Source: Candidatus Eiseniibacteriota bacterium
Lineage (GTDB): Bacteria > Eisenbacteria > RBG-16-71-46
Direction: 5' to 3'
Length of the DNA: 64,000 bases
Assembly: GCA_963725865.1 (NCBI GenBank)
Contig: CAVSAC010000014.1
Coordinates: 389,298-453,297, forward strand
Positions 1 through 64,000 of this stretch are shown here, piece by piece. The position numbers and the translations under genes are program-made. Under the pieces are notes generated by a model. It was not told where the DNA came from. It made no database searches and saw only the letters and a list, made by a program, of their open reading frames with translations. Within the stretch, counting starts at the first letter, position 1. Each line of letters begins with the position of its first letter.

Positions 1-3000
1 GTTCGTGTAGGTGCAGCCGTTGCGAACGCCGTAGATATCGCCCGTGGGGGAGATATCGGTGCTGACCTTCAGATCCGACCACTGCTCGAAGTTCGCCGCC
101 AGCGACCGATACGACTGGAAGTAGAAATCGAATCCCAGGTAGTCGGTCATGAACGCTTCCTGCTCGAGGCTCGTGTTCCAAGCGGACTCCGCGAAGCCGT
201 CGCCCTGGATCATGATGCCGCGCGGTGCACCCAGCGTGGCACCCAGCAGCCAGTTCTGAAGCAGCGTCACGTCATCCTGCGAGCGATCGTCGAACGGACC
301 GATCACACCCGAGTTCAGGTCACCCGAGAGGATGATGAGGACCTTGTAGTACGCGTCCAGCATCTCGGGCGTCGGAGCCATACGAGCGTACTTGTTGTGC
401 ACGAGGTTCGTCGGCGACGGGTCGGTGTAAGCGAGACGGCCGCCCAGGGCGCCCGCGCTCGTGGTCAGCGACTCCGAAGCCTTCACGCCGTACATGTCCC
501 ACGTGCTGCCGGGCTGGCCACCATGTGAGGAGACGTAGTAGGCCGGCGTGTTCAGGCTGACGCCCGCGGGCACGCCACCCCAACCGTTGTGAGCGCCACG
601 ACGAGTCGCCGCGGTCGCGCCGATCGAGTCGGCCACCGAGACAAACACGCGCTCGTCACCACGACGGTCATTGAGGTCGACGTACAGGGCGCACGCCATC
701 GTCGAACCAGGCGTGAAGTTTGCGTCCTTCCAACGATCCGGAAGAACACCGAACTGCTGCCACCGGTGGGCGTCGAAGCTCGGGCCCTCCGAGGACTGCG
801 GGAACACGGTGTTGGTATCCGGGCACATATCGAACACGGCAGGATTGGCGACCGTGCGCTTCGTGAAGAAGTACTCCACGTGAGCGCCAGGCGTCAGCAG
901 ACCGTCAGGAAGGATCTGCGTGGCCTCGACCGAGTTCGCATTGCCGTCGTACCCCGCGCGCGCCGCGAGAGGCGCGTTCAGCAGCCACGCCGGCACGGTG
1001 CTGCAGGTGACGTTCGCCGCGGTGGTGCCACCGAGCGTGTCGACGATGAAGCACTTGTGCTTCGAGATACCCAGAGTCGTGTAGTGAGCATCTGACTCGT
1101 GGAAGCTCGACATCCAGACGTTGGCATCCAGCTTGTCGTTGGTGCCGACATCGCCGAAGCCACGCGCCGCGACCGGGAACAGCCCGACCTGAGCGGTGTC
1201 GCAGCGAGCGCTACGCCACACGTTCGGGTTCCAGCCACCCGGCCAGCCCGCGTCGAGAGCCGCAGAACCAGGGGTCGCGAACTCGCCCGGGGTGGAGATG
1301 AACTGACCCCAGAACGAACCGGCACCCGCCGCCGCCGTGCTGGTCGGAACGGCACGCAGCCCGCTCGTCGGCACGCCGATGGTGATGTAGTTGCCGACGC
1401 CCGGCTTGATGCGGAAGACCATGTCCAAACGGATCGGCTCCGTCGGGCTGTCCGCCGCATTGATGACGACCGAGTCACCAGGAACGTCGTAACGGAATGC
1501 GTCACCAGTGGTCTGCGCGATGTTGAATCCCGTACGAAGGAGGGCCGAGGTCGTGTCGAAATTCGCCGTACCCGGCAGACCCGCGGTCTCATTGAACGGG
1601 AACGCATCGTTGATCCAGTTCCAGATGTCCACCGACATGGCCTGCGGCGTTCCGTCGATGATCGCGAACGACGTGTTGTCCATGTAGGCGCCGTCCGTCG
1701 GCGAGCAGCCCGTCGTGACGCCGAAGCGGTAGCACTGCTGGAGCTTGCGAAGGCTGATGCGGATCGAGTCCGGACGCGCCAGGCCCGAGCCGTTCGCCGA
1801 CAGGATCTGGCCCTGCGAGCCCAGGTCCTCGAGCGACGAATAGCACTGCACCAGCGGATTGAAATAGAGGAACTGCGGCAGCCGCTGCTCGCCCCAGTTG
1901 GGCGTGCCGGGTGCCGGGCCACCCGCCACCTGCAACGCAGGATAGGTCTGGCAGGTGAACTGCCAGGCATTGCCCTGGTTGAAGATGTCGAAGATGCCCA
2001 TGTAGAACTCGTACTGCATGTGGTAGCCCTGCGTCGGGGTCGCCTGCTCCAGCGTGAGGCCGAAGCTGTTCGGCACACCCGAGGCCGCCACGAGTCCGAT
2101 GGTCGGCGACACGATGCCCCAGTTACCTTCCTCTTCGGTGGTACCCGGGAGTCCGCCGGCAGCCTCGCCAGCGTCGTGGTCGCCCATCGAAACCACACCA
2201 CCGCGCATGTCGCAGATGCGGTAGATGCTGTTGATGTCACCGCAGACATCGTTCCAAGCCAGCGTGTTCAGATCGTGCTGGTGGAAGTAGATGGCCGGCG
2301 GCTTGCCCGTCGAATGCCACGCCGCGGAGGCCGCCACCGAGTTGTCGATGGAGCCTGCTAGCCTCGAAGTCTCCGATCGAGACCGGGCCAGCGCCCAGGT
2401 CGATCGTGACATCGTCCACCTGCGCAGCGCCCCTGCCCTGCGAGGTGAAGGTCGCCGGACCCGATTCATCCGAGCTGCCGGCGTTGGTGTGGACACGGAA
2501 CACGACACGCAGCGTGTTGTTGCCGCCGGCCTTGAGGGCCGCGACATTCGCCGCGCTGATCGTGATGCTCTGGGTCGAAGCGGCGTTGGAGCCCGCGGCG
2601 CCATACACCCACAGGCGCTGACCCTTCGTGAGGACTTCATTGAACCAGCGGCGCAGCGGATCGTAGATCGTGCGCGAGACATTGTCCGACGCGACGAACG
2701 TACCTTCCACCGGCTTGCCCACGTAGACCTGGAACGAGTCGATCGGGGCCTCCGCGTTCGCGGGGGTGCCGGCTTCCGCCGAGACGAAGTTGCCCGGGGT
2801 GATCGCGTTCACGGTCAGCGGGTCACCCTCGAACCAACCCGTGCGGGACGCCGGGGTGGTCCCCTTCAGCGTCGACATCTCGGTCGCGTACTTGAAGCCC
2901 AGCGTGATCGCACCGGCCGCCGACGTGATGTCGACGTCGCGGTACAGCATCTGATCCATCTGCGCGCCGTAGCCCGGGAACGTCTTGCTGGTGCCCGTCC

Positions 3001-3676
3001 CGATACCACCGGAGCCGTTGAAGATCAGAGCGTCCACGTTGAACGGATTGCCCGTGATCGCATCGGACACGGTCAGGTCGTTGTGCTGACGCAGACCCAT
3101 CCACGCGGAGAACGAGCCGCCCAGCGGCGCCCAGTTGACGCCGGTGCCACCCGTGCCCTGAGGTCCAGGGACGGTGTTGCCCGGGTCACGGTGCCACACG
3201 CCGACCACACCGAAGGTGCGCTTGAAGCCAGCACCCTGGTTGATCACGTAGTTGGCCTGGTTACCGTTCTCGATGGCCCACCACGGACGATTCTCGTCCG
3301 TACGGACGGCGCCCGAGGCGTTGGTGTGAGGGAAACGTACCGGCCACCAGCCCTGAAGGCTGTCGCCGTGAATCGGGTTATCCCACTCCCAGTTGCCGGT
3401 GGTGAACGGCGTGGGACGGTTGGGACCGGGACCGACTTGCCAGTAGTTGGTGACACCCGCGGCCGTGCTGAAACCGACCCACGTGGTATCGCCGACACCG
3501 GCGGTTCCGGAGACGCCCTGCCGGGCCGCTGCGCTGCGCGCCTGGATCTGGAGCTGGGCATTGTTCAGCTTGAGGCCGAACTGATCCCCACCTTCCATTT
3601 CCGCCGCGAACGCCGCCGTCGCCAAGCAAGTCGCCGCTCCCGCGAGGAGAAGCAGCGCGACGAACGACTTCCTCAT
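1..3676 (-). CDS. Very large secreted protein (>1220 aa, 3' end beyond window), N-terminal signal peptide. Reading frame breaks near 2345-2360, so it is either a frameshifted pseudogene or a sequencing error.
   Basis: ORF 2237..3709 begins MRKSFVALLLLAGAATCLATAAFA (Sec signal) with a GGAGG RBS upstream of ATG 3676. Its last ~40 codons look non-coding. A +1-shifted frame continues as clean high-GC3 protein-like sequence from ~2350 to nt 1 with no stop. I translated this myself (...GSIDNSVAASAAWHSTGKPPAIYFHQHDLNTLAWNDVCGD...GVRNGCTYTN). It is absent from the ORF track only because it runs off the window edge. Confidence 0.6.
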
Positions 3677-4020
3677 GTGACTACCTCCATCGTCGCAATG
3701 CATGGGCAATGCGAAGTCTTCCGAAGTACGGATTGCGAGCGAGGTGTCTCAGAAAACAAAGCCGCCGACGGGTCTCGAATGAATCTCATGCGAGAACTCC
3801 CTCGGCAGTCTGCTGCACGAGTACCGATCCCCCCTTTCCGCTGTCGCGCTCGGACCCTTAGGCAGTTCGGGCCGCACGCGACACTGTGATTGCGCGTGAA
3901 CTCGTACGGAGTCGACATGAAGCGGCACGCCGCTGCCAGCGCATCGGACCATGACGACCGCGGAACTCGAGGTGCATCTGGGGGTTTTCAAGACGCACCA
4001 ACTACCCCAGCACGAGTCAG

Positions 4021-4052
4021 AGGCTAGGCCCCCTGACAGGGTTCTGTCAATC
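4021..4052 (-). promoter_or_regulatory. Candidate sigma70-like promoter (minus-strand TTGACA, 18 nt spacer, TAGCCT) embedded in a TGACAG-N4-CTGTCA palindrome, ~350 nt upstream of the giant secreted gene
   Basis: A 6-bp-arm palindrome (CTGACAGggttCTGTCAA) overlaps the -35-like hexamer. It sits in the only lower-GC intergenic stretch (3700-4088). Confidence 0.2.
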
Positions 4053-4087
4053 CGTTTTTTTGCTGGGACTTGGCAGGATAGCCCGGT

Positions 4088-5395
4088 TCATGTCGAGAGT
4101 CTGACACGCCGCGCCGCGATCGAGTCCAGCCACTGTGGGTCCTGGCTCGCCACCATCACCGGCGTCGTGAGCGAATGGCGCAGAATCGCGGCGGCAGCGG
4201 CGGCCCGCCGTGAGCGGTCGAGCCCGGCGGTCGGCTCGTCCAGCAGCAGCAGTCCGGCCGGCGCCGTGAGGGCCCCGACCAGCTGGACCACCCGCTTCTC
4301 GCCGCCCGAGAGCCCCCACACGCGCCGCCCCTCGAGGGCGCCGCAGCCGAGCTCCTCCAGCAGGGCAACGGCTGTATCGACCGCAGCTTGGCGCTTCGCT
4401 CCTCGCTGGACGGCGGCCCACGTCACTTCGGCCAGAACCTGCTCTTCGAAGATCTCGTGTTCCGGGTACTGGGTCGCGAGCAGCGGTGGATCCTCGAGGG
4501 TTCGCCGCCAGTCCACCCGCACCTGAGGCAGCTCGATCGCACCGGCGATCGCGGCGAGCAGGACGCTCTTGCCGGCGCCATTGGGCCCCTCGAGGGCGGT
4601 CACGCCGGCGGCGGCCACCTCGATCGAGAGCGGAGCGGCGACGGGCACCCGCGGACCGTGGCAGGACGGCGGCGGGGCAACCTCGACGACGACGAGCGCG
4701 GGTTGGACACCCGGAGGCCCGGACTCGGCCCGGAAGGCCGGGTGGCTCACCCCATCGAGTTCGCCGATGATGAGTTCGCGATGCGCCGCCGCGCGCTCCT
4801 GTGGGTCCTGGGTCACCCAGACCAGCGCGAGTCCCTCGGCCACTTCCTGACGCAGGACCTCGAGCACCCGACCGCGGGTTGCGGCGTCGAGATGCGCCCC
4901 CGCCTCGTCGGCGATCAACAGCCGCGGCCGCGCCGCGAGCGCCGCAGCGAGGAGCACCAACTGTTGCCGGCCGGCGGAGAGTTCGCGCGGGTCGCGTTCC
5001 AGGTCCGCCGTGAGGTCCAACTGCTCCGACAGTCGCGCGATCTCCCGCGCGACCTCGCCGGGCGCGCGTCCGAGATTGCGCGGCGCCATTGCGAGTTCCG
5101 CGGCGACCGTCGACTGGAGGAGCTGGATCCCCGGGTCCTGCATCACCACCGCGACCGCCGCGCGCGCCGCGGCGGGCGCCCCCGGCTGCAACGGTCGCCC
5201 CTCGAACTCCACGACGCCGCGCTGCGCGGGCCACAGTCCGCCCAGCACCATCGCCAGCGTGGTCTTGCCACCCCCGTTGGGCCCGTGGAGCGCGATCCAC
5301 TCGCCGGCGCCCACCTCTAGAGAGACGCCCCGGACCGCGGGGTCCGGGGCTCCGGGCGGCGCGGCCCACACGTCGCGGGCACTCAGGCCACTCAC
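4088..5395 (-). CDS. Fused tandem ABC ATPase of ECF-transporter type (EcfA-EcfA'/CbiO-like), two nucleotide-binding domains in one polypeptide
   Basis: Two Walker A motifs (GPNGGGKTT, GPNGAGKS), two signature motifs (LSAGRQQ, LSGGEKR) and a Q-loop QYPEHEIF. GTG start overlaps the larC stop (GTGA). Confidence 0.75.
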   Translation of the reverse strand: MSGLSARDVWAAPPGAPDPAVRGVSLEVGAGEWIALHGPNGGGKTTLAMVLGGLWPAQRGVVEFEGRPLQPGAPAAARAAVAVVMQDPGIQLLQSTVAAELAMAPRNLGRAPGEVAREIARLSEQLDLTADLERDPRELSAGRQQLVLLAAALAARPRLLIADEAGAHLDAATRGRVLEVLRQEVAEGLALVWVTQDPQERAAAHRELIIGELDGVSHPAFRAESGPPGVQPALVVVEVAPPPSCHGPRVPVAAPLSIEVAAAGVTALEGPNGAGKSVLLAAIAGAIELPQVRVDWRRTLEDPPLLATQYPEHEIFEEQVLAEVTWAAVQRGAKRQAAVDTAVALLEELGCGALEGRRVWGLSGGEKRVVQLVGALTAPAGLLLLDEPTAGLDRSRRAAAAAAILRHSLTTPVMVASQDPQWLDSIAARRVRLST

Positions 5396-6573
5396 GCGTC
5401 CTGGCCCTCCGAGCGCCAGGCCGCGAGCGCCGCTTCGGCCACCTCGCGCCACGGACGCCCCGCGCGCTCGGCCGCCGCGCGTACCGATTCGAACTCCGGT
5501 ACCGCTCGCTCACTCCCGTCGGGCAGCGTCGCGATCTTCAGCGCCACCGCGCCGAAGGCCGTCGCGACCTCCGCGGCGCGCCGCGGCAGCTCCACGCGCT
5601 CCTCGTGACGCATGCGCACGCCGAGCGTGCCGGTTTCGGTGAGCAACCGGCGGGCGAGTGCCTCGGCCTGGTGTGGCTCGGCGATCACCACCAGCCACAG
5701 ACCGGGGCGGCCCTTCTTCATCACTGTGGGCACCACCATCGCGTCGAGCGCGCCCTCCGCGAGCAGCCGTGGGATCAGCGCGCCCACCACCTGTGGATTC
5801 TCGTCGTCGAGCGAGGTTTCGAGCACCGTGACCGCGCGCCGCTCGAGCCCTGCGTCTCCGGTGTTGCCGATGAGGATGCGCAGCACGTTCGGCTGTTCCG
5901 CCAGCTCGCGCCCGCCGGCACCCAGTCCGACGCGCTCGAGCGTGTACGTGGGCGGTGGGCCCCACGTGTGCACCAGCGTGGCGAGCAGCGCGGCGCCGGT
6001 CGGCGTGACCAGTTCGGCGCGCACGTCGGTGGGCGCGATCGGGATTCCCTGCACCAGCAGCGCGGTCGCCGGTGCCGGCACCGGCATGCGGCCGTGCTCG
6101 CACTCCACGGTGCCGTTGCCGAGCGGCAACGACGAGGCGAACACGCGCTGGACACCGAGCGCCTCCAGGCCGAGCACGGTACCCACCACGTCCACGATGG
6201 CGTCCACGGCGCCGACCTCGTGGAAGTGCACCTGCTCGACGGTCGTGCCGTGCACGGTGGCCTCCGCCTCGGCCAGGCGGCGGAACACCGCGCGGGCCCG
6301 CGCGCGCACCGTCTCCGGCAGGTCGCCGGCGTCGATCATCGCCTCGATGTGCCGCAGATGACGGTGCGGCTGACCGCCCGCGGCATTCACCTCGACCCGC
6401 GTGGCCTCGAGCGCGCCGCGTCGCGCGCGACCCACGGTGACCGTGGCGCCTGCGAGCTTCAGGCGCGCCGGCAGCGCCACGAGCTCCGCGGCCGGCCAGC
6501 CCGCCGCGACCAGGGCCGCGAGGCACATGTCCCCGCTCACCCCGGAGAAGCAGTCGAAGTACGCGATCCGCAT
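5392..6573 (-). CDS. larC: Nickel-pincer nucleotide cofactor nickel-insertion protein LarC (DUF111 family)
   Basis: Hallmark N-terminus MRIAYFDCFSGVSGDM. Full length 393 aa with the expected C-terminal domain. Confidence 0.8.
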   Translation of the reverse strand: MRIAYFDCFSGVSGDMCLAALVAAGWPAAELVALPARLKLAGATVTVGRARRGALEATRVEVNAAGGQPHRHLRHIEAMIDAGDLPETVRARARAVFRRLAEAEATVHGTTVEQVHFHEVGAVDAIVDVVGTVLGLEALGVQRVFASSLPLGNGTVECEHGRMPVPAPATALLVQGIPIAPTDVRAELVTPTGAALLATLVHTWGPPPTYTLERVGLGAGGRELAEQPNVLRILIGNTGDAGLERRAVTVLETSLDDENPQVVGALIPRLLAEGALDAMVVPTVMKKGRPGLWLVVIAEPHQAEALARRLLTETGTLGVRMRHEERVELPRRAAEVATAFGAVALKIATLPDGSERAVPEFESVRAAAERAGRPWREVAEAALAAWRSEGQDA

Positions 6574-6607
6574 GTCGTCCCCCAGGCCGCCGCGTCGTCG
6601 CCGCGCG

Positions 6608-7393
6608 TCAGCCGCGCGCGCGTCGGCCCCCGGCGACCGCGCGCCGGACGTTCGCGGTGTTCACCAGATGGGCGGCGTAGCCGGCCCCGAATCCGTTGTC
6701 GATGTTCACCACGGTCACGCCGGCCGCGCACGAATTGAGCATCGCGAGCAACGGCGCGAGGCCGTGGAAGTGCGCGCCGTAGCCGACGCTGGTCGGCACC
6801 GCGATCAGCGGCCGGTCGGTGAGTCCGCCCACCACGCTCGCGAGCGCGCCCTCGAGTCCCGCCACCACCACCAGCACGCGGGCGCCGCGCAGCTTCTCGC
6901 GATGCGCGAGCAGCCGGTGGAGCCCCGCCACCCCGACGTCGGCGACCAGTTCCGCGCGACTGCCCAGGGTGCGCGCGGTCACGAGCGCCTCCTCGGCGAC
7001 CGGCAGGTCCGCGGTTCCCGCGCACAGCACCACCACGCGGCCGATCGCACGGCCCGCGCGCCGGCGCACCACGACGGCGCGCGCGCGCCCCCACACCTCG
7101 GCGCGCGGGAACGCCGCGCGCAACCGTGCCTGGGCGTCCTCGCTCGCGCGCGTCACCAGCACCACGCCATGGCGCGCATACAAGCGCTGCACGATGGCCA
7201 CGATCTGCGCCGGCGCCTTCCCCTGGCCGAACACCACTTCGGGGAAGCCGGTGCGCAGCGCGCGCTGGTGGTCGAGGGTCGCGAACTCGAGCTGCTCGAA
7301 CGGCGCCTCGCCGATGGCCTGGGCCGCCGCGCCGACCGAGACGGCCCCACGCCGCACGCGGCCGAGCAGGCGCTTCAGGTCATCCGGTCGCAC
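6608..7393 (-). CDS. larB: LarB, PurE-like pyridinium-3,5-biscarboxylic acid mononucleotide synthase
   Basis: PurE/AIR-carboxylase-like core (VVVLCAGTADLPVAEE...VVVAGLEGALASVVGGL...IAVPTSVGYG) with the N-terminal extension typical of LarB. GTG start overlaps the dus stop. Confidence 0.7.
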   Translation of the reverse strand: MRPDDLKRLLGRVRRGAVSVGAAAQAIGEAPFEQLEFATLDHQRALRTGFPEVVFGQGKAPAQIVAIVQRLYARHGVVLVTRASEDAQARLRAAFPRAEVWGRARAVVVRRRAGRAIGRVVVLCAGTADLPVAEEALVTARTLGSRAELVADVGVAGLHRLLAHREKLRGARVLVVVAGLEGALASVVGGLTDRPLIAVPTSVGYGAHFHGLAPLLAMLNSCAAGVTVVNIDNGFGAGYAAHLVNTANVRRAVAGGRRARG

Positions 7394-8423
7394 GCGCGTC
7401 CTCCAGGTCGCGGGGCGGGTCCGCCGCCGCGAGCCCGCCGCGCTCCAGTTCGGCCAGGTAGCCGCGCAGCAGAGCGACCATCTCCTCGACCGAGCGGGTG
7501 TGGTTGACCTGCTCGCGCACGCGCGCGCTGTGCGGCAGGCCCTTGATGTACCACGCGACGTGCTTGCGCATCTCGCGCGCGGCCGACTCCGGACCCACCG
7601 CTTCGACGAGCATCCCGAGGTGGCGCACCCCGGCTTCGAGGCGCGCGGCCGCGGTCGGCGGCGCCAGCACCTCGCCGCGCTCGTGGAACGCGCGCAGGCG
7701 CCGGAACACCCACGGGTCACCGAACGCCGCGCGGCCGAGCATCACGCCGTCGCAGCCGGTGGTGGCGAGCATGCGGAGCGCGTCCTCGGGCCCGCGCACG
7801 TCCCCGTTGCCGATCACCGGGATCCTCACCGCCTGCTTGGCCGCGCCGATCATGTCCCAGTGCGCGTGGCCCTCGAACTTCTCCGAGCGCGTGCGCGCGT
7901 GGATCGCGACCGCCGCGGCCCCCGCGTCCTCGAGCGCGCGGCTCACCTCGACGACGTTCGTCGAGGAGCCGTCCCAGCCGAGCCGGATCTTGGCGGTGAC
8001 GGGCACGGTGGCGACCGCTCGCATCGCGGTGACGATCGCGTGGATGCGCGAGACGTCCTGCAACAGCGCGGCGCCCGCGCAGCGGTTGACCACCTTGCGC
8101 ACCGGGCAGCCCATGTTGATGTCGATGAGGTCCGGCCGGCGCTCCGGCGGCAGGTCGCACAGCACGCGCGTGGCGTCGGCCATCACGGCCGGATCGGAGC
8201 CGAACAGTTGGATGCCGATCGGGCGCTCCTCGGGCGCGAACGCGATGTAGTCGAACGTGGCGCGCTGGCCGCGCACGAGCCCGTCGGAGGACACCATCTC
8301 GGTGTACACCGCGGCCGCGCCCTGCTCGCGTGCGAGCCGCCGGAACGGCGAGTCGCTCACCCCCGCGAGCGGCGCGAGGAGGAAGGGCGATTCGAACTGG
8401 AGGGAGCCGATGCGCAACGACAT
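7380..8423 (-). CDS. dus: tRNA-dihydrouridine synthase
   Basis: MSLRIGSLQFESPFLLAPLAGVSD...DINMGCPVRKV...KIRLGWD. FMN/TIM-barrel Dus signature. Confidence 0.8.
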   Translation of the reverse strand: MSLRIGSLQFESPFLLAPLAGVSDSPFRRLAREQGAAAVYTEMVSSDGLVRGQRATFDYIAFAPEERPIGIQLFGSDPAVMADATRVLCDLPPERRPDLIDINMGCPVRKVVNRCAGAALLQDVSRIHAIVTAMRAVATVPVTAKIRLGWDGSSTNVVEVSRALEDAGAAAVAIHARTRSEKFEGHAHWDMIGAAKQAVRIPVIGNGDVRGPEDALRMLATTGCDGVMLGRAAFGDPWVFRRLRAFHERGEVLAPPTAAARLEAGVRHLGMLVEAVGPESAAREMRKHVAWYIKGLPHSARVREQVNHTRSVEEMVALLRGYLAELERGGLAAADPPRDLEDARATG

Positions 8424-8454
8424 GTGGGGTCCGATGCCCGGGGTCTCGAGCGAT

Positions 8455-9123
8455 TCAGCCGCGCGGGGGCACGCCGGCGGGCCGGCGCCGCGCCCAGTCG
8501 GCGATGTCGGCGAAGGTCTCGAACGGTACCGCGGCCAGTCGTTCGCGGCGGCACCACTCCAGCAGTCCACGATGAGCGAGCACGGTCTCGGCGGCGCGGG
8601 CACCGCAGCGGTCGGAGAGGCCGTCGCCGACCAGCACCGTGTGGTAGCCGAGCGCGCGGTAGCGACGCACGTGCTGGGCCTTGCAGTTGCCGCATTGTCC
8701 GCAGCCGCCCACCAGATACGGGAACTCCGGCACCGCGCGGCCGCCCTCGAAGCGCAGGCGGTTCGCGGCGTAGGGCAGTTCGCCGAGGCCGGCCCGCTGC
8801 AGTTGATCGCGCACGTAGAGGTCGAACCCCTCGCTCACGACCATCACGGCATCCCCGCGACCGAGCGCCTCGCGCGCGAACGCGGCGAAATGCTCGTCGA
8901 TCCGGAAGCTCCGCGTGAACTCGAGTGCCTCGGCCTCGGCCACCCGCACGTCGGCGCACTGCGCCTCGGTCAGCTCCCGGTGTCCGATGCCGCCCGCGAA
9001 CCAGCGGTCGAGCAGCCGCTGGTGGGCGGCCGAGTCCCCGGTCGAGAACCGCCTCACGAGCGCGGCCCCGATGTCGGACGGCGACACGGTGCCGTCGAAA
9101 TCGCACAGGTACGCGTAGGGCAT
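8455..9123 (-). CDS. HAD-superfamily (subfamily IB, MtnX-like) phosphatase
   Basis: N-terminal HAD motif I CDFDGTV, 222 aa. Tightly packed between the S41 protease and dus. Confidence 0.5.
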   Translation of the reverse strand: MPYAYLCDFDGTVSPSDIGAALVRRFSTGDSAAHQRLLDRWFAGGIGHRELTEAQCADVRVAEAEALEFTRSFRIDEHFAAFAREALGRGDAVMVVSEGFDLYVRDQLQRAGLGELPYAANRLRFEGGRAVPEFPYLVGGCGQCGNCKAQHVRRYRALGYHTVLVGDGLSDRCGARAAETVLAHRGLLEWCRRERLAAVPFETFADIADWARRRPAGVPPRG

Positions 9124-9125
9124 GT

Positions 9126-10745
9126 TCAGTGCGAGGCTCCGGCCGCGATCGGCGCCGGCGCGGCCGCCAGCGGCGCACGCGCGGCCGGCGTCAGGACGGC
9201 GAACACGTCGCGCGCGCCCCGGGCGCGGCGCAGCACGGCCAGCGCGCGCTCGAACACGGCATCACCTTCGAGCGCGACCTTCGCGCCGGCCGCCTCGCCC
9301 TCGGTGCGGCGGGCCAGCTCGCGGCGCAGCGCGCGCTCCAGCAGCGGGCGCTCGGCGGTCTGCTCGGCCGCGTCGCCGGGCAGCCGCTCCTGGCTCAGGA
9401 AGTCCTCGAAGCCGCGGCGCATCGCGTCGTCGATCGTCGCATGCGCGCCGGGGTGGGTGGTGACCCAGCGGCTCGCGAAGCGCAGCGCGAGCCCGCGTCG
9501 CTCGACCTCGCGCGCCAGCGGCGGAAGCGAGTCCGGCGTGATCTCGAGATCCGGCGCGATGCCGCCGCCACCGTAGACGATGCGCCCCGACTTGGTGCGG
9601 AATTGCGGTCGTTCCGCGGCGGCACCGGCAGGCGTGGAGTCCGCAGGGCTGTCGGAGTCGTCCTCCTCGTCCACGCTCCCCTCGCCCGGGCGCGGGCCGC
9701 GGTGGATCGAGCGACCGCTCGGCGTGAAGTAGAGCGCGGTGGTGAGCTTGACCGCCCCGTTGCCGCCCGGCAGTGGGAACACGCTCTGCACCGAACCCTT
9801 GCCGAACGACGTCTGACCCACGACCAGCGCGCGGTCGAGATCCTGGAGCGCGCCGGCCACGATCTCGGAGGCCGAGGCCGTGCCCCGGTCGATCAGCACC
9901 ACCAGCGGGGCGCTCACGTCGGCGCGCGCGTCGGCCGCGGAGTAGCGGGCGTCCGCGCCGCGGGCGCGGCCGTCGGTGTACACCACCAGCGCGCCGCGCG
10001 GCAGGAACTGCTGCGCCACGCTCACCGCCTGGTCGAGCAGCCCGCCCGGATTCAGGCGCAGGTCGAGCACGAACGCGCGCGCGCCCTGGCGCCGCAGCGC
10101 GCCGAGCGCGGCCTGCAGCTCGGTCGCCGAGGTCTCCGAGAAGCTCGCGAGGCGCACGTAGCCGATCCCCGGCTCCGCCAGGAAGGCGTACGGCACGCTC
10201 TTCGTGTGGATGGTGCGGCGCGTGAGGGTGAGCTCGCGCTCGGTGGACTCGCCCTCGCGATCGATGGACAGGCTCACCGTGGACCCCTCGGGTCCGCGCA
10301 GCAGGTTCGCGATGTCCTCCATGGCGAGCCCCGCCGTGCTCTTGCCGCCGATCCGCACGATCACGTCGCCGGCGCTGATCCCCGCCTCCCATGCGGGAGT
10401 GCCCTCGATCGGAGCGATCACGGTCGGGAAGTTGTCGCGGATGCCGACCACCGTGCCGATCCCGTCGAACGAGCCCTGCGCGCTGCTCTGCAGCAGGCCG
10501 TACGACTTGGCGTCGAGGTACTGCGAATAGGGATCGAGGTCGCGCAACATGCCGCGCATCGCGCCGGAGACCAGCTTCTGGGGATCCACCGGATCGACGT
10601 AGTTCTGGTCGACCTTGTGGAGCACCTCGATGAACAGGTCGAGATTGCCGTAGAGGCCGCCCGCAGCGCCGCCGCGCCCCGCCCACCAGCCGAGCACGAA
10701 GAGCAGGACGAACAGAGCAGCGAGGAGTGCGCGAGTGCGGATCAA
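9126..10745 (-). CDS. ctpA: Carboxyl-terminal processing protease (S41 peptidase with PDZ domain), N-terminal membrane anchor
   Basis: PDZ region (GDVIVRIGGKSTAGL), S41 catalytic region (LVVLIDRGTASASEIVAGALQD...GQTSFGKGSVQS). TTG start with AGGAGAGG RBS. Confidence 0.8.
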   Translation of the reverse strand: MIRTRALLAALFVLLFVLGWWAGRGGAAGGLYGNLDLFIEVLHKVDQNYVDPVDPQKLVSGAMRGMLRDLDPYSQYLDAKSYGLLQSSAQGSFDGIGTVVGIRDNFPTVIAPIEGTPAWEAGISAGDVIVRIGGKSTAGLAMEDIANLLRGPEGSTVSLSIDREGESTERELTLTRRTIHTKSVPYAFLAEPGIGYVRLASFSETSATELQAALGALRRQGARAFVLDLRLNPGGLLDQAVSVAQQFLPRGALVVYTDGRARGADARYSAADARADVSAPLVVLIDRGTASASEIVAGALQDLDRALVVGQTSFGKGSVQSVFPLPGGNGAVKLTTALYFTPSGRSIHRGPRPGEGSVDEEDDSDSPADSTPAGAAAERPQFRTKSGRIVYGGGGIAPDLEITPDSLPPLAREVERRGLALRFASRWVTTHPGAHATIDDAMRRGFEDFLSQERLPGDAAEQTAERPLLERALRRELARRTEGEAAGAKVALEGDAVFERALAVLRRARGARDVFAVLTPAARAPLAAAPAPIAAGASH

Positions 10746-10857
10746 GACCTCTCCTGAAGCGGCTCCGGACCGGGCGGACGCGGGTCCGCCGGGAGGAGCC
10801 GGCGGACGAAGAGCGCACGGACTATAGCACAGCGCCGCGCGGCGGCCGGGCCCCGGC

Positions 10858-12456
10858 TCAGCGCCCGGCCGCGGGCGGGAGCGCGCCGCGAGCGGCCTCG
10901 AACAGCATCGCTTCGACGGTGGCCGCGGTGCGCTCGACATCGGGCGGCAGCGGGCCGAGCGCGCGCGCGCGCGTCAGACAGCGCCGCGCCGCGAGCGGAT
11001 CTCCCGCCGCCAGCCAGCCCTGGCTGGCGAGCAGCAGGTGGCGCGGGTTCGGCAGGATCGCGCTCGCGCGCTCGAAGTGACGCGCCGCCGTCCCGAAGTC
11101 ACGCTGCGCCGCGGCGCGATACGCGAGGTAGGTGAGTGCGTGGTTGCGCTGCTCGGCCGGCGGGGCCCATGCCCCGTCGACCAGCGCGAGCGCGCGGCGC
11201 TCACCGGCCCCGGCGTCGGCGTTCACCGCGACCCAGCCGAGCGCCTGCAGGGCGAGCACCGGGAGCAGCCAGCGGAGCGCGCGCTCCAGTCGCGCCGTCG
11301 GGACGCCTCCGAGCAGCGACGCGGCGCCGGCGCTCGCGAGCAGGCCGGGCAGCGCCACCAGGTCCCAGTCCCGCATCGCGCCCATGCCATGCGGCGCGAC
11401 CGGAAACACCAGCAGCAGCGGAGCCAGTGGCACCAGCGCGGAGAACGCGAGCGCGCCGCGCGGCGAGCGCGCGAACGCGGCCAGCGCGTCGCGCCCGGCC
11501 GCGAGCGGCGCGATCACCGCCAGCGGCAGCGCCAGCGCCACCAGGTTCACGAGGTCCCAGGGCGGCGTGAGCCGCAGGTCCCGCGCGGACAGACTGCGCA
11601 GCAGATCGCCCGCGTCGCGGCCGAGCGTCGCTCCACCCGGCAGCGCGGCCGCCGCGAGGGCGAGTACTGCGGCCGCCAGCGTGAGCCCCACGTGCAGGCG
11701 CCGCACCGCGCGGCGGTCGTCGGCGAGCGCGGGGCCGAACCCGCGCCAGGCCTGCGCGATCAGCAGCACCAGGGCGAGCCGGTGGGCGAGCAGCAGCAGC
11801 AGCCACAGCAGCGCGGTGCGCACCGCATCGCGGGGATGCGCGAGCGGGCGCAGGAGCACCGCCCACCACCACGCGGCCACCGCGAGCGCGAGCGCCCAGG
11901 CTTCCGCGTAGCCCGCGAACGCCTGCAGCGTCCCGGCCAGCAGCAGCGCCAGCGTCAGGGAGCGCCGCCGGTCGGCCGGGGCACTCGCGGCCACCACGCT
12001 TCGCACGCCGGCCGCGTACAGCAGGAACAGCGCCAGCCCGATCACCGCGATCGCGGTCGGGATCGACCACCCGAGCCGCGCCAGGATCAGCGGCAGCGTG
12101 ACGTTCACGAGGGCGTCGAGCGGCTGCGCGTGCAGGAAGCGCGCGAACGCGGCCAGATCCCAGCCGCCGGCGCCGCGGTCGGCGAGGGCGATCAGCGTGC
12201 GGAAGCGCATCTCGGTGTCGCCGAGCAGATGGGGCTGCTCGCGGAGTGGGAACGCGAGCGCCAGCCCCAGCGCGGCCACGATCGCCGCGAGCGGCACCCG
12301 CGGCAGCCGTGCCGCCGCCGCGAGCGCCACGCATCCCACCACCAGGGCCGCGGCCATCGCGGGACGGACGGAACGCAATCCGTCGAGCGCCCAGACCAGA
12401 TTCGAGGCGGGCGGGGCGACGGCCAGCACCGCGAGCCACGCCAGCGTGAGGACCAT
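10858..12456 (-). CDS. Polytopic inner-membrane protein with C-terminal TPR repeats (function unknown)
   Basis: Multiple hydrophobic helices followed by a TPR-like C-terminus (YLAYRAAAQRDFGTAARHFERA...). An alternative GTG start at 12522 overlaps the tmk stop. Confidence 0.5.
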   Translation of the reverse strand: MVLTLAWLAVLAVAPPASNLVWALDGLRSVRPAMAAALVVGCVALAAAARLPRVPLAAIVAALGLALAFPLREQPHLLGDTEMRFRTLIALADRGAGGWDLAAFARFLHAQPLDALVNVTLPLILARLGWSIPTAIAVIGLALFLLYAAGVRSVVAASAPADRRRSLTLALLLAGTLQAFAGYAEAWALALAVAAWWWAVLLRPLAHPRDAVRTALLWLLLLLAHRLALVLLIAQAWRGFGPALADDRRAVRRLHVGLTLAAAVLALAAAALPGGATLGRDAGDLLRSLSARDLRLTPPWDLVNLVALALPLAVIAPLAAGRDALAAFARSPRGALAFSALVPLAPLLLVFPVAPHGMGAMRDWDLVALPGLLASAGAASLLGGVPTARLERALRWLLPVLALQALGWVAVNADAGAGERRALALVDGAWAPPAEQRNHALTYLAYRAAAQRDFGTAARHFERASAILPNPRHLLLASQGWLAAGDPLAARRCLTRARALGPLPPDVERTAATVEAMLFEAARGALPPAAGR

Positions 12457-12524
12457 CAGCGCGCGCGACGTCCGCGCCTCGGCGCCCGCGACCGATGCGA
12501 CCGGGCGAGCGGAAACGCCCACGC

Positions 12525-13163
12525 TCACGCCTTCCGGCCGGCGCCCACCAGTCGTGGCTCGAGCACCTCCCACGCGCGGGTCTCGAGCAGGTCGGGGCCC
12601 TGTCGCGCATCCAGCGTCACCCAGCGGCGGGGCTCGGCGGCGGCGAGCGCACGATAGGCATCGTGCACGCGAGTGTGGAACGCGAGGTCCTCGCGATCGA
12701 GCCGGTTCGTGTCGTCGGCGGCGCCCGCGCGGCGCGCGAGCCCGACCTCGGGCGCGAGGTCGAACCACAGCGTGAGATCGGGCGCCAGCCCCCCGGTCGC
12801 CACGCGATTCCATTCGGCGAGCATCGCGCGATCGAGTCCGCGACCGCCACCCTGGTAGGCGAGCGTCGAGTCGGCGTAGCGGTCGCAGAGCACCACGCGC
12901 CCCTGCGCGAGCGCGGGGCGGATCACCGCGGCGACCAGATCGGCGCGCGCCGCCTCCATGAGCAGCGCCTCCGACACCGCGCCGGGTGCGAGCGACGGCG
13001 TGAGCAGCAGCGCGCGCACGCCCTCGGCGAGCGGCGTGCCGCCGGGCTCGCGCGTCAACAGCGGATCGTGGCCGGCGGTGCGCAGGCGCTCCGCCAGCCG
13101 GCGGAGCACCGTGGTCTTGCCCGAGCCCTCGCCGCCCTCGAAGGTGACGAAGAGCCCGGGCAT
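12525..13163 (-). CDS. tmk: Thymidylate kinase
   Basis: MPGLFVTFEGGEGSGKTT P-loop and LID region. ~212 aa. Confidence 0.85.
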   Translation of the reverse strand: MPGLFVTFEGGEGSGKTTVLRRLAERLRTAGHDPLLTREPGGTPLAEGVRALLLTPSLAPGAVSEALLMEAARADLVAAVIRPALAQGRVVLCDRYADSTLAYQGGGRGLDRAMLAEWNRVATGGLAPDLTLWFDLAPEVGLARRAGAADDTNRLDREDLAFHTRVHDAYRALAAAEPRRWVTLDARQGPDLLETRAWEVLEPRLVGAGRKA

Positions 13164-13188
13164 CCGTCGCTCCGCGTGGCCCACGCGC

Positions 13189-14418
13189 TCAGCGCGCGCG
13201 GCCCGCCTTCGCCTTCGCGCGCCGGGCCGGCTTGCGCGCCGCGGTTGTGCGCGCCTTCGGTCCGGAACCGTTCACGGCGGGGCCCGTGGTCGGCGCGGCC
13301 TCGCGCTGGACGGTCGGCGCCTTGATGCGCAGCGACCGCTCGACGCCCTTCGGGTCGCGGATGAACGCTTCGGTCAACTCGCGCGCGGCGTCGTCCGGGA
13401 TCTGCACCGGCGGCGACTTCTTGAAGTACGACGACGGCGCGATGAGCGCGCCCTTGAGGCCGTGGTCGAGCCCGATCTTGGCGCAGCGCACCGCATCGAT
13501 CACCACGCCGGCCGAGTTGGGCGAGTCCCAGACCTCGAGCTTGAGCTCCAGGTTGAGCGGCACGTCACCGAACGTCGTGCCCTCCATCCGGATGTGGCAC
13601 CACTTGCGGTCCTTGAGCCACGGGATGTAGTCGCTGGGGCCGACGTGGATGTCGTCCTCGTGCAGCTCGTACGGCATGATGCTGGTGACGGCGCGGGTCT
13701 TCGAGATCTTCTTCGACTCGAGGCGCTCGCGCTCGAGCATGTTGAGGAAGTCGGTGTTGCCCCCGAAATTGAGCTGATACGTGCGGTCGATGCGCACCGC
13801 GCGGTCCACGAACAGCCGCGTCAGCACGCGGTGGGTGATGGTCGCGCCGACCTGCGACTTGATGTCGTCCCCGATCACGGGCAGCCCGCGCTTCTCGAAC
13901 CGCCGCTGCCAGTACGGCTCGCGGGCGATGAACACCGGGATGCAGTTCACGAACGCGCAGCCGGCCTCGAGCACCTGCTCGACGTACCACTTGGTGGCCT
14001 CCTCGGAGCCCACCGGCAGGTAGTTCACGACCACGTCGGTCTGCGTGTCCCTGAGCAGCTTCACGATGTCGACGGTGGAGCCCGGCGCCTTCTGGATGAT
14101 CTGCGAGAGGTACTTGCCGAGCCCGTCGTGCGTCATGCCGCGCTGCACCGTCACGCCCATCTTGGGCACCTTGGTGAACACGAACGTGTTGTTCGGCCAT
14201 TCCACGATGGCCTGCGAGACATCCTTGCCCACCTTGTTCTTGTCGATGTCGATGGCGGCCACGATCTCGACGTCGCGGATGTGGTATCCGCCGAGGTTCG
14301 CGTGCATGAGCCCCGGGATGCGGTCGCTCTCCTTGGCATTGCGGTAGTAGTGGAGCCCCTGCACGAACGAGGACGCGCAATTGCCCACACCGATGATCGC
14401 GACTCGGACCTTGCCCAT
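13189..14418 (-). CDS. ino1: myo-Inositol-1-phosphate synthase (archaeal/bacterial short type)
   Basis: [21 protein letters not shown] Rossmann N-terminus and the conserved catalytic core. 409 aa with a basic C-terminal tail. Confidence 0.85.
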
Positions 14419-14432
14419 CGAGACCGAACCTC

Positions 14433-15161
14433 CTATCCGTCCTGACCCGCTCCGCGGGTGATCTTCCAAACGTGGACGACGCGCTGCGCCGCCGTGATGA
14501 ACGAGAGCAGCGCCAGCAACAGCAGTGCGCCGGACATCGCCCAGAACACCTTGAGCAGCCCCGCCAGGATGAGCAGCGCGAGCCGCTCCGGGCGCTCGAA
14601 CCAGCCCACCTTGCACGCCAGCCCGAGCCCCTCGGCCCGCGCCCGCGTGTACGACACCATGAACGAACCCAGCGCGGCGACCATCGCGGTCACGGCGAGC
14701 AGCGCCCAGGTCACCGGCAGCAGGCCCATGGCAGCCTGCTCGAGCACGCGCCGGGGATCGAACACGAGCGCCAGCAGGTTGCGGATGTAGAAGCCCGCGA
14801 TGCCGATCAGCACCGCGCCTTCGGCGACGCGGTCGAGCGTGGAATCGAAGAACGCACCGAAGCGCGTCTCACCCCCCGAGCCGCGCGCCACCTGTCCGTC
14901 GAGGATGTCGCAGAGCCCGGCCAGCAGCAGGAACACCGCGCCCAACTGTGGGTGCGCGTCGAAGAACGCGTACGCCGCCAGCAGGCTGAGCAGCAGCCCC
15001 GCCACCGTGAGGTGGTTGGCGCGGATGCCCACGCCCACCAGCCCGCGCACCACCGGGTCGAGCACCGCGTGCGCGCCGACGCGCAGGCGCGCCTTGAGCG
15101 CCTGCAGCGCTCCCGCGCGCGGCGGCGCCGGCGTGCCGGAGACGGCCTGGCGCACGGTCAC
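14433..15161 (-). CDS. CDP-alcohol phosphatidyltransferase (phosphatidylinositol-phosphate / inositol-phosphate synthase-like)
   Basis: CDP-OH_P_transf motif D-G-x2-A-R...G...D ([28 protein letters not shown]), ~6 TM segments. GTG start overlaps the rsmI stop (GTGA). Confidence 0.75.
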
Positions 15162-15904
15162 GCTCCCGCCTCGTCCTTGCGCGTCCACCCCCCGAGCACC
15201 AACACCATCTCGCCTCGTCTCTGGTCGGGCCGCAGCGCCGCGCGCACCTCGCTCGCGGTCCCGCGCAGCACCTGTTCGTGCACCTTCGTCAGCTCGCGCG
15301 CCAGCGCGATGGGCCGCTCGCCCCAGACCGCCTCGAGATCCTCGAGGCACGCCACGATGCGATGCGGCGATTCGAACGCCACCAGCGTCTCGCGCCGGTC
15401 GCGCCACTCCTCCAGGCGGCGGCGGCGCGCCGCGCCCTTCACCGGCAGGAACCCCACGAACGTGAACGCGTCCGTCGGCAGTCCGCTGACCTGGAGCGCG
15501 GCGATCACCGCGCTCGGCCCCGGCACGCTCTCGACCCGCACGCCCGCGGCGACTGCGGCCCGCACCAGCGGATACCCTGGATCGCTCACGCCCGGCGAGC
15601 CCGCGTCGGTCACCAGGGCGACCGAGTCGCCCTCCTCCAGCCGCCGCAGCAGACCCGGGATGCGCGCGCGCTCATTGTGCTCGAACACGCTGGTGACCGG
15701 CACCGACAACCCGAAGTGCTCGAGCAGCCGCCGCGTGTGACGCGTGTCCTCGGCGGCCACGAGCGCCACCTCGCCGAGCACGCGCAGCGCGCGCCGGGTG
15801 ATGTCCTCGAGATTGCCGATGGGGGTCGCCACCAGGAACAGAGTCCCCGGCGGCCGCGCGTCGGTCACAGATGTCCTTAGAGCCCGCGGGTGCCCCGCAG
15901 TCAT
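15158..15904 (-). CDS. rsmI: 16S rRNA (cytidine1402-2'-O)-methyltransferase
   Basis: LFLVATPIGNLEDITRRA...TDAGSPGVSDPG tetrapyrrole-methylase fold. 248 aa. Confidence 0.85.
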   Translation of the reverse strand: MTAGHPRALRTSVTDARPPGTLFLVATPIGNLEDITRRALRVLGEVALVAAEDTRHTRRLLEHFGLSVPVTSVFEHNERARIPGLLRRLEEGDSVALVTDAGSPGVSDPGYPLVRAAVAAGVRVESVPGPSAVIAALQVSGLPTDAFTFVGFLPVKGAARRRRLEEWRDRRETLVAFESPHRIVACLEDLEAVWGERPIALARELTKVHEQVLRGTASEVRAALRPDQRRGEMVLVLGGWTRKDEAGA

Positions 15905-16022
15905 GTCGGAAACCGGCGCAAGGTAGCACCGGGGCCCCGGCGACGTCTACTGACGGCGCGCCGGGACCGCGCGCGGGTGGCGTCGGTGCGCCGAGCGCGA
16001 CCGCTCCGGTCCGCCGCGGGAG

Positions 16023-17087
16023 TCAGCGTGCGGCCGCCCGCTGCGCCTCGACCGCCGCGCGGAATCCGGTGATCGCGCGGTCGATGCCCGCGTCGTCCAC
16101 GTCGAGATGCACGATCGCGCGCAGGCGGCGGGCGCCGAACGCCACCATGCGGACGCCGCGCTCGCTGAGCGCGGCGAGCACCGCGGCCGGATCGAGCGAC
16201 GGATGCTCGAGCGCGACGATCACGATGTTGGTCTCGGGCGTCGCCACCTTCACCCCGGGCACCGCACCGAAACCGCTCGCGAGCCGGCGCGCGCGCGCGT
16301 GGTCCTCCGCCAACCGCTCGACGTGGTGATCGAGCGCGTGCAGGCACGCGGCCGCCAGGATGCCGACCTGCCGCATGCCGCCGCCCCAGCGCTTGCGGGT
16401 CCGGCGCGCGGCGCGCACCACGTCGGCGGGTCCCACGAGGATCGAGCCGATCGGCGCCCCGAGGCCCTTCGAGAAGCACATCATCACGGTGTCCGCGCAC
16501 GCCGCCCAGTCGCGGATGGGAATCCCGCTCGCCACGCTCGCGTTCCACAGCCGCGCCCCGTCGAGGTGCACGCGCATGCGGTGCGCGCGCGCCGCGGCCG
16601 CCAGGTCGCGCAGCGTGTCGAGCGGCACGATGACGCCGCCGTGACGGTTGTGCGTGTTCTCGAGGCAGAGCAGCGAGACCCGCGCCACGTGCTCGTCGGC
16701 CGCATCACGCACCGCGGCGTCGATCTCCGCCGCGTCGAACGTCCCGTGCACGCCCCGCACCGGGTGTGCGAGGCAGCCGGAGTTCGCCGCGATGCCACCC
16801 TGCTCGTACAGCAGGATGTGCGCCTCGGCCTCCAGCACCACTTCGTCACCCGGGCGTGTCAGCGCGTTCACCGCGAGCTGATTGCCCATGGTGCCGCTCG
16901 GCACGTACAGCGCGGAATCCTTGCCCGCGAGCTCCGCGACGCGGCGCTCGAGCGCCTGGACGGTGGGATCGTCCCCGAACACGTCGTCCCCCACCACGGC
17001 CTCGGCCATCGCGCGTCGCATCGCGGCGGTCGGGCGTGTGACGGTGTCGCTGCGCAGATCGACGGCGGGCAGGGTCGTGGAGGACAT
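16023..17087 (-). CDS. ltaE: Low-specificity L-threonine aldolase
   Basis: [20 protein letters not shown]...GTMGNQLAV...[12 protein letters not shown] (PLP Lys). 354 aa. Embedded in a longer spurious ORF. Confidence 0.8.
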
Positions 17088-17375
17088 GGATCCGACTCCG
17101 GAGGGGGTGAGCGACGACCGAGCAAGGTCCGCGCAGGATACGACATCGGGCGCCGACCGCCGCCGAGCGCCTCGGCGGCTGGACCGAGACTTGACACGAA
17201 GCGCTTCCGGATGCCTTTTCATGGGTGCCGCACGTCTCGTGCGAGCGCGCGCGGCGCGCCCGGAACGATTCCGGGAAACCAGCGGCCGCCGCCCCGCATC
17301 CTGACGGGCGACGCGCCGTGGACGGCGCTCCGCCCGGATCTCCCGGCGGAAGAACCACCGAAGGAGTGATGCGAC

Positions 17376-18074
17376 GTGTTCCCCATGTTCGGCTTCGATC
17401 CCACCTTCCTGCTGCTCATCCCGGCGATGATCTTCGCCATGTGGGCACAGTGGAAGGTCCAGAGCACGTACGCGCGGTATGCCCGGGTGCCCGCCGGCAA
17501 TGGGATGACCGGTCGCCAGATGGCGGCGGCGATCATGAACCGCAACGGCGTCAATGACGTGAAGATCGAGCCGGTCGGTGGAACGCTCAGCGACCACTAC
17601 GACCCGCGCTCGAAGACGGTGCGGCTTTCGGAGCCGATCTACGCCGGCGACTCGGTATCGGCGATCGCGGTCGCGGCGCACGAAGTCGGGCACGTGCTCC
17701 AGCACGCGCAGGGCTACGCGCCGCTGGCGTTGCGCGCGAGCCTGGTGCCGGTCGCGAACTTCGGCAGCATGCTCGCCATGCCGCTGTTCTTCATCGGCTG
17801 GTTCTTCGGTCGTGGCCAGCTCGTGTGGCTCATGGACCTCGGCATCCTGTTCTTCGCGGCCGCAGTGGTGTTCCACCTGGTGACGCTGCCGGTGGAGTTC
17901 GACGCCTCGAAACGGGCGCTCGCGCAGTTGACGAGCAGCGGCGCGATCGCGCCCGGCGAGGTCGCGGGCGCCAGGAAGGTGCTGAACGCGGCGGCGCTCA
18001 CCTATGTGGCGGCGGCCGCGATGTCGGCGCTGCAGCTGGTGCGGCTGCTGATGCTGCGCGACAGCCGGCGCTGA
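17376..18074 (+). CDS. Membrane-associated putative neutral zinc metallopeptidase (Zn_peptidase_2 family)
   Basis: HEVGH zinc motif ([11 protein letters not shown]), hydrophobic N- and C-terminal segments. Confidence 0.7.
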
Positions 18075-18098
18075 CGGCGCATCGGCGCCCAACGGGAC

Positions 18099-18128
18099 GG
18101 GGCGGGCTCTCGTGCGAGAGCCCGCCCC
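18099..18128. terminator. Perfect 13-bp-stem hairpin between convergent Zn-peptidase and HU genes (bidirectional terminator candidate)
   Basis: GGGGCGGGCTCTC-gtgc-GAGAGCCCGCCCC. Confidence 0.5.
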
Positions 18129-18168
18129 GAAGTCGTTGTGCGGCGCGGATCGAGGGGCCGCCCCGCGC

Positions 18169-18447
18169 TCAGCCTTGGGCGACCATGTCCTTCAGTTCCT
18201 TGGACACCTTGAACACCGGGACCTTGCGCGCCGCGACCGGCACGGCTTCGCCCGTCCGCGGGTTGCGAGCGATGCGAGGCTTGCGGTCCTTCACGCGGAA
18301 GGTCCCGAAGCCGCGGATCTCGATGTGGTGGCCGTTCGCGAGCGCCTTGGCGACCGCGGATAGGAACGAGTCGACGGTCTCGGCGACGTCCTTCTTGGTC
18401 AAACCCGTACGCTCTGCGATCTGGTCCACGATATCGGCTTTGGTCAT
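18169..18447 (-). CDS. hup: Nucleoid-associated DNA-binding protein HU/IHF family
   Basis: [26 protein letters not shown]...[23 protein letters not shown]. 92 aa. Confidence 0.85.
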
Positions 18448-18574
18448 TCCATCCTCCTCGAGCCGGCGGCCTGGGGTTCCCGCCCTGGTCGATACCCCGG
18501 CGAAGTCGACGGCAGGCTAGCAAGCCACACGAAGGCGTGTCAATGCCTTCATGGACAAGGCCTTGGGCCGTTCC

Positions 18575-19534
18575 TTACCGCCCCCCGCCCTCTTCCGGGC
18601 CCGCGCCGAGTGCGCGCCGGCGGGCCGCTTCGATGGGATGAGCCTGCGCACGCGCCTGAGCGGCCCGCATGCGAGGCCGGCCTGCGGCGTCCTCCGCGCG
18701 CCATTCGCTGGCGAACGCGCCGCTACGGATCTCGGCCAGGATCTCCCGCATGGCGGAACGCGCGGCCGGGCCGATCACGCGCGGACCGCGGGTGAGATCG
18801 CCGTAGAGCGCGGTGCCGCTGATGCCCTCGCGCATGCCGCTGACGCCGCGCGCGTGCAGCGCCTCGGCGAGGTAACGCAACTGGTGGACGCACTCGAGGT
18901 AGGCGACCTCGGGCGCGTAGCCGGCCTCGACCAGGGTCTCGAACGCCGCCGTCACCAGTGCGTTCATGCCGCCGCACAGCACGGTCTGCTCGCCGAAGAG
19001 GTCGACCTCGGTCTCCTCGCGCACCGTCGTGCTCCAGGTGGGCGCGCATCCGATGCCCGCCGCCCAGGCCGCGGCGAGCGATGCGCCGGTGCCGCTCGCG
19101 TCCTGGTGCACGGCGAGGTAGGCCGGCAGCTTCTCACCGCGCGCGACCGCGGCGCGCAGCACGGCGCCCGGCGCGGTCGGCGCCACCAGCACCACGTCCG
19201 CGCGCGGCGACAGCGCGAGATCGGAGTACAGGAGATTGAATCCGTGCGCGAACACGAACCCCGCGTCCGCGCGCGCCGCGCCGGCGAGGGCTCCCCACGC
19301 CGCGGGCACCGCCTCGTCCGGCAGCAGCACCGCGATCACCTCGGCGTCCCGCGCTGCGATCTCCGGCGGCCGGATCTCGAAGCCGTGCGCGCGAGCGCGC
19401 GCCTCGGCCGCGCGGCCCGGACGCGCGCCGACCAGCACGCGGTGCCCCGCGTCGCGCAGGTTGAGCGCCTGCGCCTCGCCCTGGTGCCCGAAGCCCACGA
19501 TCGCCAGCGTCGCGCCCTCGAGTCGTCCGCTCAT
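18575..19534 (-). CDS. ilvC: Ketol-acid reductoisomerase (class I)
   Basis: LAIVGFGHQGEAQALNLRDAGH NADPH site and conserved C-terminal knotted domain. 319 aa. Confidence 0.85.
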   Translation of the reverse strand: MSGRLEGATLAIVGFGHQGEAQALNLRDAGHRVLVGARPGRAAEARARAHGFEIRPPEIAARDAEVIAVLLPDEAVPAAWGALAGAARADAGFVFAHGFNLLYSDLALSPRADVVLVAPTAPGAVLRAAVARGEKLPAYLAVHQDASGTGASLAAAWAAGIGCAPTWSTTVREETEVDLFGEQTVLCGGMNALVTAAFETLVEAGYAPEVAYLECVHQLRYLAEALHARGVSGMREGISGTALYGDLTRGPRVIGPAARSAMREILAEIRSGAFASEWRAEDAAGRPRMRAAQARAQAHPIEAARRRALGAGPEEGGGR

Positions 19535-19563
19535 CGCTCCGTCCTCCTCGCCCGAACGCGCGA

Positions 19564-19594
19564 CGCCGCGCGACCCGGCTCGGGCCGCGCGGCG
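19564..19594. terminator. GC-rich hairpin downstream of the TPR gene and upstream of ilvC
   Basis: CGCCGCGCG-acccggctcgggc-CGCGCGGCG, 9-bp stem with an inner 4-bp stem. Confidence 0.3.
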
Positions 19595-19613
19595 CCGGTG
19601 GGTCGTGGTCGCG

Positions 19614-21083
19614 TTACTTCTTGGGCGCGCCCGAGGCAGTCGCCGGGGCGGACCAGTCCGACTTCATCACCAGGTTGCCCGCCTTGAAGTGGAACGCCTG
19701 GCCCTTGGTCCAGTAAAGCCACGTCCGGTAGGTGTCTCGGTCGGCCTTCCATTCGAAGATCTCATCCGGCTTGCCCATCGCCTTGAAGGTGTTGACCTCG
19801 GCGGTCGCTCCGGCGGAGGCCGCCGACTCGGCGTCCGGCAACGCGGTGCCACTGCGCAGCGCGAGGTAGACCATCGCTTCCTCGGTGCTCTTGGACTTGT
19901 TGCCGCCCTTGTCGTACGCGGCGCTGAGCAGCTGATGGAACTCGGCCTTCTTCGGGTTCTTCATCAGCACCTTGTAGACGACCGCGACCGCGTCGTCGAA
20001 CTTGCCCTGCTCGATCAGGCTCTTGCCGAGTGCGCGCGGCACGTCGAGATCGTCGGGGTTGATCGACAGCGCGCGGCGGAACTGCGCCTCGGCCTGTGCG
20101 GGATCGCCGCCGTTCTGGAACGCCACGCCCGCGTTGTACGCCAGGTCGAACTCGCCCGGCCGCACCGCGCCCGCCTTGGACCACGCCTCGCCCGCCGACT
20201 TGAAGAAGCTCTTCTTGTCCGCGTCCGAGACACCGGGCGCCTGTGCCTTCTCGAAGTAGGCATTGCCGAGGCCGAGCTGCAGGTCCGCGTTGGCCGGCTC
20301 CGACTTGAGCAGGTCATTGAAGAACGTGATGGCCTCGTCGTACTTCTTGTCGTTGATGAGCTGGTTCGCGATGTTCTTGCGCAGGTTCGTCATCGAGGTG
20401 AGCAGCAGGCTGTCGTTCGGCGCCATCTTCAGCCCGGCCTTGAAGGTCGCCTCGGCGTCATCGAAGCGGCCGACATACTGGTACGCCTGGCCCATGCTCA
20501 GGTACGCGACCGGATCCTCGGGCTTCAGCTGCGTGGCCTTGGTGAACCAGCCGATCGCCTCGCTGTACTTGGCGCGCGTGTCGTTGAACATGCGCACCTC
20601 GCTCGCGTCCTCGCTCTTGGGCTTCAGCCCGATGTCCGGGTACAGCTCGAGGGCCGCCTTCATCAGGTTGATGCCCTTGTTGTAGAAGCCCACCCAGTAG
20701 CCCTGGCGATTGTCCTTCCACTGCTGGAGCTTCTTGTCGCCCTTGGCCGTGAGCCCGTCGAGGCAGCGCTTGAACGCGGCGCCCGATGGCGCGGCGCTGT
20801 CGAGCTCGGCGTAGGCCCAGCCCAGATAGCCCATGGCCTCGTAGTCGTCGGGGTCGCCCTCGGCGCACATCTCGAGCTGCTGGATGGCCTTGTGCATCTG
20901 GTTCAGGTAGTCCTCGGTATTGCCCTTGTCCTTGTCGCGCATGCCGCCCACGACATACTGGATGCCGCCGGCGCAATGCTCGTTGCGGGCCTGAGCGACA
21001 CCACCGAGCGTCACCGCCGTCAGGACGGCCAGCGCCGTTCCGATTGCGAACGCACGACGATTCACGGTCCCCTCCTCCCTCAC
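19614..21083 (-). CDS. Secreted TPR-repeat protein (Lys-rich)
   Basis: Signal peptide (NRRAFAIGTALAVLTAVTLGGVAQA), then ~10 TPR-like repeats (AYLSMGQAYQYVGRFDDAEATFKAGLKMAPND ...). Confidence 0.6.
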   Translation of the reverse strand: MREEGTVNRRAFAIGTALAVLTAVTLGGVAQARNEHCAGGIQYVVGGMRDKDKGNTEDYLNQMHKAIQQLEMCAEGDPDDYEAMGYLGWAYAELDSAAPSGAAFKRCLDGLTAKGDKKLQQWKDNRQGYWVGFYNKGINLMKAALELYPDIGLKPKSEDASEVRMFNDTRAKYSEAIGWFTKATQLKPEDPVAYLSMGQAYQYVGRFDDAEATFKAGLKMAPNDSLLLTSMTNLRKNIANQLINDKKYDEAITFFNDLLKSEPANADLQLGLGNAYFEKAQAPGVSDADKKSFFKSAGEAWSKAGAVRPGEFDLAYNAGVAFQNGGDPAQAEAQFRRALSINPDDLDVPRALGKSLIEQGKFDDAVAVVYKVLMKNPKKAEFHQLLSAAYDKGGNKSKSTEEAMVYLALRSGTALPDAESAASAGATAEVNTFKAMGKPDEIFEWKADRDTYRTWLYWTKGQAFHFKAGNLVMKSDWSAPATASGAPKK

Positions 21084-21808
21084 ATGAGACGCGTGCCGTT
21101 CACCGTGAGCCCGTACGCGGCTCCCAGGAACGACGCCGCCTTGCGAGACACCAGTAGGCGCGTCATGAAGATCTCGAAGTACTCCATCACATGAGAGATG
21201 CCGGTGTCCACGGTGAGCTCCAACGTGATCTGCTTGCCGGCCTCGTCCACGTTCAGGAAGGACTTCTGCACCGCGTAGTTCACGCGGTCGTGGATGTCGA
21301 ACTTGATCATCTCCGGGTTCCGCACCCGGCTGCGGTGCACGTCGCTCTTGTCGGCGAGGATGAGCGCGGCGCTCACCGCGGTCACCGGATCGCCGTCCGT
21401 CTCGTGATGGTTGCCGATCGCGGAGATCACGGTGATCGTCTCCTCGGTCGGCATCCCCATCTCGGTCAGGATCTGCATCGCCATCACCGCCCCGCTCTGG
21501 GCGTGGTGGTCGCGATTCACGACATTGCCGATATCGTGCAGGTAGCCGGCGATGCGCGCCAACTCCACGTCCCGCTCCGGGTAGCCGAGCCGCTTCAGGA
21601 TGTTCCCGGCGATGTTTGCGACCAGTCCCACGTGCCGCTCCCCGTGCTCGGTGTATCCGATCTTCTCGAGCGACTCGTCCGCCTTGCGGATGTGCAGCCG
21701 GACCCGCGGATGGTCCTTCACCATCTCGAAGGTGATGTGCGCGCCTCCGCCGACGGCCGGCGGCGCCGTGTCCGGCTGGGCATGGTTCGGAGTGTGGTGA
21801 CGAGTCAT
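21080..21808 (-). CDS. HD-domain phosphohydrolase
   Basis: HD motif region (GYLHDIGNVVNRDHHAQSGAVMA). Stop overlaps the TPR gene start (ATGA). Confidence 0.6.
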   Translation of the reverse strand: MTRHHTPNHAQPDTAPPAVGGGAHITFEMVKDHPRVRLHIRKADESLEKIGYTEHGERHVGLVANIAGNILKRLGYPERDVELARIAGYLHDIGNVVNRDHHAQSGAVMAMQILTEMGMPTEETITVISAIGNHHETDGDPVTAVSAALILADKSDVHRSRVRNPEMIKFDIHDRVNYAVQKSFLNVDEAGKQITLELTVDTGISHVMEYFEIFMTRLLVSRKAASFLGAAYGLTVNGTRLM

Positions 21809-22020
21809 GTCCTCAGCCTTCTAGTGCGGGAAGGATGCCAGAGTCCGGGAGCCGGGCATCGGGACGGCGGGAGCGGCGACTGTAGGTCTGCAATTCGAGA
21901 TGCGTCAAGGGCATCGCCTGGACGGGCACGCGCGCCTGTCGAATCCCTGACACGCGCGGCAGCGGCGTCGCTGCGACGCGGTGTGGCGCACCGGAGACGC
22001 CTGCCCGTGCGCGCGGTGCC

Positions 22021-22644
22021 TCAGCGGCGCGGCTGCCGGCGGCGGGCGTTCGCCTCGAGGTACGTCGCAAGCGAATCCGGACGGCCGGGCGGCGCGACCT
22101 CGAAGCGGAGCCTCAGCGCGTCGGCGCCGGTGACCACGTAGGTGAGTCGGAAGCGTGGCGTGCCGGGCGCGGGCTCGCTCACGAACTCGAACGTGTCGCG
22201 GGCCGCCGAGACCCGCGCCGTGTAGTCGATCGCGTGCCCCTCGTTGTCGAGGTACAGCGCGCGCACGCGGCCCGATCCGTCCTCGTGGCGCAGCATCATG
22301 AGATCGTCGTGGCGGCTGGCGGGTCGCCCCGGCGCAGCCGGGTACTCGGCGAAGCTGCGCCGCACGAGGATGCGCCCCTGCAGATCGAGCGCGAACGAGA
22401 ACGCGCCGCTGCCGTGTCCCGGCGCCCCGTCGCCCTCGCCGATCCAGTCGCCCATCAACGGGCGCCACCCCTCCCATGTCGTCGCGGTGGAGTCGCCCGA
22501 CGCCGCACGCACGACGTCGGTCCGCCACCCGATCGTCGCCAGCCCCACCACCACGACGGCGACGGCGATCGCGCGCCAGCGACCGCCCGATCCGCTCGGC
22601 GCTTCGCGCCGGGATCCTCGAATGCCCGCGAGCGTGAGTCTCAC
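22021..22644 (-). CDS. Hypothetical membrane-anchored/secreted protein, translationally coupled to priA
   Basis: GTG start overlaps the priA stop (GTGA). N-terminal hydrophobic segment (RWRAIAVAVVVVGLATIGW). The rest (208 codons) has protein-like composition and high GC3. Confidence 0.45.
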   Translation of the reverse strand: MRLTLAGIRGSRREAPSGSGGRWRAIAVAVVVVGLATIGWRTDVVRAASGDSTATTWEGWRPLMGDWIGEGDGAPGHGSGAFSFALDLQGRILVRRSFAEYPAAPGRPASRHDDLMMLRHEDGSGRVRALYLDNEGHAIDYTARVSAARDTFEFVSEPAPGTPRFRLTYVVTGADALRLRFEVAPPGRPDSLATYLEANARRRQPRR

Positions 22645-24650
22645 AGCACCTCCACCGGGTCGATGTCCACCACCACCTTGACCGTGCGCTTGTGCCCGTG
22701 TTCCTCGGCCGCCTCCAGCGCCGCCGCGGCGATGGCGCGCAGCCTGGGCGCGCTGCCGCCCTTGAGCAGCAGGTGCCAGCGGTGGCGGCCGCGCAGTCGC
22801 GCGAGCATCTGGGGCGCGGGGCCCAGCACGCGCACGTCCGCCGCAGCGGCCGCCGCCGCGATGGCCTCGCCGACCGCGCTCGCGACGCGCTCCACGTCGG
22901 CCTCGTCGGCGCCGGTGAACAGCACCGCGGCGAGCCGCACGTACGGCGGGTAGCCGGCCTCGCGCCGCGTCGCGAGCTCGCCGTCGACGAACGCCGCGGC
23001 GTCGTGCCGCGCCGCCGACACGACCGCCGGATGCTCCGGCGTGCACGTCTGCACGAACACCTCGCCCGGCGTCTTGCCACGGCCCGCGCGGCCCGAGACC
23101 TGGACCAGCAGTTGCCAGGTGCGCTCGGCGGCGCGGAAGTCGGGCAGGTGGAGCGCCACGTCGGCGTCCAGCACCCCCACCAGCGTGACACGCGGGAAGT
23201 CGAGCCCCTTCGCGATCATCTGGGTGCCGAGCAGCACGTCGGCCTCGCCGCGCGCGAATGCGCGCAGCACGCGCGCGGGCTCGGCGCGGTCCCGCGCCAC
23301 GTCGGTGTCGAGCCGCAGCACGCGCGCCTGCGGGAACACCGTCGCCAGCTCGCGCTCGACCCGCTGCGTGCCCGCGCCGCCGAATCGCAGCAGCGCCGCG
23401 TGGCACTTCGGGCACTGCGCCCCGGCCGGTTCCTGGTGATCGCAATAGTGGCAGCGCCAGACGCGCGGGCTCACGTGCAGCGTCAGCGTGATGTCGCAGT
23501 GCGGGCACTCCGGCACCCACCCGCACGCGCGGCACTGGGTGTGGTGGGAATGGCCGCGGCGATTGAGGAACAGCAGCATCTGCTCGCCGCGCGCGAGCCG
23601 CTCGCCGATGGCGGCGCGGAGCGGACGCGAGAGCAGCGAGCCGCCCTCGCCCTCGCGGCGCAGGTCCACGACCCGCACCTCGGGCAGCCGGCGGCGGTCG
23701 ATGCGCTCGGGCATCGCGAGGCGGCGGTACTTGCCGCGGCCGGCGTTGGCGAGCGACTCCAGGCTCGGCGTCGCCGAGCCCAGCACCACCGGGATGCCCA
23801 GCAGTTGCGCGCGCCGCACCGCGACGTCGCGGCCGTGGTAGCGGAGTTGTTCGCTCTGCTTGTAGGCCGGCTCGTGCTCCTCGTCCACCACGATCAGCCT
23901 CAGCGACGGCAGTGGCGCGAACACGGCCGAGCGCGCGCCCACCACCACGTCGAGCGCGCCGCGGCTCGCCAGCTCCCAGTTGCGCCGCCGCTCGCCGACC
24001 GACAGATACGAGTGCAGCACTCCGACGCGCCCGCCGAAGCGCTGCTCGAACGCCGCCACGACCTGCGAGCCCAGCGCGACCTCGGGCACCAGCACGAGCG
24101 TCTGCCCGCCCGCCTCGCGCGCCGCGCGCGCCGCGCGCAGGTAGACCTCGGTCTTGCCGCTCGCCGTCACGCCGTGGAGCAGCAGCGGCGCGAACGCTTT
24201 CGCCACGACCGCCGCCTCGACCGCGCGCACCGCCGCCGCCTGGGGTGGCGTCATCGTGATGCGCTCCGGCATCGCGAGCCGCATCACGGCGTCCTCGCTC
24301 GCGTGCGCTCGCGCGCGGCTCCGCGCGAAGCCCTCCAGCCCGCCGGGCAGCGTCGCGGCGAGCACCTCGCCGAGCGCCGCGAGGTAGTAGTCCGCGATCC
24401 AGCGCGCCAGCGCCATCAGGTGGGCGGAGATCGGCGCCACGGGCAGCACCGCGCCGAGGTCGAGCAGCCGCGCCGGCGCGTCCGCCGGCGGCTCGGCGAG
24501 TACCTCGACCACGAACCCGCGCGCGGCACGGTTGCGGAACGGCACCGTGACCTGCACACCCGGTTTCAGGCGGGCGATCAGACTCTCGGGGACGCGGTAG
24601 ACGAAGGTGCGCCGCAGCGGGATCGGCAGCGCGACGCGAACGAAGGACAT
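22641..24650 (-). CDS. priA: Primosomal protein N' (replication restart helicase)
   Basis: DEAD/DEAH helicase motifs (LLHGVTASGKTEVY, VVDEEH), cysteine-rich zinc-binding insert (CRACGWVPECPHCD...CHYCDH...CPKCH). 669 aa. Confidence 0.85.
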   Translation of the reverse strand: MSFVRVALPIPLRRTFVYRVPESLIARLKPGVQVTVPFRNRAARGFVVEVLAEPPADAPARLLDLGAVLPVAPISAHLMALARWIADYYLAALGEVLAATLPGGLEGFARSRARAHASEDAVMRLAMPERITMTPPQAAAVRAVEAAVVAKAFAPLLLHGVTASGKTEVYLRAARAAREAGGQTLVLVPEVALGSQVVAAFEQRFGGRVGVLHSYLSVGERRRNWELASRGALDVVVGARSAVFAPLPSLRLIVVDEEHEPAYKQSEQLRYHGRDVAVRRAQLLGIPVVLGSATPSLESLANAGRGKYRRLAMPERIDRRRLPEVRVVDLRREGEGGSLLSRPLRAAIGERLARGEQMLLFLNRRGHSHHTQCRACGWVPECPHCDITLTLHVSPRVWRCHYCDHQEPAGAQCPKCHAALLRFGGAGTQRVERELATVFPQARVLRLDTDVARDRAEPARVLRAFARGEADVLLGTQMIAKGLDFPRVTLVGVLDADVALHLPDFRAAERTWQLLVQVSGRAGRGKTPGEVFVQTCTPEHPAVVSAARHDAAAFVDGELATRREAGYPPYVRLAAVLFTGADEADVERVASAVGEAIAAAAAAADVRVLGPAPQMLARLRGRHRWHLLLKGGSAPRLRAIAAAALEAAEEHGHKRTVKVVVDIDPVEVL

Positions 24651-24796
24651 GCGCGCACTCTACATCAGCCCCGCGCGGCTCAAGGGACGCGCCGCGGCGC
24701 GGCGGGAGCGTCCGGGCTCACGGAGGCGGAGCCTGGTGGAAGCGTCGAGCCGGGTCAGCCCGGTTCGCGCGGGGCGCGGGGTGCCCGCTCCACCGC

Positions 24797-24849
24797 CGGG
24801 CAACACAAAGCCGGGCCGGCGGCGTGCGTCAGGCACACGCCGGCCCGGC
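24797..24849 (-). terminator. Rho-independent terminator after the REC gene (end of c-di-GMP operon)
   Basis: Minus-strand reading: GCCGGGCCGGCG-loop-CGCCGGCCCGGC (12-bp stem) followed by TTTGTGTT. Confidence 0.55.
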
Positions 24850-24884
24850 CTCCAGGGACACGTTGCTGCGGTCCGTGTGGAGGC

Positions 24885-25280
24885 CTAGGCCTGCATGCGG
24901 TTCGGGCTGGACTGCCCGAGGATCGCGTTGATGCGTTCGACCAGCTTGCGGGGGCTGAACGGCTTGGTGATGTAGTCGTCCGCTCCCACCTCGAAGCCGA
25001 TCTTCTGGTCCACGTTGCGGCCCTTCGCCGACAGCAGGATGACCGGGATCTGCTTGGTGTTGTCGTCCGCCTTCAGCAGCTTGCAGGTCTCGTAGCCGTC
25101 CAGCTTCGGCATCATGATGTCGAGGACGATGAGATCGGGATGCTCCGCTCTCGCCTTCTCGAGTGCCTGTTCGCCGTCCAGCGCGGTCAGGACCTCGTAG
25201 CCCTCCATGCCGAGACTGAAGTCCAGGATGTGCACGATGTAGATCTCATCGTCCACCACCAGGATCTTTCCCTTCGCCAT
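24885..25280 (-). CDS. Stand-alone response-regulator receiver domain (CheY-like)
   Basis: ILVVDDE...LIVLDIMMPKLDGYE...ILLSAKG...DDYITKPF. 131 aa, no output domain. Confidence 0.8.
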   Translation of the reverse strand: MAKGKILVVDDEIYIVHILDFSLGMEGYEVLTALDGEQALEKARAEHPDLIVLDIMMPKLDGYETCKLLKADDNTKQIPVILLSAKGRNVDQKIGFEVGADDYITKPFSPRKLVERINAILGQSSPNRMQA

Positions 25281-25286
25281 TGCGAC

Positions 25287-28067
25287 TCACCTCCCTGCGT
25301 GCGGGGTCACGTGCTCGCCCGTCATGGGCGACGTGCCGGACTCGTGCTCCACGTCCGCCAGCGCTTCCGCGAAGACCGCGACGATCTCCGGGTCGAACTG
25401 ACGCCCTCCAAGCCGGCGCAACTCCTCGAGCGCCTGCTCTCGCGACAGAGCAGGCCGATGGGGCCGCCCCACCGTCATGCTCTCCCATGCATCCACCACC
25501 GCCAGGATCCGGCTGCCGACCGGGATCGCCTCGCCGGCGATGCCGCGCGGATAGCCGCTCCCATCCCACCACTCGTGGTGACTCAGGACGATGTCGCGCA
25601 CGGCGCCCATGGTCTCGAGCGGGCGCAGCAGCTCGGCGCTCAGCTCGGGATGGCGTTCGAGCGCCTCGCGCCCGCTCGGCGACAGGGCGCCGGTGGCGCC
25701 GGTCACTTCGTCTCCGATGTTCGCCATGCCGACATCGTGGATGCTGGCGGCGAACGAGATCACGCCGGCCTCCGACTCGCCGAGCCCGTGACGGCGCGCC
25801 AGCGCGCGCGCGATGCGCACGCGATCGGGGGCGCGGTCGCGGCTGCGATCGAGGTGTCGCAGCACGTCGCGCAGCGCCTGCGTGGTGTCGGTCACGTGCC
25901 CCTGCGACTCCTCCATCACGAGCGCCTGCTCCCACGCCACGGTGACCCGGTCGGCGAGATGCAGGAGCAGGTGGCAGTCCTCGGCGTCGAACGGCTTCTG
26001 CGCGACCGGATCGGTGACGCTGAGCACGCCGAGCAGCCCGCGCTCGCCCTCGAGCGGCACGGACAGGAAGGTGCCGGTGCGGTAGTCCGAGCGGCCCGAC
26101 GGCTGGACCTCGGCGCGCGACTCGTCGCCCGCGACGCACACCGGGCGACGGTGCTCCATCACCCAGCCGGCCACGCCCTGACCGCGATGGATGCGCGCAT
26201 CGCGCACCACCTGCTCGTCGAGCCCGAGAGCCGCCTGGATGCGCAGGTCTCCACTCTCGTCGGGTGCGAGCAGCGAGACCACGCGCGCGTTCATGACTTC
26301 CGCCACCATCTCGATCGCCAGCCTCAGGACGTCTTCCGACCCCTCACGTGGACGCGGAGTCTCGCGTACGGTGACGCGCGGTCCGGTCCGCCTCGGCAAC
26401 ACCACCGTGAAGCGCGAACCGCGGCCGGGCGTGCTCTCCGCGAAGACCCGACCTCCGTGCCACTCCACGATCGACTTACAGATCGCCAGACCGAGCCCGC
26501 TGCCTCCGAAGCGTCGCACGAGCGAGGAATCCACCTGGTAGAAGCGCTCGAAGACCTTCTCGAGCGCCTCCTCGGGGATTCCGATGCCCGTGTCCTCCAC
26601 CTGGAGCGTCACGTCGCGGGTGTCACCCGTCAGGCGGAGGACCACGTTCCCGCCCTCGGGAGTGAACTTGACCGCGTTGCCGCCCAGATGGAGGACCAGT
26701 TGACGGAGCTGGTCCCGGTCGGCGTCGATCCCGGTATCGGCCGCCAGCACCTCGGCCTTGAGAGTCACCTGGCCGGCCTGGGCCATGGGATCCAGCAGCC
26801 GCCGGCCCTCCTCGAGCAAGTCACCGAGGTCCACGCTCTGGCGGTTGAGTCGCATCTGCCCAGAATCGAAACGGTTCAGGTCGAGAACCGATTCGATCAG
26901 CCGGGACAGCCGCTGGCTCTCTTCGTCGATGATGCCGAGGAACCGCCGGACCTGGGCGGGCGGCAGCTCGTTGTCCCCCGCCGACAGCAGGGTCTCGACG
27001 TAGGCGCGGATCGCGGTGAGCGGGGTGCGCAGCTCGTGCGAGACGGTCGAGAGGAACGTGCCGCGCAACGCGTGCAGCTCGTGCATGCGCTTGCCCGAGC
27101 CCTCGAGATCGCGGGTGTGTTGTTCGAGCTCGCCGTAGAGGCGGGCGTTCTCGATCGCGACGACCGCGTGGTGCCCGAACATCTCGATCACCTCGACCGT
27201 CTCGCTGGAGGGCACCAGCCGGTCCACGGGATCGTCGAGCGAGAAGTACGCGACCAGCTGCCCCGCGCGATCGAACAGCGGCACCAGCAGCACGTCGTCC
27301 GGGTGCCACTCCCAATCCTCCCGCGGGCCCAGGTCGCTGGTGACCCCGGCGGGCAGCTCGGCGTTGAACGGACTGGAGTGGCTTATGAAGTAGGAGCGCC
27401 CGACCTTGAATTCGTCCTTGAGCCACGAGAGGAACCGCTCGACGCCGATCTCCTCCGCGTCGAGCTTCGTGCGAGCCTCGGCATCGAGCCCGGCGAACGC
27501 GCGCGCGCGCAGGCGTTCGGTGCCCGGCTCGCGCACGCGCAGCAGCGCGATGCGGAATCCGAGCGAGGACTGCAGCGTGTCGACCAGCCGCGTGAACAGC
27601 CGGTCCTGGTCCAGCTCGGAGTTGATCTGGACGATATGCTGCAGCACCTCGTGGAGCTTCTGCGCGCGCTTGCGGTTCTCCTCGACCTGATTGAAGTAGA
27701 GGCGCGCGAGTCGCTGCCGCGTCTCGGTGAGGTCGTGCACCTGCTGGCGGAGCGCGTCCACCTCGGCGGGGCTGCCGTCCTCGGGGCCGCTCGCCAACGC
27801 GGCCGCCAGGTCGGCGGCGGCCTCGGCCACCGCGTCGTCGTGCGCGGCCGTCGCGGCGTCCTCGCGGGCGCTCACCGCCGCCTCGCGCGCCGTGACCGCG
27901 GCCGACCGGACCTCGGCCGCGCGGCCCACGGTCGGCGAATCGGGGGCGAGACCGTGCGCCTTCTTCAGCTTGCCCAGCTCGCGCCGGGTGCGATCCAGCT
28001 CCGAGCGCAGCCGGAGCTCCTCGGCCGACGGTCCGGTCCCGTGTCCCTTGCGGTTGGTGTTGCTCAT
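25287..28067 (-). CDS. Cytoplasmic hybrid sensor: coiled-coil, GAF, HisKA, HATPase_c, GAF, HD-GYP (histidine kinase fused to c-di-GMP phosphodiesterase-type domain)
   Basis: H-box LSTVSHELRTPLTAIRAY. G-boxes (VEDTGIGIP...GGSGLGLAICK). C-terminal HD...HHEWWDGSGYPRG HD-GYP signature. No TM segments. ATG overlaps the upstream paralog stop (ATGA). Confidence 0.8.
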   Translation of the reverse strand: MSNTNRKGHGTGPSAEELRLRSELDRTRRELGKLKKAHGLAPDSPTVGRAAEVRSAAVTAREAAVSAREDAATAAHDDAVAEAAADLAAALASGPEDGSPAEVDALRQQVHDLTETRQRLARLYFNQVEENRKRAQKLHEVLQHIVQINSELDQDRLFTRLVDTLQSSLGFRIALLRVREPGTERLRARAFAGLDAEARTKLDAEEIGVERFLSWLKDEFKVGRSYFISHSSPFNAELPAGVTSDLGPREDWEWHPDDVLLVPLFDRAGQLVAYFSLDDPVDRLVPSSETVEVIEMFGHHAVVAIENARLYGELEQHTRDLEGSGKRMHELHALRGTFLSTVSHELRTPLTAIRAYVETLLSAGDNELPPAQVRRFLGIIDEESQRLSRLIESVLDLNRFDSGQMRLNRQSVDLGDLLEEGRRLLDPMAQAGQVTLKAEVLAADTGIDADRDQLRQLVLHLGGNAVKFTPEGGNVVLRLTGDTRDVTLQVEDTGIGIPEEALEKVFERFYQVDSSLVRRFGGSGLGLAICKSIVEWHGGRVFAESTPGRGSRFTVVLPRRTGPRVTVRETPRPREGSEDVLRLAIEMVAEVMNARVVSLLAPDESGDLRIQAALGLDEQVVRDARIHRGQGVAGWVMEHRRPVCVAGDESRAEVQPSGRSDYRTGTFLSVPLEGERGLLGVLSVTDPVAQKPFDAEDCHLLLHLADRVTVAWEQALVMEESQGHVTDTTQALRDVLRHLDRSRDRAPDRVRIARALARRHGLGESEAGVISFAASIHDVGMANIGDEVTGATGALSPSGREALERHPELSAELLRPLETMGAVRDIVLSHHEWWDGSGYPRGIAGEAIPVGSRILAVVDAWESMTVGRPHRPALSREQALEELRRLGGRQFDPEIVAVFAEALADVEHESGTSPMTGEHVTPHAGR

Positions 28068-30376
28068 GCGACGTCCTCGCGCTCCAGCACGCGCAGGAAC
28101 GCCGCCACCACCTCGGGGTCGAACTGGCTGCCGGCCGAGCGGTCCATCTCGGCGCGCGCGGGCTCGCGCTGCAGCGACGGCCGCCACGGGCGGCCGCGCG
28201 TCATGCTCTCCCAGGCATCCACGACCGCGAGCACGCGCGCGCCCATCGGGATCTCGGCGCCCGCCAGGCCGCGCGGGTAGCCGGACCCGTCCCAGCGCTC
28301 GTGGTGTCCAAGGATGATCTCGCGCACCGAGCCGAGGTACTCAAGCGGGCGCAGGATCTCCACGCTCACCTCGGGGTGGTGGAGCACCGCCTCGCGGTCC
28401 GCCTCGTCCAGCGGCGCGCTGCTGCGCACCGCCGCCGGTAGCCGCGTCATGCCGACGTCGTGGATGCTCATCGCGTAGCCCACCACGTCGATGTCGGCCG
28501 GGCCGAGTCCCAGCTCGCGCGCCAGCTCGCGCGCCATCCGCACGGCGTGGTGGCCGCCCAGCATGTGCTCGCGGCGCAGCCGGGTCACCGAGCGCACCAT
28601 CTCGAGCGCCTCCTCGACCACGCGCCCCGACCCGGGGTGGGCGCAGGCGCGCTCGAGCGCGCTGCCGATGCGATCCACCAGCGCGGTGAGGACCCCGAGA
28701 TCGGCGTCGTCGAACGAGGCGCCGTCGCGCTTGTTGTTCACGTTGATCACGCCCAGCACCTCGTTGTCCACGCGCATGGGGACGCACAGCAGCGACTTGG
28801 TGTGGTACTGGGGATGGTTGAGCCGGCGGAAGCGCCGGTCGGTCTCGATGTTGTCGACCAGCAGCGGGCGGCCCCACGCGGCGACGGCGCCCGCCACGCC
28901 GGAGCGGACCGGCGTGCGGCGGCCCTTCAACTGCGCGGTGTCCAGTCCCCGCGCCGCCGCGACGAACAGATCGCCGCGCTCGGGGTCCACCAGCATGAGC
29001 GAGGAGATCTCGGCGTCCATCGCGACCGAGACCATCTCCACGGTGTGATCGAGCAGCGCGCGCAGGTCCTTGCGCGCCAGCACCAGCCGCGCGACGCGGC
29101 GCGCCTGGGCCGAGGCGAGCTGCCGCAGCGGCAGCGAGAACTGGAAGCGGGCGCCCCGCGGCGTGCGGTTCTCGACCCCGATCGTGCCGCCGTGCAGCTC
29201 CACGATGCCGCGCGCGATCGGCAGGCCGAGCCCGGTCCCCTCGGGCGACTCGCCCTCGCTCGCCGCGCGGGCGCGGTAGAAGCGCTCGAACACGTGCGGG
29301 ATGTCGTCGGGCGCGATCCCGGGGCCCCCGTCCTCGACCGCGCCGATCCAGACGTCGCCCTGGGACTGCGCGACCAGCCGCACCGGGGAACCGTACGGCG
29401 CGTGCTTGATCGCGTTGGTGAGCAGATTGATGAGCAGGCGGCGCAGCAGATCGGGATCGGCCTCGGGCTGCAGGTCACCCTCCACCTCGACCTCGAACGT
29501 CGCGTGGCGAGCCTTGGCCACCGGCTGGAGGCCCTCGATGGTCTCGTTCACGAGCTCCGCGAGCGAGAAGCGCGCGAGCCGCAGCGGGCGCTGCCCGGCC
29601 TCGAGTCGCGAAAGATCGAGGATGTCGGTCACGAGCCGCCCGAGGCGGTCGCACTCATCGTTGATGATGCCGAGGAAGCGCTGTCGCGGCGCTTGCGCGT
29701 TGTGCAGGTTGTCGAGCATCGCCTCGGTGTACGCCTTGATCGCGGTCAGCGGCGTGCGGATCTCGTGCGCGACCACCGACATCAGGCTCGAGGAGGTCTC
29801 CTCGCTGCCCGCGAGGCGGTGCTGCAGCTCCGCGGCACGCCGGCGCTCGTCCTCGATCTGGCGCTCGAGCTCGCCGCGCGCGAGCGCCAGCGCGAGCCCG
29901 TCGCCGATCATCTGCAGCATCAGGCGCTCGTCGGGGATCAGCCGTCGCGGGGCCTCGAAATCCACCAGCAGGAACCCGTGGATCGTGCCGCCCAGCGCGA
30001 GCGGCACCGCGGCGATCGCTGCCGGGGGGGACCCCCACAGGCCGTTCTCGCGCGGCTGCGCGGGATCCTCGCCCTCGTCGAACACCGCGCGGCCCTCGCG
30101 CAGCACCCGCTCGAGCGGGCCACCGGGCTCCGCCAGCCAGGGCATCGTCACGCCCGCGGCGTCGGTCGCGCGCATCGAGCCGCTGCGCGGGTCGAGCCTC
30201 ACGACGCGATGATCCGACGCGTCGAGCGCGCGGACGACACAGCTGCCGGCGATCGCGCACGCGGTCTCGAGGTCGGCGGTCGAGCGCAGCGCCAGCAGCG
30301 CCTCGGCGAGCGGCGCGAGCACGGGCGAGCCGGGGCCCGGAGAGCCGTTCATCGGACGCAACAGATCGGTCGCCAT
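28064..30376 (-). CDS. Paralogous hybrid sensor: GAF, HisKA, HATPase_c, GAF, HD-GYP
   Basis: H-box MSVVAHEIRTPLTAIKAY. HATPase (VEDGGPGIAP...GTGLGLPIARG). C-terminal HD...HHERWDGSGYPRG. Same architecture as the neighbouring gene. Confidence 0.8.
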   Translation of the reverse strand: MATDLLRPMNGSPGPGSPVLAPLAEALLALRSTADLETACAIAGSCVVRALDASDHRVVRLDPRSGSMRATDAAGVTMPWLAEPGGPLERVLREGRAVFDEGEDPAQPRENGLWGSPPAAIAAVPLALGGTIHGFLLVDFEAPRRLIPDERLMLQMIGDGLALALARGELERQIEDERRRAAELQHRLAGSEETSSSLMSVVAHEIRTPLTAIKAYTEAMLDNLHNAQAPRQRFLGIINDECDRLGRLVTDILDLSRLEAGQRPLRLARFSLAELVNETIEGLQPVAKARHATFEVEVEGDLQPEADPDLLRRLLINLLTNAIKHAPYGSPVRLVAQSQGDVWIGAVEDGGPGIAPDDIPHVFERFYRARAASEGESPEGTGLGLPIARGIVELHGGTIGVENRTPRGARFQFSLPLRQLASAQARRVARLVLARKDLRALLDHTVEMVSVAMDAEISSLMLVDPERGDLFVAAARGLDTAQLKGRRTPVRSGVAGAVAAWGRPLLVDNIETDRRFRRLNHPQYHTKSLLCVPMRVDNEVLGVINVNNKRDGASFDDADLGVLTALVDRIGSALERACAHPGSGRVVEEALEMVRSVTRLRREHMLGGHHAVRMARELARELGLGPADIDVVGYAMSIHDVGMTRLPAAVRSSAPLDEADREAVLHHPEVSVEILRPLEYLGSVREIILGHHERWDGSGYPRGLAGAEIPMGARVLAVVDAWESMTRGRPWRPSLQREPARAEMDRSAGSQFDPEVVAAFLRVLEREDVA

Positions 30377-30389
30377 CGCTCGCTCCGCG

Positions 30390-31382
30390 TCAGGCCACGT
30401 CGCGTTCGCTGCCCGGCGCCGTGTCGCTGCGGCGCCGTTCGCCGACCAGCACGCTGCCGGGGATGCCCTTGCCGTGCTCCTTCAGCTCCTGGGCCACGTC
30501 GATGAGCTGCGCGAGGTGCGTGACCGGCATCCGATCGGTGCTCACCATCGCAATCGTCACGCTCATGAGCGGGAATCGCTCCGGCACGTGGAGGCGATTG
30601 CGCACCTCGATGTGCCCGCGGGCCACGTCCGCCTCGTCGTAGAGGGCCGGCACCGCCTCGGTGAACTGGGCGATGATCTCGTGGCCGATCGGCTCGGCGT
30701 GCTCCGGAGACGTCAGCAGCACGAAGTCGTCGCCGCCGATGTGCCCCACGAATCCGCCCGCGCCGCCGAGCCGCGCGGAGACCTCGACCAGGATCGCCGC
30801 GAGGCGCTGAATGGCCTCGTCTCCGCGCGCGTAGCCGTAGTGGTCGTTGAACGCCTTGAAGAAGTCGATGTCGACCTGGAGCATCGCGAACGGCAGCCCG
30901 CTCGCGAGGCGGAGCTGGATCTCGTCGTGGATCGAGATGTTGCCCGGCAGCCCGGTGAGCGGGCTCATCGCGCGCTGCTGGCGGCTCCACTCCAGCATGT
31001 TGCGGATGCGCAGCAGCAGCTCGCGGTGCTCCCACGGCTTGGTCACGTAGTCGTTGGCGCCATCCGCGAGCCCCGAGACCTTGTCGGCGACCTCGGACTT
31101 CGCGGTGAGCATGATGATCGGGAGCGTGCGGGTCTCGAACGCGGCGCGCAGCCGGCGACACACCTCGTAGCCGTCGAGCCGGGGCATCATCACGTCGAGC
31201 AGCATCAGATCGGGGCGGTACGACAGCGCGTACTCGAGGGCCTGCTGTCCGTCGCGGGCTTCGATCACGTCGAAGCCGGCGCCCTCCAGCTGGAAGCGAA
31301 GCACCTCTCGGAGGTGGGGCTCATCCTCGGCGATGAGGATCCGGGTCGTGTTCACGCCGTCGTGGCTCCTGTGGAGTCGCAT
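30390..31382 (-). CDS. Response regulator REC-GGDEF (PleD/WspR-like diguanylate cyclase) with non-canonical GGDDF active-site motif
   Basis: REC (ILIAEDEP...LMLLDVMMPRLDGYE...TAKSE...DYVTKPW). GGDEF domain (FKAFNDHYGYARGD...GHIGGDDFVLL). No RxxD I-site upstream of the motif. Confidence 0.8.
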   Translation of the reverse strand: MRLHRSHDGVNTTRILIAEDEPHLREVLRFQLEGAGFDVIEARDGQQALEYALSYRPDLMLLDVMMPRLDGYEVCRRLRAAFETRTLPIIMLTAKSEVADKVSGLADGANDYVTKPWEHRELLLRIRNMLEWSRQQRAMSPLTGLPGNISIHDEIQLRLASGLPFAMLQVDIDFFKAFNDHYGYARGDEAIQRLAAILVEVSARLGGAGGFVGHIGGDDFVLLTSPEHAEPIGHEIIAQFTEAVPALYDEADVARGHIEVRNRLHVPERFPLMSVTIAMVSTDRMPVTHLAQLIDVAQELKEHGKGIPGSVLVGERRRSDTAPGSERDVA

Positions 31383-31787
31383 CGTTGAGTTCGGAACACA
31401 GATCAGCCGTGGACACCTCGGAGGCCGCGACCCGCTGGACTCCGACCGCCCGAGCGTCGCGAGGACGCGCGAGCACCACGCGACGGGCCGTGGAGGGAGC
31501 ACGCCGCGTGTCCGGCCGGGATCCGGGGCGGGAAGTGACTGCCCCGTGTACCCCTAGGCTTTCCCCTGACTTATCGGCGCAGGGCGGGGGTTACTTGACC
31601 GTCGTCTGGGGCGCGAGCCAATGGGGAAGGCGGAGTCCGGCCCGACTGGACCGGGCCGCAGGCACGGCCACGGACCTCGCGAGTCGCGTGCATCTGAACA
31701 CCTGCCGGCCCGCACTGGGCGGGCATCAGCGCCCTGCGGAGGGCGCCGGCGGCGCGTGGCGAGCGGTGGTCCCGGGCCCGGACCGCG

Positions 31788-32828
31788 TCAATCGCCGCGC
31801 ATCGCGAGGCCCGACTCCTCGAGGGCCGCGACCGCGTCCAGCTCGGGCTCGGCCACATCGCCGCGCTCGAGCATCCAGGCGCCGAGCTGGGCGATCATCG
31901 CCGCGTTGTCCGCGCACAGCCGCAGGGACGGCACGCGCAGCACCACGCCGGCGCGACCGCAGGTCTCGGCCAGGCGCGAGCGCAGCGCGCGGTTCGCGGC
32001 GACACCGCCGCCGAGGTTGAGCGCGCGCGCGCCGACCGCCGCCACCGCGCCCATGGTGCGCGCGACGAGCGTGTCGACCACCGCGGCCTGGAACGAGGCC
32101 GCCACGTCGGCGACCAGCGCGGCGGGCCAGGGACCGGGCCCCCGCGCCGCGAGCGCCTGCACGACGGCGGTCTTGAGCCCCGAGAACGAGAAGTCGAATC
32201 CCGGCCGGTCGAGCATCGGACGCGGGAACGCGAACGCGGTCGGATCGCCGGACGTGCTGAGGCGATCGAGCACGGGGCCGCCGGGGAAGCCGAGGCCGAG
32301 CAGCTTGGCGACCTTGTCGTACGCCTCGCCCGCCGCATCATCGCGGGTGCTCCCCATCCAGCGGTACTCGCCGACGCCCCGGACTTCGACCAACTCGGTG
32401 TGCCCGCCCGAGACCACCAGCGCGACCGCGGGATACGGCGAGGGCCCGTGCTCCAGCGTGCCCGCATGCAGGTGCGCCTCGATGTGGTTGACCCCCACCA
32501 CCGGGATGCCGAGGGCCAGGCCATAGGCCTTCGCGAACGCCACCCCGACCACCAGCGAGCCGATCAGGCCCGGCGCCCGGGTGACCGCGATCGCGGTGAG
32601 CGCGCGCGGCTCCACCTCGGCCTCCGCGAGCGCCTCGCGCACCAGCCGCGGGAGGTGCTCGAGGTGCGCGCGCGAGGCGAGCTCGGGCACCACGCCGCCG
32701 TAGAGCCGATGCACGTCCTGCGCGGCGATCAGGTGGGCGCGCAGCCGGGTGCCGCGTTCGAGCACCGCGACGCTGGTGTCGTCACAGGAGCTCTCGATGC
32801 CGAGCACCAGATCGGTGGCGTGGCTCAT
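31788..32828 (-). CDS. tsaD: tRNA N6-adenosine threonylcarbamoyltransferase
   Basis: LVLGIESSCDDTSVAV...GVNHIEAHL...VSGGVAAN Kae1/TsaD motifs. 346 aa. Confidence 0.85.
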   Translation of the reverse strand: MSHATDLVLGIESSCDDTSVAVLERGTRLRAHLIAAQDVHRLYGGVVPELASRAHLEHLPRLVREALAEAEVEPRALTAIAVTRAPGLIGSLVVGVAFAKAYGLALGIPVVGVNHIEAHLHAGTLEHGPSPYPAVALVVSGGHTELVEVRGVGEYRWMGSTRDDAAGEAYDKVAKLLGLGFPGGPVLDRLSTSGDPTAFAFPRPMLDRPGFDFSFSGLKTAVVQALAARGPGPWPAALVADVAASFQAAVVDTLVARTMGAVAAVGARALNLGGGVAANRALRSRLAETCGRAGVVLRVPSLRLCADNAAMIAQLGAWMLERGDVAEPELDAVAALEESGLAMRGD

Positions 32829-32925
32829 GGCGGACCAGCGGACTCCTTCCCATGGCCGCCCGCGAGGGCGCGGGCCGCGATCGACCGCGGCCGGCGCGGA
32901 ACGCTTCGCGGAGCGGAGTCGGGCC

Positions 32926-33267
32926 TCAGCGCGACGGCGGGCCCGGCTCGGGTTCCAGCGCCGACTCGAGCCAGGCCAGGTACTTCGGCGCACCGGCCGC
33001 GATGCGGACGGCGACGCATTCCGGAACGTCGTACGGATGCAGCTCGTGAAGGCGCGACATCAGCGCCGTCCAGTCCTGCTTGCGCGTCTTCAGCAGCACG
33101 GTGACCTCGCGTGCGTCCGCGATGCTGCCCTCCCAGCGATAGAGCGACCGCGCGCCCGGCAGCAGCGTGCCGCACGCGGCGAGCCGCTCCTCGACCAGCA
33201 CGCGCACGACGCGCGCGGCGTCGTCCTCGGTGGCGAACGTGGTGAACACCATCAGCATCTCGGTCAT
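32926..33267 (-). CDS. cutA: Divalent-cation tolerance protein CutA
   Basis: MLMVFTTFATEDDAARVVRVLVEERLAACGTLLPGARSLYRWEG...HPYDVPE. 113 aa. Confidence 0.75.
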   Translation of the reverse strand: MTEMLMVFTTFATEDDAARVVRVLVEERLAACGTLLPGARSLYRWEGSIADAREVTVLLKTRKQDWTALMSRLHELHPYDVPECVAVRIAAGAPKYLAWLESALEPEPGPPSR

Positions 33268-33382
33268 CGCGCTCCTCCGGCGGGACGGGCGGCCAGTCTA
33301 GCATCGCGCGCCCGCGGGGCGGTCGCCCGTGGCCGCCGCGCGCGCGCGGCCTCGCGATGCGGCGCTCGCGGGCACGCGGCGT

Positions 33383-34210
33383 TCAACGCACCCCCACGAC
33401 CACCGCCAGCCAGCCCGCCTGCTGCTCGAAGCGCGTGCGCCGCCGATAGACCTGGTCGGGCTCGTCGCGCTGCTCGTTCCAGCCCTCGACGTACACCTGC
33501 ACGTCGGCGAATCCGGCCTCGCGCATGGCATCGCGGACCTCGGGCAGCGTCCACATCCGCCAGTCGTAGGTGTAGGCGCGCTCGATCGAGCGGCCGTCGC
33601 GCAGGCGGAAGTGGATGTGGCAGAGCAGCCGGTGGTCGATCGGGTTGAACGCGACCTGGTCCCACACGTACGTGAATGGCGGCACCCGCTCGCCGTCCGG
33701 CCCCTGCGAGCCGGCGATACGGCGCGTCTCGACCAGCGGGCCCATGGCGTCGCTGCCGCCGAACGCGTTCGCGAACATCAGCCCGCCCGGGGCCAGCGTA
33801 CGCCGCGCGGCGCGCAGGTAGTCGATCAGCGCGGCGCGCTCGTGGAACACCCACCACGAGAAGTTCATCGCGCAGATCACGTCCACCCGGGGCACCCGCG
33901 CGTGTCGCACGTCGGCGCGCACCAGCGTGACGCGGCGGCCCGCCTCGCGCATGCGCGCGAGATGGTGCGCGCGCGACCACGCCAGCGTCTCCGCGTCGAG
34001 GTCCACCCCCCACGCGCGGTGCGAGCGGTCGCGCAGGGCCCACGCGCAGGCCAGCGCGGCGGTGCCGCAGAAGTCCTCGCGGAAGCGCGTGAACGCGCGG
34101 CCGCGCAGGCGGCGGTAGACGCGCGCGAAGAAGTCGAGGTCGTACTCCACGCCCTGGACGGCGGCCTCGTAGAGCACGTGGCGGTCGGGCAGCGGAACGT
34201 GCTTCGGCAT
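33383..34210 (-). CDS. Class I SAM-dependent methyltransferase
   Basis: Methyltransferase motif I context (FCGTAALACAWA...WGVDLDAETL) and post-I acidic residue. ~275 aa. Confidence 0.55.
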   Translation of the reverse strand: MPKHVPLPDRHVLYEAAVQGVEYDLDFFARVYRRLRGRAFTRFREDFCGTAALACAWALRDRSHRAWGVDLDAETLAWSRAHHLARMREAGRRVTLVRADVRHARVPRVDVICAMNFSWWVFHERAALIDYLRAARRTLAPGGLMFANAFGGSDAMGPLVETRRIAGSQGPDGERVPPFTYVWDQVAFNPIDHRLLCHIHFRLRDGRSIERAYTYDWRMWTLPEVRDAMREAGFADVQVYVEGWNEQRDEPDQVYRRRTRFEQQAGWLAVVVGVR

Positions 34211-34374
34211 GGGGTGGTGACTCCGGGTGGGGCGCGAGGGTCGAGCGCGCACCGTACACCGCCGCCCGGGACCGGAAAAGTACACGCCGCGGGTCGTGAG
34301 CCCGCGGCGTGTCCCCGTGGTCGGATGAGTACTGCGTGGCGCGGCGCCCACGCGGGGCGCCGCACGCGGAGGCC

Positions 34375-34614
34375 TTACTTGCCGGCCGCGGGCTTCTGCT
34401 CCTCCATTTTGGCGTCACCGGTCTTCTTGGCGCGCTTGGCGTGCTTCTTCGTGGTCTTGTGCTTCGCATCCGACTTGACCGGCGCCGACTGGGCCGGGGC
34501 GGACGACGGTGACGCCGGCGCCGGCGCCGGCGTGCCCTGCGCGTAAGCGAAGAGCGGCAGCGCGAACGCCATCACGACGGCGACGAGGACGGCGAGCGAC
34601 AGACGGGACTTCAT
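34375..34614 (-). CDS. Small secreted Lys-rich protein (79 aa)
   Basis: Strong RBS (AGGAGGA) 7 nt before ATG. Signal peptide MKSRLSLAVLVAVVMAFALPLFAYA, then a Pro/Ala/Ser linker and a basic tail (KHKTTKKHAKRAKKTGDAKMEEQK). Confidence 0.45.
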   Translation of the reverse strand: MKSRLSLAVLVAVVMAFALPLFAYAQGTPAPAPASPSSAPAQSAPVKSDAKHKTTKKHAKRAKKTGDAKMEEQKPAAGK

Positions 34615-34709
34615 GGTGATCCTCCTGGTGTCCCGAGGGCAGTGGTGGTCGGAGCCGTCCTGCCCTCCGCGACGGGCGGCTCCCGGTGAACAGCGGTGCT
34701 GCGGATCGA

Positions 34710-35153
34710 TTACTTCTGCTTCGCGATCACGTACGGCGCGAGCTTGGCGTACATCGCCCGGTTCACGATCCCCTTGGTCAGCAGCTCGTTCTTCGCCTTG
34801 AACGGACGGCCGGCGATGATCTTGCTCACCGTCGCCTCGCCGATGCCGGGGATCTTCATGAGCTCGTCCTTGGTGGCGGTGTTGAGGTCCACCTTCATCG
34901 ACTGAGTGACCGCGCTCGGCGGCGTGGTGGTCTTGCCCGGCGTGGCTGCCTTCGTCGCGGGTGTGGCGGCCGCGACCTTGGCCGCCGGCGCGGCGGGGGC
35001 CGCAGCCATCGGCTTCGCCGCGGGAGTCGCGGCGGCGGCGGCGGCCGGCTTGGCGGCTGCCTTGCTCGGCGCGGTGACGGTCGAAGCGAACACCGGACTC
35101 GCGGCGACGACCAGCGCCAGCGCGAGCGCAGTGAGGGACGTGGAACGCTTCAT
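34710..35153 (-). CDS. comEA: ComEA-like periplasmic helix-hairpin-helix DNA-binding protein
   Basis: Signal peptide, then Ala/Pro/Lys linker, then C-terminal HhH motif VDLNTATKDELMKIPGIGEATVSKIIAGRPF. GGAGG RBS. Confidence 0.65.
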   Translation of the reverse strand: MKRSTSLTALALALVVAASPVFASTVTAPSKAAAKPAAAAAATPAAKPMAAAPAAPAAKVAAATPATKAATPGKTTTPPSAVTQSMKVDLNTATKDELMKIPGIGEATVSKIIAGRPFKAKNELLTKGIVNRAMYAKLAPYVIAKQK

Positions 35154-35872
35154 CGAGAACCTCCGAACGGGGGCTCGAGTGGGTTCGCCGCCGCGCCCCC
35201 GCGGCGGACGGCGAGGGTGCGGCCAGGCCACACCCGGGAAGCGGCCGCCCGCCGATGGCCGCGCGGACGCGGCGAGGCGGAGCGGACAACGGAGCGGCGC
35301 GCGCGTCGGAACGCGGGCGGCGCGGAGTGCATGTGCGGAAGCGGGATGGAACCAGGGTCCGGGACCGGACCGGAGGCGCGCGCCGAGGGAACACGGGCGC
35401 ACGCGAAGGAACGCAGGGCGAAGGTCGCGTGGGGGCTCGCGCGCGGGGGACCCCGGCCCGCCTCACGCAACTGGCTCGGATCGTGATTGCTCAGGTGCAG
35501 GTCGGTCAGCAGCATTCCGGGACCCGCCGCTGCCCGCGGGAGCGCGACCGAGGGCAGCACCGCGTAGCGCGCGCCATCGCGCGGCGTGCGGTGATGAATG
35601 CGGGTGCCGGCCGGGGTGGTCGCGTGGCGGCGCGGCGCCGGGCGTGCCGGCGCGGGCGCGGCGGGCACGCGAGTCGCGCCAGCGGTCGTGTGCAACTGGC
35701 TGCGAGCGTGCGCATGATGCGCGTGGTGGAGATGCGAACGAGGCTGCCCGGAGGTGTAGCGGGTGGACTGCGCCGCCGCGACGGGGTGCGGGACTCGCGC
35801 GCTCGCGCCGGCGCCACTCGCATGGACGGCGAGGGCCAGGACCGCGATGATGATCAGGCGCGCGACGCTTCG
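35150..35872 (-). CDS. Hypothetical secreted His-rich protein (C-terminal extent uncertain)
   Basis: ATG with GAGAGG RBS. Signal peptide MRSVARLIIIAVLALAVHASGAGA. His cluster HLHHAHHAHARSQLH. High GC3 throughout. No stop until it overlaps the comEA start, so the true end is unclear. Confidence 0.3.
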   Translation of the reverse strand, partial: RSVARLIIIAVLALAVHASGAGASARVPHPVAAAQSTRYTSGQPRSHLHHAHHAHARSQLHTTAGATRVPAAPAPARPAPRRHATTPAGTRIHHRTPRDGARYAVLPSVALPRAAAGPGMLLTDLHLSNHDPSQLREAGRGPPRASPHATFALRSFACARVPSARASGPVPDPGSIPLPHMHSAPPAFRRARRSVVRSASPRPRGHRRAAASRVWPGRTLAVRRGGAAANPLEPPFGGSR

Positions 35873-35991
35873 CATGAGACCTCTCGAGTGGGCGCGCATC
35901 CACATGCTGCGTGCGACGCACCACGAACCGCTTCGAGACTCCGATGACACGGGCAATTTCGATGAACCCGCGCGGCCGCCGGTGCGCGACT

Positions 35992-36918
35992 ATGGCACCG
36001 CCTCCGCGGGTGGGAAGTGAAATCTCTGTGAAGCGAGTCCGTCCCACGTCCGCGCTTCGTCTCACGCGCGCCGGGCTGCTGGTCCTGGCGGCGGCCGCGC
36101 TGGGCGCGGTCGCGGCCCGCGCGGGAGGCCGCTGCGTCCGCACGCAGATGACGTCGCCCACGCTCGGCGATCGCGAACGCACCGTCCGCCTCTACCTGCC
36201 GCCCAGCTACGACCGCGCCGACGCGGCCGGGCGCCGCTATCCGGTCGTCTACCTGCTCCACGGCTGGCCGGGCTCCGACGGCAATTGGGTGACGATGGGC
36301 CATGCCTGCGAGACCGCGGACTCGATGATCGCCGCGGGCGAGATGCCCGAGGTCATCCTGGTGTTCCCGAATGGCGCGGGCCCCGGGCTGCTCGGGCGTT
36401 CGTTGTGGATGGACTCCTACGACGGCAGGTGGCGCCTCGAGAGCTACCTGGCGCACGACCTGGTGGCGTGGACCGACTCGCTCTACCGCACCGTGCGCAG
36501 CGCCCGCGGCCGCGCGGTGATCGGGCTATCCGATGGCGGGACCGGCGCGTTCAACCTCGCATTCCGCCACCCCGAGGTCTTCGGCGGATGCGCCAGCCAC
36601 AGCGGGGAGTTCCGCCTGCGGCGCAGCATGGGCGACGGCGGCGTGGTCGGCCCCGAGCCGGGTGCGACCGCGCTCCTGGCGCGCAACAGCCCCGCCGTTT
36701 ACGTGGACGGCATCGTGGCGCGGGTGAAGACGCTGGATATCTACTTCGACTGTGGCAGCGGCGACGAGTCCATCGCCGACAACCGCGCGTTCCACGAGCA
36801 ACTCGCCGCGCTCGGCGTGCCGCACGAGTTCCGCGAGTTCCCGGGCACGCACGATTGGACCTACTGGCGAGCCCACCTCCATCAGTCGCTGGCCGCGGTG
36901 ACCCAGCACATGCGGTAG
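35992..36918 (+). CDS. Secreted esterase (putative esterase/S-formylglutathione-hydrolase-like alpha/beta hydrolase)
   Basis: VVYLLHGWPGSDGNW...GLSDGGTGAF (nucleophile elbow)...HDWTYW. Signal-like N-terminus. An alternative GTG start lies at 36031. Confidence 0.65.
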   Translation: MAPPPRVGSEISVKRVRPTSALRLTRAGLLVLAAAALGAVAARAGGRCVRTQMTSPTLGDRERTVRLYLPPSYDRADAAGRRYPVVYLLHGWPGSDGNWVTMGHACETADSMIAAGEMPEVILVFPNGAGPGLLGRSLWMDSYDGRWRLESYLAHDLVAWTDSLYRTVRSARGRAVIGLSDGGTGAFNLAFRHPEVFGGCASHSGEFRLRRSMGDGGVVGPEPGATALLARNSPAVYVDGIVARVKTLDIYFDCGSGDESIADNRAFHEQLAALGVPHEFREFPGTHDWTYWRAHLHQSLAAVTQHMR

Positions 36919-36932
36919 TGCCCGCTGCGGCT

Positions 36933-38829
36933 TCAGGCGCGCGCGTGCCTGGCCGGAACGTCGGCCGCCGCCATCATCTGGCTGAAGTAGCCGTCGACCG
37001 CGAGCAGCTCCTGCGGCGTGCCGTCCTGCTCGATGCGGCCACCGCGCAGCACCAGCACGCGGTCGACATCGGTGAGCATGCTGCGCCGGTGCGCGACCAC
37101 CACCGTCGTGCGACCGCTCGAGAGGATCTCGAGCGCCTCCTTCACCGCCTCCTCGGTCTTGAAGTCGAGGTTGGCGGTGGCCTCGTCGAGCACCAGCACC
37201 ACCGGCCTCGCCACGAACGCGCGCGCCAGCAGGACGCGCTGCCGTTCGCCCATCGACAGCTCCACGCCGCGTTCGCCGATCGGCGTCGCCAGCCCGTCGG
37301 GCAACCGCTGGAGCAACGGTTCGAGGCCGGCGAGCCGCGCCGCCTCGGCGACCTCGGCGTCGCTCGCTTCCTGGCGCGCGTAGCGGATGTTCTCCGCCAC
37401 GGTCATGCGGAACAGCGTGCCGTCCGCCGCCACGCTGCGCACCGCCGCCCGCACCGACGACGGCGCGACCTCGTCGAGACGCTGGCCGTCGATGCGGACC
37501 ACGCCCGAGTTGGGGTGGTAGAGGCCGGCCAGCAGGTCGGTGATCGTGGTCTTGCCAGCGCCCGAGGGGCCGACCAATCCGACGCGCTCCCCCGCGCGAA
37601 TGCGGAACGTGACGCCCGTCCAGCACGCGCCGCTTCGGGGTGTAGCCGAACACCACGTCCTCGAACTCGATCGCGCCGCCGCGCGGCGCGAACGGCGGCC
37701 GGTCCTCGCCCGGCGCCTGCGGCGTCGCGAGCAGTCGCTGCGCGCGCTGGAGACTCGACAGGTGCTCCTGCAGCGAGGTGTACAGCTCGGTGAGGTTCTC
37801 GATCGGCGAGTACACCTGGTCCAGGTAGGCCACGAACAGCACCACGTCGCCGGGGGTGAGCTGGTGCTGGAGCGCCTTGATGCCGCCGAGCAGCAGGGCG
37901 GCCGCCTTCGAGAAGGAGACGATGCTCTCCTGGACGAAGGTGTAGCGATTGAGCATGCGGGCGCGCTCGACGTAGGTCTCGAACGCGCGATCGCTGGCGG
38001 CATCGAGCTGGCGCTCCTCCCAGCCCGAGGCGCCGTGGGTGATCACCGTCTTGATCCCGGCCACCGCCTGCTGGATGCGGCTCGAGACCTCGTCCCAGAG
38101 CCCGTAGTACTGCTCGAGCTGCGTCTCGAGGCGACGGGCCATGTGCCACGTCACCAGCGCGTACACCGGCACCGCGATGAAGGTCACGAGCGCGAGCGTG
38201 AGGTTGAGCGACGACATGATGGCGAGGATGGCGGCGAGCCGGAAGAAGTCGGGCCAGAACTCCTGCGCAAGCGCGGTGAAGACCGGCGCGACGTGGTCGC
38301 TCTGATCGATCTGCCGCGCCACCGCGCCGCTGGCGCGGCGCCCGAAGAAGTCGAGCGGCAATCGCAGCACGTGGTGGAACGTGCGCAGGATGTAGCCGCG
38401 CTCGAGATCGCTCGAGAGCCGCGTCGCGCGGTCGTCCCCACGCAGGCGGAACAACTCCGAGATCAGCCGCGTCACCAGCAGCAGGCAGGCGCCGAGGATG
38501 ACGGTGGCGACCGCCTGCGGCGGAGTGCGCGGGGCGAGCCGCCGCGGCACCCCGGGCTCCGCGCGCAAGCGCTGGAGCGGGGCGCGGAAGATGTGCCGGC
38601 TGCTGCGCTCGAAGTGGCCGGCCGCCGAGCCCACGTGCTCGAAGAATCGCTCGGCCTCGGCCACCGGACGCGGGGCCACGAACACGCCGGCGATGTCGTC
38701 GACGATGGCGCGGTAGATCCAGGGTTCGAACAGCGAAGCGGCGGTGCCGATCGACACCAGTACCGCCACCCACAGGAACCCGCGCAGGCGTCCGCGAGCG
38801 AGGGCGAGGATCGCGAGCAGCGAGCGCAT
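36933..38829 (-). pseudogene. MsbA-type ABC exporter (fused TMD-NBD), disrupted by a +1 frameshift near 37625-37630 (extra G in a G-run). Pseudogene or sequencing error.
   Basis: ORF 36526..38829 encodes a 6-TM exporter TMD through ...IEFEDVVFGYTPKRRVLDG. ORF 36933..38003, in another frame, continues VTFRIRAGERVGLVGPSGAGKTT...LSMGERQRV...LVLDEATANLD. The junction lies at ctggacGGGcgtcacg. Confidence 0.7.
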
Positions 38830-38855
38830 GGGCGGCGGAACGCGGGCGGCGGGGC

Positions 38856-39815
38856 CTAGCCCGACGCCTCCTCGGGCTGCGGCCGCTCGTCGGGCGGTGG
38901 TGGCGGCGGCAGCCGCGCGATGCGTGCGCGAACCGCTCGCGCGGCGGCGGCCTCGCCCGCGGCCTCGAGCACGCGCGCGTACTCGGACAGCACGTCGGCG
39001 TCGCCGGGAGCGAGCTCGGCGGCGAGCGCGAGCTGCCGGCGCGCCTCGGCGGCGCGACCCGTCTGCTCGAGCAGCAGCGCCAGGTCGTATCGCGACATCG
39101 CGTCCAGCGAGTCGAGGGCGACCGCGCGACGGTACTCGGACTCGGCCTCCTGCAGCCGACCCTGGTCGCCGTAGAGATTGCCGAGGTGGATGTGCGGATC
39201 GTCGCTGGCTGGATCCAGCCGCGCGGCCTCGCGGAACGCGTCCTCGGCCTCGCGCGTACGGCCCGCGCCGACCAGGAACAATCCGTAGGAGCCGAGCGTG
39301 GCGGCGCGCGGCCGCCCGCGGCCCGCGCGCTTCTGCATCTGCAGTAGGTAGAGGAAGTCGCTCTCATGCAGCCCCTGCGGGTTCTTGAGCCCCCAGGTCG
39401 GATCGGCGCTCACCTGTTCGACGCGCGCCTCGAGCCGCAGCTCCTCGATGTCGAGCCGCCGGTTCTCCGACAGCTCGAACGCCTTGCTGAACGACTCCTC
39501 GGCGAGCCGGTAGCGCCCGGCGTCCATGAAGTCGCGGCCGAGCTCGACGTAGCGCTGGATGACCTGCCGCGACTGGAGCCGGTCCCACTGGTCCTGCAGA
39601 GAAGGCAGGAAGAACGCGAGCAGCGTGACGGCGGCGCTCGCCGCGCCCGCGATCCAGGGCCGGATCCGCTTCCACGGCGAGGGCGAGCGGCGCGCCTCCA
39701 ACTCCTCCACCAGCGCATCGAGCAGCAGCTCCCGCACGCGCGGCTCGTGGATGAGTTCGCGCAACGATTCCTCGTCCGGCGGCCCGGGAGGACGGGGCGG
39801 GGTGGTCTCGGCCAT
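38856..39815 (-). CDS. Membrane-anchored TPR-repeat protein
   Basis: Single TM (IAGAASAAVTLLAFFLP), then TPR-like repeats (YRLAEESFSKAFEL..., HIHLGNLYGDQGRLQEAESEYRRAVALD). Confidence 0.5.
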   Translation of the reverse strand: MAETTPPRPPGPPDEESLRELIHEPRVRELLLDALVEELEARRSPSPWKRIRPWIAGAASAAVTLLAFFLPSLQDQWDRLQSRQVIQRYVELGRDFMDAGRYRLAEESFSKAFELSENRRLDIEELRLEARVEQVSADPTWGLKNPQGLHESDFLYLLQMQKRAGRGRPRAATLGSYGLFLVGAGRTREAEDAFREAARLDPASDDPHIHLGNLYGDQGRLQEAESEYRRAVALDSLDAMSRYDLALLLEQTGRAAEARRQLALAAELAPGDADVLSEYARVLEAAGEAAAARAVRARIARLPPPPPPDERPQPEEASG

Positions 39816-39938
39816 GCGCGGCGAGGATAGCACCGCCCATCGGTGGACGCGCGTCGATGCGCTGAAGCGCCACGCGGAGATCCGCGCCGCGCCGTCATCG
39901 AGACCTGCTCCACCCGCGGCGCCGGGTCGTCTTCCGTT

Positions 39939-40601
39939 CTACGGCTTGATCCGGTACGGGAAGTTCCCCGCGACCTTCTTGAGCAGGGACTTCGTCATCG
40001 CCTCCACGGAGTTCGCGAGTCCGCCCTTGTCCGTATGGTCGTAGCTCCAGAGCAGCGCGCCGTCCGCACCGTTGTGCACGACCATGTTGATGTCGACCCG
40101 CTGCGTGCTGCCGCTGAACCCGAGCAAGAACGTCTGCGCCATCGCGGCGCCGGTGGACGTGGGCTGAGCCTGGTGGATCGTGCCCGAGACCAGCGCATCG
40201 ACGCCGAGGACCTTCGCCACTTCGTCGCGCGTGTGCAGCGCGAGACTGTCTGCGGTGATTCCACTGCGGGCGAGGAGCACGTTCGTCTGGTCGACGTCCT
40301 GGAAGCCGACCCGATACTCCCCGTCCTGGGAACGCTGGAGGAACCGGGCGTAGAGCTGCTTCTGGAATTCGAGCCCCTCCTCCCGCTCGGACTTCTGGAC
40401 CATCTCGAGCGTCATCCCCTTCGGCAGCCGGGCGGTGTCGATCGTGACCTTGAACGGGAGGACGGCGATCGTCTTGTGGGCCTCGCTGAGCTCGGCGAAG
40501 CGGGGATTGAGGTATTGCTGCGCAGCGGCGAGTGCCAGCGCGGCGACGGCCACGACGGGGATTGCCGCCGTCAGCGGGACGATCCAGTGTCGGTTCGCCA
40601 T
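39939..40601 (-). CDS. Hypothetical secreted/periplasmic protein
   Basis: Signal peptide MANRHWIVPLTAAIPVVAVAALALAAA. 220 aa, protein-like composition. Confidence 0.45.
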   Translation of the reverse strand: MANRHWIVPLTAAIPVVAVAALALAAAQQYLNPRFAELSEAHKTIAVLPFKVTIDTARLPKGMTLEMVQKSEREEGLEFQKQLYARFLQRSQDGEYRVGFQDVDQTNVLLARSGITADSLALHTRDEVAKVLGVDALVSGTIHQAQPTSTGAAMAQTFLLGFSGSTQRVDINMVVHNGADGALLWSYDHTDKGGLANSVEAMTKSLLKKVAGNFPYRIKP

Positions 40602-40880
40602 GGTGGAGCCTCCTGGTCCGGATCTGGGGACGAACGCGACCGGCGTCCCGTGTCCGGACGGCCGGCGAACGCGTGCAGCATCCAGTGCCGGAGTCCCGCC
40701 CGCAAGCCCGATCCCATCCTGCCGGCCGCGGCGCTCGGGGCCGACCGGTGCCGGTCGCGGCGAAGGGGCTCCGTTGCCGCGCGTCGGAGCGCTCCTCTAT
40801 ATTCCCCAGCCCGACCCCGAACGGGCTCGGCACGACCCCGCGACCCAGCCACTTCATGCCCTCCCAACGGTGAGACTTCC

Positions 40881-41870
40881 ATGGCCCAAGTGATCGACGT
40901 GCTCCTGCTGCTCGCGTTGCCCGCGTCCGGCAAGTCCGAGGTGCGGCGCTATCTCGCGAGTCTCACTCCCGAGCAGTGCCGCGACGAGTTGCACCTCGGA
41001 CCCACGGTCCAGCTCGACGACTACCCCTACGTGCACATGATGCGCCGCGTCAGCCAGGAGCTGCGCGCGCTGGGGCGCGACGGGGTGTTCTTCGACTCCG
41101 ACGACCTGCCCATGAAGGACGGCCGTGACTGGGGCATGCTGGTCGAGCTGATCAACGAGGACTTCGACGACCTGGTGCACCGCCGCAAGGCCGCGCCCGC
41201 CTCGGCCGCCACCTGGCTGCTCGACCGCTGCGATGTGGCTCGCGCAAAGAGCGGCGCCGAGGCCGCGTTCGCGAAGCTGCCGGCCGACGTGCGCGCGAAG
41301 CTGGTCGCGAAGCTCGAGCCCGAGGCGCGGGAGCTGGTGAGCGAGAAGAACGCCGGCATCCCCGACTCGCTCGCCGGGCGCACCGTGGTGATCGAGATGG
41401 CGCGCGGCGGCCCCGACCAGGCCGTGCCGCCGCTGCCCGCCCCGCTCGGGTACCAGTACACGCTCGCCACGCTCAGCGACGCCATCCTGTCGCACGCATC
41501 GATCCTGTACGTGTGGGTGACGCCCGAGGAGTCGCGCCGCAAGAACACCGAGCGCGCCAAGCCCGGCCCGCAAGGCGACCAGTCGATCCTGCACCACGGG
41601 GTGCCGATGGCGGTCATGCTGGGCGACTACGGCACCGACGACATGGACTACCTGATCCAGACGAGCGGCAAGCCCGACACCGTGAAGGTGGTCACGCGCG
41701 GCAACACGTTCATGATCCCGGTCGGACGGTTCGACAACCGCGTCGACAAGACCACGTTCGTGCGCGAGGACCGCGCGCACTGGCCGTCCGCGAACGTGAA
41801 GGCGCTGCACGAGGGTCTCGCGGGCGCGCTCGCTGCCATCGCGCGCGCCGGGGCGCCGATGAAAGACTGA
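40881..41870 (+). CDS. Hypothetical P-loop-containing protein (kinase/NTPase-like)
   Basis: N-terminal Walker-A-like LLALPASGKSE. 329 aa. Embedded at the 3' end of a longer spurious ORF. Confidence 0.45.
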   Translation: MAQVIDVLLLLALPASGKSEVRRYLASLTPEQCRDELHLGPTVQLDDYPYVHMMRRVSQELRALGRDGVFFDSDDLPMKDGRDWGMLVELINEDFDDLVHRRKAAPASAATWLLDRCDVARAKSGAEAAFAKLPADVRAKLVAKLEPEARELVSEKNAGIPDSLAGRTVVIEMARGGPDQAVPPLPAPLGYQYTLATLSDAILSHASILYVWVTPEESRRKNTERAKPGPQGDQSILHHGVPMAVMLGDYGTDDMDYLIQTSGKPDTVKVVTRGNTFMIPVGRFDNRVDKTTFVREDRAHWPSANVKALHEGLAGALAAIARAGAPMKD

Positions 41871-41916
41871 CGGGCGCCCCACTCCCGGCACTACAGCGCT
41901 ACGCCCGTCGGCGCGC

Positions 41917-42342
41917 TCACCGCGCGCGCAGCGAGGCGATCAGCGCGGCGCCGGTGAGGGCGAGGTTCTCGAGCAGCTTCTTCGCTCCCACCCGGGTGGC
42001 GTCGGCGGTGCCGAAGCAGCCGCATTCGAAGTCGAGATGCCGCGCCATCGCGGACGCCACCATGATCGTGAACGCCGCCATCATCGCGGCGGCGAGCCAC
42101 GCGCCCGAGCGCGGCCGCACCTGCAGCACCAGCGCGAGCCCGGTGAGCAGTTCGACCCACGGCAGCAGCACCGCGACCAGGTTCTCGAGGGCCACCGGCG
42201 CGATCCGGAAATGGTGGATCTGGGTGGCGAAGGAGCCCGGGTCGCCGATCTTGGCGAGCGCGGCGGCGATGAACACCACGCCGACCGCGATGCGGCAGAG
42301 CCCGACCAGCCACGGCGAGGTCAGCACGCGCGGGGCGCCCAT
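41917..42342 (-). CDS. DoxX/MauE-family membrane protein
   Basis: Four hydrophobic helices and conserved DFECGCFG motif. ATG overlaps the rhodanese stop. Confidence 0.6.
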   Translation of the reverse strand: MGAPRVLTSPWLVGLCRIAVGVVFIAAALAKIGDPGSFATQIHHFRIAPVALENLVAVLLPWVELLTGLALVLQVRPRSGAWLAAAMMAAFTIMVASAMARHLDFECGCFGTADATRVGAKKLLENLALTGAALIASLRAR

Positions 42343-43262
42343 CACCGACCTCCCGCGGATGCGCCGGTGGCCACCGGGTAGCCGGCGCGCTGCCACTCGG
42401 GGAAGCCGCCCTCGTACACCAGCACGCGCTTGCGCCCGTTCTCGATCATCAGCCTGGCCAGGTCCATCGACGCCTCGCACGCCCCGCCGCTGCAGTACAC
42501 GACGATCGGCCGCCCCGCTTCGCCCATGCGCTGCATGCGCTCGGGCTCGGCCAGCGCGTCGTTGTACGGCAGGCTGAGCGCGCCGACGATGTGCCCCTCG
42601 GCATACTCGTCCGCCTCGCGCGCGTCCACCACCAGCACCGCGCCCGCGTCGTAGAGCTGCTTGAGCATCGTCATCTGGAGCTTGATGGGCTTGCCGAGAT
42701 CGGGGATCACGGGCAACTCGGCCGCGGGCGCCGCCGGCGCGGCCGCGCCGGGTGCCGTCGGCGCGTTCGCGGGCGCCGGAGCGGCGGTCGATGCGGGCGC
42801 CGAGCCGCCGGGCGCGGGCCCGGTGCCCGTGGGCGCGGGTCGCACCGCCGGGTTCGGCACCGTGGATCCCGCATGCCCAGGTGCGCCCGAAGGCGATGCG
42901 ACGGTCGACGGCGAGGGCGCGCCGGAGCCATTCGCGCCCGACCGCACCGGCCCCCCGCCGGGCGACACGACGCTCGCGCCCGGCGAGGCGACGCTCGCAC
43001 CGGGCGACACGATGCTCGCGCCCGACGGTGGCGCGGCCGCGCGGGCCACGCTGTCGGCCCCCGCGGCCGGGGTGGCGGGCTGCAGCGATTCCAGGCTCGC
43101 CACCTCTTCGGCGTGCTTCACCCACGCGAGACCGTGCTTCGGATGGCTGGCGAGTCCGATCGAGTTGTACAGCGCCCCGAGGGCGAGGCCCGCCGCGACG
43201 ATGAGGATCGCGCCGCGGAGGGTCGCAGAAGTACCCGGGTCGTTTCCGAGATCGTTGGTCAT
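42342..43262 (-). CDS. Membrane-anchored rhodanese-domain sulfurtransferase with long Pro/Ala/Ser-rich linker containing a tandem heptad repeat
   Basis: N-terminal TM (LRGAILIVAAGLALGALY). C-terminal rhodanese with active-site loop VVYCSGGACEAS. Linker contains SIVSPGASVASPGASVVSPGG. Confidence 0.65.
   Translation of the reverse strand: MTNDLGNDPGTSATLRGAILIVAAGLALGALYNSIGLASHPKHGLAWVKHAEEVASLESLQPATPAAGADSVARAAAPPSGASIVSPGASVASPGASVVSPGGGPVRSGANGSGAPSPSTVASPSGAPGHAGSTVPNPAVRPAPTGTGPAPGGSAPASTAAPAPANAPTAPGAAAPAAPAAELPVIPDLGKPIKLQMTMLKQLYDAGAVLVVDAREADEYAEGHIVGALSLPYNDALAEPERMQRMGEAGRPIVVYCSGGACEASMDLARLMIENGRKRVLVYEGGFPEWQRAGYPVATGASAGGR
42961..43023. repeat. 3 x 21-bp imperfect tandem repeat inside the rhodanese linker (encodes the ASV(V/A)SPG units)
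   Basis: GGCGACACGACGCTCGCGCCC / GGCGAGGCGACGCTCGCACCG / GGCGACACGATGCTCGCGCCC. Confidence 0.6.
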
Positions 43263-43284
43263 GGGGTCCTCTGGACTCGCGGGC

Positions 43285-44250
43285 TCAGCCCGCGAGCATC
43301 ACCATGAGCGCCTTCTGCGCGTGGAGTCGGTTCTCGGCCTGGTCGATGAGCGCGGAGTTCGGCGTGCGCGACGTCGCGTAGTCGATCTCCTCGCCGTAGT
43401 GCGCCGGCAGGCAGTGCAGGATCACCGCGTCGCGCTGCGCGAGCTTCATGAGGCCGTCGTTCACCTGGTAGCCCTGAAAGTCGCGCAGGCGCTTCTTGGT
43501 CTCGGCCTCCTGCCCCATGCTGGTCCACACGTCGGTGTAGACGACGTCGGCGCCCTTCACGGCCGCGCGTGGATCGTTCATCACGCGCAGCGTCGCGCCG
43601 CTCGCCTTCGCGACGTTCTGCGCGTCGGCCAGCAGCGCCTTCGGCGGCTCGTAGCCCTTCGGGCAGGCGACCGTCACGTCCATCCCGAGCAGGGCGCCGC
43701 CGTAAAGCAGCGAGTTCGCGACGTTGTTGCCGTCGCCCACGAACACCGTGCGGAGTCCGTCGACGCGGCCCTTGCGCTCGATGATGGTGAGCAGGTCGCC
43801 GAGGATCTGGCAGGGGTGCTCGCGGTCCGACAGTCCGTTGATGACCGGCACCGTCGCCCACTTCGCCAGCTCGACCACGATGTCGTGTCCGAACACGCGC
43901 GCCATGATCAGGTCGGCCATCCGCGACAGCACCAGCGCGATGTCCTCGGTGGTCTCGCGGGCGCCGAGCTTGATGTCGTCGGGACCCAGGTAGATGGCGT
44001 GGCCGCCCAGCTGCGACATGCCCGCCTCGAACGAGACGCGGGTCCGCAGCGAGGGCTTCTGGAAGATCATCGCCAGGGTCTGGCCGGCGAGGTGCGCGTG
44101 CTTGCGGCCGCGCGCGCGGTCGCGCTTGAGGTCGAGCGCCAGTCGCAGCAGGTCGAGTGTCTCGCCCGCGGACAGACTGGTGGTGGAGAGGTAGTGGCGG
44201 GGCAATGGCTGGGCCACGGCGGAGCGCGGCCGTTTCTTCGTCGTCGGCAT
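43285..44250 (-). CDS. argF: Ornithine carbamoyltransferase
   Basis: STRTR carbamoyl-phosphate motif (KPSLRTRVSFE), HPCQ and HCLP motifs. 321 aa. Confidence 0.85.
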   Translation of the reverse strand: MPTTKKRPRSAVAQPLPRHYLSTTSLSAGETLDLLRLALDLKRDRARGRKHAHLAGQTLAMIFQKPSLRTRVSFEAGMSQLGGHAIYLGPDDIKLGARETTEDIALVLSRMADLIMARVFGHDIVVELAKWATVPVINGLSDREHPCQILGDLLTIIERKGRVDGLRTVFVGDGNNVANSLLYGGALLGMDVTVACPKGYEPPKALLADAQNVAKASGATLRVMNDPRAAVKGADVVYTDVWTSMGQEAETKKRLRDFQGYQVNDGLMKLAQRDAVILHCLPAHYGEEIDYATSRTPNSALIDQAENRLHAQKALMVMLAG

Positions 44251-44342
44251 GGATTCGATTCCCGTCGATGGGGCGCCGGGCGCGGCCCGGCGCGCGTGGC
44301 GCGCCGCGCGAGGCCGAGGCCCCGCGCGGCGCACGCGAGCGT

Positions 44343-45578
44343 TCAGGCGAGCACGCGGGCGATGCGCTCGTACGCCCAGTCCAGGTCCTTGCTCTCGATG
44401 ACGAGCGGCGGCGCGATGCGCAGCACGCTCTCCACCGTATCCTTGCACAGGACGCCTTCGTCCTTCAGCCGTTTCGCGTACTGCCTGGCGGGACCGGCCT
44501 CGGGTCTCAGCTCGATGCCGATCAGCAGGCCCTTGCCGCGGACCTCCTTCACCTTCGACGACGCCATGGCCCTCAGTCGTTGCATGAAGGCCTCGCCGAG
44601 CGCCGCGGCGCGCTCCGGCAGGCGCTCGCGCACCAGCAGCTCGAGCGCCTTGCGCGCCACCGCGCAGCCCAGCGGATTGCCGCCGAACGTGCTGCCGTGG
44701 TCGCCGGGCTGGAACACCCCGAGCACCTCGCGCGAGGCGAGCACCGCGGAGACCGGCATCATGCCGCCGCCGAGCGCCTTGCCCAGGATCAGCACGTCGG
44801 GCTTCACGCCCTCGTGGTCGCATGCGAACATCCGTCCGGTGCGGCCGAGCCCGGTCTGGATCTCGTCGGCGATGAACAGCACGCGGTGCTTCGCGCACAG
44901 CTCCTTCGCCGCCTTCAGGTATCCGGCCGGCGGCACCAGGATGCCGCCCTCGCCCTGGATCGGCTCGACCAGGAAGCCCACCGTGTTCGGTCCGATCGCC
45001 GCCTCGAGCGCGTTCAGGTCGCCGTACGGCACCAGCGGGAATCCGGGCGTGAACGGCCCGAACCCGTCGCGGTACTGCGCGTCGTCGGAGAACGACACGA
45101 TGGTGACCGTGCGGCCGTGGAAGTTCCCGAGGCAGCAGATGATCTCGGCCTTGCCGTCGGGCACGCCCTTGACCTGGTAGCCCCACTTGCGCGCGGTCTT
45201 GATCGCGGTCTCGACGCCCTCGGCGCCGGTGTTCATGGGCAGCACCAGGTCCTGCCCGCACAGCGCGGTGATCTCCTGGCAGAACGGTCCGAACTGGTCG
45301 TTCTGGAACGCGCGCGAGGTGAGCGAGAGCCGCTGCGCCTGTTCGACGAACGTGGCGACGATCTCGGGATGGCCGTGGCCGAAGTTGAGCGCCGAGTACG
45401 CGCTCAGCATGTCGAGGTAGCGATGCCCCTCGACGTCCTCCACCCACGCGCCGTGTCCCTTCGCGATGACCACGGGCAGCGGCGCATAGTTGCGGGCGCT
45501 GTAGCGGTCGATCAGCTCGTTGTGGCGGCGGGTGGCCGTGCCCGGCTCGTGTCCCGCCGCGGTGATGTCGGGCTGCAT
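44343..45578 (-). CDS. rocD: Class-III PLP aminotransferase, ornithine aminotransferase-like (could be acetylornithine aminotransferase)
   Basis: NYAPLPVVIAKGHGAWVEDVEGHRYLDMLSAYSALNFGHGHPEI...DEIQTGLGRTG...LGKALGGG. 411 aa. Confidence 0.75.
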   Translation of the reverse strand: MQPDITAAGHEPGTATRRHNELIDRYSARNYAPLPVVIAKGHGAWVEDVEGHRYLDMLSAYSALNFGHGHPEIVATFVEQAQRLSLTSRAFQNDQFGPFCQEITALCGQDLVLPMNTGAEGVETAIKTARKWGYQVKGVPDGKAEIICCLGNFHGRTVTIVSFSDDAQYRDGFGPFTPGFPLVPYGDLNALEAAIGPNTVGFLVEPIQGEGGILVPPAGYLKAAKELCAKHRVLFIADEIQTGLGRTGRMFACDHEGVKPDVLILGKALGGGMMPVSAVLASREVLGVFQPGDHGSTFGGNPLGCAVARKALELLVRERLPERAAALGEAFMQRLRAMASSKVKEVRGKGLLIGIELRPEAGPARQYAKRLKDEGVLCKDTVESVLRIAPPLVIESKDLDWAYERIARVLA

Positions 45579-45586
45579 GGCGCCTC

Positions 45587-46933
45587 CTAGCGGGTGTGGG
45601 CCGGCTCGCGGCCGACGGCGCGGGCGATGGCGGCGGGCAGCACGCTGCGATCGTGCTCCGCCAGCTCGTAGAGCACGCGCGTCGACGGCTTGCCGATGGT
45701 CAGCACGTGCCCGAGGTCGATCGGTGTCGCGACCAGCACCAGGTCGCACGGCGTCGCGTCGATGGTCGCCTTGAGCTCGGCCACCTGCTTGTCCCCGTAG
45801 CCCATCGCCGGCAGCACCTGCGTGACGTGCGGGTACTTCTCGAACGTGGCCTTGATCGAGCCCCGCGCGTACGGCCGCGGATCCACGATCTCCGCCGCGC
45901 CCAGCTTGCGGGCGGCGACCAGGCCGGCACCATAGCGCATCTCGCCGTGCGTGAGCGTGGGGCCGTCCTCGATCACCAGCACGCGCTTGCCCTTCACCGC
46001 GCCGGGGTCGCTCACGGTGACCGGGGAGTCGGCGCGCAGCACGATCGCGCGCGGATTGAGCGCGCGGACGCTCCGCTCGACCTGCTCGACGTTGGCGGGC
46101 TCGGCGGTGTCGACCTTGTTCAGGATGACCAGGTCGGCCATCCGCACGTTGATCTCGCCGGGGTAGTAGCGCTGCTCGTGACCGGCGCGGTGCGGATCGG
46201 CGACGACGATGTTCAGATCGGGCTGATAGAACGGCGTGTCGTTGTTGCCGCCGTCCCACAGCACCACGTCGGCCTCGGCCTCGGCGGCGCGCAGGATGCG
46301 CTCGTAGTCGACGCCAGCGAACACCACGTTGCCCATCGCGGTGTGCGGCTCGTACTCCTCGCGCTCCTCGATGGTGCACTTCTGGTCGTCCATGTCCTTC
46401 ACCGACGCGAAGCGCTGCACCGCCTGCGCGGCGAGGTCGCCGTACGGCATCGGATGGCGCACGACCGCCACCTTGAGTCCCATCTCGCGCAGGATCTGCG
46501 TGACGCGCCGCGAGGTCTGGCTCTTGCCGCAGCCGGTCCGCACGGCGCCGACCGCGATGACGGGCCTGGTGCTCTTCAGCATCGTCTGCGCCGGGCTGAG
46601 CAGGACGAACTCGCAACCCGCGGCGTTGGCGCGCGAGGCGGCGTGCATGATGTGGTCGTAGGAGACGTCGGAGTAGGCGAACGTCACCACGTTCGCGCGC
46701 AGGTCCCGGATCAGGTCCTCGAGCTGCTCCTCGGGATGGATCGGGATGCCCTGCGGGTACTGCGGGCCGGCGAGCACGGACGGGTACACGCGCCCGGCGA
46801 TGTCGGGGATCTGATTGGCGGTGAAGGCGACCACCTCGACGCCGCTCTGATGCTTCCACCACACGTTGAAGTTGTGGAAGTCGCGGCCTGCCGCACCCAT
46901 GATGATCACGCGCTGCCGTTTCGGCTCGGTCAT
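45587..46933 (-). CDS. P-loop protein of the cyclic 2,3-diphosphoglycerate-synthetase-like family (function in bacteria unknown)
   Basis: RVIIMGAAGRDFHNFN N-terminus. Walker A GAVRTGCGKSQT. 449 aa. Family assignment from memory, not verified. Confidence 0.45.
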   Translation of the reverse strand: MTEPKRQRVIIMGAAGRDFHNFNVWWKHQSGVEVVAFTANQIPDIAGRVYPSVLAGPQYPQGIPIHPEEQLEDLIRDLRANVVTFAYSDVSYDHIMHAASRANAAGCEFVLLSPAQTMLKSTRPVIAVGAVRTGCGKSQTSRRVTQILREMGLKVAVVRHPMPYGDLAAQAVQRFASVKDMDDQKCTIEEREEYEPHTAMGNVVFAGVDYERILRAAEAEADVVLWDGGNNDTPFYQPDLNIVVADPHRAGHEQRYYPGEINVRMADLVILNKVDTAEPANVEQVERSVRALNPRAIVLRADSPVTVSDPGAVKGKRVLVIEDGPTLTHGEMRYGAGLVAARKLGAAEIVDPRPYARGSIKATFEKYPHVTQVLPAMGYGDKQVAELKATIDATPCDLVLVATPIDLGHVLTIGKPSTRVLYELAEHDRSVLPAAIARAVGREPAHTR

Positions 46934-47321
46934 CGGACACCGTCCTTCGAGCGGCCCCTGTGGCTCGTCGATCTCTCTTCGGCCGGGCACCCGCGGCGCA
47001 CTCCGCCTTCCCCGGAGGGCTCGCGACCCGACAGCCGGCTGATCGATCGAGGCATGGGGTCCACTTTGGTTGGCATCCTGCATGCCACCGCCCCCGCGCA
47101 TCAACGTCCCACGCAAGTGCTTGCTCGGCAATGGCACGAGTGACCGCCGGGGCTGCCAGTCCAGCGCTCCCTGACCGCCGGCCCTGACAGGCCGTCAGGC
47201 GCGAGCCGGCCGGCCGCGGTCGCGCCCCACGACGCGCTCAAGTCCGGCGCGGCAGCTGCCGATGCCAGTTGTCCACGCCCCCGTTCCTCGGACTCCCATC
47301 TCCCACCCATCGGAGGACATC

Positions 47322-47897
47322 GTGAAGGCATCACTGCGCCCATTCGTGGTCGCGATCGCGGCCACGTTGGCCCTGGCGTGTACGACGCGCGCCCGGGCCG
47401 CGACTGCCTCGCCGGCTGCGCCGCTGCCCGCGCTCCATGCGGGCGAACCGGCACCGGATTTCAGCTACCGCTCGCACGACTATCGTTGGCTGTCGCTGCA
47501 GGACCTGGTGGAGCAGGGCGACCTGCTGCTGGTGTTCGGCGCCGACGACGCCCTGCTGCTGCGGCTCGAGGACGAGCGCGCGGCGCTCATCACGAGCGGG
47601 GTGCTGCCGGTCGCGGTGCTGGACCGGCGCGACGACGAGGTGTGGAACACCGTGAATCGGCTGCAGCTCGGGTACAGCGTCATGAGCGACCCGAAGCGCA
47701 CCGTGGCCGGGATGTACGGCGCCATCGACTCCGCGAGCGGGAAGACCGGCCGCGCGTGGTTCGTGATCGACCGTGCCGGCAAGGTGCGCGCCAGTGGGCA
47801 CGATGCCCCGCCCGCGTCGACGGGCTGGAGCACGCTCGCCAGCGACGCCCTGCGTCGTCCGGCGGCCGGGCAGGCGCGGAGCGCCAGCGCGCATTGA
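47322..47897 (+). CDS. Secreted thioredoxin-fold (AhpC/TSA-redoxin-like) protein lacking the catalytic cysteine
   Basis: GGAGGA RBS then GTG. Signal peptide, then GEPAPDFSYRSHDYRWLSLQDLVEQGDLLLVFGADD, where the usual F(T/V)CPTE is replaced by GADD. No Cys in the mature protein. Confidence 0.5.
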   Translation: MKASLRPFVVAIAATLALACTTRARAATASPAAPLPALHAGEPAPDFSYRSHDYRWLSLQDLVEQGDLLLVFGADDALLLRLEDERAALITSGVLPVAVLDRRDDEVWNTVNRLQLGYSVMSDPKRTVAGMYGAIDSASGKTGRAWFVIDRAGKVRASGHDAPPASTGWSTLASDALRRPAAGQARSASAH

Positions 47898-47911
47898 CGC
47901 GCGTCCCCGAC

Positions 47912-47948
47912 GACGACGCCCCGGCGGAGGGATCCGCCGGGGCGTCGT
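47912..47948 (+). terminator. Hairpin terminator candidate after the redoxin-like gene
   Basis: GACGACGCCCCGGCGG-aggga-tCCGCCGGGGCGTCGT (15-16 bp stem). Confidence 0.45.
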
Positions 47949-48047
47949 GCATTCCTGCGGGCCGACCGCCCCGCGTCACGCCGCGGTGATGCGCAGCCCC
48001 AGCCTGGGGTCGACGGTGAACAGCGAGCCGACCAGTGGCTCCTTCAG

Positions 48048-48404
48048 GTGTACGGCTCCCGAGGGCGTCTTCTCGAACAGCAGGAACACCGCGGCCTGTG
48101 CGGTGGCGAGTGCGATGCCGATGAACGCCTCGAGCGGCACGCTGCACGCGCGACCACGCAGCCAGGCGAACAGCTCGGCGCCGATGAACGTCATGCCGTG
48201 CAACTCGTCGCGGCCGGCGTCGACGTGACCGTCATCCGCAGCGGGCTCGGCCACGTGCACCTCGACACCACGTTTCTCCAAGCCCAGGCCAACGCCGAGA
48301 CCAAGCGCCGGGCGAGCGATCTCGTCGGCGGTCCCGCGCGATCCGTCCGACCGTCACGGTGGAAGCGCGACCCGGCATTGCTCGCCTGGCTCGACCCGCT
48401 GTGA
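48048..48404 (+). pseudogene. Degraded tyrosine-recombinase (integrase) C-terminal remnant
   Basis: ...AVQLVAAGVDVTVIRSGLGHVHLDTTFLQ resembles the integrase box-II region (LLxxGvDlxxIqxLLGHxsixTTqiYtH), but the catalytic Tyr is absent and the upstream region is out of frame. No start or RBS. Confidence 0.3.
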
Positions 48405-48424
48405 GTTGGGGTCTGACGCCTGAC

Positions 48425-50632
48425 TTAGTGGAGCACGCCCGTCGAGACGGCGAGGCGGATGGTGCGTGGCGCCTGGGGATGCGTATGCACGTCGGCGATA
48501 CCTTGCGGTGGCTCGCCACGAAGGCGAGACGTGTAGTAGTAGTCCACGTCGCTCACGGCACGATCGAGGAGATTGAACACTTCGAGCGCGACGGTCCAAC
48601 GGCCACGCGCGCAGCAGCCGATCCGAGTGTTCAGAATCGTCGATGCGGTGGAGCGCACCGTGTTGTCCTCGATCAGAGGCCGCGGCCCGAAGTACCGCAG
48701 GCGCAGCTCGGCGAACTCGCCCGAGGGTTGCTGGTACTCGATGCCGACCGATGCAACTCCTTCCACGGCGCCCGGGATGCGATCACCGACCGGATCACTG
48801 TCCGTGAAGCGCGCTCGCGAGTACGCCAGATCGGCGTCCATGTGCACGCGGTCGACCAGTCGACACTCACCCGACAGCTCGATGCCGGTTCGACGGCTCG
48901 GACGGCTCGGCTCGCTCGTGGCGGCGTCCCCTTGGAAGACTTGCTCCGAAGCGATGTCGAGCCCCCAGAGCGATGCGCTGGTCGACCAGCGGGATCCACC
49001 TGTGAGGCGCGCACCCACCTCGGCGCCTTTCGTGCGAATGAGCAATGCGCTGCGTTGGATCGGCGGCCCGCCCTGCACCGGGAAATGTTCGGGTGCCGGT
49101 TGAACTCCCTGCGCGGGGCTGCTGCCGCCGGAACTGAAGCGCGCCCCACGCACGTCGTCCGAATGGAAGCCGTACCCGCCGTTCACGAAAAGGTCGAACC
49201 CGCCCCAGGGCCCGAGGATGAGCGAGGCCTTGGGAGACACGATACCGGTGACGTCCGAGCCCGAGAATGATTGATAGCTGGACGTCACGTTGAAGCGATA
49301 GAGATCCGCCCGGGCCCCGAGGATCGTCCGCAGGAAAGACATCAACTGCGCATCGCTCTGCACGAAAGGCGACATGCTTTCCTCGGCGATCTGGTCTTCG
49401 CGAACCGTGGCGAGCCGACGCCGTGCCGCGGTGTGGAAGATCCCCACGCTCGCGATGTTGTCACTGCGGACGTCCACGCCGATCATCTGCCGCACCTCGC
49501 GATCGCGCGACCCGGTGATGCCCACATGCGAGAGATGAATCCCCGACACCACCCGTTGATCGGCCTGCTCGAACTGGTCCCCGTCGAGCGTGTCGTTCAG
49601 GAAGTAGGTGAAGTCCGAGAACAGGTCCAGCCGGTATGCGACGATGTAGGCGCTCGCCTTGGTGATGGACCCCGGCTCGACGTCATGGAACTCGGTCGAG
49701 AGGCTGTAGCGATACGACTGCCCGCCGTCCGTGGGGTCGATCGCGCCGAATCGGGAGACCTCGCCGGAGGCCACGGCCCGCTCCGGAATCTGGTCCGTCG
49801 AGTTCCACCGACCGTCGTAGCCCATCGCGGTGACGCTCAGGCCAAGCTCTGAGGCGCCGTTGTCATAGCGGATTAGCCCGTTGATCTTCCGGTACTCGTC
49901 CTGGTGCACCCACGGACCATCGTTCCGGATCAGCTCGATCGTGCCCAGCGCACTGCCGGATGCCAGCGGTGGCGACACAGCTACCAACGCCCGACGGTAT
50001 CCTTCCCCTCCCAGCGTGAGCGAGACGATCGGGCTCGGCAGCATGTTCCGATAGGAGATATGGGCCGAGCCGGCGCTCGAGAAGTCCCCGTCCTCGACCG
50101 AGTACGTGCCCTTTCGGTACTGAACCTCGCTCACCAGTTCGGGGATGACGAAGTTCAGATCGGTGTAGCCCTGCCCGTGGGCATGCGTGGGCATGTTCAC
50201 CGGCACACCCTCGATCGTCGTCGCGAAGTCGGTGCCGTGGTCGAGGTTGAAGCCGCGCAGGTAGTACTGGTTCGCCTTGCCCTCGCCGCTGTGCTGGCTG
50301 ATGAGCACGCCGGGGATGCTCTCGAGCACATCCCCGGCTCGGAGCAACGGTCGGAGCGCAAGCTGCTTCGGCGTCACGACACCCTGCGACGCGGCCGACC
50401 GCCGTGCGAGCGAGTCCTCGCACGAACCAAACACGTCGATCGGCGGAAGCGCGTACACACGAGTGCTGTCGGGCCCTGTCTGCTTTGCGCGCGTATCACC
50501 CGGCGCACCAGCCACGCTCCCGGCTCGGGCAGCGGGCGCGCTTGCGAGGAGACAGCTGGTCGAGACCGCCAGCAGGACCGCTATGCCCTGACCACAACCG
50601 ATAGGTACGACACGCCGAGGCCCGGTGGTCAC
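48425..50632 (-). CDS. TonB-dependent outer-membrane receptor
   Basis: Signal peptide, plug domain (DVLESIPGVLISQHSGEGKANQYYLRGFN), then a long beta-barrel with alternating hydrophobic pattern. 735 aa. Confidence 0.8.
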   Translation of the reverse strand: MTTGPRRVVPIGCGQGIAVLLAVSTSCLLASAPAARAGSVAGAPGDTRAKQTGPDSTRVYALPPIDVFGSCEDSLARRSAASQGVVTPKQLALRPLLRAGDVLESIPGVLISQHSGEGKANQYYLRGFNLDHGTDFATTIEGVPVNMPTHAHGQGYTDLNFVIPELVSEVQYRKGTYSVEDGDFSSAGSAHISYRNMLPSPIVSLTLGGEGYRRALVAVSPPLASGSALGTIELIRNDGPWVHQDEYRKINGLIRYDNGASELGLSVTAMGYDGRWNSTDQIPERAVASGEVSRFGAIDPTDGGQSYRYSLSTEFHDVEPGSITKASAYIVAYRLDLFSDFTYFLNDTLDGDQFEQADQRVVSGIHLSHVGITGSRDREVRQMIGVDVRSDNIASVGIFHTAARRRLATVREDQIAEESMSPFVQSDAQLMSFLRTILGARADLYRFNVTSSYQSFSGSDVTGIVSPKASLILGPWGGFDLFVNGGYGFHSDDVRGARFSSGGSSPAQGVQPAPEHFPVQGGPPIQRSALLIRTKGAEVGARLTGGSRWSTSASLWGLDIASEQVFQGDAATSEPSRPSRRTGIELSGECRLVDRVHMDADLAYSRARFTDSDPVGDRIPGAVEGVASVGIEYQQPSGEFAELRLRYFGPRPLIEDNTVRSTASTILNTRIGCCARGRWTVALEVFNLLDRAVSDVDYYYTSRLRGEPPQGIADVHTHPQAPRTIRLAVSTGVLH

Positions 50633-50767
50633 GTGATGAACCCTCTTACGCCCAAGGTCCGAATGGTGGCGCGCAACGCCTGGCCCCCGATCGCGGACGG
50701 TGCGTCGGCGCTCAGGGTGACGAAACGAACCTGCCCAGGAGGCTCCCGAGTAAGCCGCCGGACGCGC

Positions 50768-51664
50768 TCATGGATGGACCGTGTCGGCGGCGTTCTCCTC
50801 CGATCCGAACCCCGGCACTTCGGCACGCGTGCCGTTCAGCTTGTCGTCGACGTACTTCATGCGGACCGAGAGCGAGACGATGGCCACCGTCACGCCGAAC
50901 AGGACCACGATGGTGGCTCCCATCGGCCAGTCCCTGAGGTAGGAGAACACCGCGCCCAGGATGGAGACCACGAACGCGATGGCCCAGGCCCAGTAGAGCT
51001 GGACCCGGCCGTGCCGGCCCAGAAGCTTCGAGCAGACCACGGGGACGATCAGATAGGAGAACACCGCCAGCACGCCCGACACCTTCACCGAACTCGTGAC
51101 GACGAGCCCGAACGACGCGTAGAAGAAGAAGTCCCATTTCTTCACCGACAGTCCCATCGCGCGCGCTTTCTTGGGATTCTCGGAACACAGGATGAGCTTG
51201 CGGCGGTTGAAGAACAGGAACGCACCGACGAGCACGTACAGCGTCGCCATGATCGTGATGTCTTTCCACGTCACCCAGCCGAGCGCCTCTCCGCTCAGGG
51301 TCGCGCTGACGTGCTCCGCTCCGTGAGGAGCGTTCGACAGCAGCAGCAACGTGGCCGCCGTCGCCAGCGCGAAGGAGATCCCGATGAACGCCTCCTGCAG
51401 CACCGAGTGTTCGCGGTCCCACAGGAAGCTGAAGAGTGCGGCGCCCAGCAGCGTGAAGCCGAAGGACCAGAAGTACATGCTGGGGTCGTGCGGCTGCGCC
51501 CCCAGCAGGTACGCAACGCTCTGACCCAGCGCGGCGATCTGCGCCAGCGCGAGGTCCACGAAGATCACCCCCCGGGCCAGCACGTGCTGGCCCAGGGCGG
51601 GGTGGATCAGGACGAGAAGCAGGCACGCCAGCAGCGGCAGTGCCATGACCATGAAGAAGTTCAC
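50768..51664 (-). CDS. ABC-3 family metal (Zn/Mn) transporter permease (ZnuB/MntB-like)
   Basis: 8-9 TM helices. Conserved ABC-3 regions (LLGAALFSFLW..., VLAVFSYLIVPVV). 298 aa. Confidence 0.8.
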   Translation of the reverse strand: MNFFMVMALPLLACLLLVLIHPALGQHVLARGVIFVDLALAQIAALGQSVAYLLGAQPHDPSMYFWSFGFTLLGAALFSFLWDREHSVLQEAFIGISFALATAATLLLLSNAPHGAEHVSATLSGEALGWVTWKDITIMATLYVLVGAFLFFNRRKLILCSENPKKARAMGLSVKKWDFFFYASFGLVVTSSVKVSGVLAVFSYLIVPVVCSKLLGRHGRVQLYWAWAIAFVVSILGAVFSYLRDWPMGATIVVLFGVTVAIVSLSVRMKYVDDKLNGTRAEVPGFGSEENAADTVHP

Positions 51665-51673
51665 TTCTGCCCC

Positions 51674-52591
51674 CTATCTTCCGGATAGCGCCTTGGCCAT
51701 CGACGACACCAGGACGTCGAACTTGGTGAAGACGTCGTTCGTTCCGGGCACGCCGCCCACTTCGGTCGCGACCTCCACGGCGGTCCCGCCGGCCCGCTTG
51801 GCCACCTCGTTGCTGGCGTCCGCGCTGTAGTACGGCTGATACACGATCACCTTGACGCCCGCCTTCTTCATCGCCTCGGCCAGCTCGGTGATGTGTCGCG
51901 GGCTGGGCGGGATGCCGGGCTTGGGCTCGACGGTGCCGAAGAGCTTCAGCCCGAAGCGATCGGCGAAGTAGTCGAAGTTCCGGTGATACGGCACGACCGA
52001 CGCCCCCTTGTACGGCGCCAGCTCCTTCTCCCACTTCGCCAGCGATGCCTCCATCCTTTCGTCGAAGGCCTTGGCGTTCGCGGCGTACTCCGCCGCGTTC
52101 GCAGGGTCCAGCTGAGAGAAGACGTCCGCCAGGTGGTTGGCCACCACCTCGAGGTTCTTCGGATCGGCGTAGTAGTGCGGATTCCCGAGCGGGTGGATGT
52201 CCCCCTCCGCCCGGCTGACCGTGCCCACCGGCTTCTCGAGCACGTCGATCCCTTGTGAGGCGTCCACGAAGCCCTTTGTGCCCGGCTGGATCTTGGGATT
52301 GCGGCTGCCGGGAAGGACCAGCGGCAGCCAACCGCCGTCCAGTTCCAGGCCGGTCGACACGAACACGTTCGCGTTCTGGATCGCCTTCATCAGGCTGGGC
52401 TTCGCCGGAACAAAGTGCGGATCCTCGTACCCCCGGCAGAGGCTCTGGGCCGTCACGTGCCTTCCACCCACGAACTGGGCGACGGAAGCGAGATCGGTCA
52501 ACGACGTGGCGACCTTCAGGTCCGCGAGCGCAGGTGCCGCGGCCAGCAGGCCCAGCACCGTTACAACCGCGCAACGAAGCAGCGACTTCAT
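51674..52591 (-). CDS. Metal ABC transporter substrate-binding protein (ZnuA/TroA family)
   Basis: GGAGGA RBS. Signal peptide MKSLLRCAVVTVLGLLAAAPALA. Metal-binding His residues (DPHFV..., HPLGNPHYY). 305 aa. Confidence 0.8.
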   Translation of the reverse strand: MKSLLRCAVVTVLGLLAAAPALADLKVATSLTDLASVAQFVGGRHVTAQSLCRGYEDPHFVPAKPSLMKAIQNANVFVSTGLELDGGWLPLVLPGSRNPKIQPGTKGFVDASQGIDVLEKPVGTVSRAEGDIHPLGNPHYYADPKNLEVVANHLADVFSQLDPANAAEYAANAKAFDERMEASLAKWEKELAPYKGASVVPYHRNFDYFADRFGLKLFGTVEPKPGIPPSPRHITELAEAMKKAGVKVIVYQPYYSADASNEVAKRAGGTAVEVATEVGGVPGTNDVFTKFDVLVSSMAKALSGR

Positions 52592-52652
52592 GAAGTTCCT
52601 CCGATTCTTGAGTGTCATTGGCAGCACCATCCGTCGTGCGCGGGTCGTCGTC

Positions 52653-53753
52653 TCAGTACGCATGGGCCGGGTGATAACCGATCGTGTAGCTCATCTGGAT
52701 CATGATCCGGTCGTCGCTGGGCTTGATCCCGTTGCCGCCGTCCGCCTGGGCGTGGCTGTACTCGAGTCGGACGAACGAGAACTCCGAAGGCGTCCACGCG
52801 AGGTTGGCCGAGAAGCGGTTCACCTTGCCGGCGATCGGACTGCCGGCGCCGTCGACCAGGAAGTCCGTGAAGCTGTTGCGGGCCTGCTCGGCGCGGATGC
52901 CGGTCCACCAGACCTGTGAAGCGCGATACTGGAACGAGAGGTACCCGCCGTCGCCTTCCCGCGCGTAGTTGCCTTCGGCCGACGAGCCCTTCTGGAGGTA
53001 TTCGCTCTGGAGGATCCATCCGCGCCGGTTCGAGTTCCTCGCAGGGACGTTTCGAAGCGTCACGTCGGCGCCATAGGCCGCATGCCGGGCACCATCAGTT
53101 CCGCGACCCTGCAGGATGGACTGACCGAGCTCCATCGTCGTTGCGTCGTTCACGTCAAACTGGTTCTTGAAGTGCCCCAGGTACGGCACGTTGTCGTGCC
53201 GGGTGGACCCGAAGTCGAGCGGGTGGTCGTCATCGGTGGCGATGGCCTCGTAGACGCCTCCCGTCAGCTCGGAGAACCAGGGCAGTGGCGTGAGCCACGA
53301 GGCTTCCGCACCGGCATCCTTGAACCCTTCCCCGCCGATGGTGTTTTCCATGACGATCGGACCCTGGATGAACGGAAACGCGTGGGTGTGGAGCAGCCCG
53401 TGCTTTCCGAACGTGCCGCGGATCTTCCCGAGCTTCAGCTGGATGCCGGGGATGTTGGTGCTGCGGACCCAGACTTCCTCGGGGTCCACCGTCCCGTCCC
53501 CCACGAAGACGATGTTGCTCACGAAGGTCCAGTACGGATCCACAACGGAGATGAGGCTGATCTCCGCCTCGTCGAAATGCAGCCCGTAGGGTTGGTTGAT
53601 GTTGCGGGCGGCCTGCCCGGAGAAGAGGGCGTTCATCCCCATCGCCGGGTTTGCCAGGTTCGAAAACATCGATGACGTCTGGGCAGTCGCGAGCGCTGGA
53701 ACGCAGGCCAGCACGACGACCAGGCAGGCAAGCATGCGAAGTCTCATGCGCAC
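52653..53753 (-). CDS. Outer-membrane beta-barrel (porin-like) protein, probably metal-regulated
   Basis: Signal peptide MRMRLRMLACLVVVLACVPALATA. Alternating amphipathic strands. C-terminal aromatic (…HPAHAY). 366 aa. Confidence 0.55.
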   Translation of the reverse strand: MRMRLRMLACLVVVLACVPALATAQTSSMFSNLANPAMGMNALFSGQAARNINQPYGLHFDEAEISLISVVDPYWTFVSNIVFVGDGTVDPEEVWVRSTNIPGIQLKLGKIRGTFGKHGLLHTHAFPFIQGPIVMENTIGGEGFKDAGAEASWLTPLPWFSELTGGVYEAIATDDDHPLDFGSTRHDNVPYLGHFKNQFDVNDATTMELGQSILQGRGTDGARHAAYGADVTLRNVPARNSNRRGWILQSEYLQKGSSAEGNYAREGDGGYLSFQYRASQVWWTGIRAEQARNSFTDFLVDGAGSPIAGKVNRFSANLAWTPSEFSFVRLEYSHAQADGGNGIKPSDDRIMIQMSYTIGYHPAHAY

Positions 53754-54256
53754 TGTTCCTCCTGAGAGTAGGAAGGACGAAGCGGTCCCGCTGCGTCCTG
53801 GATTCCGTTCACGGTCATGCGAAGGAAGGCCGGGGAGATCTCGGGCATTGACGCCGAGTTCCCCAGCCTTCTTGAGATAATGTGCTGCTGCTCATAATGC
53901 GTGGGATTCAGCTTGCCGAACCCCACGCGGTACTTGCCGCCCTTGAGCGCGAGGCTGGCCGGCAGGCCGCGGTTCATCTGGAAGAATCCCTCTTCGAGCG
54001 TCATCCCGTCGGCGCCGAGCGAGCCGACGAACGTCCCCCGCGCGTACGGATTCAGCGCGGCGTCGAACACGAACTCGGTCTCGCCGGCGTCGAGCGTCGC
54101 GCGCTTGCTCGCCGGGTCGCCGGCGGCGTCGGTCCAGCGCGCGAGTGGCTGGCCGATCACCGAGATGTCGGGGTTGACCACGCCGGCGCGCGCGGTCGCG
54201 GCGAGCGCCGCGCCCAGCGCCATCGTGGCGATGAGTCTGAACAGTCGTCGAAGCAT
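53744..54256 (-). pseudogene. Truncated paralog of the adjacent outer-membrane beta-barrel gene (only the N-terminal ~130 residues are homologous)
   Basis: Signal peptide MLRRLFRLIATMALGAALAATARA. Region ...GKYRVGFGKLNPTHYEQQH aligns with the downstream protein's ...GKIRGTFGKHGLLHTHAFPF. The reading frame runs 10 nt into the next gene's start. Confidence 0.4.
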
Positions 54257-54366
54257 GGAGCCGCCTCCGTCGGAAACGGATGTCGGACCGCCGGCGTCGC
54301 CCGGTGGGGGACGCGCGGAGTCGTGAACGCGGAGTGGAGACCGCGGCGCGGGCCGCGGCGGAGCGT

Positions 54367-54693
54367 TCAGCCGCGCGGAGGCGCGCGCGGGTCGCCGCAC
54401 ACGCGCGTCGCGGAGACGGGCGCGAGCGCGGCGGGCGCGAACAGCGGGGACGGCGTGAACGGGGCCGGCGGAGTCGCGGTGATCGTGCTCGCCACCACGG
54501 CCGCGCCGTGGAGCGCGGCGCACGCCACGCACGGGTGCGCGGCCGGGCCGTGGCCCTCGCCACAATCGGGATCGGTGAGGTGATGCCACAGGTGCGCGGC
54601 GCCGCCGAGCACCAGCACCGCGATCAGCAGCAGCGCGGACGCGCGACGGGCGGGCCGGCGAGGAGGCGTGGGGTGGAGGGTCTCACGGTCCAT
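54367..54693 (-). CDS. Small membrane-anchored Cys/His-containing protein (DUF2946-like?)
   Basis: TM (ALLLIAVLVLGGAAHLW) then HHLTDPDCGEGHGPAAHPCVACAALHG. The family assignment is a guess based on size, the Cys/His pattern and adjacency to a TonB receptor. Confidence 0.3.
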   Translation of the reverse strand: MDRETLHPTPPRRPARRASALLLIAVLVLGGAAHLWHHLTDPDCGEGHGPAAHPCVACAALHGAAVVASTITATPPAPFTPSPLFAPAALAPVSATRVCGDPRAPPRG

Positions 54694-55155
54694 GGGAGGC
54701 GGGATTCTTCCACGAAGCGACCGGGCGCGGCAAGACCCAAGCGGCACCCAAGCGGCACGGCCGCGACGATGTCCAGACGATGTGTGCCCGGTGGTGCTTC
54801 GCCCCCGATGGGTCGCCGGGTCGTCGGCCGCGCGTGGCTGAAGCCGCGTGCAAGCGCTGCCGATGACCCTCGGAGCGGACCCCCTCCCGTTTGTCGGTGC
54901 CCGACGGGCGCTGATACGATGCGCTCACCCCCCACGGAGGGGACGTGTACCACCGTGGTTCCACACGCGCGGACGCCGCTCGTCGCGGTACTCCGCAGGA
55001 CCTTCGCGCCGTCGCGATGTCGGCGCGCATCGGCTCCTTCGCATCCTCCCCGACCATCCATCCCATCCCGGCCTCGCATCGATCCGGCGCCGCTCCGTGT
55101 CCTGCCGGCGGCGGTTGCGCGCAGTTCGATCGTGCGATGGTCCCGGAGATCTCCC

Positions 55156-56283
55156 ATGTCCGCCCATGATGCGAGCCCCCGCTCGGTGATCGAGCGGGGT
55201 GATCTCGACCGGCTCCTCTCGGCCCTGCGCGAGCGCGGCTACTCGGTCATCGGCCCGGTGCGGCGCGGCGACGCGATCGTCCTCGACACGATCGAGTCCG
55301 CCGCCGACCTGCCCGCGGGCTGGACCGACGAGCAGGAGGCCGGTCACTACCGATTGCGACGGCGCGACGACGACATGCTGTTCGGATACAACGTCGGCCC
55401 GTGGTCGTGGAAGCGCTTCCTGTTCCCGCCCGCCCTGCGTCTGTGGCAGGCGCGGCGCGTCGAGCGCGGTTTCGAGCTGGTGGAGGACGGCGCCCGCGCG
55501 CCGCGCTACGCATTCCTCGGCGTGCGCGCGTGCGAGATCGCGGCGCTCGCGATCCACGACCAGGTGCTCACCGGCGGTCCGTACGTCGATCCCGAGTACC
55601 GCGAGCGCCGCGCCCAGGCGTTCATCGTGGCGGTGCCGTGTGTTCAAGCGGGCGCGACGTGCTTCTGCGCCTCGATGGGCACCGGGCCCGCGGTTCGCGA
55701 GGGCTTCGACCTGGCGCTCGCCGAGGTGGTCGAAGGCGGCCGTCACATGTTCGTGGTCACGGTGGGCTCGGAGCGCGGCGCCGAGGTGATGGAGGACGTG
55801 CCCCACCGGCCGGCGGTCGAGGCCGACGTGGCCGCCGCCGCCCGCGCGGTGGAGGGCGCCGCCCGGATGGGTCGCACGCTCGACACCGAGGGGCTCGCGC
55901 CCCTGCTCGCCAAGCAGCACGAGCATCCGCGCTGGAACAAGGTCGCCGAGCGCTGCCTGACGTGCGGCAACTGCGCACTGTCGTGCCCGACCTGCTTCTG
56001 TCACACGGTCGAGGACCTCGCGGACCTCGGCGGCGAGACCGCCGAGCGCGTGCGCCGCTGGGACTCGTGCTTCTCCCTGGAGTTCTCGTTCATCCACGGC
56101 GGCAGCGTGCGGCCCTCCGCGCGCTCGCGCTATCGCCAGTGGCTGACCCACAAGCTCTCGAGCTGGCACGACCAGTTCGGGTCGTCGGGTTGCGTCGGAT
56201 GCGGTCGGTGCATCACCTGGTGCCCGGCCAAGATCGATATCACCGAAGAGGTCCGCGCGATCCGCGAAACGCAGCGCGCGTGA
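55156..56283 (+). CDS. hydB: [NiFe]-hydrogenase group 3b (sulfhydrogenase-type) beta subunit, 4Fe-4S cluster protein
   Basis: Cys clusters CLTCGNCALSCPTCFC and CVGCGRCITWCP. 375 aa. First gene of hydBGDA. Confidence 0.7.
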   Translation: MSAHDASPRSVIERGDLDRLLSALRERGYSVIGPVRRGDAIVLDTIESAADLPAGWTDEQEAGHYRLRRRDDDMLFGYNVGPWSWKRFLFPPALRLWQARRVERGFELVEDGARAPRYAFLGVRACEIAALAIHDQVLTGGPYVDPEYRERRAQAFIVAVPCVQAGATCFCASMGTGPAVREGFDLALAEVVEGGRHMFVVTVGSERGAEVMEDVPHRPAVEADVAAAARAVEGAARMGRTLDTEGLAPLLAKQHEHPRWNKVAERCLTCGNCALSCPTCFCHTVEDLADLGGETAERVRRWDSCFSLEFSFIHGGSVRPSARSRYRQWLTHKLSSWHDQFGSSGCVGCGRCITWCPAKIDITEEVRAIRETQRA

Positions 56284-56294
56284 GGAGGTCCGCC

Positions 56295-56768
56295 GTGCAG
56301 ACACTGGAACCGATTCTGACCGAGGCTCCGTTCTTCCAGGGCATGAAGCACGAACACCTGGCGCACCTCTCGGGCTGCGCATCGAACGTGCGTTACGAAC
56401 CCGACGAGTTCCCGGGGCGCGCCGGCGATCCGGCCGACCGCTTCTGGGTCGTCCGGCAGGGCCGCGTGGCGCTGGAGATCCACGCCCCCGGGCGCGGGGC
56501 GATCACCATCGGCACCATGGGTGAAGGCGATGTCGTCGGCTTCTCCTGGCTGCTGCCGCCCTATCAGCTGCGTTTCGACATCCACGTGCTCTCCGCGACG
56601 CGCGCGATCATGTTCGACGGGCGCTGCCTGCGCGGAAAGTGCGCCACCGATGCGGAATTCGGATACGAGCTCCTCAGCCGCTTCTCGCGGCTGATGGCGG
56701 AGCGCCTGGAGTCCATGAGCCTGCAGCTCCTGGACGTCTATGGCGACCACTATGCCGACCATGACTGA
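56295..56768 (+). CDS. Stand-alone cyclic-nucleotide-binding (CAP-effector) domain protein inserted in the hydrogenase operon
   Basis: GAGGAGG RBS then GTG. FFQGMKHEHLAHL...GDPADRFWVVRQGRVALEI...GTMGEGDVVGFSWLL matches the cNMP-binding beta-barrel pattern. 157 aa, no DNA-binding HTH. Confidence 0.6.
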   Translation: MQTLEPILTEAPFFQGMKHEHLAHLSGCASNVRYEPDEFPGRAGDPADRFWVVRQGRVALEIHAPGRGAITIGTMGEGDVVGFSWLLPPYQLRFDIHVLSATRAIMFDGRCLRGKCATDAEFGYELLSRFSRLMAERLESMSLQLLDVYGDHYADHD

Positions 56769-57621
56769 ACCGATCGCCCCGGAGACACGTGCCACGGCCG
56801 CGCCGATGCGGCCCGCGCCGTGGCGCATCGTCCGGACCAGCACGGAGACCCGGGACACCTTCACGATCACGCTCGAGCCGGAGGATCCCAAGACGACGTA
56901 CGCGTTCCGGCCCGGGCAGTTCAACATGCTCTACACGTTCGGGGTCGGCGAGGTGCCGATCTCGATGAGCGGCCCGCCCGGCGACGGCCGGCGCGTGATC
57001 CACACCCTGCGCGCCGTCGGCCCGGTGACGCAGACCTTCCACCGCCTCAGGCGCGGGGACGTCGTCGGCCTGCGCGGCCCGTACGGCACCCCGTGGCCGG
57101 TGGACGGCGCGAAGGGCCACGACATCGTGCTGGTCGCCGGCGGCATCGGGCTCGCCCCGCTGCGCCCGGCGATCTACCACGTGCTCGCCCACCGCGCGCA
57201 GTACGGGCGCGTGGTGCTGCTGTTCGGCGCGCGGACGCCCGACGACATCCTGTTCGCGCGCGAGCTCGAGAACTGGCGCGGGCGCTTCGACATCGATGTC
57301 GGCATCACGGTGGACCGCGCGCAGCCCGGCTGGCACGGGCACGTCGGGGTCGTCACCACGCTCCTGCCGCGCGCCCCGCTCGATCCCGCCAACACGGCCG
57401 CGTTCGTGTGCGGCCCCGAGATCATGATGCTGTTCGCGGCGCGCGACCTCGAGAATCGCGGCGTGCCGAACGCGCGCATCTGGCTGTCGATGGAGCGCAA
57501 CATGAAGTGCGCGGTCGCGCTCTGCGGTCACTGCCAGTTCGGTCCCACCTTCATCTGCAAGGACGGCCCGGTGTTCCGGTACGACGCGCTGGCGCCGCTC
57601 CTCGCCGTGCGGGAGCTCTGA
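56761..57621 (+). CDS. hydG: Hydrogenase gamma subunit (FAD/NAD(P)-binding, C-terminal 2Fe-2S)
   Basis: [19 protein letters not shown] (FAD), [11 protein letters not shown] (NAD(P)), C-terminal [20 protein letters not shown]. Start overlaps the upstream stop. Confidence 0.7.
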
Positions 57622-57623
57622 TC

Positions 57624-58421
57624 ATGGCCGCGACGACCCGCAAACCCCGCCTGGCGGTCTGGAAGTTCGCCTCGTGCGACGGCTGTCAGCTCTCGATCCT
57701 CGATTGCGAGGACGAGCTGATGACGCTCGCCGGAGCGGTCCACATCGCCAACTTCGCCGAGGCGTCCCGCGCCATGGAGAAGGGCCCGTACGACCTGTCG
57801 CTGGTCGAGGGCTCGATCACCACGCCCCACGACGCTGAGCGCATCCACGCCGTCCGCCGCGCCTCCAAGGTGCTGGTCACCATCGGCGCCTGCGCCACCA
57901 CGGGCGGCATCCAGGCGCTCCGGAACTTCGCCGACGTGAAGGAGTGGATCCCGATCGTCTACGCCCGCCCGGAGCACATCGAGACGCTCCGCAACTCCAC
58001 CCCCATCGCGAACCACGTGCTCGTGGACTACGAGCTGCAGGGCTGCCCGGTGAACAAGCACCAGCTGCTGGAAGTGGTGCGTGCGTTCCTCGCCGGGCGG
58101 CGGCCGGTGCTTCCCGCATACAGCGTCTGCACGGAGTGCAAGCGCCGCGGTACCCCGTGCGTCGTCGTGAACTCGGGCCTGCCGTGCATGGGCCCGGTGA
58201 CGCGCACGGGCTGCGGTGCGCTGTGCCCGTCCTACGCCCGCGGGTGCTACGGCTGCTTCGGCCCGGTGCGCGGCGCCAATACCGCCGCGCTCGGCGACGT
58301 CCTCCACGGCCTCGGCCTCGACGATCCGGCAGTCGTCCGCGCGTTCCGCGGATTCAACGCCGGCTCCGAGGCGTTCCGCAAAGCGAGTGAATTCCATGAG
58401 CAGCGCCACCACGGCCAGTAA
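57624..58421 (+). CDS. hydD: [NiFe]-hydrogenase small (delta) subunit
   Basis: [10 protein letters not shown]...GACATTGG proximal-cluster Cys ligands, typical of short group-3 small subunits. 266 aa. Confidence 0.75.
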
Positions 58422-59709
58422 GCGCAATCGTTCCGTCGAGGTCGACGTGCTCGCCCGGGTCGAGGGCGAGGGCGGCATCGACGTCCGGATCCACAAGGGC
58501 GAAGTGACCGAGGTGAAGTTCCGCATCTACGAGCCGCCGCGCTTCTTCGAGGCGTTCCTGCGCGGGCGCTCGTACACCGAGGTCCCGGACATCACCGCGC
58601 GCATCTGCGGGATCTGTCCGGTCGCCTACCAGATGAGCGCGGTGCACGCCATCGAGCGCGCGTTCGGGGTCCAGGTCACGGGACCGCTGCGCGCGCTGCG
58701 GCGGTTGCTGTACTGCGGCGAGTGGATCGAGAGCCACGCGCTCCACATCTACCTGCTCCACGCTCCGGACTTCCTCGGGTACGAGAGCGGGATCCACATG
58801 GCGAAGGACCACGGCGACGCCGTGACCCGCGGCCTGCGGCTCAAGAAGACCGGCAACGCCCTCGTGACCGTGATCGGCGGCCGCGAGATCCATCCGCTCA
58901 ACGTGCGGGTGGGCGGCTTCTACCGCGCGCCCTCGAAGCGGGAGCTGCGCGGGCTGCTCGACGAGCTGCGCTGGTCCCGCGAGGCGGCGATCGAGACGGT
59001 GCGGCTGGTGGCCGGCTTCACGTTCCCCGATTTCCAGCGGGACTACGCGTTCGTGGCGCTCCGGCATCCGGACGAGTACCCGTTCAACGAGGGACGCGTG
59101 GTCTCCAGCCTGGGACTCGACATCGACGTCAGCGACTACGAACGCCACTTCACCGAGGAGCATGTCCAGCGCTCGAACGCGCTCCATTCGACCATGCGCG
59201 AGCACGGTCCGTATCACGTGGGCCCGCTCGCGCGCTACAGCCTCAACTTCGACCGGCTCTCGCCGATCGCCCAGGCGTGCGCGCGGGACGCGGGACTGGG
59301 GACGGAGTGTCGCAATCCGTTCCAGAGCATCGTCGTTCGCGCGGTCGAGACGGTGCAGGTCGTGGACGAGGCGGTGCGCACGATCGAGGCGTACGAGGAG
59401 CCCGACTCCCCGTCCGTGCAGGTGGAGCCGAAGGAGGGCGTGGGATGGGGCGCGAGCGAGGCGCCGCGGGGGATGCTCTACCACCGCTACCGTCTCGACG
59501 CGGCCGGGCTGGTGCGGGAGGCCAAGATCGTGCCGCCGACCTCGCAGAACCTGCGCACCATCGAAGCGGACCTCATGCGCTACGTCGCCAGTCATCTGGA
59601 ACTCGACGACGCGGCGCTCACCTGGGGATGCGAGCAGACGGTGCGCAACTACGACCCCTGCATCTCGTGCGCGACCCATTTCCTGCGCGTGCACATCGTG
59701 CGGGAGTGA
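58396..59709 (+). CDS. hydA: [NiFe]-hydrogenase large (alpha) subunit
   Basis: N-terminal [10 protein letters not shown] (L1 CxxC). C-terminal DPCISCATH (L2 DPCxxCxxH). 437 aa. Confidence 0.8.
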
Positions 59710-59722
59710 CACGGAGGCCCCG

Positions 59723-60181
59723 ATGCTGCGGGTGATCGGCGTCGGCAACGAGTTGCGCGGCGACGACGCGGCCGGGCCCCGGGTGATCGCGCACCTGCGG
59801 GCCCGCGCCGTGCCGGGACTCGCGGCCGTGCAGTGTCCGGCCGAGCCCGCGGCGCTGATGGAGGCGTGGCGGGAGGCCGACCACGTCGTCGTGGTGGACG
59901 CGATGCAGAGCGGGCGGCCGCCGGGCGCGGTCACGCGGTTCGACGCCACGCACACGCCGCTGCCGGTGTCCGGCTTCCGCTCCTCGACCCACGGCCTCGG
60001 CATCGCGGACGCGGTCGAGCTGGGACGCGCGCTCGGCCGCCTGCCCGCGCTGCTGGAGGTGATCGGCATCGAGGGCGCGGGCTGGGAACAGGGCGCGCCG
60101 CTGGACCCCGCCGTGGCGCGGGCGGTGAAGCAGGTGGTGGAGGCGCTCGTCCGCGACGCGGCCGGCGGCGGCGCGGGCTGA
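59723..60181 (+). CDS. Hydrogenase maturation endopeptidase (HycI/HoxW-like)
   Basis: MLRVIGVGNELRGDDAAGPRV...VVVDAM...THGLG motifs. 152 aa. Confidence 0.7.
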   Translation: MLRVIGVGNELRGDDAAGPRVIAHLRARAVPGLAAVQCPAEPAALMEAWREADHVVVVDAMQSGRPPGAVTRFDATHTPLPVSGFRSSTHGLGIADAVELGRALGRLPALLEVIGIEGAGWEQGAPLDPAVARAVKQVVEALVRDAAGGGAG

Positions 60182-60206
60182 GTCCGCCCGGACGCCGGAC
60201 GCGCCA

Positions 60207-60236
60207 GAGGCCCGCGACCGCGTGGTCGCGGGCCTC
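60207..60236. terminator. Perfect 13-bp hairpin between convergent hydrogenase operon and POT transporter gene
   Basis: GAGGCCCGCGACC-gcgt-GGTCGCGGGCCTC. Confidence 0.5.
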
Positions 60237-60260
60237 GCGCGTGGTGCGGGAGGCGGCCGC

Positions 60261-61721
60261 CTACACGTTCGCGCTCTCGTACTTGCGGATCCACAGCGAG
60301 TAGAGCCAGATCCCGACCGCCGAGGCGAACCCGATCGCCACGAACGGGTACCACACTCGGTACGGATGGTAAGTGGTCCAGAGCAGTTGCGTGGCCGCGT
60401 TGGGGTCGAGGTTCAGCACGCGCTCGAGCGACTCGACCGCGTTGGTGCGGTCCACGCCCGCCGGCACGCCGCCCGCCTTCTGCTCCAGGTAGCGCAGCGC
60501 CAGCCCCGCCTTCTCGCCGAGGCGCTCGTAGAAGTAGGCGCCCATCGCCGATGCCGCGACCCATCCGATCGCGAACGGCATGTTGGCGTAGCCCATGTAG
60601 AGCGCCTTCTTGCCCTCGGGAGCGATGACGCCGAGGTACTCGTTCATCTTGGGGCTCGACAGCATCTCGCCGAGCGCGAAGATCGCGATCCCGAGCAGGC
60701 ACATCCAGCCCGACTGGCTGAAGCCCGCCACGAACAGCCCCGCGGATGCGATGAGGATGCCGATGAAGATCGACTGCACCCGCTTCATGCGCGACGCGAG
60801 CGACGACACCCACACCACCAGCAGCACGATCAGCCCGGCGTCGAGGTTGATCATCCACTCCTGCGACACCATCGGCCCGCGCGGCGTGGGACTGGTGAAC
60901 ACCGAGGAGAGGTGGAGCGCCTGCACCACCGAGCGCGAGTCCACCCAGTCGACGATGAAGTTCGGCAGCAGGTCGTAGAGCTGCATGAACATCAGCCAGA
61001 AGCACGACATGATGAGGATGAAGCTCAGCAGCTGGGGGCGGAACAGGTTCACCGCCGTGGTCTTGAGCACCTGCATGACGCCGCCGGTCTGCGTGCCGCC
61101 CGCCGAGACCCCCGGGTACGTGAACAGCATCAGGTAGTTCAGCGACAGGATGGCCGCCGAGCCGGTGAAGACCATCGGCCACGACAAGCCGCGCAGGAAG
61201 TGCGCGAGCGGCGGCCCCAGGAATCCGCCCACGTTCACGACCATGTAGAACATGCCCCACCCGACCGAGGAGTTCTTCTCGGTCAGGCTGCGCACCATGG
61301 TGCCCTGCAAGCCGGGCTTGAAGATCGCGGTGCCGAGTCCGACGGTGCAGCAGCCCAGCATGAACGGCAGGTACGCGCGCTGCGTCGCCATCAGCACGTA
61401 ACCGAGGATGGTGATGGTGGTGGCGATGGCGATGGTCTTCTTGTAGCCGAAGCGGTCGGCGAAGCCGCCCGAGACGATCGGCACGCCGGCCTGCACCGCC
61501 GCCCACCAGGCGTAGATCACGCCCTTCTGCGCCATGGTGAAGTGCAGCCCGCCTGGCTCGTCGGCCTGCGCGATGTAGATCGGGACGACCACGCGCACGC
61601 CGTAGTAGGCGAGGCGCTCGAACATCTCCATGATGTTCGCCATCCAGAACGGACGCTTCAGCAGCGCGAGCTGGGCGAGTGCGCCGTGCGGCGTTGCGGC
61701 GGTATCGGACGCGTTCGACAA
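60261..61721 (-). CDS. Proton-dependent oligopeptide transporter (POT/PTR2 family MFS, DtpT-like)
   Basis: PTR2 signature region MEMFERLAYYGVR...KPGLQGT. ~14 TM helices. 486 aa. Confidence 0.75.
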   Translation of the reverse strand: MSNASDTAATPHGALAQLALLKRPFWMANIMEMFERLAYYGVRVVVPIYIAQADEPGGLHFTMAQKGVIYAWWAAVQAGVPIVSGGFADRFGYKKTIAIATTITILGYVLMATQRAYLPFMLGCCTVGLGTAIFKPGLQGTMVRSLTEKNSSVGWGMFYMVVNVGGFLGPPLAHFLRGLSWPMVFTGSAAILSLNYLMLFTYPGVSAGGTQTGGVMQVLKTTAVNLFRPQLLSFILIMSCFWLMFMQLYDLLPNFIVDWVDSRSVVQALHLSSVFTSPTPRGPMVSQEWMINLDAGLIVLLVVWVSSLASRMKRVQSIFIGILIASAGLFVAGFSQSGWMCLLGIAIFALGEMLSSPKMNEYLGVIAPEGKKALYMGYANMPFAIGWVAASAMGAYFYERLGEKAGLALRYLEQKAGGVPAGVDRTNAVESLERVLNLDPNAATQLLWTTYHPYRVWYPFVAIGFASAVGIWLYSLWIRKYESANV

Positions 61722-61945
61722 GGTGGCTCCTCCGGGTCGGGACCGCGCCGGGGCGCGGCGGCCGTGGGCGTGGCCGGGAGTGGCGCGACCACGCGAAGCG
61801 CGCCGCGGTCACGGCGCGCGCGGAGCATGCCCCGGCGGCGCCGGCGCGTCCATCCGGATCCCGACCGGCGCGGGAGTCCGCCGGACGCACGGCGGGCGGC
61901 CCGTGGGGCCGCCCGTTTCGGATCCCTTCGCGTGCGACGCCGGCG

Positions 61946-62665
61946 TCACTGCGCCTGGATCGTCACCTTGTTGATGAGCAACGGTTCGGTCGGATGCCCG
62001 CTCGGAGTGCCCTGGGCCTCGAGCGCGGCCAGCACGTCCATGCCCCCCGACACCTCGCCGAAGATCGTGTGCTTGCCGTCGAGCCACGGCGTCGGCACGA
62101 ACGTGAGGAAGAACTGGCTCCCGTCGGTCCCTTCGCCCGCATTGGCCATCGAGAGCAGCCCCGGCCGGTCGTGCTTCACGCCGGCCTTGAACTCCCCGCC
62201 GAACTGGTAGCCCGGGCCACCCGTGCCGGTGCCCAGCGGACAGCCGCCCTGCGCCATGAACTTGCTGATCACGCGATGGAAGGCGAGCCCGTCGTAGAAG
62301 CCGAGCTTGGCGAGATAGATGAACGACGTGACGTGCATCGGCGCCACGTCGGGCATCAGCTTGATGAGCAGGTCGCCCTTGCTGGTGCTCATCACGGCGT
62401 AGTAGCTGTGCGCGGGCTCGAACGTCGCCACCGTGGGCTTGGACAGGTGGGTGCGCCAGTCCGGCTTCGACTTGTCCACCTTGGCGGCGGTGATCATGTC
62501 CTGGATCTGCTGCATCGCGAGTTCCTTGGGCTTGACGAGTGGGGTGGCGGGCGTCCCCTGCAGCACGCTGGGCGCCGGGGACGCCGGGGTCGGCGTCCGT
62601 GTCGGCGTCGGAGCACCCGGGGCGACGACTGCCAGCACGAGCAGAAGGGAGAGCCAGGGGGTCAT
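61946..62665 (-). CDS. ppiA: Secreted cyclophilin-type peptidyl-prolyl cis-trans isomerase
   Basis: Signal peptide plus Pro/Thr linker. FHRVISKFMAQGGCP...GLLSMANAG...GSQFFLTF...HTIFGEV. 239 aa. Confidence 0.8.
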   Translation of the reverse strand: MTPWLSLLLVLAVVAPGAPTPTRTPTPASPAPSVLQGTPATPLVKPKELAMQQIQDMITAAKVDKSKPDWRTHLSKPTVATFEPAHSYYAVMSTSKGDLLIKLMPDVAPMHVTSFIYLAKLGFYDGLAFHRVISKFMAQGGCPLGTGTGGPGYQFGGEFKAGVKHDRPGLLSMANAGEGTDGSQFFLTFVPTPWLDGKHTIFGEVSGGMDVLAALEAQGTPSGHPTEPLLINKVTIQAQ

Positions 62666-62815
62666 GTCGCGTTCCTCGGTCGGCCGATGGTGAGGCGCGG
62701 GGAGCGGAGCAGCGCGCGGTGGCCGATGTACAGGCACGCGCGTGGCGGAGTACGGTACACGAGTGGCGGCATGCGGCCAACCCCCCTGGCCCCGCCGCAT
62801 GAGCCAGGAGCCCGG

Positions 62816-64000
62816 ATGCTCGAAGCACACACCCAGGACGTGGTGGTGGTGGGCGGTGGGATCGTCGGCCTGGCCACCGCGCGCGCGCTCCTGCACGGCA
62901 CCGGCGCCACCGTCGCGCTGCTCGAGGCCGAGAACACGCTGGCCGCCCACCAGACCGGCCACAACAGCGGGGTGCTGCACTCCGGGCTCTACTACCGGCC
63001 GGGATCCCTCAAGGCGCGCCTGTGCGGCGCCGGCCGCGAGGCGCTGCTGCGCTTCTGCGCCGAGCACGGGGTGGCGCACGAGCGCTGCGGCAAGGTGGTG
63101 GTGGCGACGCGCCCCGAGGAGCTGCCGCGGCTCGAGGAACTGGAGCGCCGCGGCCGCGCCAACGGCCTCGCGGGCGTGGCGCGGATCGGGCCGGAGGAGC
63201 TGCGCGAGCGCGAGCCGCACGCCGCGGGCCTCGCGGCGCTGCGAGTGCCCGAGACCGGCATCGTGGACTTCCGCGGCGCCTGCGAGGCGCTCGCCGCCGA
63301 GCTGCGCCGCGCCGGCGGCGCGGTGCACACCGGGGCGCGCGTCGAGCGCGTCACGCCGACCCCCGAGGGATTCACGATCGTGACCGGGCGCGGCGGACTC
63401 ACCGCGCGCCATCTGGTGACCTGCGCGGGGCTCCAGGCGGACCGTCTGGCGCGCGCGTGCGGCGTCGATCCGGGGGTCGCGATCGTGCCGTTCCGAGGCG
63501 AGTACCACGTGCTGAAGCCGGAGCGCGCCGCGCTGGTGCGCCACCTCATCTACCCGGTGCCCGATCCCCGCTTCCCGTTCCTCGGCGTGCACTTCACGCG
63601 CATGGTGCACGGGGGCGTCGAGGCCGGTCCGAACGCGGTGCTCGCGTTCGCGCGTCACGGCTACCGGCGCCGCGACGTGTCCCCGCGCGACCTCGCCGAG
63701 ATGCTCCGGTGGAGCGGCTTCTGGCGCCTCGCGAGCCGCCATCTCGCGATGGGATTCGAGGAGTCGTGGCGCTCGCACGTGAAGCGCGCGTTCGTGGCGG
63801 CGCTGCGGCGCCTGGTGCCCGACCTGCGCGAGTCCGACGTGATGCCGGGGGGCGCCGGCGTGCGCGCGATGGCGGTCGGGCCCGACGGCGCGATGCTCGA
63901 CGACTTCCACGTCGTCGAGGCCCCGCGCGCCATTCACGTGCTCAACGCCCCGTCGCCCGCCGCCACCGCCGCGCTCGCCATCGGCGAGCATCTCGCGGGG
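62816..64000 (+). CDS. lhgO: L-2-hydroxyglutarate oxidase/dehydrogenase (FAD-dependent), 3' end beyond window
   Basis: My own translation: MLEAHTQDVVVVGGGIVGLATARAL...HNSGVLHSGLYYRPGSLKARLC... with no stop to nt 64000. Not in the ORF track because it runs off the edge. Confidence 0.7.
   Translation, partial: MLEAHTQDVVVVGGGIVGLATARALLHGTGATVALLEAENTLAAHQTGHNSGVLHSGLYYRPGSLKARLCGAGREALLRFCAEHGVAHERCGKVVVATRPEELPRLEELERRGRANGLAGVARIGPEELREREPHAAGLAALRVPETGIVDFRGACEALAAELRRAGGAVHTGARVERVTPTPEGFTIVTGRGGLTARHLVTCAGLQADRLARACGVDPGVAIVPFRGEYHVLKPERAALVRHLIYPVPDPRFPFLGVHFTRMVHGGVEAGPNAVLAFARHGYRRRDVSPRDLAEMLRWSGFWRLASRHLAMGFEESWRSHVKRAFVAALRRLVPDLRESDVMPGGAGVRAMAVGPDGAMLDDFHVVEAPRAIHVLNAPSPAATAALAIGEHLAG

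Follow-up and report, generated by a model that had tools for sequence, protein, structure and literature searches.

The window analysed here, a stretch of 64,000 nucleotides, carries six co-directional open reading frames on its minus strand at the positions given in the first-pass annotation, and the protein identities proposed there were upheld by Pfam and NCBIfam: ZnuA (E 2.6e-48), ABC-3 (E 5e-28; Pfam score 98.7 bits), TonB plug (E 1.6e-14) and, for the intact barrel, BBP2 porin (27.7 bits against a Pfam cut-off of 26.2). The host is probably a Candidatus Eisenbacteria-like, Gram-negative bacterium with 71% G+C. That the locus had been rearranged is also borne out, as two relics of a resident operon, here called type A, border an island of 5.7 kb which comprises a paralogous operon, type B, and a TonB-dependent receptor. 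The features are as follows.

54367 to 54693, minus strand: resident small membrane protein of 108 aa, first gene of the resident operon (open reading frame)
53897 to 54256, minus strand: 5' remnant of a type A porin gene, codons 1-120 (homology to full-length type A porins)
53809 to 53899, minus strand: conserved island terminal sequence of ~90 nt (nhmmer profile)
53748 to 53808, minus strand: leader of the type B porin gene (sequence; common to type B loci without the fragment)
52653 to 53747, minus strand: type B outer-membrane porin, 364 aa, intact (Pfam BBP2)
51674 to 52663, minus strand: ZnuA/TroA-type periplasmic metal-binding protein (Pfam ZnuA)
50768 to 51664, minus strand: ABC-3 (ZnuB-type) permease, 298 aa (Pfam ABC-3)
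48425 to 50632, minus strand: TonB-dependent receptor, 735 aa, last cargo gene of the island (plug and TonB-siderophore barrel matches)
48198 to 48404, plus strand: RitC-type tyrosine recombinase, last 69 codons (tblastn)
48003 to 48197, minus strand: relic of the resident type A ABC-3 permease, approximately residues 72-136 (identity to type A permeases)
47913 to 47948, no strand assigned: perfect 16-bp hairpin (inverted repeat, 100% complementary)

The hairpin lies between the permease relic and a convergent AhpC-like gene and, from its sequence, is probably a bidirectional terminator marking the end of the scarred locus.

Upstream of the intact barrel lies a 170-codon fragment which retains a signal peptide and whose stop codon overlaps the barrel start in the ATGA at 53744-53747, both as described in the first-pass annotation. 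It had been explained there as a tandem duplicate of the island's own barrel gene, the upstream copy having later been truncated, on the basis of an alignment over ~130 residues; BLASTP gave one segment of 68 residues only, at 31% identity (E 0.004). The closest relatives of the fragment are full-length type A porins from Eisenbacteria-like genomes, at 59-74% amino acid and 75-88% nucleotide identity up to the break, and against the N-termini of the full-length porins of ~370 aa in loci L005-L084 amino acid identity is 66-72%. This homology ends at His120; the stump up to there consists of the signal peptide and the first strands of a porin, and beyond it the frame happens to stay open across the island end, as far as the stop at 53744. 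Hence the fragment is indeed a truncated porin gene, but not a duplicate of the adjacent barrel; the two are distant members of one family, and the fragment is what remains of the 5' portion of the resident type A porin gene. A duplication would fit with two porins of the same family lying head to tail with overlapping frames. However, the low identity between them, the far higher identity (up to 74%) of the fragment to another porin subfamily holding the same operon position in ~80 genomes, the relic of a type A permease at the opposite island border and the case of L096, in which an upstream type B stump is closest to the barrel of L094 (89% nt) rather than to its own neighbour, all speak against it. 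The pairwise and family comparisons thus rule out the duplication, to which we attach very little credence.

The same break is found in eight independent metagenome lineages, in which the porin gene is interrupted at one and the same His codon, that for the first His of the invariant porin motif HxHxxPF, and is followed by the same ~90-nt end. Seven of these carry type A stumps (the window, L001, L102, L112, L178, L179 and L180) and one, L096, a type B stump. The island end is composed of an AT-rich part, CATTATGAGCAGCAGCACATTATC, an imperfect hairpin of ~18 bp (GGGGAACTCGG...CCGAG..TCCCC) and then CCTTCCTTCGCAT. Its nhmmer profile has a single match in the window and locates the end at eight independent junctions with porin genes and additionally in L138; each of the eight retains the hairpin, with compensatory changes at 4 pairs, and a search of the island end against Rfam matched no family. 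At least three different kinds of cargo follow the ~90-nt end: in the window this is the type B operon, in L178 a secreted protein with coiled coils and in L180, from a reading of its N-terminus, a putative CarboxypepD_reg-type TonB receptor. The recurrence of one end at one His codon with several cargoes thus indicates that insertion is site-specific.

Alternatively, a single ancestral illegitimate recombination could have created the junction. Related bacteria would then have acquired it by transformation and by homologous exchange in the flanking DNA, and no site-specific recombinase would have taken part. Between loci, stumps and cargo show similar synonymous divergence (0.4-0.8), so some of the eight junctions could share ancestry; a 38-nt block just 5' of the cut, highly conserved among type A genes, could host crossovers, and the GC3 of the island is host-like. 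However, a type B stump, whose divergence precludes homologous exchange, bears the same junction, at least three unrelated cargoes follow the same 90-nt end, and in two contexts the opposite border of the island has a tyrosine-recombinase relic. Furthermore, the junction stumps are scattered among full-length lineages, with lineage-specific residues and their codons persisting right up to the cut. We therefore regard a single event as unlikely and favour site-specific insertion, although an intact island uniting recombinase trio, cargo and 90-nt end was not recovered and the window has lost the second junction to deletion.

There is also the question of whether the 170-codon frame is functional, either as a small secreted protein or as an upstream frame translationally coupled to the porin. 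The 120 codons are free of frameshifts in about ten lineages, the signal peptide is kept and the stop and start codons overlap; dN/dS of the stump (0.31-0.77, and 0.31-0.5 in most pairs) does not clearly exceed the values of intact genes (median 0.31), thus some retained function may remain. Against this, shorter or frameshifted stumps exist (P0014, P0019, P0036 and P0037), and broken stumps are under-sampled since the protein database holds called open reading frames only. The part encoded by the tail is not conserved as protein, with an early stop in L112 and indels, the stump is absent from the relatives L085, L092 and L093, and the predicted five or six strands could not form a closed barrel. 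A functional product seems to us distinctly unlikely, and the stump is better seen as a remnant of the resident porin gene.

The other border of the island tells of the same resident operon. The permease relic of ~65 codons, whose frame ends at a stop at 47976, is 65-82% identical in amino acids to type A permeases (>50 Eisenbacteria-like loci) but only 47-51% identical to type B permeases, and is thus a remnant of the resident type A permease. Adjacent to it is the RitC relic. It matches recombinases annotated in 166 plasmid records, with identity reaching 70% (E 1e-20), and each of the three matches inspected is the third gene of an overlapping trio. The relic is 5'-truncated and has lost the catalytic Tyr; the cargo starts 20 nt past its stop codon, and the rest of the recombinase operon is deleted. 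The same relic of ~200 nt borders a type B permease in L174, where it lies beside a type A permease relic and the type B permease is inverted, and a different cargo in L173. The relics of these two loci and of the window are truncated within ~30 nt of one another, which random deletion does not explain.

Compositionally, the island (0.64-0.66 G+C) lies below its flanks (0.70-0.79), the deficit being at codon positions 1 and 2, whilst GC3 is host-like (0.81-0.91 compared with 0.86-0.96) and so does not mark the island as foreign. In front of the small gene and the fragment no promoter-like site, no conserved AT-rich palindrome and no conserved operator of the Zur/Fur type, by which the first pass had supposed the locus to be regulated, was found; this search included sigma-70-like sites, whose rules may not fit this phylum.

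The operon family to which both versions belong is widespread and unstudied. The type A order, a small His/Cys protein, a porin, a ZnuA-like protein and an ABC-3 permease, occurs in ~80 genomes, of which most are Candidatus Eisenbacteria; the type A porin is full-length in 80 genome loci and the complete order is seen in the 70 of these which reach the permease. The window ZnuA and permease share only 35-45% identity with their type A counterparts. L177 (type A) and L091 (type B) have different trios in the same TopoVI/T2SS neighbourhood, with flanks 82% identical in nucleotides.

The small membrane protein has an N-terminal transmembrane helix, the motifs HLWHHLTDPDC and C-x-x-C-x-x-LH and, in the alignment, an invariant C-terminal RAPP; in >30 loci a homologous frame precedes the porin, among both type A and type B, and neither Pfam nor NCBIfam holds a family which matched it. 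In the leader that precedes the type B porin gene there is a small hairpin, and an AGGAGG Shine-Dalgarno sequence lies 7 nt before the ATG at 53747; this leader is also present in L092 and L093, and its last ~35 nt in L085. The porin itself has the HxHxxPF motif at residues 120-126 and >500 homologues, the best 120 of which are 76-100% identical. With a BBP2 profile match, a signal peptide and an AlphaFold model predicting a closed barrel of 16-18 strands (pLDDT 73.7, pTM 0.68), it has the marks of a diffusion porin, and the top Foldseek matches of the model were VhChiP, OmpT, OmpC, PorB and OprP (probability 1.0, TM ~0.5).

Translation of the ZnuA-like protein probably begins with the Met at 52591, ahead of a signal peptide. 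Its best solved relatives are the zinc-binding proteins 7lm7 and 3cx3 and the ZnuA of Synechocystis and E. coli. Three of its His residues align with positions that we take to be zinc ligands of 3cx3 and 7lm7, whilst the fourth ligand position, Glu in those proteins, is Gln. E. coli ZnuB (9oko) can be aligned with the whole of the permease, NPKKARAMG lying opposite SPDLAFVDG of ZnuB, and the metal transported is probably zinc. The same TonB-dependent receptor gene follows the type B permease in L095 (73% identity), and a 40-codon relic of it in L085.

As the first-pass annotation remarked, neither the locus nor its immediate neighbourhood has an ABC ATPase gene. ABC_tran genes in the 64-kb window are limited to a fused double ATPase (4088-5452) and an exporter (~36.5-38.8 kb), none being within 10 kb of the locus. 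This absence is neither peculiar to the locus nor a loss: an adjacent or downstream ABC ATPase was seen in 0/70 type A and 0/44 type B loci, these 114 loci representing several phyla, and none appeared in the Pfam gene lists of L085-L091. The absence is thus a rule of the family rather than decay. A transporter left defective by loss of its ATPase gene during the rearrangement might have been imagined from the 10 kb without such a gene, but all genes of the operon are intact, the cargo being under purifying selection (dN/dS 0.07-0.22), and nothing is conserved 3' of the permease in 49 loci. Contradicted by these data and by the 114 loci, this explanation is scarcely credible. The permease would instead borrow a putative partner ATPase which is probably encoded elsewhere in the genome. 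There is an outside chance that the porin, ZnuA-like protein, ABC-3 permease and small protein together form a complete ATPase-free importer, spread among candidate phyla by porin-homing, operon-swapping islands and driven, for example, by what might be the membrane potential or metal capture in the cytoplasm. If true, this would be a new mechanistic class derived from ABC importers.

We consider it probable that a mobile island with a rival metal-uptake operon cut the resident type A operon at its porin gene, the partner ATPase being encoded elsewhere. The host would first have carried the four-gene, envelope-spanning type A operon of small His/Cys protein, porin, ZnuA-like protein and ZnuB-like ABC-3 permease. 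An integrative island, with the ~90-nt AT-rich/hairpin sequence at one end and a tyrosine recombinase trio at the other, would then have entered the porin gene at the first His codon of HxHxxPF, in the same orientation as the operon, bringing as its cargo the paralogous type B porin, binding protein and permease together with the TonB-dependent receptor, genes which would probably be transcribed from the resident promoter by read-through. Most of the recombinase genes may later have been lost in a deletion that also took the 3' portion of the resident porin gene, by then redundant, the resident ZnuA gene and part of the resident permease, leaving the 120-codon porin stump and the ~65-codon permease stump.

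This arrangement bears similarity to the GInt islands, in which the ginABCD genes, with three integrases, lie at one end, variable cargo begins from the stop codon, the far end is short and AT-rich and integration takes place site-specifically within the 5' region of genes (Bardaji et al., 2017; PMC5385486). The window island likewise has a short conserved AT-rich end, an insertion point at one His codon in eight lineages and at least three cargo types behind that end. Its cargo begins 20 nt after a recombinase stop codon, which may correspond to the GInt layout. However, its relic matches RitC of RIT trios and not the gin operon, no ginD-like gene was seen, the recombinase genes are almost wholly deleted, insertion is into a porin gene and the cargo of most recovered examples is a paralogue of the operon which was hit; imperfect direct repeats of 10-11 nt at both junctions and circular excision are features of GInt.

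RIT elements are known mainly from alpha- and beta-proteobacteria, their mobility being undemonstrated (Van Houdt et al., 2012; PMC3414803). The 69-codon relic is related to the C-terminus of their RitC, third of three overlapping genes, and RIT ends share CGCATTAT-like motifs with the island junction. On the other hand, the RITs L172, L175 and L176 are a compact trio with inverted repeats of 28-30 nt and no cargo between ritC and the right repeat, whereas in the window ritC is followed by 5.5 kb of cargo and the 90-nt far end differs in sequence. The sequence just 3' of the relic stop has nothing in common with RIT ends, and no counterpart of a RIT-type inverted repeat was found between 47.8 and 54.4 kb of the window. 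What remains at the locus is thus a relic rather than a RIT element: of the ritC homologue no more than the C-terminal 69 codons survive, and there is no trio.

As a transporter, the system is akin to ZnuABC and other cluster A-I importers in its ZnuA fold with aligned His triad and its full-length ZnuB-type permease, but differs in having no ZnuC gene in the operon (0/114 loci), a porin and a small His/Cys membrane protein as fixed partners, and low identity to characterised systems, all NCBIfam scores being far below the cut-offs. The operons of Staphylococcus aureus HtsABC, SirABC and IsdEF also lack an ATPase and share FhuC, which is encoded elsewhere (PMC10147376). These are likewise binding-protein-dependent metal importers, although with FecCD-type permeases, iron chelates as substrates, a Gram-positive host and a shared ATPase that is known experimentally. 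They and FhuC offer the best precedent for how the ATPase-less permease might be energised here.

The locus appears to be a resident metal-uptake operon which has been overwritten by a site-specific, recombinase-associated island carrying a paralogous operon. Open reading frames and family matches confirmed six minus-strand genes, with the content and order described in the first-pass annotation; these are listed together with two gene relics at the far border.

54693-54367, minus strand: small His/Cys membrane protein, 108 aa (ORF)
54256-53744, minus strand: 170-codon ORF, the fragment (ORF)
53747-52653, minus strand: porin, 364 aa (Pfam BBP2)
52663-51674, minus strand: ZnuA-type binding protein (E 2.6e-48)
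51664-50768, minus strand: ABC-3 permease (E 5e-28)
50632-48425, minus strand: TonB-dependent receptor (plug domain)
48198-48404, plus strand: C-terminus of a tyrosine recombinase, last 69 residues (tblastn against plasmids)
47976-48281, minus strand: ORF whose residues 29-98 are a type A permease relic (65-82% identity)

The stop codon of the fragment and the start codon of the porin overlap as ATGA, with AGGAGG 7 nt upstream. The fragment had been described as a decayed duplicate of this porin, aligning with it over some 130 residues; BLASTP returned only a single segment of 68 residues (31% identity, E 0.004), and the two genes are of different types. The observation was largely right and the duplication account of it is wrong.

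Relatives of the fragment in the databases are of two kinds: full-length porins, in which GFGKLNPxH is followed by PHxxPFAERF, and ORFs of approximately 170 aa which break at the same His as the fragment and then run into a common tail unrelated to the porin. A scan of species-representative genomes yielded 80 loci, every one with the full-length porin (type A); most are Candidatus Eisenbacteria MAGs, the remainder belonging to Latescibacteria, Zixibacteria, Elusimicrobia, Fibrobacterota, Gemmatimonadota and Calditrichaeota. Of these loci, 70 reach far enough to show what lies behind the type A porin, in each case a ZnuA-like gene and an ABC-3 permease; a small His/Cys ORF often stands ahead of the porin. 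The intact barrel of the window is only 22-30% identical to type A porins, and its ZnuA and permease only 35-45% identical to their type A counterparts, which identifies the fragment as the first 120 codons of the resident type A porin. The barrel and the genes behind it are part of a paralogous, type B operon. The dN/dS of the stump (0.31-0.77) exceeds that of the cargo (0.07-0.22), without a clear excess over intact type A N-termini (0.31).

The 90 nt past the cut comprise CATTATGAGCAGCAGCACATTATC, an imperfect hairpin of ~18 bp and CCTTCCTTC, and eight independent lineages have this end at one and the same His codon. It adjoins type A stumps in the window and in six of the other loci compared (L001, L102, L112, L178, L179 and L180), and a type B stump in locus L096, which is closest (89% nt identity) to the barrel of locus L094 and not to the barrel behind it. 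Behind the 90-nt end lie the type B operon (five lineages), a secreted coiled-coil protein (L178), a putative receptor of the CarboxypepD_reg type, judged from its N-terminus (L180), or none of these (L179). Lineage-specific codons are kept up to the cut (NAMH in L001 versus NPMH in locus L010; NSQH in L102 versus NPQH in locus L012), and in a tree the stumps are dispersed among full-length type A genes. The recurrent cut at one His codon, the varying cargo and the scattered stumps thus argue that the 90 nt are the end of a mobile element, probably joined site-specifically to one target. As the dS values of stump and cargo between loci are similar (0.4-0.8), some of the junctions may be inherited and not independent.

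A riboswitch reading of the 150-nt tail was rejected, as the covariation term of its consensus fold is unfavourable and its first 90 nt are the element end, with varying cargo behind; an Rfam scan of 47.5-55.5 kb gave no match at the tail. A search for direct or inverted repeats flanking the island found chance-level matches only, and a search for foreign composition found none, GC3 being no different from that of the host; the dip in G+C of the island therefore reflects amino-acid content. The hydrogenase and arginine-gene flanks had no synteny with related loci.

At the other border, the recombinase relic matched 166 plasmid records by tblastn (up to 70% identity, E 1e-20), and in all three records examined the match was to the last gene of an overlapping set of three recombinase genes, the arrangement known as a recombinase-in-trio (RIT) element (PMC3414803). 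The catalytic Tyr is absent from the window relic. Relics of the third recombinase, RitC, of 66-75 codons are found in loci L173 (5383-5583) and L174 (6562-6786) and in the window (48198-48404), with differing cargo and in unrelated contexts, and further relics of 66-75 aa are present among database proteins (P0161-P0166). In L174 the relic of ~200 nt adjoins a type B permease at its end, and in L173 it adjoins unrelated cargo. All three relics start within ~30 nt of one another, and this common truncation point suggests a defined, non-autonomous element end within ritC rather than chance deletions. A homology search with the recombinase relic returned just 10 short fragments and no intact island.

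The receptor stop codon lies 20 nt beyond that of the relic, and the receptor C-terminus (48425-48445, minus strand) reads ...STGVLH, without the usual aromatic residue; a change at the cargo boundary may have affected its last codons. In two plasmids (L172, 5317-5336; L175, ~960-980), RIT elements in opposite orientations lie 6 nt from the palindrome TTATGCGCAGCTGCGCATAA, which may be a RIT target site. The start of the island end resembles this palindrome; the similarity at the junction is suggestive and, taken alone, near chance level.

The ORF at 47976-48281 appeared to be without meaning, yet its residues 29-98 match an internal piece of the type A permease (~residues 72-136) at 65-82% identity in more than 50 loci; type B permeases are only 47-51% identical to them. 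The resident operon thus survives as three pieces, namely its first gene, the porin stump and the permease stump, with type B genes and the receptor filling the 5.7 kb between the two stumps. In L174 the RitC relic likewise lies beside a type A permease relic, in the three-part scar seen in the window.

Homologues of the type B porin number more than 500, the best 120 listed being 76-100% identical, and a metagenome scan contributed 80 further loci. Type B trios occur in many differing neighbourhoods, usually with a small His/Cys ORF of their own directly ahead; the receptor stands behind the permease only in locus L095, and a 40-codon receptor relic occupies that position in L085. Loci L177 (type A) and L091 (type B) lie in the same TopoVI/T2SS neighbourhood with flanks 82% identical at the nucleotide level; elsewhere, therefore, one operon type has displaced the other in situ on at least one occasion. 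L091, L174 and L177 are related contigs which capture a single chromosomal site in three states, with a type A trio, with a type B trio, or with a type B trio inverted alongside recombinase and type A permease relics.

From these remains we infer the following order of events. The island would have inserted at the first His codon of the invariant HxHxxPF motif in the porin gene, co-oriented with the operon so that its cargo could be transcribed from the resident promoter. A single deletion from the interior of ritC to the interior of the resident permease would have removed ritA, ritB and most of ritC and, from the resident operon, what was left of the porin, the ZnuA gene and ~70 codons at the start of the permease; the 3' half of the permease would have been lost in addition. 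However, two observations fit poorly: the start of the RitC relics within ~30 nt, for which a random deletion offers no explanation, and the similar synonymous divergence of stump and cargo between loci.

The reported absence of an ABC ATPase gene in or near the locus was borne out, the ABC_tran genes of the window being a fused double ATPase (4088-5452) and an exporter (~36.5-38.8 kb). The former, on the minus strand and 43 kb away from the uptake genes, is a protein of 454 aa with two Walker A motifs; it is the sole soluble ABC ATPase of the window and is not ZnuC-like in size. At least 1.5 kb of downstream sequence was available for 58 of the 70 type A permease loci, none with an ABC ATPase there; six type A loci have an unrelated-looking ABC ATPase 4-8 kb upstream, and type B loci have none (0/44). 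A conserved gene replacing the ATPase was sought after the type A permease, and no such family was found in 49 loci. The lack of an ATPase gene in both types is thus a fixed trait of the operon family and not a symptom of decay. A literature search for ATPase-less znuA/znuB operons found no report; the architecture is conserved across the whole family. An alignment of the window permease with E. coli ZnuB (9oko) spans the entire protein and places NPKKARAMG opposite SPDLAFVDG of ZnuB, a segment which we take to be the ATPase-docking loop. The nearest precedent is in S. aureus, where HtsABC, SirABC and IsdEF are without their own ATPases and use FhuC (PMC10147376). Given this precedent and the ZnuB-like permease, a partner ATPase encoded elsewhere in the genome is most likely.

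The best solved relatives of the binding protein are zinc-binding proteins. Three His residues align with positions which we presume to be zinc ligands in these relatives; the fourth ligand position, Glu in those proteins, is Gln. The porin was modelled (pLDDT 73.7) as a 16-18-strand barrel, most like diffusion porins. Its HxHxxPF motif (residues 120-126), at the first His of which the island cut, is invariant in both porin types, with invariant His at 120 and 122, and near-invariant His residues lie in the C-terminal GYHPAHAY (357-364); these residues may form a metal-selective channel site. The small proteins, encoded in the window (54367-54693, minus strand) and by upstream ORFs in more than 30 loci, always stand first in their operons. 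They form a family without a model in Pfam or NCBIfam, with a TM helix, the motifs HxxHH..D..C and C..C..LH, and RAPP as an invariant C-terminal motif. Uptake of zinc across both membranes is the best reading, zinc being the metal which we infer.

Zur/Fur-type regulation had been thought probable; neither a promoter scan nor k-mer footprinting revealed a usable Zur/Fur-like site. Just upstream of the small protein gene (~54745-54770, minus strand) is a tandem direct repeat, GTGCCGCTTGG GTGCCGCTTGG, which may bind a regulator. A [NiFe]-hydrogenase cluster (55180-60178, plus strand) runs divergently from the uptake genes and specifies a Fer4_22 subunit, a cyclic-nucleotide-binding protein, NAD-binding/Fe-S, small and large subunits and a HycI protease, a subunit set which we take to be group-3-like. 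Related loci do not share this adjacency, so a link to nickel is unlikely. Some 1.5 kb past the scarred end of the operon, a large ORF (45590-46900, minus strand) with a weak CobW/HypB/UreG GTPase-domain match could encode a metallochaperone-type GTPase.

The porin, binding protein, ABC-3 permease and His/Cys membrane protein thus make up an uncharacterised envelope-spanning operon, probably for zinc uptake, conserved in at least 114 loci of Eisenbacteria, Latescibacteria, Zixibacteria, Fibrobacterota, Elusimicrobia and Gemmatimonadota, and the missing ATPase poses a testable question as to how ABC-3 permeases are energised in uncultured phyla. A practical warning also follows: a stump beside an intact paralogue is not necessarily a duplication. 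The integrative islands probably form a family with a recognisable 90-nt end, homing to one porin codon, and this end provides a sequence tag for finding them in metagenomes; as they often carry a replacement for the operon they interrupt, they would represent natural like-for-like operon displacement. The layout parallels that of GInt islands, which combine a recombinase trio and cargo starting at a stop codon with a far end that is short and AT-rich, and which insert into the 5' portion of a gene (PMC5385486); in the window, a RitC relic is what remains of the putative trio, and the cargo starts 20 nt after its stop.

Follow-up and report, generated by a model that had tools for sequence, protein, structure and literature searches.

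A conserved CNB-fold gene between the beta and gamma subunit genes of a bacterial group 3b [NiFe] hydrogenase operon

Group 3b [NiFe] hydrogenases occur widely among bacteria of soil and sediment; their role is thought to be the disposal or supply of NAD(P)H-linked reductant under hypoxia. Mechanistic knowledge of the group comes almost entirely from four-subunit archaeal enzymes, and the biochemically studied 3b enzymes have been described as four-subunit. In group 3d, a stand-alone cNMP-domain subunit, HoxI, belongs to the soluble NAD+-reducing hydrogenase HoxFUYHI2 of Cupriavidus necator (Ralstonia eutropha) H16, where it has been reported as a homodimer on HoxFU that provides an NADPH activation site and is easily lost during purification. 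A gene for a cyclic-nucleotide-binding (CNB) domain has also been mentioned in 3b clusters, namely Francci3_4499 of Frankia casuarinae (worded there as 'a small transcriptional regulator'), WP_013415449 of Rhodococcus equi 103S, and the 'HoxI' of the methanotroph 'M. acidophilus' 29, and the papers found contain no functional tests of these three proteins.

The operon and its group 3b hydrogenase

A stretch of 64,000 nucleotides from a Candidatus Eiseniibacteriota bacterium (GCA_963725865.1, CAVSAC010000014.1:389298-453297), hereafter the window, carries six co-oriented genes on the plus strand at 55156-60181, encoding in order a beta subunit, a 157-aa CNB-fold protein, a gamma subunit, a small subunit, a large subunit and a protease. 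A complete hydrogenase operon had been proposed at this span by a sequence-only reading, and the gene assignments agree with the Pfam and NCBIfam searches. The hydB/hyhB-like beta subunit (55156..56283, 375 aa) is an AsrA-like 4Fe-4S dicluster protein (Pfam Fer4_22, 113 bits) whose top NCBIfam families are ShyB, HydB and AsrA, each under its equivalog cut-off. The stand-alone CNB-fold protein follows at 56295..56768 with a GTG start and is a candidate HoxI-like fifth subunit. Direct reading of the sequence places a GAGGAGG ribosome-binding site at 56282..56288, its first base within the beta-subunit stop codon and its end 6 nt 5' of the CNB start, so the strong site of its own ascribed to this gene is indeed there. 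Downstream lie a hydG/hyhG-like gamma subunit with FAD/NAD(P)-binding and 2Fe-2S domains (56740..57621, or 56752..57621 by homology with the close relative L001; Pfam NAD_binding_1 and DHODB_Fe-S_bind; NCBIfam matches to hydrogenase gamma, AsrB, ShyC and HydG), a hydD/hyhS-like small subunit of 265 aa (57624..58421; Pfam Oxidored_q6; best NCBIfam ShyD and HydD), a hydA/hyhL-like [NiFe] large subunit of 437 aa (58396..59709; Pfam NiFeSe_Hases; best NCBIfam ShyA, 287 bits), and a hydrogenase maturation endopeptidase of 152 aa (59723..60181; Pfam HycI; TIGR00072 at 110.8 bits, its cut-off being 47).

The tight coupling by overlapping starts that had been suggested for the whole operon holds at two junctions only, CNB/gamma (29 nt with the gamma start at 56740, 17 nt with the start at 56752) and small/large (26 nt), while the remaining junctions are gaps of 2-13 nt. 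The reported lack of hyp genes was reproduced by tblastn, in which the six queries HypA to HypF gave no match in the window better than E = 0.01; identical queries match about a quarter of the related loci. Nothing about the operon is exceptional: it is complete and standard for a bacterial NAD(P)-linked [NiFe] hydrogenase, and typical of its class.

The L1 and L2 CxxC motifs of the large subunit are intact, as first described, and read RICGIC (residues 69-74, 58600-58617) and DPCISCATH (residues 420-428, 59653-59679). Its proposed likeness to group 3b was upheld by the nearest PDB relatives, the alpha subunit of sulfhydrogenase I (SHI; 9nez, 9e15) with 223 bits and the cytosolic hydrogenase of T. 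kodakarensis (5yxy) with 221 bits, against 173 bits for MvhA (3c), 143 for HoxH (3d) and 144 or less for FrhA. The NCBIfam scores rank alike, with ShyA (287) and HydA (244) on top, versus FrhA (144) and VhuA (143). An AsrA-like 4Fe-4S beta and an AsrB-like FAD/NAD(P) 2Fe-2S gamma subunit accompany the small and large subunits in an order common to 74 related loci, and across the subunits the best-scoring NCBIfam families are ShyABCD and HydABDG. By these comparisons, the enzyme is assigned to the bacterial-type group 3b, that is, the NAD(P)-linked, cytosolic, bidirectional [NiFe] hydrogenases. Every NCBIfam equivalog cut-off was missed by a wide margin, indicating that it is a relative and not an equivalog, and the relation to sulfhydrogenase I does not imply sulfur reductase activity.

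About 205 nt before the beta start lies a conserved block on the plus strand (54912..54970) containing CCACGG-N15-CCGTGG, which may be a promoter or operator. This block is ~90% identical to L001, whereas other intergenic sequence hardly aligns. Its core (54932-54951) is present in a single copy in the window and, among 98 loci, in L001 alone, and the block has no match in Rfam.

Conservation, fold and ligand pocket of the CNB protein

From related large-subunit loci, which number at least 600, the best 80 were taken, a sample biased toward large subunits with 59% or more identity to the query. Of these loci, 76 were informative, and 74 of the 76 carry a CNB gene in the identical slot, in the order beta, CNB, gamma, small, large. 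The loci come from Acidobacteriota, Binatia, Chloroflexota, Bacteroidota, Ignavibacteria, Zixibacteria, Brocadia, Alphaproteobacteria and one Bathyarchaeia MAG. Between the beta stop and the CNB start the median gap is 2 nt, the end of the CNB gene abuts or overlaps the start of gamma, and the gene is usually translationally coupled. The same arrangement appears in the annotation of plasmids from Burkholderia, Paraburkholderia, Pandoraea and Rhodococcus, and was also seen in metagenomic contigs. Since it recurs in the same position in 74 of 76 informative loci, the 157-aa gene is a conserved component of bacterial 3b operons and the rule rather than an insertion. The sequence-only reading had taken such a protein to be foreign to the 3b/3d operons described so far; this claim of novelty is wrong, because HoxI was known in the 3d operon of C. 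necator, 3b cases had been mentioned, and the survey proposed with that reading found the supposed insertion to be a near-universal slot. This is largely the case that the reading had named as its own refutation, a large subunit falling in a group from which such a subunit is known. In M. smegmatis (MSMEG_3931-3927) there is no annotated gene between beta and gamma, indicating that the CNB protein is not indispensable to 3b function in general.

The CNB gene is a real coding sequence under purifying selection, given that its dN/dS versus L001 is 0.14, the lowest among the six operon genes. Its product passes the PF00027 cNMP_binding threshold (36.3 bits, where 27.5 is the gathering score; E = 5.5e-9; positions 2-88 of the 89 in the profile), and this is the sole Pfam match at E <= 0.01, with no C-terminal HTH DNA-binding or other output domain. 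The AF2 model (pLDDT 90, pTM 0.83) shows an eight-stranded beta-roll with helices and ends in a long C-helix, and its top Foldseek matches are cAMP-bound Mtb CRP, GlxR and stand-alone CNB domains, which, like PKG, match at probability 1.0. The description of a bare cNMP-type barrel was therefore correct in both the Pfam search and the model.

In a functional cAMP/cGMP receptor, the phosphate-binding cassette holds Gly-Glu and Arg-Ser/Thr(-Ala), corresponding to E72 and R82-S83 of CAP (PMC10187061). The equivalent region of the window protein (residues 82-98, 56538..56588, GFSWLLPPYQLRFDIHV), aligned to CRP, HoxI and a family of 91 sequences, is remodelled, and the family cassette reads G-[W/F]-S-W-x-x-P-P...F-D. 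Across the 91 aligned sequences, G82 is invariant (91), followed by Trp (77) or Phe (7) at position 83, S84 (88), W85 (90) and P89 (90); position 92 is Trp (63) or Leu (15), position 93 His (41) or Arg (30), and F94 (79) and D95 (73) complete the stretch. The residue equivalent to CAP Glu72 is aromatic (Trp/Phe/Tyr) in 85 of 91 members and Phe in the window protein, and Glu was never among the top four residues counted in that column. The cassette lacks an Arg-Ser/Thr pair and ends in R/H-F-D. Arg93 of the window protein lies close to the canonical Arg position and might still permit phosphate binding. With the CAP contact signature not kept, the cAMP or cGMP binding initially read into this gene appears doubtful once the ligand residues are compared, and the aromatic replacement of the Glu and the Arg-Ser pair suggests that the protein probably no longer binds or senses either nucleotide.

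Possible roles of the CNB protein

Natural fusions of the beta subunit with a CNB domain exist in 13 protein clusters of 539-546 aa (one of 720 aa) that come from independent samples and have diverged to 49% identity. One of them lies on a 153-kb contig within a full operon, with a second, free CNB gene following it. The AF2 model of such a fusion (pTM 0.67) does not fix the packing of the domains. Proteins with two CNB domains in tandem, carrying the same motif, also exist, consistent with a dimeric unit. Supported by these fusions and duplications, the reading we favour, with moderate confidence, is that the CNB protein is an accessory subunit without catalytic function, dimeric and docked on beta, with a remodelled pocket that is probably not sensing cAMP or cGMP. 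In this mechanism, the dimer would attach to the diaphorase module through its beta subunit, in a manner functionally analogous to HoxI, and the pocket, in which aromatic residues take the place of the cAMP-contacting Glu and Arg-Ser pair, may bind another ligand, for which a pyridine nucleotide is the obvious candidate by analogy with HoxI; otherwise, the protein may be only a structural or dimerising module. Physical association, dimeric state, ligand and effect on activity are what we infer here.

A true cAMP/cGMP receptor that places the hydrogenase under allosteric control by second messengers seems improbable. The Pfam threshold is passed, the fold is nearest to cAMP-bound Mtb CRP and GlxR, Arg93 stands in the cassette, and some family members carry Thr-Ser on the C-helix where CAP has T127/S128; against this, Trp, Phe or Tyr occupies the Glu72 position in 85 of the 91 members, the canonical Arg column holds Trp/Leu or, in the next column, His (41) or Arg (30) of 91, and Phe-Asp (79 and 73 of 91) replaces Ser/Thr-Ala. 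Moreover, CNB domains with altered cassettes can bind other ligands, as in the cAMP-independent trypanosome PKA regulatory subunit, itself a Foldseek match. A thiol/redox switch, by which C28 and C111 would signal oxidative conditions to an O2-sensitive enzyme, is less probable again, although these cysteines are conserved in 89 and 87 of the 91 sequences of the window's clade and, by CNB topology, are expected to lie close together (C28 at the start of beta-1, C111 just after beta-8). Both are missing in the Rhodococcus operon member, in the domains of the fused lineage and in a Streptomyces paralogue, and cannot be the core function of the family.

Location between the two cofactor-bearing diaphorase genes would suit a protein that helps to assemble or mature the diaphorase module, by inserting FAD or Fe-S or by docking subunits, and is absent from the mature enzyme. 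The reports of four-subunit 3b enzymes fit such a role, and the easy loss of HoxI on purification would look similar. A permanent beta fusion that has been tolerated and maintained across long divergence is at odds with a transient factor, and Pfam, NCBIfam and Foldseek showed no likeness to known assembly factors for Fe-S clusters or flavins, which leaves this role unlikely, at about the level of a second-messenger receptor or slightly below. The least probable role, and a very unlikely one, is that of an HTH-less CRP/FNR-type regulator that acts through a partner protein to control operon transcription. Homologues are annotated as CRP/FNR family regulators, the wording of the Frankia paper is alike, and the conserved upstream block contains an inverted repeat, but the protein has no DNA-binding domain, its gene is translationally coupled between two structural genes, a diverged lineage carries it in covalent fusion with the beta subunit, and regulators are not normally required in the amounts of an enzyme subunit.

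A more far-reaching form of the accessory-subunit reading, which we regard as possible and offer tentatively, is that bacterial 3b hydrogenases are five-component enzymes, in which a CNB subunit without cNMP binding would sense a pyridine nucleotide or another redox-linked metabolite through its aromatic pocket and, as a dimer on beta, gate the activation of the enzyme or the direction in which H2 is turned over. If true, the four-subunit model from Pyrococcus and M. smegmatis would be revised, and a second family of CNB-type hydrogenase subunits, independent of HoxI, would be recognised. If the CNB protein is a real fifth subunit, present models of the activation and regulation of bacterial 3b enzymes are incomplete, and it should be included when these enzymes are expressed heterologously for NADPH regeneration driven by H2.

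Comparison with described systems

HoxI and the window protein are both stand-alone CNB-domain proteins of ~160 aa without an output domain, encoded inside the operon of a cytosolic NAD(P)-linked group 3 [NiFe] hydrogenase. The HMM of the CNB family scores HoxI at 42 bits, the best of three comparators, ahead of E. coli CRP (30) and FNR (19). The enzymes differ, in that HoxI serves a 3d enzyme with the Complex I-type diaphorase HoxFU and the window operon encodes a 3b enzyme with AsrA/AsrB-type beta and gamma subunits, and so does the gene position, after the protease gene for HoxI versus between beta and gamma. BLASTP of the two proteins gave 31% identity over 81 aa (E = 5e-7), a generic likeness at the domain level, and tblastn of plasmids did not recover pHG1 at E <= 1e-3. 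HoxI retains the Gly-Glu of the cassette, in contrast to the Gly-Trp/Phe-Ser-Trp...Pro-Pro of the window family. Because the likeness is generic and HoxI keeps a Glu that this family lacks, orthology as judged from sequence is unproven.

With E. coli CAP, M. tuberculosis CRP and C. glutamicum GlxR, the window protein shares the N-terminal helices, the eight-stranded beta-roll and the long C-helix, which mediates dimerisation in CRP, but it has no C-terminal HTH and the E72/R82-S83 signature is not conserved. The archaeal 3b enzymes, Pyrococcus furiosus sulfhydrogenase I and that of Thermococcus kodakarensis, have alpha, beta, gamma and delta subunits homologous to those of the window operon and are described as four-subunit.

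The CNB genes of Frankia, R. equi and 'M. acidophilus' 29 lie in operons of the same type and, where stated, in the same position between the diaphorase genes, although in phyla other than that of the window. The actinobacterial protein, only ~28% identical to the window protein, is without the two cysteines that the window clade conserves. The copy on a plasmid of Rhodococcus sp. BH4 has identical synteny and retains the G-x-S-W-x-x-P-P motif.

The hydrogenase operon and its surroundings

Six same-direction ORFs occupy 55156-60181 on the + strand, so the sequence-only reading of a [NiFe] hydrogenase operon with an embedded gene was accurate. The ShyB/HydB/AsrA-like beta subunit gene (55156-56283; 375 aa; Fer4_22, 113 bits) is followed by the gene for the cyclic-nucleotide-binding-fold (CNB) protein (56295-56768; 157 aa) and by the gamma/AsrB/ShyC/HydG-like gamma subunit gene (56740-57621; 293 aa; NAD_binding_1 and DHODB_Fe-S_bind). 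The ShyD/HydD-like small subunit gene (57624-58421; 265 aa; Oxidored_q6), the large subunit gene (58396-59709; 437 aa; NiFeSe_Hases; ShyA as the top match, 287 bits) and an endopeptidase gene (59723-60181; 152 aa; HycI; TIGR00072) complete the order. The CNB gene starts with GTG and is preceded by GAGGAGG 6 nt upstream, the first base of which lies within the beta-subunit stop codon. Homology with the close relative L001 suggests that the gamma subunit may alternatively start at 56752. The overlapping starts described earlier were found at the CNB/gamma and small/large junctions only, while the remaining junctions are gaps of 2-13 nt. The endopeptidase evolves far faster than the structural genes, with 61% amino acid identity to L001 and a dN/dS of 0.56 versus 0.14-0.28.

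The large subunit contains RICGIC and DPCISCATH. Comparison with solved structures gave about 223 bits to the alpha subunit of P. furiosus sulfhydrogenase I (9nez, 9e15) and 221 bits to the cytosolic enzyme of T. kodakarensis (5yxy), against 173 bits to group 3c MvhA and 143 bits to group 3d HoxH (5xf9). A literature search on the recent SHI structures turned up no relevant paper. Based on these scores and the AsrA/AsrB-type beta and gamma genes, the window enzyme is predicted to belong to group 3b, in agreement with the initial assignment. It scores far below all NCBIfam equivalog cut-offs and is therefore regarded as a bacterial relative of the archaeal enzymes rather than their equivalog. 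Within the 64-kb window, no tblastn match to HypA/B/C/D/E/F of B. savannae and C. necator was better than E = 0.01, which bears out the reported absence of hyp genes there; the same queries matched 7-21 of 80 related loci.

A block of about 55 nt (54912-54970, core 54932-54951), located about 205 nt upstream of the beta start, shares about 90% identity with L001, while the remaining intergenic region barely aligns. It holds the inverted repeat CCACGG-N15-CCGTGG, had no Rfam match, was not found in the other 97 loci compared, and is a candidate promoter or operator. Scans of 54300-60500 for sigma-70 promoters and intrinsic terminators found nothing, a result that is uninformative because the region has about 70-74% GC. 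The GC content is about 64-66% across 48-54 kb and 70-74% across the operon (54-60 kb). Both flanks, 51674-54589 (- strand) and 60261-63991, are syntenic with L001. On the upstream side are a ZnuA-type binding protein and a pair of outer-membrane-like ORFs, of which the second (53744-54589) ends in an odd C-terminus and is possibly truncated; the downstream flank encodes an MFS transporter, a secreted cyclophilin and a DAO-type oxidoreductase.

Occurrence and natural fusions of the CNB gene

For the survey of related operons, one genome per species was scanned with a large-subunit alignment. Of at least 600 matching loci, the 80 best were taken (59-68% identity, many phyla), a sample that leans towards the query's own clade. 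The top GTDB representative among them shares 68% identity with the window's large subunit. In these best 80 loci, tblastn recovered the order beta, CNB, gamma, small, large in 74 of the 76 with sufficient upstream sequence. The only CNB-less loci were an Anaerolineae MAG (L071, 4224-6222), in which gamma directly follows beta, and a Verrucomicrobiae MAG (L028) with a lone large-subunit gene and no beta, gamma or small subunit detected on its strand within 6 kb. The CNB start lies a median of 2 nt from the beta stop, and the CNB end mostly abuts or overlaps the gamma start. A lineage-specific insertion is ruled out, since the slot is filled likewise in nearly all informative relatives. Bacterial 3b operons normally carry the CNB gene, and the window operon is a typical example of its class and no exception.

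The same arrangement is annotated on plasmids of Burkholderia, Paraburkholderia, Pandoraea and Rhodococcus (the Rhodococcus large subunit being 55% identical to that of the window) and is present on long metagenomic contigs. A word-indexed search for the CNB family gave 2,202 matches, almost all of 150-160 aa, and an exhaustive profile search gave 495 clusters at 50% identity (E <= 1e-30). The locus tags of M. smegmatis Hyd3 run consecutively through beta, gamma, delta, alpha and protease with none annotated in between (PMC2799521); archaeal and mycobacterial enzymes have been described as four-subunit. In Candidatus Brocadia sp. AMX1 (L030), a 3.3-kb insertion (3696-7000) between the small and large subunit genes carries, on the opposite strand, a gene for a repeat-rich protein of 849 aa that is apparently secreted. 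The Streptomyces sp. SAT1 plasmid NZ_CP016083 encodes a family member on its own (L093, 5001-5453; 36% identity by tblastn), which keeps the family motif and has no hydrogenase in its vicinity. The genes around it, for universal stress proteins, a CBS protein, a PNPOx-family protein, an alcohol dehydrogenase and a GAF sensor kinase, resemble those of a hypoxia- or dormancy-type region.

The representative and homologue searches were the only source of beta::CNB fusions, in which a full beta subunit is joined to the CNB domain through a roughly 15-residue linker. Thirteen 90%-identity clusters were obtained (P0155, P0271-P0282), a diverged lineage of about 542 aa (mostly 539-546 aa, one of 720 aa) whose members differ down to 49% identity. 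The samples behind them, in ENA, JGI and Logan, are independent. One fusion lies within a complete operon on a 153-kb contig (L096/L097, 6001-8184; JGI 3300032118, Ga0315277_10000079) in the order fusion, free 133-aa CNB gene, gamma, small, large, protease and HypF. No in-frame fusion occurred among the 80 surveyed loci, where the long ORFs free of stops proved to be high-GC artefacts with mismatched frames. The AlphaFold2 model of one natural fusion reached a pTM of 0.67 with low confidence in the Fe-S region. Tandem CNB proteins, known from short contigs, carry two (P0122, P0128), three (P0158) or five (P0121) copies; the two-copy proteins carry G-W-S-W-x-x-P-P, and the repeats of P0121 and P0158 have looser variants (LGWSAV/LGWGAV...EP or RP). 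The fusions are the strongest computational evidence for a physical association of the CNB protein with beta.

Fold and ligand pocket of the CNB protein

The Pfam call proved right, with PF00027 scoring 36.3 bits against a gathering threshold of 27.5. The AlphaFold2 model (118 homologues; pLDDT 90, pTM 0.83) displayed a beta-roll together with N-terminal helices and a C-helix of 30 residues, and bore out the absence of an HTH. Its top Foldseek matches were M. tuberculosis CRP, GlxR and stand-alone CNB domains. The dN/dS of the gene versus L001 is 0.14, the operon minimum, indicating strong purifying selection.

The cAMP signature of CAP consists of E72, R82-S83 and T127/S128 (PMC10187061), and it is not kept here. 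The window cassette reads G82-F83-S84-W85-L-L-P88-P89-Y-Q-L92-R93-F94-D95. In the 91-sequence family alignment, the Glu column (position 83), Phe in the window protein, is Trp in 77 members and Phe in 7; S84 is found in 88, W85 and P89 in 90 each, F94 in 79 and D95 in 73, while position 92 is Trp (63) or Leu (15) and position 93 His (41) or Arg (30). In HMM alignments to HoxI (ungapped) and to E. coli CRP (one gap), the Glu column was the same, the Arg columns were one residue apart, and an Arg-Ser/Thr pair was present in neither. Judging from the altered cassette and the missing pair, the protein is unlikely to bind cAMP/cGMP in the canonical way, with its own Arg93 giving some room for doubt.

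Within the window's clade, C28 is present in 89 and C111 in 87 of the 91 sequences. Neither occurs in the Rhodococcus operon member, the fused forms or the Streptomyces paralogue, which rules out the pair as the core feature of the family; all of these retain G-x-S-W-x-x-P-P and, at the C-terminus, QLLDVYG-H.

Proposed role and comparison with known systems

The natural fusions and translational coupling, together with the precedent of HoxI, the stand-alone cNMP-domain subunit of the Cupriavidus necator group 3d enzyme HoxFUYHI2, point to the CNB protein as a dimeric accessory subunit that would dock on beta, a picture in which we infer association, stoichiometry, ligand and catalytic effect alike. 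The pocket of this subunit would have been adapted to a ligand other than a cNMP, or to no ligand at all. The altered cassette speaks against a true cNMP sensor. An HTH-less transcriptional regulator is likewise disfavoured, as the protein has no DNA-binding domain and both its fusion to beta and its translational coupling count against that role. A transient assembly factor is a less probable reading, as stable fusions are hard to reconcile with it, and a thiol switch could operate in the Cys-bearing clade alone. An accessory subunit docked on beta is the reading we prefer.

The sequence-only reading had held that no cNMP-binding protein belongs to described 3b or 3d operons, which is contradicted by the literature. 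A small cNMP-domain gene lies between both diaphorase genes in the Frankia group 3b cluster (PMC11879354), the R. equi 3b listing includes the same gene (PMC13332983), and a methanotroph 3b-cluster gene was named 'HoxI' (PMC12319191). Published work already mentions the gene, and group 3d offers a characterised analogue; our literature search found no paper testing the function of the CNB protein in a 3b enzyme, and the role of this widespread, non-canonical candidate subunit is still of mild interest. According to secondary sources, HoxI is a small subunit that sits as a homodimer on the diaphorase module of the soluble hydrogenase. The relatedness of HoxI and the CNB protein is at the domain level only, and pHG1 was not recovered by tblastn of plasmids (E <= 1e-3); a functional analogy to HoxI, rather than membership in one family, is therefore claimed.
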